Shown here: one piece after another, positions 1-20,000 of the stretch
How positions within the stretch are numbered: position 1 is the stretch's first letter
Layout: each line of letters opens with the position of its first letter
IMG/VR virus record: IMGVR_UViG_3300025133_000062
Length of the DNA stretch: 20,000 nucleotides
Source: an uncultured virus (IMG/VR IMGVR_UViG_3300025133_000062)
Lineage: Duplodnaviria > Heunggongvirae > Uroviricota > Caudoviricetes
Direction: 5' to 3' (one strand)
Translations under genes and position numbers: made by a program
Notes under the pieces: generated by a model
The model's input: only the letters and a program-made list of their open reading frames with translations
The model's database searches: none
What the model was told of the DNA's origin: nothing

Positions 1-168
1 CTCCTTGATAAGATTATGAGGAGGATAGGTTTGAGAACCTATTTTTGTTGCTTCCACCATAGCTCTAAATACTTTATCATAGCCAAGTGACCATCTTTGA
101 AAATTATTAAAAGAGTTATGAGGAGCAAGTTCAGAAAACCTCTTGTCCCATTCAAGTGTTACATTCAT
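1..168 (-). CDS. Small heat-shock protein (Hsp20/IbpA-like), N-terminal part, runs off the window
   Basis: Manual translation from ATG at 168: MNVTLEWDKRFSELAPHNSFNNFQRWSLGYDKVFRAMVEATKIGSQTYPPHNLIKE. The 'GYD..F' and 'YPPxN' motifs are IbpA-like. SD AGGAGA at about 175-181. Confidence 0.75.
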   Translation of the reverse strand, partial: MNVTLEWDKRFSELAPHNSFNNFQRWSLGYDKVFRAMVEATKIGSQTYPPHNLIKE

Positions 169-226
169 AATATATCTCCTTTCAAGCAAGATATTATAGA
201 ACCCATTATTGGCATTCTATCTGTAT

Positions 227-255
227 AGTATACTATACTTTTAATAACTTGTCAA
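227..255 (-). promoter_or_regulatory. Sigma70-type promoter upstream of the sHSP gene
   Basis: TTGACA(255-250)-17 nt-TATACT(232-227). Confidence 0.75.
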
Positions 256-269
256 GCTTTTTTTAAATA

Positions 270-1988
270 TTATCCACATTCTTTATTGCCGGTTCCTGGG
301 TCAACAAAACAAGCCATGCCTTCCTGTTCTTCTACAGCATTAAGAATACCATAGCGTTTACCTGCTGCTCTGAAGGTTGTAACTCCCTTGAGCTTTCCTC
401 TCCATGCTTTGATATAGACATCCTTGAACTCTTCAAAGGTTACACTATCGCCTACATTGATAGTTTTACTAACAGCAGAGTCTACATAGGGCTGTACTGC
501 TATCTGCATAGCCAGATGATCATCTACATTAAGATCACCGGATACCTCACATCTCAAACCGTAGTTACGATAGACATAATCCTGCATCTTAATGATGGAA
601 GTGCCTTCCTCAGTCTGTACTGTACGGTCATACTCCAATGCAAACACAGGTTCGATACCCGAACTGATATTGTCAGCGGTAAAACTAATAGTACCTGTGG
701 GAGCAACAGAAATAAGATGGCTATTTCTCATACCACATTGACGCAGCTTGTCCTGTAAATCTTTCGGAAAGCTTTTGATAAACTCACTGTCCAGATAGTT
801 AGGTTTGAAGAATGGGAAGCTTCCTTTCTCTGTGGCTAGATCGGCACTGGCGCTGTAAGCCTCATACGTTAAGGTCTTCATAACTTTACGAGTAAATTTA
901 ACTGCTTCAAGAGAACCATATTTAAAGCCCAGCAAAGTTAAAACATTGGCAAGCCCAGTAATACCAAGCCCCATCCTACGTTTCCTCTTTGCTTCCTTAG
1001 ACTGAGCATCAAGAGGGTACTCAGTCCTATCAATAACATTGTCAATAGCACGAACAACATGAGGGATGTCCTCCTTGAGTTGTTTGAAGTTAAAGTAGTT
1101 CTCCTCCTCTTTTTCAGTAAGGTAAGGGTTGTTTACTACAGTTAGGTACTTCACAAGATTAAAACTCCCTAGTAGACAGGCTCCAAAGGGAGGAAGGGGC
1201 TGTTCACCGCAAGGGTTAGTTGCTTCTATAACTTCACAGTAATGAAGATTATTATTCTCATTGATACGATCTATGAATAGAATCCCAGGCTCTGCCCAAT
1301 CCCAGTTGTTACGCATGATCTCATCCCAGAGCATAGAGGCATCTATCTCACCATGATTCTGGTTCTTAAACCGGAGCATGAAAGGTTTGTTCTTGGATAC
1401 AGCATCCATAAACTCATCTGTCACACCCACAGAAATATTAAAATTGGTTAGCTGGTTGTCGTTCTTCTTGGCTCGTATGAACTCCTCTATGTCAGGATGA
1501 TCCACACGCAGAACTCCCATCATTGCCCCTCTTCTGTGTCCCGCCGAAAGAATTGTGCGACATACTGCATCATATATGTGCATGAATGATACAGGACCGC
1601 TGGCAGAGCTATCAAGAGACACAATCCTATCACCACAAGGGCGAATACGACTGAAATCATAGCCAATCCCCCCTCCTCTACGCATTGTTTCAGCAGCTTC
1701 AGAGGCTCGTTGCATAATCGAATCCATAGAGTCTTCAATGAGGCCACTAACAAAGCAATTATACGCCGTAACATTCCTTGGCGATCCCATAGCCGCCTGT
1801 ACTCTACCCGCCGCCATAAACCTTTGATCCAAGATAATATCTTTGTACTGTTTTCTGTGTTCATCACTATCTCCCATTGCTGCTGCCTCTCTAGCCTTGG
1901 ATTCTTCAAAGCTTTCGTTAGGCAATCTATATTTCATTGCATGTAATGATTCGCACACAGGTATTTTAGGCCCATAACTGGTCATCAT
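270..1988 (-). CDS. nrdJ: Ribonucleotide reductase, probably class II (adenosylcobalamin-dependent)
   Basis: Motifs NCFV, GGGIG, TNPCGEQPL, CLLGS, APTGTIS and C-terminal Cys pair. Compact 572 aa with no adjacent small-subunit gene in the window. Confidence 0.85.
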   Translation of the reverse strand: MMTSYGPKIPVCESLHAMKYRLPNESFEESKAREAAAMGDSDEHRKQYKDIILDQRFMAAGRVQAAMGSPRNVTAYNCFVSGLIEDSMDSIMQRASEAAETMRRGGGIGYDFSRIRPCGDRIVSLDSSASGPVSFMHIYDAVCRTILSAGHRRGAMMGVLRVDHPDIEEFIRAKKNDNQLTNFNISVGVTDEFMDAVSKNKPFMLRFKNQNHGEIDASMLWDEIMRNNWDWAEPGILFIDRINENNNLHYCEVIEATNPCGEQPLPPFGACLLGSFNLVKYLTVVNNPYLTEKEEENYFNFKQLKEDIPHVVRAIDNVIDRTEYPLDAQSKEAKRKRRMGLGITGLANVLTLLGFKYGSLEAVKFTRKVMKTLTYEAYSASADLATEKGSFPFFKPNYLDSEFIKSFPKDLQDKLRQCGMRNSHLISVAPTGTISFTADNISSGIEPVFALEYDRTVQTEEGTSIIKMQDYVYRNYGLRCEVSGDLNVDDHLAMQIAVQPYVDSAVSKTINVGDSVTFEEFKDVYIKAWRGKLKGVTTFRAAGKRYGILNAVEEQEGMACFVDPGTGNKECG

Positions 1989-2281
1989 TAAACAATTCCT
2001 TTTTTGTTTGAAAGATTAAAGATTAATTGAGAGTCTTTGTCACCATATTCTAATTGAAGAATTAACTCTGCATAATGTATAACTTTTTCTATATCTTTTC
2101 TTCCATCTCCTTTGGTTCTATGTCTGGTAATATATTTAATAACATTACCTTCAAAATAATTTAAGTCATTGGCATGAATGTATTCTACTGGCTGGATACC
2201 ACAGCTTTTGTAATGTGACCCACCAACCTGCTTAGTTAGAGGATCAGTAGATGAGTGAACTAACAAGTTTTCTTTTTCCAT
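1988..2281 (-). CDS. DUF3310 family protein (T7 gp1.7-like putative nucleotide kinase)
   Basis: QVGGSHYK..IQP..YFEGNVIKY..R...K...DIEK..HY pattern. Confidence 0.8.
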   Translation of the reverse strand: MEKENLLVHSSTDPLTKQVGGSHYKSCGIQPVEYIHANDLNYFEGNVIKYITRHRTKGDGRKDIEKVIHYAELILQLEYGDKDSQLIFNLSNKKGIV

Positions 2282-2558
2282 CTTCAGTTTCTCCTGAGTT
2301 AATAACCTTTAAAGCAAATTTTCTAATTTTTACTGGTTCAAATCCTGCATAATCACATATAATGTTAAAGTCCTGACAAGAACAGAAGAACCATTCATGC
2401 GCTTCCTCTCTTATCTCTTTAGACTCACTGGATTCATATTTATCTTCAGGTCTTGAAGCATCCAATAAAGCTTGTACTATAATAGCTACATACAAACTTC
2501 GATGAGGGTTCTTGTTTGTATATTCATAGATAGATCGTGCTGATACTTTAACATTCAT
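2244..2558 (-). CDS. Phage hypothetical protein
   Basis: In-operon ORF. Likely start ATG 2558 (MNVKVS) overlaps the upstream gene end. Confidence 0.65.
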   Translation of the reverse strand: MNVKVSARSIYEYTNKNPHRSLYVAIIVQALLDASRPEDKYESSESKEIREEAHEWFFCSCQDFNIICDYAGFEPVKIRKFALKVINSGETEDGKRKLVSSLIY

Positions 2559-2949
2559 CGTAACATTGAACCGGCCTGTAAAATTTACCGCCCACATAAT
2601 TATTATAAAAGGCAGGTTCATCTGATCCTTCCAAGGTAGAAGTTAATACTTTATGTTTCATTTGAAAATAACACTCATAATATCTTAGACTTCTCTTATT
2701 CTTGAACTCACCCAAGATGTGGAAAGAAAATTTAGTCTTCCCAATTTTCTTGATGTCTTCACATAAATGTTTACTGGAACCCATATAGGACTTCCAGTTT
2801 GATTCAGTTTTTCTAGTCTTTCCCTTATACTTTCTGTAATGATAATATTGTTTACAGCCTATATAAGCTTTGCCAGTTTGATTATTTGTTATACGGTAGA
2901 CAAAGCCAAACTGAGACAGGTCTGGCTTCCTCTCATATTGCCAATGCAT
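2548..2949 (-). CDS. GIY-YIG endonuclease
   Basis: GFVYRITN...AYIG N-terminal motif, with conserved E and YN downstream. Confidence 0.8.
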   Translation of the reverse strand: MHWQYERKPDLSQFGFVYRITNNQTGKAYIGCKQYYHYRKYKGKTRKTESNWKSYMGSSKHLCEDIKKIGKTKFSFHILGEFKNKRSLRYYECYFQMKHKVLTSTLEGSDEPAFYNNYVGGKFYRPVQCYDEC

Positions 2950-3809
2950 TACCAGTTAAATACCTCTGGGACATCAGGCTCTTTAGCAACATGTGTTAAG
3001 AATCTTTTTCCTCTGGCATATTGGAATACTCGTAACCCATTTCCATTATTAAGATCAGCCCAACAATCTTTTTTGTAAGAACAATAAACACACCCAACGG
3101 CAAGCTTGTGGTTACCAGACTTACCATCCGGCACAGCCTCATAACAACGACTAGGTGTTTTACTCTGCTGAACAAGATCTTTAAGATACTTTACCCTGTC
3201 TCTAGCATTTATCATCTCCATTGAATGTACTCTGGAAAGACAAATCTCTCCGGTAGACTTATCTATAGCTAGGAAAGCCGCCTCATCCAGACCATTGGCT
3301 TCGGCATAGGCTGAGATTTGAGCTATATATCCAAAGGGATCTTCATAAGCTAATGAATTATTCTTAAACTTCTGAAAGCCTGGACCTGACGCACTTTTAC
3401 AATCCACCAGAACACCATCAATCAATGAGTCCTGATGTCCCTTCACTCCCTCTAACTCCACCTCTTTCTGCTGGTCAGTAACTTCATGACCGGCAATAGA
3501 AGAACAGAGAAGAAGAAGTTCCTCCAAGATATACCCATATAAGAATTTAATTTTAGTGCTGGGTTTTATAGGGGTATCTAGTTGTTTGCTGTTAGCATTA
3601 TACCACAACTGCCGGTCAGGTTTTCCTATAGCCGATAGTCTTAAATTACCCATGACTTTAGGTTCGCCACATATAAATTCTTTAATGTGTATTTTAATCA
3701 TATCACCGAAGGTATTAATATGATTATCTATTTCTTCTTCAGTCATACTAACCGGGTCTGGAGAAAATAGATTATAAATATCTTCTACAAGTGTGTCTAT
3801 TTTTTTCAT
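2949..3809 (-). CDS. Cas4-like/PD-(D/E)xK exonuclease
   Basis: LRLSAIGK..RQLWY, GHQD...DCKS, Q...Y and C-terminal CVYCSYKKDC. Likely start ATG 3809; alternative TTG 3839. Confidence 0.8.
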   Translation of the reverse strand: MKKIDTLVEDIYNLFSPDPVSMTEEEIDNHINTFGDMIKIHIKEFICGEPKVMGNLRLSAIGKPDRQLWYNANSKQLDTPIKPSTKIKFLYGYILEELLLLCSSIAGHEVTDQQKEVELEGVKGHQDSLIDGVLVDCKSASGPGFQKFKNNSLAYEDPFGYIAQISAYAEANGLDEAAFLAIDKSTGEICLSRVHSMEMINARDRVKYLKDLVQQSKTPSRCYEAVPDGKSGNHKLAVGCVYCSYKKDCWADLNNGNGLRVFQYARGKRFLTHVAKEPDVPEVFNW

Positions 3810-3812
3810 GAT

Positions 3813-3847
3813 AAAAAAGAGGGATGGCTGATTTCTCAACCACCCCT
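3813..3847 (-). terminator. Intrinsic terminator-like hairpin after SSB
   Basis: AGGGGTGGTTGA-GAAA-TCAGCCATCCCT followed by CTTTTTT. Confidence 0.7.
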
Positions 3848-3887
3848 AGTCTCCTTGTTAGATTAGTTAAATAGGATAGTTTTGTGA

Positions 3888-4355
3888 TTAAGCAAAAGGA
3901 ATGTCTTCATCTTGGTCACTAACATACCCGTCTTCTACCACGGCGAAGTCATCCCCACCGCCAATATATTCTACTAAGTCTACTACTTGGACACCAAGAA
4001 GGTATCCTTTAACACCGCCTCCATAAGCTGAATACTCTTTAGGAAAATAAGAAGCATTTATCTTAGAGCCGTTGCCAATTCTCTTATCGCTTGGAAAGGG
4101 ATTGCGAAGAGAATCTTTTACAGGTATTGCACGAGGTGTGCCGTCTTTTGTACGAGCATACTGTTTGAGGGTAACAAAGTCACCACGGTCATCACCTTTG
4201 TTTTTAATTGTGAGTCCATCAGCTTCAGCAACCTTTTTGTTTTTAGCATCAAGATTACATACCTCAATGCTCCACTCACCATCAGCATTAAATTTTGTAT
4301 TGGGAGTAAGAACATGCGCCCAATATGCAGTACCAGAAATAATAGTGTTACTCAT
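3888..4355 (-). CDS. ssb: Single-stranded DNA-binding protein (T7 gp2.5-like)
   Basis: G.A.WA....P..KF, IGNGS motif, GVQVVDLVEY and acidic tail ending DEDIPFA. SD AAGGAG. Confidence 0.75.
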   Translation of the reverse strand: MSNTIISGTAYWAHVLTPNTKFNADGEWSIEVCNLDAKNKKVAEADGLTIKNKGDDRGDFVTLKQYARTKDGTPRAIPVKDSLRNPFPSDKRIGNGSKINASYFPKEYSAYGGGVKGYLLGVQVVDLVEYIGGGDDFAVVEDGYVSDQDEDIPFA

Positions 4356-4447
4356 AACTTTTCTCCTTTTGATAATTTCATATGGTTAATAACAATAAAA
4401 TGGTGATCATTTAGTTTCGTAACTTTTCTCCTTTCATCATGGGTGTA

Positions 4448-4476
4448 AGTATAGCAGATAGAATTACATATGTCAA
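4448..4476 (-). promoter_or_regulatory. Sigma70-type promoter for SSB
   Basis: TTGACA(4476-4471)-17 nt-TATACT(4453-4448), with extended -10 TG. Confidence 0.75.
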
Positions 4477-4525
4477 GAACTATTTGTATCCTTTTCTAAA
4501 TAATTTAATGCCCTTTGATACTCCA

Positions 4526-6163
4526 TCAGTGAGTCTCTCCCCATGTCCGACCAGCTTTATATTCACAGTCAAGAGGACATTTAATTTTTAATGATCTCTC
4601 TGCATCCTTCATAGCTGACTTGGTGATTAGACCAAACCTATTAACATCTTTCTTGGCTACCTCAAACTGGTATTCATCGTGGATTGATGCCACTAACTTA
4701 ACATCTACACCAACTTCTCTAATGTACTTGTCCATATGAATCAGCCATTCCTTGCAGATAATTGCTCCTGCTCCTTGCAAGAGAGTATTAACACTTGAAT
4801 GAACACTTCTTATTTGCAGAAGCCTACCATCCACTCCTCTTATTGGACCGGCCTTGGCAGCTTCCTGAATATTTTCTCTTAGAGTTTTTAGATTAGGAAC
4901 ATTATCTAAGAATCTTTTAATAAGGTTAGCACCTTGTGCGGCACCACCTCCTACTATCTGTCCTAACTTAACAGGACCGGCACCATAGAGAAAGGCATAG
5001 ATAAAAGTTTTAGCCTGATCTCTGGTCTTCAATCCTGCCGCACGTTGGTTGGCTGTATGAATATCTCCGTTGACTACCTCATTGATGTACCCTCTATCAT
5101 CAAGATAATGAGCAAGGCATCTTAATTCTAGAGAAGACGCATCAGTACCTACCAAGACATGGGTATCTGGATTAGTGACAGTCCATAGACTTCTACATTC
5201 TTTACCGTAGGGTGAATAAACAGCGGGAACCTGGGCCATATTGGGAGAGTGGTGCGCCATCCTGCCGGTCACAGTCCTGAGAGTAAGAACCTTTCCCCTC
5301 ACTCTTCCATCCTCTTGGCATTCTTTTATCCAAGACTTCAGTAGTCCTGTACGTTTTTGTAGAAGGAAGTACCGACTAAACATTTTAGCTTCTTTAATTT
5401 TAATTTTATCAAGAACTTCTTCATTGATAATAATATTTCCCTTATCTGTTTTCTTCGTAGGCTTCCACCCCTTCTCCATAAGTCTTTCAGCAATCTGTTT
5501 ACGGCTGGCAATATTAAACGGTTCTTCTTTTGTCTTAGTTTTAAGCTGGAAAATCTTAGGTGGAAATATTTCAAGCGACTGCTTCTCTAAATTAAATTGT
5601 TCATCTTCCAACCTTGCCAATAAGATCATTGCTTCCGGTAGATTAAAAGCAAAGCCATTCTTTTCCTGGTGATCAACAATAAGTCTTACTTTTCTTTCAA
5701 GTTCATACGGTCTGGAAGGAAATCTCTCACCTTCTTCAAGCAAAGTAGAAGCAACCTTCCCAGTGAGTTCTGCATCACGCCTACAATACTGTAGCATTTC
5801 TTTAGTGAATACTGTGAAATCCTTATGCTCCCCTTTCAAAAACTTTAATTTCTTTCCCCAGGATTCAAGAGAATGACCACCCTCTCTAATAGGATTAAAC
5901 AACTGCGACTCTAATAGAGTATCCCTTATCTGGGTAGCTCTTATTGCAGACCCTGTAAATTTATTTAAAAGAGGGGCATCAAAACTAATTCCATTATGCA
6001 TAATAAACTTATTTATTTTCTTTGACCATTCCCCGAAATCCGCACACTGCTCCTTGATCCATACTTTTTCCTTTCCAGAATCTTCTTCTCTTGCTACAAT
6101 ACAATGTATCTTGGTTGTGTCACCAAGACCATTTGTTTCAATATCAACTATCGCTGTTGTCAT
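4526..6163 (-). CDS. polA: Family A DNA polymerase with 3'-5' exonuclease
   Basis: Exo motifs DIET, HNGISFD, YCRRD. Pol motifs DASSLELR, RDQAKTFIYAFLYG (Tyr at the Pol I 762-equivalent position, as in T7) and IHDEYQ. Confidence 0.95.
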   Translation of the reverse strand: MTTAIVDIETNGLGDTTKIHCIVAREEDSGKEKVWIKEQCADFGEWSKKINKFIMHNGISFDAPLLNKFTGSAIRATQIRDTLLESQLFNPIREGGHSLESWGKKLKFLKGEHKDFTVFTKEMLQYCRRDAELTGKVASTLLEEGERFPSRPYELERKVRLIVDHQEKNGFAFNLPEAMILLARLEDEQFNLEKQSLEIFPPKIFQLKTKTKEEPFNIASRKQIAERLMEKGWKPTKKTDKGNIIINEEVLDKIKIKEAKMFSRYFLLQKRTGLLKSWIKECQEDGRVRGKVLTLRTVTGRMAHHSPNMAQVPAVYSPYGKECRSLWTVTNPDTHVLVGTDASSLELRCLAHYLDDRGYINEVVNGDIHTANQRAAGLKTRDQAKTFIYAFLYGAGPVKLGQIVGGGAAQGANLIKRFLDNVPNLKTLRENIQEAAKAGPIRGVDGRLLQIRSVHSSVNTLLQGAGAIICKEWLIHMDKYIREVGVDVKLVASIHDEYQFEVAKKDVNRFGLITKSAMKDAERSLKIKCPLDCEYKAGRTWGETH

Positions 6164-6620
6164 AGGTCATATCCACTTGGTAAATTAAATCAGTACGAAC
6201 ATGAAAAAACTTTTCTCCTTTTGCTATATTTTTATTGTATGCTTCCTTGACTTCAGATTCAAGAAGCACATCTCCTGGAACATGCCATGCTCTTTTGAAG
6301 TCTCCTCTGAAAACAACAAAGGTTAAGTCAGCATTTCTAAAATCTTTCTGCCATTTATCCAGCAGTCTTTTCTTTCTGTAGGGAATGCGTAATTCTTTCC
6401 AACTCTCAGGCCAATCTCCTTTCCATCCCCACTTGACTTCAACTTCATAGAAGTGATTGCTGGAACTACTATCAAGATACCCTCTAATATCGAAGCCAAA
6501 GTTCTCTTTTGAATCAGTGATAAGATCAGGTATATTATGACCCAACCAACCCAGCATTTGTTTCTTTGCTGGCGTATCTGCTTTGTCATACTCATCTTTA
6601 CTGAAGGGTTTTCTTACCAT
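6144..6620 (-). CDS. Putative PD-(D/E)xK-fold nuclease
   Basis: FDI...YEVEVK motif; overlaps neighbouring genes. Confidence 0.55.
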   Translation of the reverse strand: MVRKPFSKDEYDKADTPAKKQMLGWLGHNIPDLITDSKENFGFDIRGYLDSSSSNHFYEVEVKWGWKGDWPESWKELRIPYRKKRLLDKWQKDFRNADLTFVVFRGDFKRAWHVPGDVLLESEVKEAYNKNIAKGEKFFHVRTDLIYQVDMTYDNSDS

Positions 6621-7140
6621 TTTCTAACTCCTTTGTTATTTTTTCATAGTGTTTTGCTACTGCCATAACTTGATTTACTGTAGCATCAGACATTATTCTA
6701 TTAGCTAAAGCAGATACAACTTGTACATTTCCTTTTATGTACCCCAGTTCAGGAATAATTCTATCTAAAGTTGGAGAGTGATCTGTTACACAAAAATCTC
6801 CTTTCTTCATAGTAATTCCTAAAGCTGGGCATTTGTTATCTTCAGGCCATATTTCTCTAAGATATTCTGTACTAAGATTAAAAGGAAGGTTCTTCTGTTT
6901 AGCTCTTACTTTACTTGTGCAACACATCCAGTGTTCTTTATTTTCTAAACGGTATTGTTTAGTATGTTTAAGTATTTTTTCTTTATTTTCTTGATAGTAT
7001 TTTTTATTTCGTTCCATCTGTTTTTCTTTATTTTCTAAACGGTATTTTTTATAATACTCAGTTCGTTTTTCTTTATTTTCTTGATAGTATTTTTTATAAT
7101 ACTCAGTTCGTTTTTCTGGATCTTTATGAGGCATCATCAT
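6598..7140 (-). CDS. HNH-like (beta-beta-alpha-Me) endonuclease with N-terminal tandem repeats
   Basis: CPALG...SPTLDRIIPELGYIKGNVQVVS..AN motif. Likely start in the MMM run at about 7140. Confidence 0.7.
   Translation of the reverse strand: MMMPHKDPEKRTEYYKKYYQENKEKRTEYYKKYRLENKEKQMERNKKYYQENKEKILKHTKQYRLENKEHWMCCTSKVRAKQKNLPFNLSTEYLREIWPEDNKCPALGITMKKGDFCVTDHSPTLDRIIPELGYIKGNVQVVSALANRIMSDATVNQVMAVAKHYEKITKELENGKKTLQ
6934..7113 (-). repeat. 4 x 45-bp (15-aa) intragenic tandem repeat
   Basis: KRTEYYKKYYQENKE / KRTEYYKKYRLENKE / KQMERNKKYYQENKE / KILKHTKQYRLENKE. Confidence 0.9.
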
Positions 7141-8746
7141 TCTCCATAAAAGGATTATCAATCTGGGTCATCCTACCAGTATTTTTATCATAGAAAAGAT
7201 AACACGCCACACCAGTGTCTCCAGTGTATCTGTTCTTGAGTATTCTTATTGTGGTTGTATTAGCTTCAGTTTCATCTTCAGCCTGTTGGTTTCTTTCCAG
7301 GGCTATGACACTATCAGATAGGTGCGCTATGCTGGCCGATCCTCTCAGGTGAGAGAGGGATACTTCCTTGCCATCCTCATGACCCCTATCACCTGATGGT
7401 CTGCGTAGGTGTGAAACAAGTAACAAGCCAACGCCAGTTTCTTCCACCAGAGATCTTAACTTGGTCATAAGAACATCAATAGACTTTCTTTCATCCCCAA
7501 ACTCTTCATTCCCTGACACCAGTATAGAGAGATGATCTAGGAAAATCCACTTACAATCTCTAGCTTTAGCCATGTACCTAACACGATCCAATATCTCATC
7601 GTTAGAAATTGAACCAAAGTGATCAAAGGCAAGGAACCTGCCAGAGCCAACGGTCTTATCCCGCCATTCTATTAGCTGTTTTCTGGTGTATTCTTCTCGT
7701 ACTTCTCTGATATAAAGTCTGGCATTGGCCTCGACACTCATAATATTAAAGGCTGTGTTCCTGGTGTTCTCTTCCATACATAACACACCAATGTTATCCT
7801 TAGTACTGTTCATGATATGATGCATAAGTTCTCTAATAATACTTGACTTGCCCATACCGGCACCGCTGGTAAAGCAGACTAGTTCCCCAGTTCTAATACC
7901 ATAGGTTTTATCATTCATTTTAGGCCAGGGATAAAGACAAGTCTCACAATAGTCTTCTTCAAACAATGCATCACCAAGGTCAGCTAGATTGATAATACCG
8001 GCAGGTGTATATGGTTTAGCATTCCACCATTCCTGCATAAACTTCTCACGTTTACCAACCTTTAGATACTCGTTTGGATCTTTAAGTTCTAGAGTTAAGA
8101 TTTTACATTTGTTGGGTTCAAAGATTTGAGCTACTGCTTGTGCCGCCTTCCTGCCTGGGTCATCGTTGTCAAAGCACAGAACTACGGTTTCAAATTGGTT
8201 AAGATAGTTAAAGGCTTTCTTACAGTTCTCAACTGCTGATGCGGCACCGTTCTTAATTGAAACAGTAGGGTACTTGCCATTCATCTGATAGACAGACATA
8301 GCATCAATCTCACCCTCACAGACTGTAACATATTTGCCACCACCAGAAAATATATTTTCACCAAATAAAACAGAGCCGCTTACATTCCCTTCAGACCAGA
8401 ATTTTTTACCTTGCACTTCTCTGATTTTATTAGCAACATGATTGCCGTTGTTGTCAAAATATTTATAGATGTGATGGGTAATTGTACTGCCAGATTTTGT
8501 TACTTCAACATTAAATGTTTTAATGGTTTCACGTTCTATGTGCCGATCACTAATGGCAGACACCTCACCGCTTGTTTTTAATAATCCAGAACTTTTTGTA
8601 TTAGTCATTGGTACCACCTTTGAATTATTATTAAAATTTGTTTCGCAACTAAAACAATAGGAGTGACCATCATCATACAAGGCATGGGCATCACTTGAGG
8701 TACAGCTAGGACATGGCCCCTTTGATATACATTTAGTATCACTCAT
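7124..8746 (-). CDS. Primase-helicase (T7 gp4-like)
   Basis: Zn finger CPSC..SDA...CFSC, TOPRIM CEGEIDA/FDND, Walker A SGAGMGKS, LDHL, LRGS, LKNR. Start ATG 8746 with SD AAAGGAGA. Confidence 0.95.
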   Translation of the reverse strand: MSDTKCISKGPCPSCTSSDAHALYDDGHSYCFSCETNFNNNSKVVPMTNTKSSGLLKTSGEVSAISDRHIERETIKTFNVEVTKSGSTITHHIYKYFDNNGNHVANKIREVQGKKFWSEGNVSGSVLFGENIFSGGGKYVTVCEGEIDAMSVYQMNGKYPTVSIKNGAASAVENCKKAFNYLNQFETVVLCFDNDDPGRKAAQAVAQIFEPNKCKILTLELKDPNEYLKVGKREKFMQEWWNAKPYTPAGIINLADLGDALFEEDYCETCLYPWPKMNDKTYGIRTGELVCFTSGAGMGKSSIIRELMHHIMNSTKDNIGVLCMEENTRNTAFNIMSVEANARLYIREVREEYTRKQLIEWRDKTVGSGRFLAFDHFGSISNDEILDRVRYMAKARDCKWIFLDHLSILVSGNEEFGDERKSIDVLMTKLRSLVEETGVGLLLVSHLRRPSGDRGHEDGKEVSLSHLRGSASIAHLSDSVIALERNQQAEDETEANTTTIRILKNRYTGDTGVACYLFYDKNTGRMTQIDNPFMENDDAS

Positions 8747-8763
8747 TAAAATCTCCTTTCGGT

Positions 8764-8840
8764 GATGTTGTCCACGGCCCAACATCTTGGCCTTAATATA
8801 CTATTTAGTTAGTTCGTAGAACTCACTAACTAAATAGTAT
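8764..8840 (-). repeat. Composite element copy 1: GA/GA-capped hairpin (8798-8840) plus pseudoknot (8764-8792)
   Basis: 16-bp perfect inverted repeat around GA-GT-TCT-AC-GA, then GGCC-AA-GATGTTG-GGCC-GTGGA-CAACATC. Confidence 0.85.
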
Positions 8841-8841
8841 T

Positions 8842-9048
8842 TTAGTGTTTTGGATTGCCAACATTTTTAATTTTTTGAATTTCATAAAGACTTTTAGGGT
8901 CGTTAGAGATGGAACCTGTGTGTCTCAAATGATTTGCTAACTGGGTTCGCCAAGCCACCTCTTCCTCCGCTTCCTTTCTGGTTTTAAAATCTTCTATAAT
9001 AATATTTGACAGTTTCTTTTTTAGAATAACTCTCCATCTAGACATCAC
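8842..9048 (-). CDS. Hypothetical protein
   Basis: In-operon ORF ending NPKH* directly against the hairpin. Confidence 0.6.
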   Translation of the reverse strand: MMSRWRVILKKKLSNIIIEDFKTRKEAEEEVAWRTQLANHLRHTGSISNDPKSLYEIQKIKNVGNPKH

Positions 9049-9223
9049 TATAAGTCTCCTCCCACAGGTTGTTTACAAAATCTTCTTTGTCTAACATAAT
9101 TTCATCAACCTCTCTCTTGGCTAATGATTTAGCCTCTCTGGGGTCATAACCTTCCTGAAGATATTGTTTTAATAAAAAATTAAAAGCCTGTCTCCGTTCC
9201 TTTCTCCACAAATTACTAGTCAT
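9038..9223 (-). CDS. Hypothetical protein
   Basis: Likely start MTSNLW at 9223, overlapping the upstream ORF end. Confidence 0.6.
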   Translation of the reverse strand: MTSNLWRKERRQAFNFLLKQYLQEGYDPREAKSLAKREVDEIMLDKEDFVNNLWEETYSDV

Positions 9224-9368
9224 TTTCAACCCATCCTTGATTTGCTTTTCTATAATCAAATTCAGATAATTTTTCTTTTAGTTTTTTATTTTCATCCCTT
9301 TCCTTTTCTAATTGTTGTTTTAAAATTTCAATATGTTTATGTAATCTTTCTTCTATAGTTTGTTTCAT
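9216..9368 (-). CDS. Small coiled-coil hypothetical protein (50 aa)
   Basis: Manual translation MKQTIEERLHKHIEILKQQLEKERDENKKLKRKLSEFDYRKANQGWVEND; fills the operon gap. Confidence 0.55.
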   Translation of the reverse strand: MKQTIEERLHKHIEILKQQLEKERDENKKLKEKLSEFDYRKANQGWVEND

Positions 9369-9383
9369 ATTATACCCCAAAAA

Positions 9384-9851
9384 TTAACGTGAGTCAACGT
9401 AAAATAAATGCCTACCCTTCTGCGTGATTAACTTAAATTGTTTTTTCATAGACCACATGGGTCTAACATAGGATGCATGGTAGTGAGTTGCCTTATTCAG
9501 AGATGCAATAGCAGCCCCGTCCCAAAGCATTTCTGCCAGTAGTATTATTCTAAAAAGAGATTTAATATTTTTATATTTTTCTGTCTTACCATCACACCAA
9601 TAGGAAAATTGGCATTTATTTCTGATAGGATTAGTCTTCCAGTAATACCCCTGATGGACTACCCTACAAATTGTATTGGGAAATCTTTTATGCTTTACTC
9701 TGTTTAAAATTATAGTACCGACCGCTAATACACCAATATCATTTTCAGATCTTGCCTCATGATATAATGCTTCAACCAAGCACTCAAACTCGTTTGCATT
9801 AGTAGGTCTAGTAAATAAAAAGATACTTACAATTACTAATAAATATTTCAA
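9384..9851 (-). CDS. Cell wall hydrolase, SleB/Hydrolase_2 family
   Basis: CL..ALYHEARSE, LNRV....FPNTIC.VV.Q, CQFSYWC, ATHYH, G.HLFY; hydrophobic N-terminus. Confidence 0.85.
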   Translation of the reverse strand: MKYLLVIVSIFLFTRPTNANEFECLVEALYHEARSENDIGVLAVGTIILNRVKHKRFPNTICRVVHQGYYWKTNPIRNKCQFSYWCDGKTEKYKNIKSLFRIILLAEMLWDGAAIASLNKATHYHASYVRPMWSMKKQFKLITQKGRHLFYVDSR

Positions 9852-10036
9852 TGTACCCTCGCAATTATTATGTCTGAATTAAATAATGATAGCGGATGGA
9901 TATCTATAGATTCCAGATAATGGTGCGCCTCTTGTTTAGTTTTAAAAGTTTTTACTTTGTGGCCGTTATCGTCAGGCAAAATATCTATACTAAAGATATC
10001 CATTGGGTCTTCGATATGAGCAATTACAAAAACCAC
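9848..10036 (-). CDS. Hypothetical protein
   Basis: In-operon ORF with ATGA overlap. Confidence 0.55.
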   Translation of the reverse strand: MVFVIAHIEDPMDIFSIDILPDDNGHKVKTFKTKQEAHHYLESIDIHPLSLFNSDIIIARVH

Positions 10037-10085
10037 AGCCAGAACCCCCCAAATAAACTTAATAATATTAACAATATATCCATTA

Positions 10086-10268
10086 TCAGTATCCTTTCTC
10101 TTCTTTTAACCATTCTTCTATAGTTTCCATAGTGTCAGTAGTTGACCTATCGAGATAGGACATTAACTCGGAAAACAACATTAATTCCTTCTCCGCTACC
10201 GTCATACTCTTGATTTTAGCATTAACGGCGTCTTGCATTAAGTAGTCTATTTTACTTCCCATAATCAT
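10086..10268 (-). CDS. Hypothetical protein
   Basis: In-operon ORF with ATGA overlap and SD GAGG. Confidence 0.55.
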   Translation of the reverse strand: MIMGSKIDYLMQDAVNAKIKSMTVAEKELMLFSELMSYLDRSTTDTMETIEEWLKEEKGY

Positions 10269-10636
10269 ATTACCTCTCTTAATTTTGCTGGGGTTGTACC
10301 ACCAACATTCTCTCTGAGAATATCAGAGTGTTTGAGTTCTGTCCAATAAATTTCCAGAGCTTCTGTCTCTTGGTGAGCTATGAATTTATGCATCTCACCT
10401 GCCGGTACGATAGACATATCACCAGCAAACAGATGGGTACTGTCGCATAGACCGTAGTCTTTCCATCTTTGTATCTCTAGCTCACCAGAGACTACATAGA
10501 AAGCATTTATTTTGGCCTGATGTTTATGTTGTGAACAATAACCGCCCAGTTCTACCTTGATGCGGTGTATTTCCACGGCAGGGGATTGGAGTAGAGGCTC
10601 TGTGCTACCCCAGACCTTACCTTCGATGACACTCAT
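10265..10636 (-). CDS. Cupin-domain protein
   Basis: KVWG, SQHKH..K...FYVVSG, GD...VPAGEMHKF cupin motifs. Confidence 0.8.
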   Translation of the reverse strand: MSVIEGKVWGSTEPLLQSPAVEIHRIKVELGGYCSQHKHQAKINAFYVVSGELEIQRWKDYGLCDSTHLFAGDMSIVPAGEMHKFIAHQETEALEIYWTELKHSDILRENVGGTTPAKLREVI

Positions 10637-10781
10637 TTACTTCTCCTTCCAACCAATCCCATATAGATTCATAGGCATGATCCCAATTTAAAAAGTCACC
10701 ATCTTTGACTGCTTCTGTTGCCATAATCTTTACTTGATTATCATCAGCTTCAGAGCAATCTAAATTTAATATAAACTGCAT
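10617..10781 (-). CDS. Hypothetical protein (54 aa)
   Basis: Manual translation MQFILNLDCSEADDNQVKIMATEAVKDGDFLNWDHAYESIWDWLEG...; SD GAGGAG. Confidence 0.5.
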   Translation of the reverse strand: MQFILNLDCSEADDNQVKIMATEAVKDGDFLNWDHAYESIWDWLEGEVNECHRR

Positions 10782-10904
10782 TTACTTCTCCTCTTGCAAT
10801 TTCTTAATTTTTATTAAGGTTTCTTGATACTGTCTTTGCAGATCAGCTACGTTCTTTTTCAGAATATCTATCTCATTCATAGCTTTCTTTTCTTCTTCAG
10901 TCAT
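10782..10904 (-). CDS. Small coiled-coil hypothetical protein (40 aa)
   Basis: Manual translation MTEEEKKAMNEIDILKKNVADLQRQYQETLIKIKKLQEEK. Confidence 0.5.
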   Translation of the reverse strand: MTEEEKKAMNEIDILKKNVADLQRQYQETLIKIKKLQEEK

Positions 10905-11121
10905 TTTCTGAAGTCTCTGCATTCTTTTTGTTTTTAGCATCAATGCTCCACTCACCATTAGCTTTGTATGCCCAAGATCCGTATAAGGTTAAGAATTTTC
11001 GACCCAGATCCATATTCTTATCCCATGCCCATTCCCTGGCTTTCTCCTCAGTCATCCCCATCTCCAGGGCTTCTTCATAGAAGTCTTCAAGCTGTGACAT
11101 TACTCTTGCGTCTATACTCAT
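10897..11121 (-). CDS. Hypothetical protein with mosaic C-terminus
   Basis: Likely start MSIDARV at 11121 (SD AAGGAG). The C-terminal part contains copies of 17271-17303 and of the SSB gene. Confidence 0.6.
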   Translation of the reverse strand: MSIDARVMSQLEDFYEEALEMGMTEEKAREWAWDKNMDLGRKFLTLYGSWAYKANGEWSIDAKNKKNAETSEND

Positions 11122-11423
11122 TTTAATCTCCTTAATACTTTCATGTACTGGGCGATGAGCCACTCACCACCCTGATTAGAGGGCCGTTTGAATGTAGTAT
11201 AGTCTTTAATTTCAACTACATACCAAGCTCTGTTACCACCCTGCTTCAGGTGAGGAGCATTAGGCTCTACTCCTGTGTGCCATCCTGGTCTGTGAGCAAA
11301 GCCTTTGGTGGGAATATCTTCTGCTGGTAGCCACTCACCAATAGGTATTCTCTGGCTGGCACCTATGAAGAGAGGGCCAATGCTGCCATCCCTTCGTTCC
11401 TTAAATAGTTTATAGGCAATCAT
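11118..11423 (-). CDS. Phage hypothetical protein
   Basis: In-operon 101-aa ORF (AYKLF..GPLFI..GFAHRPGWH..APHL..RP..QGG.W). Confidence 0.7.
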   Translation of the reverse strand: MIAYKLFKERRDGSIGPLFIGASQRIPIGEWLPAEDIPTKGFAHRPGWHTGVEPNAPHLKQGGNRAWYVVEIKDYTTFKRPSNQGGEWLIAQYMKVLRRLK

Positions 11424-11436
11424 CTGTCTGTCTCAT

Positions 11437-11646
11437 TCATAGCTGGTCTATCTCCTTCTCCAAAGCTTCAAGTTTTCTTATTATCTCCCTCCAATCATCA
11501 TAATAAATTTTCTTATGTAATAATGTTTCACTTGGTGCATACTTCACAGATGTATGTTTTATTTTATCTATACTTGACCATAGAAGACGTTTTATTAGAG
11601 GAAGTTTACCCATCTCATAGTTACCTCTAGTTGTTTGGGATGTCAT
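11437..11646 (-). CDS. Hypothetical protein
   Basis: In-operon ORF, SD GGAG. Confidence 0.55.
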   Translation of the reverse strand: MTSQTTRGNYEMGKLPLIKRLLWSSIDKIKHTSVKYAPSETLLHKKIYYDDWREIIRKLEALEKEIDQL

Positions 11647-11873
11647 AGTATTTCTCCATTAAAAGTATCTAACCTACCTGGTCCATTTCTTTCATGATAC
11701 TTTATCATAGCTCTCTCCATCACTTTCCATTGCTGCATCAAAAGTTTTTTCTTAGCATCTTTACCAAAAAGATGCACCCATTTTCGGCCCTTCTTGACAG
11801 TTACCTTGCGCCAACCAGAACCAATCCTGGGTGCTTCATCTTTAAAATATATTAAATGTTCTTTTGTTTTCAT
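11643..11873 (-). CDS. Hypothetical protein
   Basis: In-operon basic ORF. Confidence 0.6.
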   Translation of the reverse strand: MKTKEHLIYFKDEAPRIGSGWRKVTVKKGRKWVHLFGKDAKKKLLMQQWKVMERAMIKYHERNGPGRLDTFNGEIL

Positions 11874-11877
11874 TATA

Positions 11878-12825
11878 TTAAGCAGCCACCTGCGTCAATC
11901 CCAGCCAAGCATCAGAAGCCAGCATCTTTCTGACCCTGTCTTCTCTTGTTACTCTAACATTGTGGTTGCTACCTGTCTTGCTCTTAGGATGGCTAGACCA
12001 ATGGGTAGCGGCGTTGTATGCTGACCAGAGTGTACCAATACTTCGCTTGCTATAGCCTTCATAAGCACCTTTACCATGCAGATGCCGGTTCTCTTCATCA
12101 AAGATTTTCATTAGGTTGGAAAGCATAACCTTATTAGCAACCTTCTTTCTGCTAACATTATCAGTACGTTGTGCCAGAGTTTCAGTAAATAAATTGATAG
12201 CCTGATCTCTTGTGACCTTGGTATTATACCAATCCCTCATTTGATTCAGACCAGAGCCAGAGATAAACTCGCCAGCATTCTGTATCTTTCCGGCAAAGGC
12301 ACCCACGTTGAAATTCTTGGTGTGTCTGCCATAGACATAGGCCAGCTTGTCGCCAGATACTAAAGTATTATAACAGAAGCTACGCCACATCCCCATCATA
12401 CCATTGTTAGCCCATGTTCTGTTATGAGAAGTCCTGAACACAAACTCAGGTATTATTGGATCTTTGCCATCATCTTGCATAGCTACCTGATGAGCCGGAA
12501 ACCAAGCTCTTAACTCCAGCCTAGCACCATTATCATAGACACTAGTATTAAACCTAGCATCAGTCATATCCATTTGAGCAAGGTGAAGAGCCTCTTCCAC
12601 TCCCTCAACAATCTCACTGTACTGCACAGGTTGGTAGTCTGCGGAAACAATACCAAGTACTTCTTTAGTATCTTTTCTGCGGATACCCATTCCGATATTG
12701 GCAGGAATTGAGGCAGTTTCCTCCGGCCACGCAAAGGTGGTATGCTCCGGTCCGATTTTCGGACGCCAAGTATGGTTTAGTTCAATCTTCTCTACTTCAA
12801 AATCAATTTTATCTTTATCAAACAT
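11878..12825 (-). CDS. DUF932-like phage/plasmid protein
   Basis: R.DT..VLGIVS..Y.PVQ, SHN, R..C.N.L, RHT, GTLW.AYNA.T motifs. Confidence 0.7.
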   Translation of the reverse strand: MFDKDKIDFEVEKIELNHTWRPKIGPEHTTFAWPEETASIPANIGMGIRRKDTKEVLGIVSADYQPVQYSEIVEGVEEALHLAQMDMTDARFNTSVYDNGARLELRAWFPAHQVAMQDDGKDPIIPEFVFRTSHNRTWANNGMMGMWRSFCYNTLVSGDKLAYVYGRHTKNFNVGAFAGKIQNAGEFISGSGLNQMRDWYNTKVTRDQAINLFTETLAQRTDNVSRKKVANKVMLSNLMKIFDEENRHLHGKGAYEGYSKRSIGTLWSAYNAATHWSSHPKSKTGSNHNVRVTREDRVRKMLASDAWLGLTQVAA

Positions 12826-12844
12826 CGTATGTACCTCTCATTGT

Positions 12845-12929
12845 GCCAGCCGTCAAAGCCCGACCAGCTTGGCTTTAATTAATCATCTTAGTTAGTTCGT
12901 TAGTACTCACTAACTAAGATGATTAATTA
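12845..12929 (-). repeat. Composite element copy 2: hairpin (12876-12929) plus pseudoknot (12845-12874)
   Basis: 21-bp perfect inverted repeat around GA-GT-ACTA-AC-GA, then AGCC-AA-GCTGGTCG-GGCT-TTGA-CGGCTGGC. Confidence 0.8.
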
Positions 12930-13120
12930 TCATAAAAGTTTTCATAGCCCTCAGACAGGGATTTCATTTCAGACAGGAGCCAGCCATTGAGTTCATGTAT
13001 ATCAAGATCAGACCCACACATCTCTATAAATTCCTCAACCATAGGTCTACACCATGTGTCACCTTCCTGATTGAGAAATAGTTTTACATCTTCTATCGTT
13101 TCAAATGTTGGTAACTGCAT
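12923..13120 (-). CDS. Hypothetical protein
   Basis: SD AAGGAG; stop lies inside the hairpin arm. Confidence 0.6.
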   Translation of the reverse strand: MQLPTFETIEDVKLFLNQEGDTWCRPMVEEFIEMCGSDLDIHELNGWLLSEMKSLSEGYENFYDN

Positions 13121-13121
13121 T

Positions 13122-13364
13122 TTACTGCTCCTTTATCCCACAATAATCTTTAATAATAAATTCTCTGGCTACCTTCATTCCAGGCTCACCGTATTTATTA
13201 CTTATTTCTTTTAGGATTTCTGTCATAACCCATCCCCTTTTAATACTGGCTTTTCCTTTAACCATTAAAGCCAGTACATCCTCTGTAATATTATCAGTCA
13301 TAGCATTTCTCCTTATGTTTATCTTTACGCCGGTAACTGCCTCTGCCTTTCTTTGCAGCAACAA
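13122..13364 (-). CDS. Hypothetical protein (true start probably MTDNIT, about 13301)
   Basis: SD AAGGAGA before MTDNIT. Confidence 0.55.
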   Translation of the reverse strand: MLLQRKAEAVTGVKINIRRNAMTDNITEDVLALMVKGKASIKRGWVMTEILKEISNKYGEPGMKVAREFIIKDYCGIKEQ

Positions 13365-13536
13365 TCTGATTACTTAGTTTTCGTAACGTCCTCCAATAAG
13401 GAGAGCGTTTCTTAAAAAATCCCTTTTTATTTACCATAATATAAACACTCCATATACCAGAAAAAATAGAATAAGAAAAATGTTTGCGAAAATGAGAGCA
13501 AAAAATAATATATCTTTCATTGGTCAGTTCCTTAAT

Positions 13537-13565
13537 ATACTAGCATATCTATGCTAGTATGTCAA
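13537..13565 (-). promoter_or_regulatory. Sigma70-type promoter with a palindrome across the spacer
   Basis: TTGACA-tactagcatagatatgc(17)-TAGTAT, with extended -10 TG. Confidence 0.6.
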
Positions 13566-13707
13566 TAGTCGGTTGTTTAGTACCCAACCACTCATAGGTG
13601 AGTGGAGCTTTAAAGTTAAGCACCTTAAACATCTTTAGTTGGTCGTCTAATGTTTTGTAATTTGGTGTTGTAAAAACTATTTCATCTTTGTATTTTATTA
13701 TCCACAT
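13549..13707 (-). CDS. Hypothetical protein
   Basis: Start MWIIK at 13707 with SD AAAGGAGA. Confidence 0.55.
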   Translation of the reverse strand: MWIIKYKDEIVFTTPNYKTLDDQLKMFKVLNFKAPLTYEWLGTKQPTIDILA

Positions 13708-13760
13708 TTTATTTCTCCTTTCACGGTTAATGTATATCATATTTAAATAATAAAGTCAAT

Positions 13761-13928
13761 CTACAAAAACCCCTTAGTTAAAGATTTTAGTTCGTTGAAT
13801 ACCATTTCAAACCTTGGATTGTTTTTATTTCTACTAGCTAAATTTCTTAACAGCCATCTAATATTAGAAGGATTGTCCAAATCTTTCCGACTCTCAGGTA
13901 CATCAAAATCTTTTAAATTAATGGTCAT
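13761..13928 (-). CDS. Hypothetical protein
   Basis: Start MTINLK at 13928 with SD AGGAGA. Confidence 0.6.
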   Translation of the reverse strand: MTINLKDFDVPESRKDLDNPSNIRWLLRNLASRNKNNPRFEMVFNELKSLTKGFL

Positions 13929-13939
13929 TTTATTTCTCC

Positions 13940-13985
13940 TAAAAAAGTACTGTAACAGGATCAACTCTAACCCTGTTACAGTACT
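13940..13985 (-). terminator. Terminator-like long hairpin
   Basis: AGTACTGTAACAGGGTTA-GAGT-TGATCCTGTTACAGTACT followed by a T-run. Confidence 0.55.
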
Positions 13986-13992
13986 ATCAAGG

Positions 13993-14178
13993 TTAGAGCG
14001 ACAGGACCGGCATAGATTTCTCACCAAATCTTTTCGGCGGGTAGAACATTTCTATATATAGTGACCGCTTTCTAAAATGTATACCCAGAAAGCTATCGCC
14101 TACTGAAAAGCCGTACCTGTTTTTGTTCTTGCGAATTTCTTTACTACCAAATACACCTGTCTTATTAATTATCTGCAT
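13993..14178 (-). CDS. Hypothetical protein
   Basis: SD AGGAGA; basic 61-aa ORF. Confidence 0.6.
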   Translation of the reverse strand: MQIINKTGVFGSKEIRKNKNRYGFSVGDSFLGIHFRKRSLYIEMFYPPKRFGEKSMPVLSL

Positions 14179-14193
14179 GTTGCTTCTCCTATT

Positions 14194-14424
14194 CTATGGT
14201 TGGTAAAACACTGTTGAATTTGCTTCCATTTTAAATTTAATAGTTTTTTCTATATCATGGAGTGCTTGTAGCTTGAATTCAGGCTTTATGTATTCTTGTT
14301 GAATTAATGTATCTACAAGAGCCATTGATAATCCAATTGCTGTTAGACAATCAGGATATTCCTGTTCAGGTTCTTCAGGATTGTTTTCTCGACGTTCAAT
14401 GTCGAGATCACTCATTCGCCCCAT
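14194..14424 (-). CDS. Hypothetical protein
   Basis: Likely start MGRMSD at 14424 after AAAGGA. Confidence 0.6.
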   Translation of the reverse strand: MGRMSDLDIERRENNPEEPEQEYPDCLTAIGLSMALVDTLIQQEYIKPEFKLQALHDIEKTIKFKMEANSTVFYQP

Positions 14425-14445
14425 TTTCCATTTCCTTTCTAGAAT

Positions 14446-14528
14446 AATGTTGACATGGCCCAACATCTTGGCCTCTTAATATACTATTTAGTTAGTTCGT
14501 TAGTACTCACTAACTAAATAGTGTATTA
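14446..14528 (-). repeat. Composite element copy 3: hairpin (14477-14528) plus pseudoknot (14446-14473)
   Basis: 20-bp inverted repeat (1 mismatch) around GA-GT-ACTA-AC-GA, then GGCC-AA-GATGTTG-GGCC-ATGT-CAACATT. Confidence 0.85.
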
Positions 14529-15158
14529 GTGTTTTGGGTAACTCACATTTTTAATTCTTTTATCCCAACAGGCACGGCATAGACCGCAAGCATTGCCTCT
14601 AATCCTAGCCTTGCATTCAAAGCCCAGCGGCTCACTATTCCGGTGAACAGTACTGGTATTTTTAAATGCTTTAGACGGTTTGCCATCTATCATGGGTGCC
14701 GATACCCTGACAATCAGGTTGGCTGGCAAAGTATTAGTCTTTAAATACTTTGTATAGATACTATACTCTTTTGTAGGTAGCCAGTGTTTTACTTTGGGTG
14801 TTTGTCTAGCTACCTCTGCTATTGCTAATAGCATTTCCATTGACTGTAAATCACCAGAATCAAACCATCTATGATAGCCATCGGCAGCGTATCTTTTAAT
14901 CTGAAAGACCATAGCATCTATCCAGTTGCTGGTATTAGAAACCTTCCACTTGAATAGATTCTTTTTATATCCTTTGTCTACGCTGGGACGTAGGTTCTGG
15001 AGTCTTCTCATATTACACTGCTCACAGATAGAACCCTCTACCTTTTCAAGTTTTGATCCTGTCAGACAAGCAAAGGCATCCACGGCATAGGTAGTTCCAG
15101 GCATCTTTGTATTGCCTAGACTTATCTTGCCGTATTCTTGGCTTTCTTTTACTAGCAT
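14526..15158 (-). CDS. GP88-like Cys-rich phage protein
   Basis: KMPG, C..GSKL....GS.C..C, RWFDSGD, HWLPTKE, PANL.VRVS, C...C..CRACW, VSY..H. Confidence 0.65.
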   Translation of the reverse strand: MLVKESQEYGKISLGNTKMPGTTYAVDAFACLTGSKLEKVEGSICEQCNMRRLQNLRPSVDKGYKKNLFKWKVSNTSNWIDAMVFQIKRYAADGYHRWFDSGDLQSMEMLLAIAEVARQTPKVKHWLPTKEYSIYTKYLKTNTLPANLIVRVSAPMIDGKPSKAFKNTSTVHRNSEPLGFECKARIRGNACGLCRACWDKRIKNVSYPKH

Positions 15159-15170
15159 TTTACTTCCTTT

Positions 15171-15320
15171 CTATAGTAAACTAAGTGATGCCGGGAACAC
15201 AGTGTCTGTTCTGTTGATTTTCTTTTTACTTTGCCAAACCCGCCTTTTGAAAAAATATATTGTTATTATTCTATATTTTATTCCCCGGTGCCGTTCAAGG
15301 TGTCGTCTGTACATAATCAT
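15171..15320 (-). CDS. Small basic hypothetical protein (49 aa)
   Basis: Manual translation MIMYRRHLERHRGIKYRIITIYFFKRRVW...; SD AAAGGAGA. Confidence 0.5.
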   Translation of the reverse strand: MIMYRRHLERHRGIKYRIITIYFFKRRVWQSKKKINRTDTVFPASLSLL

Positions 15321-15350
15321 TTCACTTCTCCTTTCTTTCAAAATAATCTC

Positions 15351-15394
15351 TTAATGAAGTAGCCCAGATTAATTAATCTGAGCTACTCTGTTAA
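15351..15394 (-). repeat. Second-family intergenic hairpin (B2)
   Basis: TTAACAGAGTAGCT-CAGATTAATTAATCTG-GGCTACT; shares arms with 16631-16679. Confidence 0.65.
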
Positions 15395-15403
15395 AAGATT
15401 AAG

Positions 15404-15619
15404 TTAAGCGGCTTTGTGATCAAAATCTTCAGGCACATTTTCTTTATTCTTTATGACCGGGCTAACCTTTCCAGAGGGGTGTTTAATCCAGATCGGAAAT
15501 CCACTTTCAAGAGCTTTATCATAAGCTTTCCTGTCGCCTTCCTCTGTGTGTTGGAGATTATAGACTTTATTTTTATTCGTATTGAGTGCAACAAATTGAA
15601 CTTCTTTGCGATTTGACAT
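15404..15619 (-). CDS. Hypothetical protein
   Basis: Start MSNRKE at 15619 with SD AAAGGA. Confidence 0.6.
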   Translation of the reverse strand: MSNRKEVQFVALNTNKNKVYNLQHTEEGDRKAYDKALESGFPIWIKHPSGKVSPVIKNKENVPEDFDHKAA

Positions 15620-15631
15620 AATATTATGTCC

Positions 15632-15730
15632 TTTCCTTATGTTGGTATCATGGGCTACCAACTTGCCCTTCTTAATTAAGTTATTTAGTTAGTTCGTTAA
15701 TACTCACTAACTAAATAACTTATTAAACTA
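15632..15730 (-). repeat. 99-bp direct repeat = composite element copy 4 (hairpin 15677-15722, pseudoknot 15641-15668)
   Basis: Identical to 15981-16079; GGGC-AA-GTTGGTA-GCCC-ATGA-TACCAAC. Confidence 0.9.
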
Positions 15731-15897
15731 ACTAAATAACTGGCAATTGAATTCTCAAATTTGCGATAATTTCTATATAATTTATTCTTAAAGTAATCAA
15801 AGTTCCCTTCGGAATACATATACATCCAGTTATCAGGTTCATCTAGACCTTTATTTATTGCATTAATAAAAGCCTGTTTTGGATCGCTTGTATACAT
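15697..15897 (-). CDS. Hypothetical protein
   Basis: SD AGGAGG; C-terminus SLISYLVSEY is encoded by the repeat. Confidence 0.6.
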   Translation of the reverse strand: MYTSDPKQAFINAINKGLDEPDNWMYMYSEGNFDYFKNKLYRNYRKFENSIASYLVSLISYLVSEY

Positions 15898-15974
15898 TAG
15901 AAACCTCCTATGATCAAGACAAACAAAAGAAAAATCAAGTTGCTAATAAATAACAAAGTATTTAGTATTAGCAT
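15897..15974 (-). CDS. Tiny hydrophobic peptide (25 aa)
   Basis: MLILNTLLFISNLIFLLFVLIIGGF; SD AAGGA; TAATG coupling to the next ORF. Confidence 0.45.
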   Translation of the reverse strand: MLILNTLLFISNLIFLLFVLIIGGF

Positions 15975-15980
15975 TTTATA

Positions 15981-16079
15981 TTTCCTTATGTTGGTATCAT
16001 GGGCTACCAACTTGCCCTTCTTAATTAAGTTATTTAGTTAGTTCGTTAATACTCACTAACTAAATAACTTATTAAACTA
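15981..16079 (-). repeat. 99-bp direct repeat = composite element copy 5 (hairpin 16026-16071, pseudoknot 15990-16017)
   Basis: Identical to 15632-15730. Confidence 0.9.
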
Positions 16080-16228
16080 CCTATACCGGCCACTATACAG
16101 CCGGTTATAGCTAAACTGTGCATATCGCTCCACTTTTCCGGTGCCATGACCCCAACGGCGGCACCTATAATTAGCAAAGCCCCGCATAGAAACGAATTTA
16201 CTAAAGATAGTAATTTCATTACTTCCAT
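16046..16228 (-). CDS. Small membrane protein (two hydrophobic segments)
   Basis: Hydrophobic ORF; C-terminus SLISYLVSEY is encoded by the repeat. Confidence 0.55.
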   Translation of the reverse strand: MEVMKLLSLVNSFLCGALLIIGAAVGVMAPEKWSDMHSLAITGCIVAGIGSLISYLVSEY

Positions 16229-16250
16229 CCTTCCACAAAGTTAAAGAAAT

Positions 16251-16448
16251 TTAGTCGATAGGAAACAACTCATCCCACTCTTCTGGAGTGGCACCCGTCA
16301 TTAAAAACTCTCTGTCATCAGCAGAAAGAGTAGGCATGGCGTCCTGAATAAGAGTTCCAGAATCCCAATCATCAAGCTCTGCTTGGGTGACAGGGATTTC
16401 ACGGGTGTGAGTATTTTTGGTGAACTTGGAAATTTTCGTAATCTGCAT
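16251..16448 (-). CDS. Phage hypothetical protein
   Basis: SD AAAGGAG; G.LIQDAMP.LSADDREFLMTG.TPEEW. Confidence 0.7.
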   Translation of the reverse strand: MQITKISKFTKNTHTREIPVTQAELDDWDSGTLIQDAMPTLSADDREFLMTGATPEEWDELFPID

Positions 16449-16630
16449 AGCATAGTCTCCTTTGTTAATTAAAAGCCGCCTTTAATAAGTGTGTAGTCGC
16501 AGGTCTACTCGCCCCTTGGCCTCACATCGGCTCAACTATACATTGATCTATGAGGTTGCACCCTCTCCATCCATGCTGCCACATAGACATAGTAGGGAGG
16601 GTCACTATGCCGCTGTTTTTGTGGTAAAAT

Positions 16631-16679
16631 TTAATTAATCGAGTAGCCTGGAAAGTATCCAAGCTACTCTGTTAATTAA
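16631..16679 (-). repeat. Second-family intergenic hairpin (B1)
   Basis: TTAATTAA-CA-GAGTAGCTTGGA-TACTT-TCCAGGCTACTC-GA-TTAATTAA; overlaps the stop of the upstream ORF. Confidence 0.7.
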
Positions 16680-16864
16680 ACTGCACGACCTTTGGCAGGA
16701 ACGCCATCAGGCAGTTTTTCGGCATTGGCAACGGTAAAGAAAGAGCCGTTGGGGTGAAAAACAGCAACGGGAATACCGGCATCGGCCTTGGCACGGAATG
16801 CTGTTACCTTGCCCATAGTGCGCCACTTGCCGTCTTTTGTAAAAGATTTAAAAGTTTTTGTCAT
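16676..16864 (-). CDS. Hypothetical protein
   Basis: SD AGGAGA. Confidence 0.65.
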   Translation of the reverse strand: MTKTFKSFTKDGKWRTMGKVTAFRAKADAGIPVAVFHPNGSFFTVANAEKLPDGVPAKGRAV

Positions 16865-16901
16865 CGAAATCTCCTGTTGAATGTTGGTTGGTGGGGTTAG
16901 G

Positions 16902-17216
16902 CTAAAATGTTAATCCTGCGGCTTCGTAAAGTTTTCTTTCGGCGGGATATTCGTCGGTGGCAAGTATGGAACCGATAGAACCAAAAGCTATCCGCCAAAA
17001 TACTGAATTATCTTCTGCGATGTCTTCGATTTCTCCCTCTACTACGCTTTGCCAAGCGTTGTCTAAAGCGGCGGAAGCAACATATCCATATTTGTCGGCG
17101 GGGAGCATGGCGGCGTTGGCCGTAACGAATTTATCTTTCCAGATTTTACGCTCAACCAATTCGGCGGCTTCTTTGGCATCTTCCGCTGCCCAGATTTCTT
17201 CTTGTGTTTTTGTCAT
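16902..17216 (-). CDS. Hypothetical protein
   Basis: SD AAGGA; 104 aa. Confidence 0.65.
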   Translation of the reverse strand: MTKTQEEIWAAEDAKEAAELVERKIWKDKFVTANAAMLPADKYGYVASAALDNAWQSVVEGEIEDIAEDNSVFWRIAFGSIGSILATDEYPAERKLYEAAGLTF

Positions 17217-17236
17217 TTGTCATTCCTTCTATACTA

Positions 17237-17276
17237 GGATCTCAGGGAGTTCGTAAGAACTCACTCCCTGAGATCC
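17237..17276 (-). repeat. GA/GA-capped hairpin copy 6 (GC-richer stem)
   Basis: GGATCTCAGGGAGT-GA-GT-TCTT-AC-GA-ACTCCCTGAGATCC. Confidence 0.85.
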
Positions 17277-17284
17277 GTATAAGG

Positions 17285-17446
17285 TTAAGAATTTTCGACC
17301 CAGTGGATCAAATCCTGGGCCTCCTCGAAACTACCAAGGTAGTTTCCCTCTTGATCTATGAGATCGTAGCCGGGTCCGGTTATGGACACATCGACTTGGT
17401 AATCAGAGACGAAGTCGATATCACGTTGAATATCGGATAAGGTCAT
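17285..17446 (-). CDS. Acidic hypothetical protein (53 aa)
   Basis: Manual translation MTLSDIQRDIDFVSDYQVDVSITGPGYDLIDQEGNYLGSFEEAQDLIHWVENS; SD GGAGA. Confidence 0.6.
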   Translation of the reverse strand: MTLSDIQRDIDFVSDYQVDVSITGPGYDLIDQEGNYLGSFEEAQDLIHWVENS

Positions 17447-17470
17447 AGCAAATTCTCCAAAAAATTAAGT

Positions 17471-17521
17471 TAATTAATCACTCTGTACTTTCACTTTGTT
17501 CAAGTACAGAGTTATTAATTA
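17471..17521 (-). repeat. Divergent GA/GA-capped hairpin (copy 9)
   Basis: TAATTAATAACTCTGTACTT-GA-AC-AAA-GT-GA-AAGTACAGAGTGATTAATTA; same fold with the apical pairs swapped. Confidence 0.7.
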
Positions 17522-17632
17522 GTTATTTTCAAGCCGCCAGAACCACCGGCTTTGGCATGTGGTGAAGTCACGAATGGGATAAAATTCCCTACGCCACGCA
17601 ACCTTATGGGTGCGCTTAATTGGTTTCTTCAT
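17519..17632 (-). CDS. Small basic hypothetical protein (37 aa)
   Basis: MKKPIKRTHKVAWRREFYPIRDFTTCQSRWFWRLENN; SD AGGAGA; sits between two hairpins. Confidence 0.5.
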   Translation of the reverse strand: MKKPIKRTHKVAWRREFYPIRDFTTCQSRWFWRLENN

Positions 17633-17648
17633 CGCTTTCTCCTAATTA

Positions 17649-17690
17649 ATTAATTTAGTTAGTTCGTAAGAACTCACTAACTAAATTAAT
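17649..17690 (-). repeat. GA/GA-capped hairpin copy 7
   Basis: 15-bp inverted repeat around GA-GT-TCTT-AC-GA. Confidence 0.85.
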
Positions 17691-17928
17691 AATTACTACA
17701 TCATCATCGTCCTGTCAAGCCTCGTCAAAATCCTTTGGATTTCATCAGGCGCTTCAAAGCATAGCTTTGTTCATGCGTCTATAAAATCCCTTGGATTTTC
17801 AAGGACTTGGCAGAACACCAAGGTCTAACGAAGTTAGCCAGGAAGTATAAAATCACCATCCTTCGGATGATTTGTCAAGCCTTCCACCAAACTTCGTTTG
17901 AACTCCACCAAACTGACCAACTAAACTA

Positions 17929-17968
17929 GGATCTCAGGGAGTTCGTAAGAACTCACTCCTTGAGATCC
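17929..17968 (-). repeat. GA/GA-capped hairpin copy 8
   Basis: 17925-17970 matches 17233-17278 with 1 mismatch. Confidence 0.85.
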
Positions 17969-18105
17969 GTTTAACCCCTCAGAAATCCGGGGAAAATCCT
18001 CGCATCACGTGGGGGGGCGGGCGAAAAAACCGGCGCATGTATATATATATAAAACAGACCTCTCAAATAATTTCAAAAATCTATGGATCTATCATCAAAA
18101 GTGCC

Positions 18106-18293
18106 ATTAGTAACATATTAATATAATTAACTATATTATTTTTTATTATTTTTTTATATTTTACTATTGCATAATTAAATATTATAGTGTATAATATATA
18201 TTAGTAACATATTAATATAATTAACTACATTATTTTTTATTATTTTTTTATATTTTACTATTGCATAATTAAATATTATAGTGTATAATATAT
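18106..18293 (+). repeat. 2 x 94-bp AT-rich tandem duplication, each unit containing a sigma70-type promoter
   Basis: Units 18106-18199 and 18200-18293 (1 mismatch). TTGCAT-17-TATAAT at 18167-18195 and 18261-18289. Confidence 0.85.
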
Positions 18294-18295
18294 AT

Positions 18296-19834
18296 ATGAA
18301 TAATCTAGAAGATACTCCACTAAATTCTTTTATTAATCTTAAAGAACTATTATCATATAAAGTTAACAGGGAATCAAAGGCAGACTTTCTTACATTTGTC
18401 CGTCTAATGGCTCCTTCTCTTGTGTCTGATTTTAAAATGGGAAGACATATAGAGATTATTTCTAACAAACTAAAAGAATTAGAAGAAGGAAAGACTAAAC
18501 GGTTGATGGTCTTTCTTCCACCCCGTTCCAGCAAGTCTGTAATTTGTTCAAAACTGTTTCCAGCATGGTATATAGGAAGAAATCCAGAACATGAAATTCT
18601 CACTGTTTCTCATAGTGATCAGCTTTCTTCTGACTTTGGTCGTTCTGTCAGGGATATTGTAAATACTGAAGAATTTCAGAAGATATTCAGTGGTGTTAAG
18701 TTAAGAAGCGATGTCAGGGCTGCTGGTAAGTGGAAGACTAATCAGAATGGTACTTATTATGCAGCGGGAGTTAGGTCACAGATAGCAGGACGGGGAGCGC
18801 ATGTAGCAATACTTGATGATGTAATGTCTGAAGAGGATTCCTACTCAGATGCGGGTAGAAGGTATATTAAAGAATGGTATCCAGCAGGACTTAGAACTCG
18901 TATTATGCCTAATGGGTCTATAGTTATTATTAATACCAGATATCATTATGATGATCTATGCGGCTGGCTACTCAAACAACAAGAAAATATGTCTGAATAT
19001 GAAACAATTCCCTGGGATGTTATTAAAATACCGGCATGGCTGGATGAGGAAGCTTCTGATTTACTTGGTCTGCCTGTAGGTTCCAGTTACTTCCCCGAAT
19101 GGAAACCGGATGATGTCTTACATACTGATGAGAATGAGATCAAGGCTAGTAATGGAAGCCGGTACTGGAACTCTCTCTACATGCAAGATCCTACTCCAGA
19201 GGAAGGGGGATTAATAAAAAAGAAATGGCTGCAATACTGGGAAGATCCAGACCCTCCTGAATGTGACTTTGTTATCCAGACTTTTGATACAGCCTTCTCT
19301 ACCAGAACTACAGCAGACTTCAGTGTGATTCAGACCTGGGGCATCTTCTATCTCTATGATCATGATGAGAGAGGACATGAAAGCTATGCGCCCCATCTGA
19401 TTCTGCTGGGTAACATCAAAGGCAGGTTTGAATACCCGGAACTTAGAAAACTGGCGCAGAAGCTTTATAATGAACACAGACCGGATGTATGTATGATAGA
19501 AAAGAAAGCCAGCGGTCAGTCTCTCATACAGGATATGCGTAGGGCTGGGTTGCCGGTCATGGAATATAATCCAGACAGGGATAAGGTATCCAGAGTTTAT
19601 GCGGCTTCGCCTATTCTGGAAGCGGGTAGACTATGGATACCCAGAGGTAAGAAATGGTCGGATGATCTTATAGAAGAATTAATAAGGTTCCCTAATGCGG
19701 CTCATGATGATCAGGTGGATGCTCTGACAATGGCGGTACACTACATGAAAGAGTCCTGGCACCTTACCCATCCTGATGATCCTGAGTTTGAAGATGAACC
19801 CAGAACAGAGAAAAGTACATACTGGACTTTCTGA
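18296..19834 (+). CDS. terL: Terminase large subunit
   Basis: MVFLPPRSSKS (Walker A-like), GRGA..AILDD (Walker B), TR.H.DDL.G, YMQ.P, FDTA, IEKKASG and HDDQVDA nuclease motifs. Likely ATG 18296. Confidence 0.93.
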   Translation: MNNLEDTPLNSFINLKELLSYKVNRESKADFLTFVRLMAPSLVSDFKMGRHIEIISNKLKELEEGKTKRLMVFLPPRSSKSVICSKLFPAWYIGRNPEHEILTVSHSDQLSSDFGRSVRDIVNTEEFQKIFSGVKLRSDVRAAGKWKTNQNGTYYAAGVRSQIAGRGAHVAILDDVMSEEDSYSDAGRRYIKEWYPAGLRTRIMPNGSIVIINTRYHYDDLCGWLLKQQENMSEYETIPWDVIKIPAWLDEEASDLLGLPVGSSYFPEWKPDDVLHTDENEIKASNGSRYWNSLYMQDPTPEEGGLIKKKWLQYWEDPDPPECDFVIQTFDTAFSTRTTADFSVIQTWGIFYLYDHDERGHESYAPHLILLGNIKGRFEYPELRKLAQKLYNEHRPDVCMIEKKASGQSLIQDMRRAGLPVMEYNPDRDKVSRVYAASPILEAGRLWIPRGKKWSDDLIEELIRFPNAAHDDQVDALTMAVHYMKESWHLTHPDDPEFEDEPRTEKSTYWTF

Positions 19835-19835
19835 T

Positions 19836-19864
19836 TTGTCAAAACTATGATTATGTGTTATAAT
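19836..19864 (+). promoter_or_regulatory. Sigma70-type promoter after terL
   Basis: TTGTCA-17 nt-TATAAT, with extended -10 TG. Confidence 0.65.
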
Positions 19865-19901
19865 ATAATAGGTGAAAAGTCTTTTGGGGAGATAACATAA
19901 A

Positions 19902-20000
19902 TGACACTACCACGCCGAAGACGGCCTGATGAAACAGTAGAAGAATATAATGCTGTTATGAAAGATCCAGAAACTGGTAAGTGGAACCTACCTCCTATGG
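19902..20000 (+). CDS. Hypothetical protein, 5' part, runs off the window
   Basis: ATG 19902 after GGGGAG; MTLPRRRRPDETVEEYNAVMKDPETGKWNLPPM. Confidence 0.5.

What the first reader, a model, noticed from the sequence alone, without database searches (positions are those of the whole stretch)
8764..16017. Covarying compact H-type pseudoknot between hairpin and Shine-Dalgarno in five leaders
Seen (minus strand, S1-L1-S2-S1'-L3-S2'): GGCC-AA-GATGTTG-GGCC-GTGGA-CAACATC (8764-8792); AGCC-AA-GCTGGTCG-GGCT-TTGA-CGGCTGGC (12845-12874); GGCC-AA-GATGTTG-GGCC-ATGT-CAACATT (14446-14473); GGGC-AA-GTTGGTA-GCCC-ATGA-TACCAAC (15641-15668 and 15990-16017). Both stems covary, L1 is always AA, L3 is NTG-like, and the non-Watson-Crick pairs are G.U only on the sense strand. 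Each lies a few nt downstream of a GA/GA hairpin and just upstream of an SD, including that of primase-helicase. Established: a 1-2 nt L1 across a ~7-bp S2 with no L2 is the classic H-type geometry of the T2/T4 gene 32 translational operator. Inference: hairpin + pseudoknot + SD form a portable ~100-nt expression module, for example a cleavage site followed by an exonuclease-blocking 5' structure, or an operator bound by a phage protein such as the SSB.
Basis: partly seen in the sequence, partly recalled or inferred. Interest (0 to 1): 0.85.

Follow-up and report, generated by a model that had tools for sequence, protein, structure and literature searches.

The report
Mobile pseudoknot leader cassette in phage
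Five gene leaders of this uncultured marine phage carry a small, genuinely conserved RNA pseudoknot between a long hairpin and the ribosome-binding site, and the whole unit is copied from gene to gene like a portable expression cassette whose exact job is still untested.

Summary
All five sites sit at the stated minus-strand coordinates. Each lies 5-10 nt after a long hairpin and 2-9 nt before a Shine-Dalgarno core.

Using the hairpin alone as anchor, I recovered 24 distinct relatives of the 28-31-nt element from viral and metagenome contigs. On 20 of them, 217 of 220 cells pair, and 8 of 11 pairs change on both sides, including 3 of 4 in the short stem S1. The covariation score is 0.633, against 0.233 for shuffles (0 of 500 reach it) and at most 0.122 for slid controls. 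The three remaining rows pair in 36 of 36 cells. All 21 G.U cells work only on the sense strand, so this is RNA.

Rfam 15 has no matching family.

Hairpin, pseudoknot and SD behave as a sporadic copy-paste cassette. It is absent at the same positions in relatives at 90% identity or less. The primase copy is a paralogue that even carries the coding tail of another gene.

The function is inferred only. My best guess is a fold-dependent shield or insulator for the downstream cistron. A gene-32-type SSB operator is disfavoured.

The parts
8764..8792 (-). Pseudoknot copy 1 (type A, 5-nt L3), leader of the primase-helicase
   Evidence: (43.5 bits)
12845..12874 (-). Pseudoknot copy 2 (type B, 8-bp S2 with three G.U pairs), leader of the 315-aa phrog_1221 gene
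   Evidence: (34.3 bits)
14446..14473 (-). Pseudoknot copy 3 (type A), leader of a small ORF that probably starts at 14424
   Evidence: (39.4 bits)
15641..15668 (-). Pseudoknot copy 4 (type C), leader of a 71-aa ORF (AUG 15619-15617)
   Evidence: 48.2 bits
15990..16017 (-). Pseudoknot copy 5 (type C, identical core to copy 4), leader of a 25-aa hydrophobic mini-ORF (AUG 15974-15972)
   Evidence: (48.2 bits)
8798..8840 (-). Upstream hairpin 1: 16-bp lower stem, tandem G.A/A.G loop, 2-bp cap, 3-nt loop
12876..12929 (-). Upstream hairpin 2 (21-bp lower stem)
14477..14528 (-). Upstream hairpin 3
15671..15727 (-). Upstream hairpin 4
16020..16076 (-). Upstream hairpin 5
17655..17684 (-). Core of a hairpin of the same kind that runs straight into an SD, with no pseudoknot
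17237..17276 (-). Hairpin with the same apex but a different, covarying stem; no pseudoknot
17929..17968 (-). Hairpin with the same apex, upstream of the sigma-70-like early promoters; no pseudoknot
8744..8763 (-). SD and AUG of the primase-helicase, directly after pseudoknot 1
12823..12844 (-). SD and AUG of the 315-aa gene, directly after pseudoknot 2
8841..8876 (-). Coding tail of the upstream ORF. It is paralogous to the end of the 210-aa gene (about 14529-14565) and was copied along with the cassette

Best explanation
What it is (shown). The five sites belong to an uncatalogued family of compact H-type RNA pseudoknots.
- Geometry: S1 of 4-5 bp, L1 of 1-3 nt, S2 of 6-8 bp, no L2, and L3 of 3-6 nt. 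The two stems can stack into 11-13 bp.
- They form in the sense-strand leader RNA of early and middle genes in a narrow clade of uncultured marine podophage-like viruses with a T7-type replication module.
- Each lies between a long intergenic hairpin and the SD.
- Hairpin, pseudoknot and SD move together as a copy-paste cassette. The cassette replaces tight stop/start coupling with an independent initiation region.

How it works (inferred). The element acts in cis through its fold rather than its sequence. After processing at or near the upstream hairpin, it would be the first stable structure on the downstream message. There it would shield the message from 5'-end-dependent decay, and keep the SD, which starts a few nucleotides later, from pairing with upstream RNA.

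My odds: real pseudoknot RNA about 0.85-0.9; mobile cassette about 0.8; the shield/insulator mechanism about 0.35.
For: Structure:
- On 20 distinct sequences, 217 of 220 cells pair. 8 of 11 pairs change on both sides (S1 3 of 4, S2 5 of 7).
- Covariation score 0.633, against a shuffle mean of 0.233 (0 of 500 reach it) and slid controls of at most 0.122.
- A first alignment with the three type-B rows one column out of register still gave 96.4%. Aligned on their own, those rows pair in 36 of 36 cells, with an A-U outer S1 pair.
- G.U intermediates sit beside the full compensations: 21 G.U cells in all.

Leaders of one and the same gene swap S1 pairs and S2 pairs while keeping the fold. 8 of 8 leaders of the small gene downstream of copy 4 that were recovered by the hairpin anchor carry the element.

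A test that looks for S2 first: of 174 hairpin-downstream contexts, 74 have an S2-like hairpin and 28 of those also have S1. A control with the upstream bases shuffled gave a mean of 1.96 and a maximum of 7.

Position: the SD core is 2-9 nt and the AUG 14-21 nt after the element (read).

Cassette behaviour:
- Upstream of the primase gene it is absent in 25 of the 26 representative relatives shown.
- Upstream of the 315-aa gene it is absent in 62 of 63 distinct contexts.
- In those relatives the genes abut or overlap.
- The primase cassette aligns with the cassette after the 210-aa gene, including about 35 nt of coding tail.

Loops vary in length and letters, which fits a fold-based role. S1-only and S2-only folds have similar predicted energies and do not exclude each other.
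Against: - No RNA evidence at all: no transcript ends, no probing, no half-lives.
- Cleavage at the hairpin is assumed by analogy with T7 RNase III sites, which I recalled and did not test.
- If a cut falls in the hairpin stem, some 15-25 single-stranded nucleotides would still precede the pseudoknot. That is a poor shield against a 5'-end sensor.
- Three of the 8 hairpins in the window, and most in other phages, lack the pseudoknot. It is therefore not needed for whatever the hairpin does.
- The sequences are related by descent, so counts of covarying cells overstate the number of independent events (the tool's own caveat).
- Family members were first picked with a descriptor that demands pairing. 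lessen this bias but do not remove it.
- ViennaRNA cannot fold pseudoknots, so no pseudoknot energy was computed.
Confidence: 0.4

Rival explanations
1. A protein-binding translational operator. A phage RNA-binding protein (the gp2.5-like SSB or another) recognises the pseudoknot and represses a small regulon of middle genes by blocking the adjacent ribosome-binding site, as gp32 does on its own mRNA.
For: - Same size and placement as the T4/RB69 gene 32 pseudoknot: about 28 nt on the 5' side of the SD (passages of PMC535899).
- Several unrelated genes share the element, as a regulon would.
- L1 is mostly two adenines, and one 4-nt L3 recurs in types A and C.
Against: - It is not in front of the SSB gene. 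That leader was read, and the model found no hit anywhere in window 1-8700.
- Only 14-21 nt separate the pseudoknot from the AUG. The gene-32 operator needs an unstructured tract of more than 40 nt with repeated A/U motifs.
- Loop letters and lengths differ between types.
- The element comes and goes between near relatives that keep the same proteins.
Confidence: 0.2
2. There is no pseudoknot. The two stems are alternative hairpins (a two-state switch), or only S2 forms and S1 complementarity is carried along by paralogy.
For: - Predicted energies of S1-only (-3.3 to -6.8 kcal/mol) and S2-only (-5.5 to -10.9 kcal/mol) are close, and nested folding picks one or the other.
- S1 is only 4-5 bp.
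- Many sequences are close relatives.
Against: - The stems share no nucleotides, so nothing forces a choice between them.
- S1 shows changes on both sides in 3 of 4 pairs, plus an A-U outer pair in type B, with G.U intermediates.
- The extended S1 that type B could form is broken in its closest relative.
- The loop lengths fit the H-type geometry (established knowledge, recalled).
Confidence: 0.12
3. A DNA-level element. The repeated cassette serves as a recombination or shuffling site or as a promoter, and the RNA fold is incidental.
For: - Cassettes mark insertion/deletion boundaries between relatives and have been duplicated with flanking coding sequence.
- Three metagenome loci fuse the hairpin and the first bases of the element directly to coding sequence of the 210-aa gene.
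- PeSL cassettes of T4-type phages set a precedent (PMC2839356 and PMC4122927; search listing and first lines of the abstracts only).
Against: - 21 G.U cells would be A.C mismatches on the other strand.
- Compensatory change has no value for a homology-driven recombination site.
- Sigma-70-like sites are not enriched (34 found against 29.7 +/- 5.6 in shuffles), and none is shared by types A, B and C.
- The shuffling role and the RNA role can coexist.
Confidence: 0.08

Closest known systems
Translational operator pseudoknot of T4/T2/RB69 gene 32 mRNA
   Same: A compact pseudoknot of about 28 nt on the 5' side of the SD in a phage mRNA (PMC535899 passages). One short loop crosses a roughly 7-bp stem (recalled from the T2 NMR literature, not read here).
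   Different: The gene-32 operator also needs an adjacent unstructured tract of more than 40 nt with A/U repeats, and it sits on the SSB's own message. Here the tract is 14-21 nt and the SSB gene lacks the element. There are five copies on unrelated genes, and they are mobile.
PeSL (promoter-early stem-loop) mobile regulatory cassettes of T4-type phages
   Same: Short repeated intergenic cassettes with a stem-loop. They lie at the borders of genes that differ between close relatives (titles and abstract openings of PMC2839356 and PMC4122927).
   Different: PeSLs are promoter-terminator composites. This cassette shows no shared promoter. It carries a covarying pseudoknot and its own SD, and it occurs in T7-like rather than T4-like genomes.
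RNase III processing hairpins between early genes of phage T7 (recalled, no paper read)
   Same: Long intergenic hairpins with an internal loop, in the polycistronic early RNA of a phage with a T7-type replication module. Predicted lower stems are 14-21 bp.
   Different: Cleavage is untested. The apex is strongly conserved across many phages, which RNase III would not require. T7 sites are not followed by a pseudoknot, as far as I recall.
Autoregulatory pseudoknots in ribosomal-protein mRNAs (S15, S4, L20)
   Same: Pseudoknots at ribosome-binding regions that control initiation (L20: listing of PMC1888825; S15 and S4 recalled).
   Different: Those pseudoknots include or trap the SD/AUG, and each is specific to one operon. 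Here the SD lies outside the fold and the element is multi-copy.
Synthetic leader insulators of the RiboJ type (recalled)
   Same: The same logic: a processing element followed by a stable structure just upstream of the SD, which makes expression independent of upstream context.
   Different: RiboJ uses a self-cleaving ribozyme and a simple hairpin. No ribozyme was detected here.

Membership tests
H-type RNA pseudoknot (structural class) | Two helices in crossing topology, each supported by covariation | tested here: met
   S1 98.8% and S2 98.6% of cells paired; changes on both sides in 3 of 4 and 5 of 7 pairs; type B pairs in 36 of 36 cells.
H-type RNA pseudoknot (structural class) | Loop lengths able to span the grooves (a short L1 over 6-8 bp of S2, L3 over 4-5 bp of S1, L2 absent) | tested here: met
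   L1 is 1-3 nt, L3 is 3-6 nt and L2 is 0 in all 24 variants. That these lengths are feasible is recalled knowledge.
H-type RNA pseudoknot (structural class) | Both helices physically form at the same time | not testable with these tools
   No pseudoknot-capable folding program and no probing data. Nested folding gives only S1 or S2.
Gene-32-type autogenous operator | A pseudoknot of about 28 nt at the 5' end of the operator | tested here: met
   28-31 nt; definition.
Gene-32-type autogenous operator | An adjacent unstructured region of more than 40 nt with repeated A/U motifs that includes the RBS | tested here: not met
   Only 14-21 nt from the pseudoknot to the AUG (read).
Gene-32-type autogenous operator | Located on the mRNA of the SSB gene itself | tested here: not met
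   The leader of the gp2.5-like SSB gene (3888-4355) has no such element. The model found no hit in window 1-8700.
Gene-32-type autogenous operator | Specific binding by the SSB | not testable with these tools
   Needs a binding assay.
PeSL cassette | An early sigma-70 promoter inside the cassette | tested here: not met
   Only weak 9-of-12 matches inside type C, none shared by types A and B, and no enrichment over shuffles.
PeSL cassette | Repeated stem-loop cassette at the borders of variable genes | tested here: met
Any Rfam 15 family | Covariance-model match | tested here: not met
   Window: 0 matches at E<=1. 16 related loci: only sub-threshold matches unrelated to the element.
Small pseudoknot riboswitch (preQ1-I-like) | Invariant ligand-pocket nucleotides in the loops, and the SD drawn into the fold | tested here: not met
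   Loops vary in length and letters. The SD lies 2-9 nt outside the fold.
RNase III site (the upstream hairpin) | About two turns of double-stranded RNA | tested here: met
   Predicted lower stems of 14-21 bp, plus the capped apex.
RNase III site (the upstream hairpin) | Cleavage by RNase III | not testable with these tools
   No RNA run was listed.

The most novel reading that the evidence does not exclude
The unit is a natural, mobile 'cut-and-shield' expression cassette. It would combine a protein- or RNase-recognised hairpin, a nuclease-resistant pseudoknot that becomes the 5' cap-like structure of the downstream message, and a private SD. Phages would paste it in front of genes to uncouple them from upstream translation and to set their lifetime. 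That would make it a natural counterpart of synthetic leader insulators and a new functional class of bacterial-virus pseudoknot.
Probability: 0.3. Interest if true: 0.8.

Novelty: new variant of a known kind. Interest (0 to 1): 0.62.

Why it matters
Well-supported pseudoknots in bacterial and phage leaders are few. Most of them are single-operon protein operators or riboswitches. This one is different in several ways:
- It is a small multi-copy family whose fold is conserved while its sequence is free.
- It has no Rfam entry.
- It is tied to a widespread phage hairpin.
- It is caught in the act of being copied between genes.

If the shield/insulator reading is right, it would show how phages without their own RNA polymerase give individual cistrons their own stability and initiation context. 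It would also offer a compact natural part, about 100 nt long, for insulating gene expression.

Even if the function proves different, the family is a clean test case for pseudoknot prediction, and a marker of modular exchange in abundant marine phages.

Tried and rejected
- **Rfam.** Nothing for the window or for 16 related loci.
- **Named phages.** Megablast and blastn found no match. By protein, the nearest cultured phage is Pelagibacter phage HTVC115P, at only 49%.
- **Own assembly.** Not held. The nearest record is a 7-kb fragment.
- **RNA evidence.** No RNA holder was listed by the look-up of sequencing runs.
- **Earlier scan notes.** Nothing for this genome or this sequence. The word search returned only loosely analogous cassettes.
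- **Literature.** An exact-string search for the hairpin apex found 0 papers. That covers only the held library.
- **Promoter reading.** Rejected.
- **L3 as a start codon** (the 'NTG-like' idea). Rejected because several relatives lack it.
- **Extended 8-bp S1 in type B.** Rejected because the closest relative breaks it.
- **A distal segment complementary to the hairpin apex**, as seen in a bacterial repeat. None in the window.
- **Model search for pseudoknots away from leaders.** None found in 1.2 Mb of relatives. The weak hits in L150 and L170 lie in coding sequence.
- **Scripted table of spacings.** The tool did not run it, so I read the spacings by eye. They are approximate.
- **Pseudoknot-aware folding.** Not available.


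Full report
**Setting**

The window is the early/middle region of an uncultured marine podophage-like virus and is read on the minus strand. PHROG matches:
- primase-helicase (7124-8746; phrog_239, E 1.8e-183)
- family A DNA polymerase (4526-6163)
- gp2.5-like SSB (3888-4355)
- a Cas4-like exonuclease
- an endonuclease
- ribonucleotide reductase
- a terminase large subunit on the plus strand (18281-19834)

No RNA polymerase gene lies in the window. Sigma-70-like promoters open the region near 17866 and 17718. The nearest cultured phage, by primase protein, is Pelagibacter phage HTVC115P at 49%. DNA searches of named phages found nothing.

**The observation**

Each follows a long hairpin whose apex has a tandem G.A/A.G internal loop, a 2-bp cap and a 3-4-nt loop. 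The window has eight such hairpins:
- Six share one stem sequence.
- Two share a different, fully covarying stem.
- Three of the eight run straight to an SD or promoter region with no pseudoknot.

Each pseudoknot ends 2-9 nt before the SD core and 14-21 nt before the AUG. I read these distances by eye, so they are approximate.

One result tells against over-reading. A degenerate 12-mer of the 5' half is not significant by itself (5 hits, and 17 of 200 shuffles reach 5). The full two-stem descriptor is rare. It gave 34 hits in 1.40 Mb (both strands), 14 of them from this family. A relaxed form gave 86 distinct strings in 2.61 Mb, of which about 22 belong to the family.

**Relatives**

To avoid selecting on the pseudoknot, I searched with the hairpin apex only.
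- IMG/VR gave 79 stretches. Many have no stem and look like chance matches. Others are true hairpins with quite different, covarying stems in many phage contigs.

Most true hairpins are followed directly by an SD. A subset is followed by the element.

Three further variants came from a covariance model and from orthologous leaders. They follow other kinds of hairpin.

In all I have 24 distinct sequences. I labelled them A to F. They differ in almost every stem position.

**Covariation**

| Alignment | Rows | Cells paired | Pairs changed on both sides | Covariation score |
|---|---|---|---|---|
| A3, counted | 20, without type B | 217 of 220 | 8 of 11 (S1 3 of 4, S2 5 of 7) | 0.633 |
| A1, counted | 20, with the three type B rows one column out of register | 96.4% | 7 of 11 | 0.598 |
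| A4, counted | type B only, 3 | 36 of 36 | 0 | 0.056 |

- For A3, the shuffle mean was 0.233 (0 of 500 shuffles reach the observed score), and partners slid by 1-3 columns scored at most 0.122.
- Type B has an A-U outer S1 pair, so every S1 pair shows a compensated alternative somewhere in the family.
- G.U intermediates accompany the full swaps. The 21 G.U cells would be A.C mismatches on the other strand, so the selected molecule is the sense RNA.
- The three unpaired cells are two rows with a 6-bp S2 and one row whose S1 is shifted by one base.

Leaders of one and the same small gene give the cleanest case. All 8 recovered by the hairpin anchor carry the element, and among them one S1 pair flips and an S2 pair changes on both sides.

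A test that finds an S2-like hairpin first and only then asks for S1 gave 28 of 74 contexts with S1. With the upstream bases shuffled, the mean was 1.96 and the maximum 7. Five family members were scored negative there only because the script chose another register.

Caveats:
- The rows are related by descent.
- They were first assembled with a descriptor that demands pairing.
- No pseudoknot-aware energy could be computed. Nested folding gives S1-only at -3.3 to -6.8 kcal/mol and S2-only at -5.5 to -10.9 kcal/mol.

**Cassette behaviour**

*Primase gene.* Only the four near-identical contigs carry the cassette upstream of primase. I picked 26 representative relatives from the 76 shown to cover the distinct contexts. 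Their upstream regions:

| Upstream of primase | Relatives |
|---|---|
| Hairpin plus pseudoknot | 1 |
| Variant hairpin only | 5 |
| Neither (upstream gene abuts or overlaps the start) | 20 |

*315-aa gene.* Only 1 of 63 distinct upstream contexts (from 73 loci) has the cassette.

*Small gene at 13993-14178.* The full-length homologues fall into 5 distinct contexts. Four carry a pseudoknot of type A or type F. One is tightly coupled to the upstream gene.

*Copying within the genome.* The primase cassette aligns with the cassette behind the 210-aa gene, including about 35 nt of that gene's coding tail. The same segment aligns at 86% with a cassette at another locus of a related contig. Copies 4 and 5 belong to two long cassette repeats (hairpin plus pseudoknot) that lie about 350 nt apart.

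*Recombination junction.* Three metagenome loci join the hairpin and the first bases of the element directly to internal coding sequence of the 210-aa gene. That looks like a recombination junction.

**What it is not**

- Not an Rfam family.
- Not a shared promoter.
- Not a start codon in L3, because several relatives lack it.
- Probably not a riboswitch of the small-pseudoknot type. The loops vary, and the SD lies outside the fold.
- Not a gene-32-type operator, whose defining features I took from passages of PMC535899: a pseudoknot of about 28 nt, an unstructured A/U-repeat tract of more than 40 nt including the RBS, on the SSB's own message. Only the first is met.

**Mechanism**

Shown:
- a sense-strand RNA fold under selection;
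- a position immediately 5' of the SD;
- co-mobility with a hairpin and an SD;
- replacement of stop/start coupling by a free-standing initiation region.

Inferred: the fold acts in cis and independently of sequence. Most likely it is the first stable structure on the downstream message once the hairpin region has been processed. It would protect the message and keep the SD free. I give this about 0.35.

The analogy with T7 RNase III sites and with 5' stem-loops that stabilise mRNA is recalled knowledge, not tested here.

Rivals:

| Reading | Odds |
|---|---|
| Protein operator | 0.2 |
| Two alternative hairpins, or S2 only | 0.12 |
| Purely DNA-level shuffling site or promoter | 0.08 |

The shuffling role, as in the PeSL cassettes of T4-type phages, can coexist with an RNA function. 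For PMC2839356 and PMC4122927 I saw only the search listing and the first lines of the abstracts.

**Verdict**

- The functional proposals remain untested, and the SSB-operator version is disfavoured.
- It is a new variant of a known kind: a leader pseudoknot combined with a mobile intergenic cassette.
- Interest is moderate to high.

Noticed in passing
window 18107-18300: Two tandem copies of an AT-rich repeat of about 95 nt lie between the terminase gene and the early region. They are followed, on the minus strand, by a short GC-rich tract near 17990-18040. This may be a genome end, a packaging region or an origin region.
   Followed up: no
window 16630-16690, 15350-15400, 17470-17520 (minus strand): A second family of intergenic hairpins with related stems, flanked by AT-rich palindromic spacers and lacking a T-run. 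In L208 (about 990-1020) a hairpin of this kind, rather than the G.A/A.G kind, precedes a pseudoknot.
   Followed up: partly
window 13537-13565 (minus strand): A sigma-70-like promoter (10 of 12 matches, with TG) embedded in a perfect hairpin. The only strong intrinsic terminator of the region is at 13946-13985.
   Followed up: no
L382, L383, L370, L372 and other loci: The same hairpin apex occurs in a repeated element of gut Melainabacteria genomes. One MAG has 14 stretches and the complete MEL.A1 chromosome has 2. There, a segment about 70 nt downstream is complementary to both apex halves. No such segment exists in the window.
   Followed up: partly
L360, L350, L320: The hairpin plus the first bases of the pseudoknot are fused directly to internal coding sequence of the 210-aa gene homologue. 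This looks like a recombination junction at the 5' edge of the element.
   Followed up: no
window 15897-15974 (minus strand): Pseudoknot copy 5 drives a 25-codon, strongly hydrophobic mini-ORF. Its stop overlaps the start of the next 66-aa ORF.
   Followed up: no
L090, L091, L150, L152, L159 (upstream of primase); L187, L181, L395: Variant hairpins at the same intergenic positions. One kind has a 4-nt purine-rich bulge on the 5' side. Another has a single A.G mismatch in place of the tandem pair. This suggests a wider hairpin superfamily.
   Followed up: partly
window 7124-8785: The mechanical ORF of the primase-helicase starts at an ATG inside pseudoknot 1. The SD and the relatives place the real start at 8746, 13 codons downstream.
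   Followed up: yes
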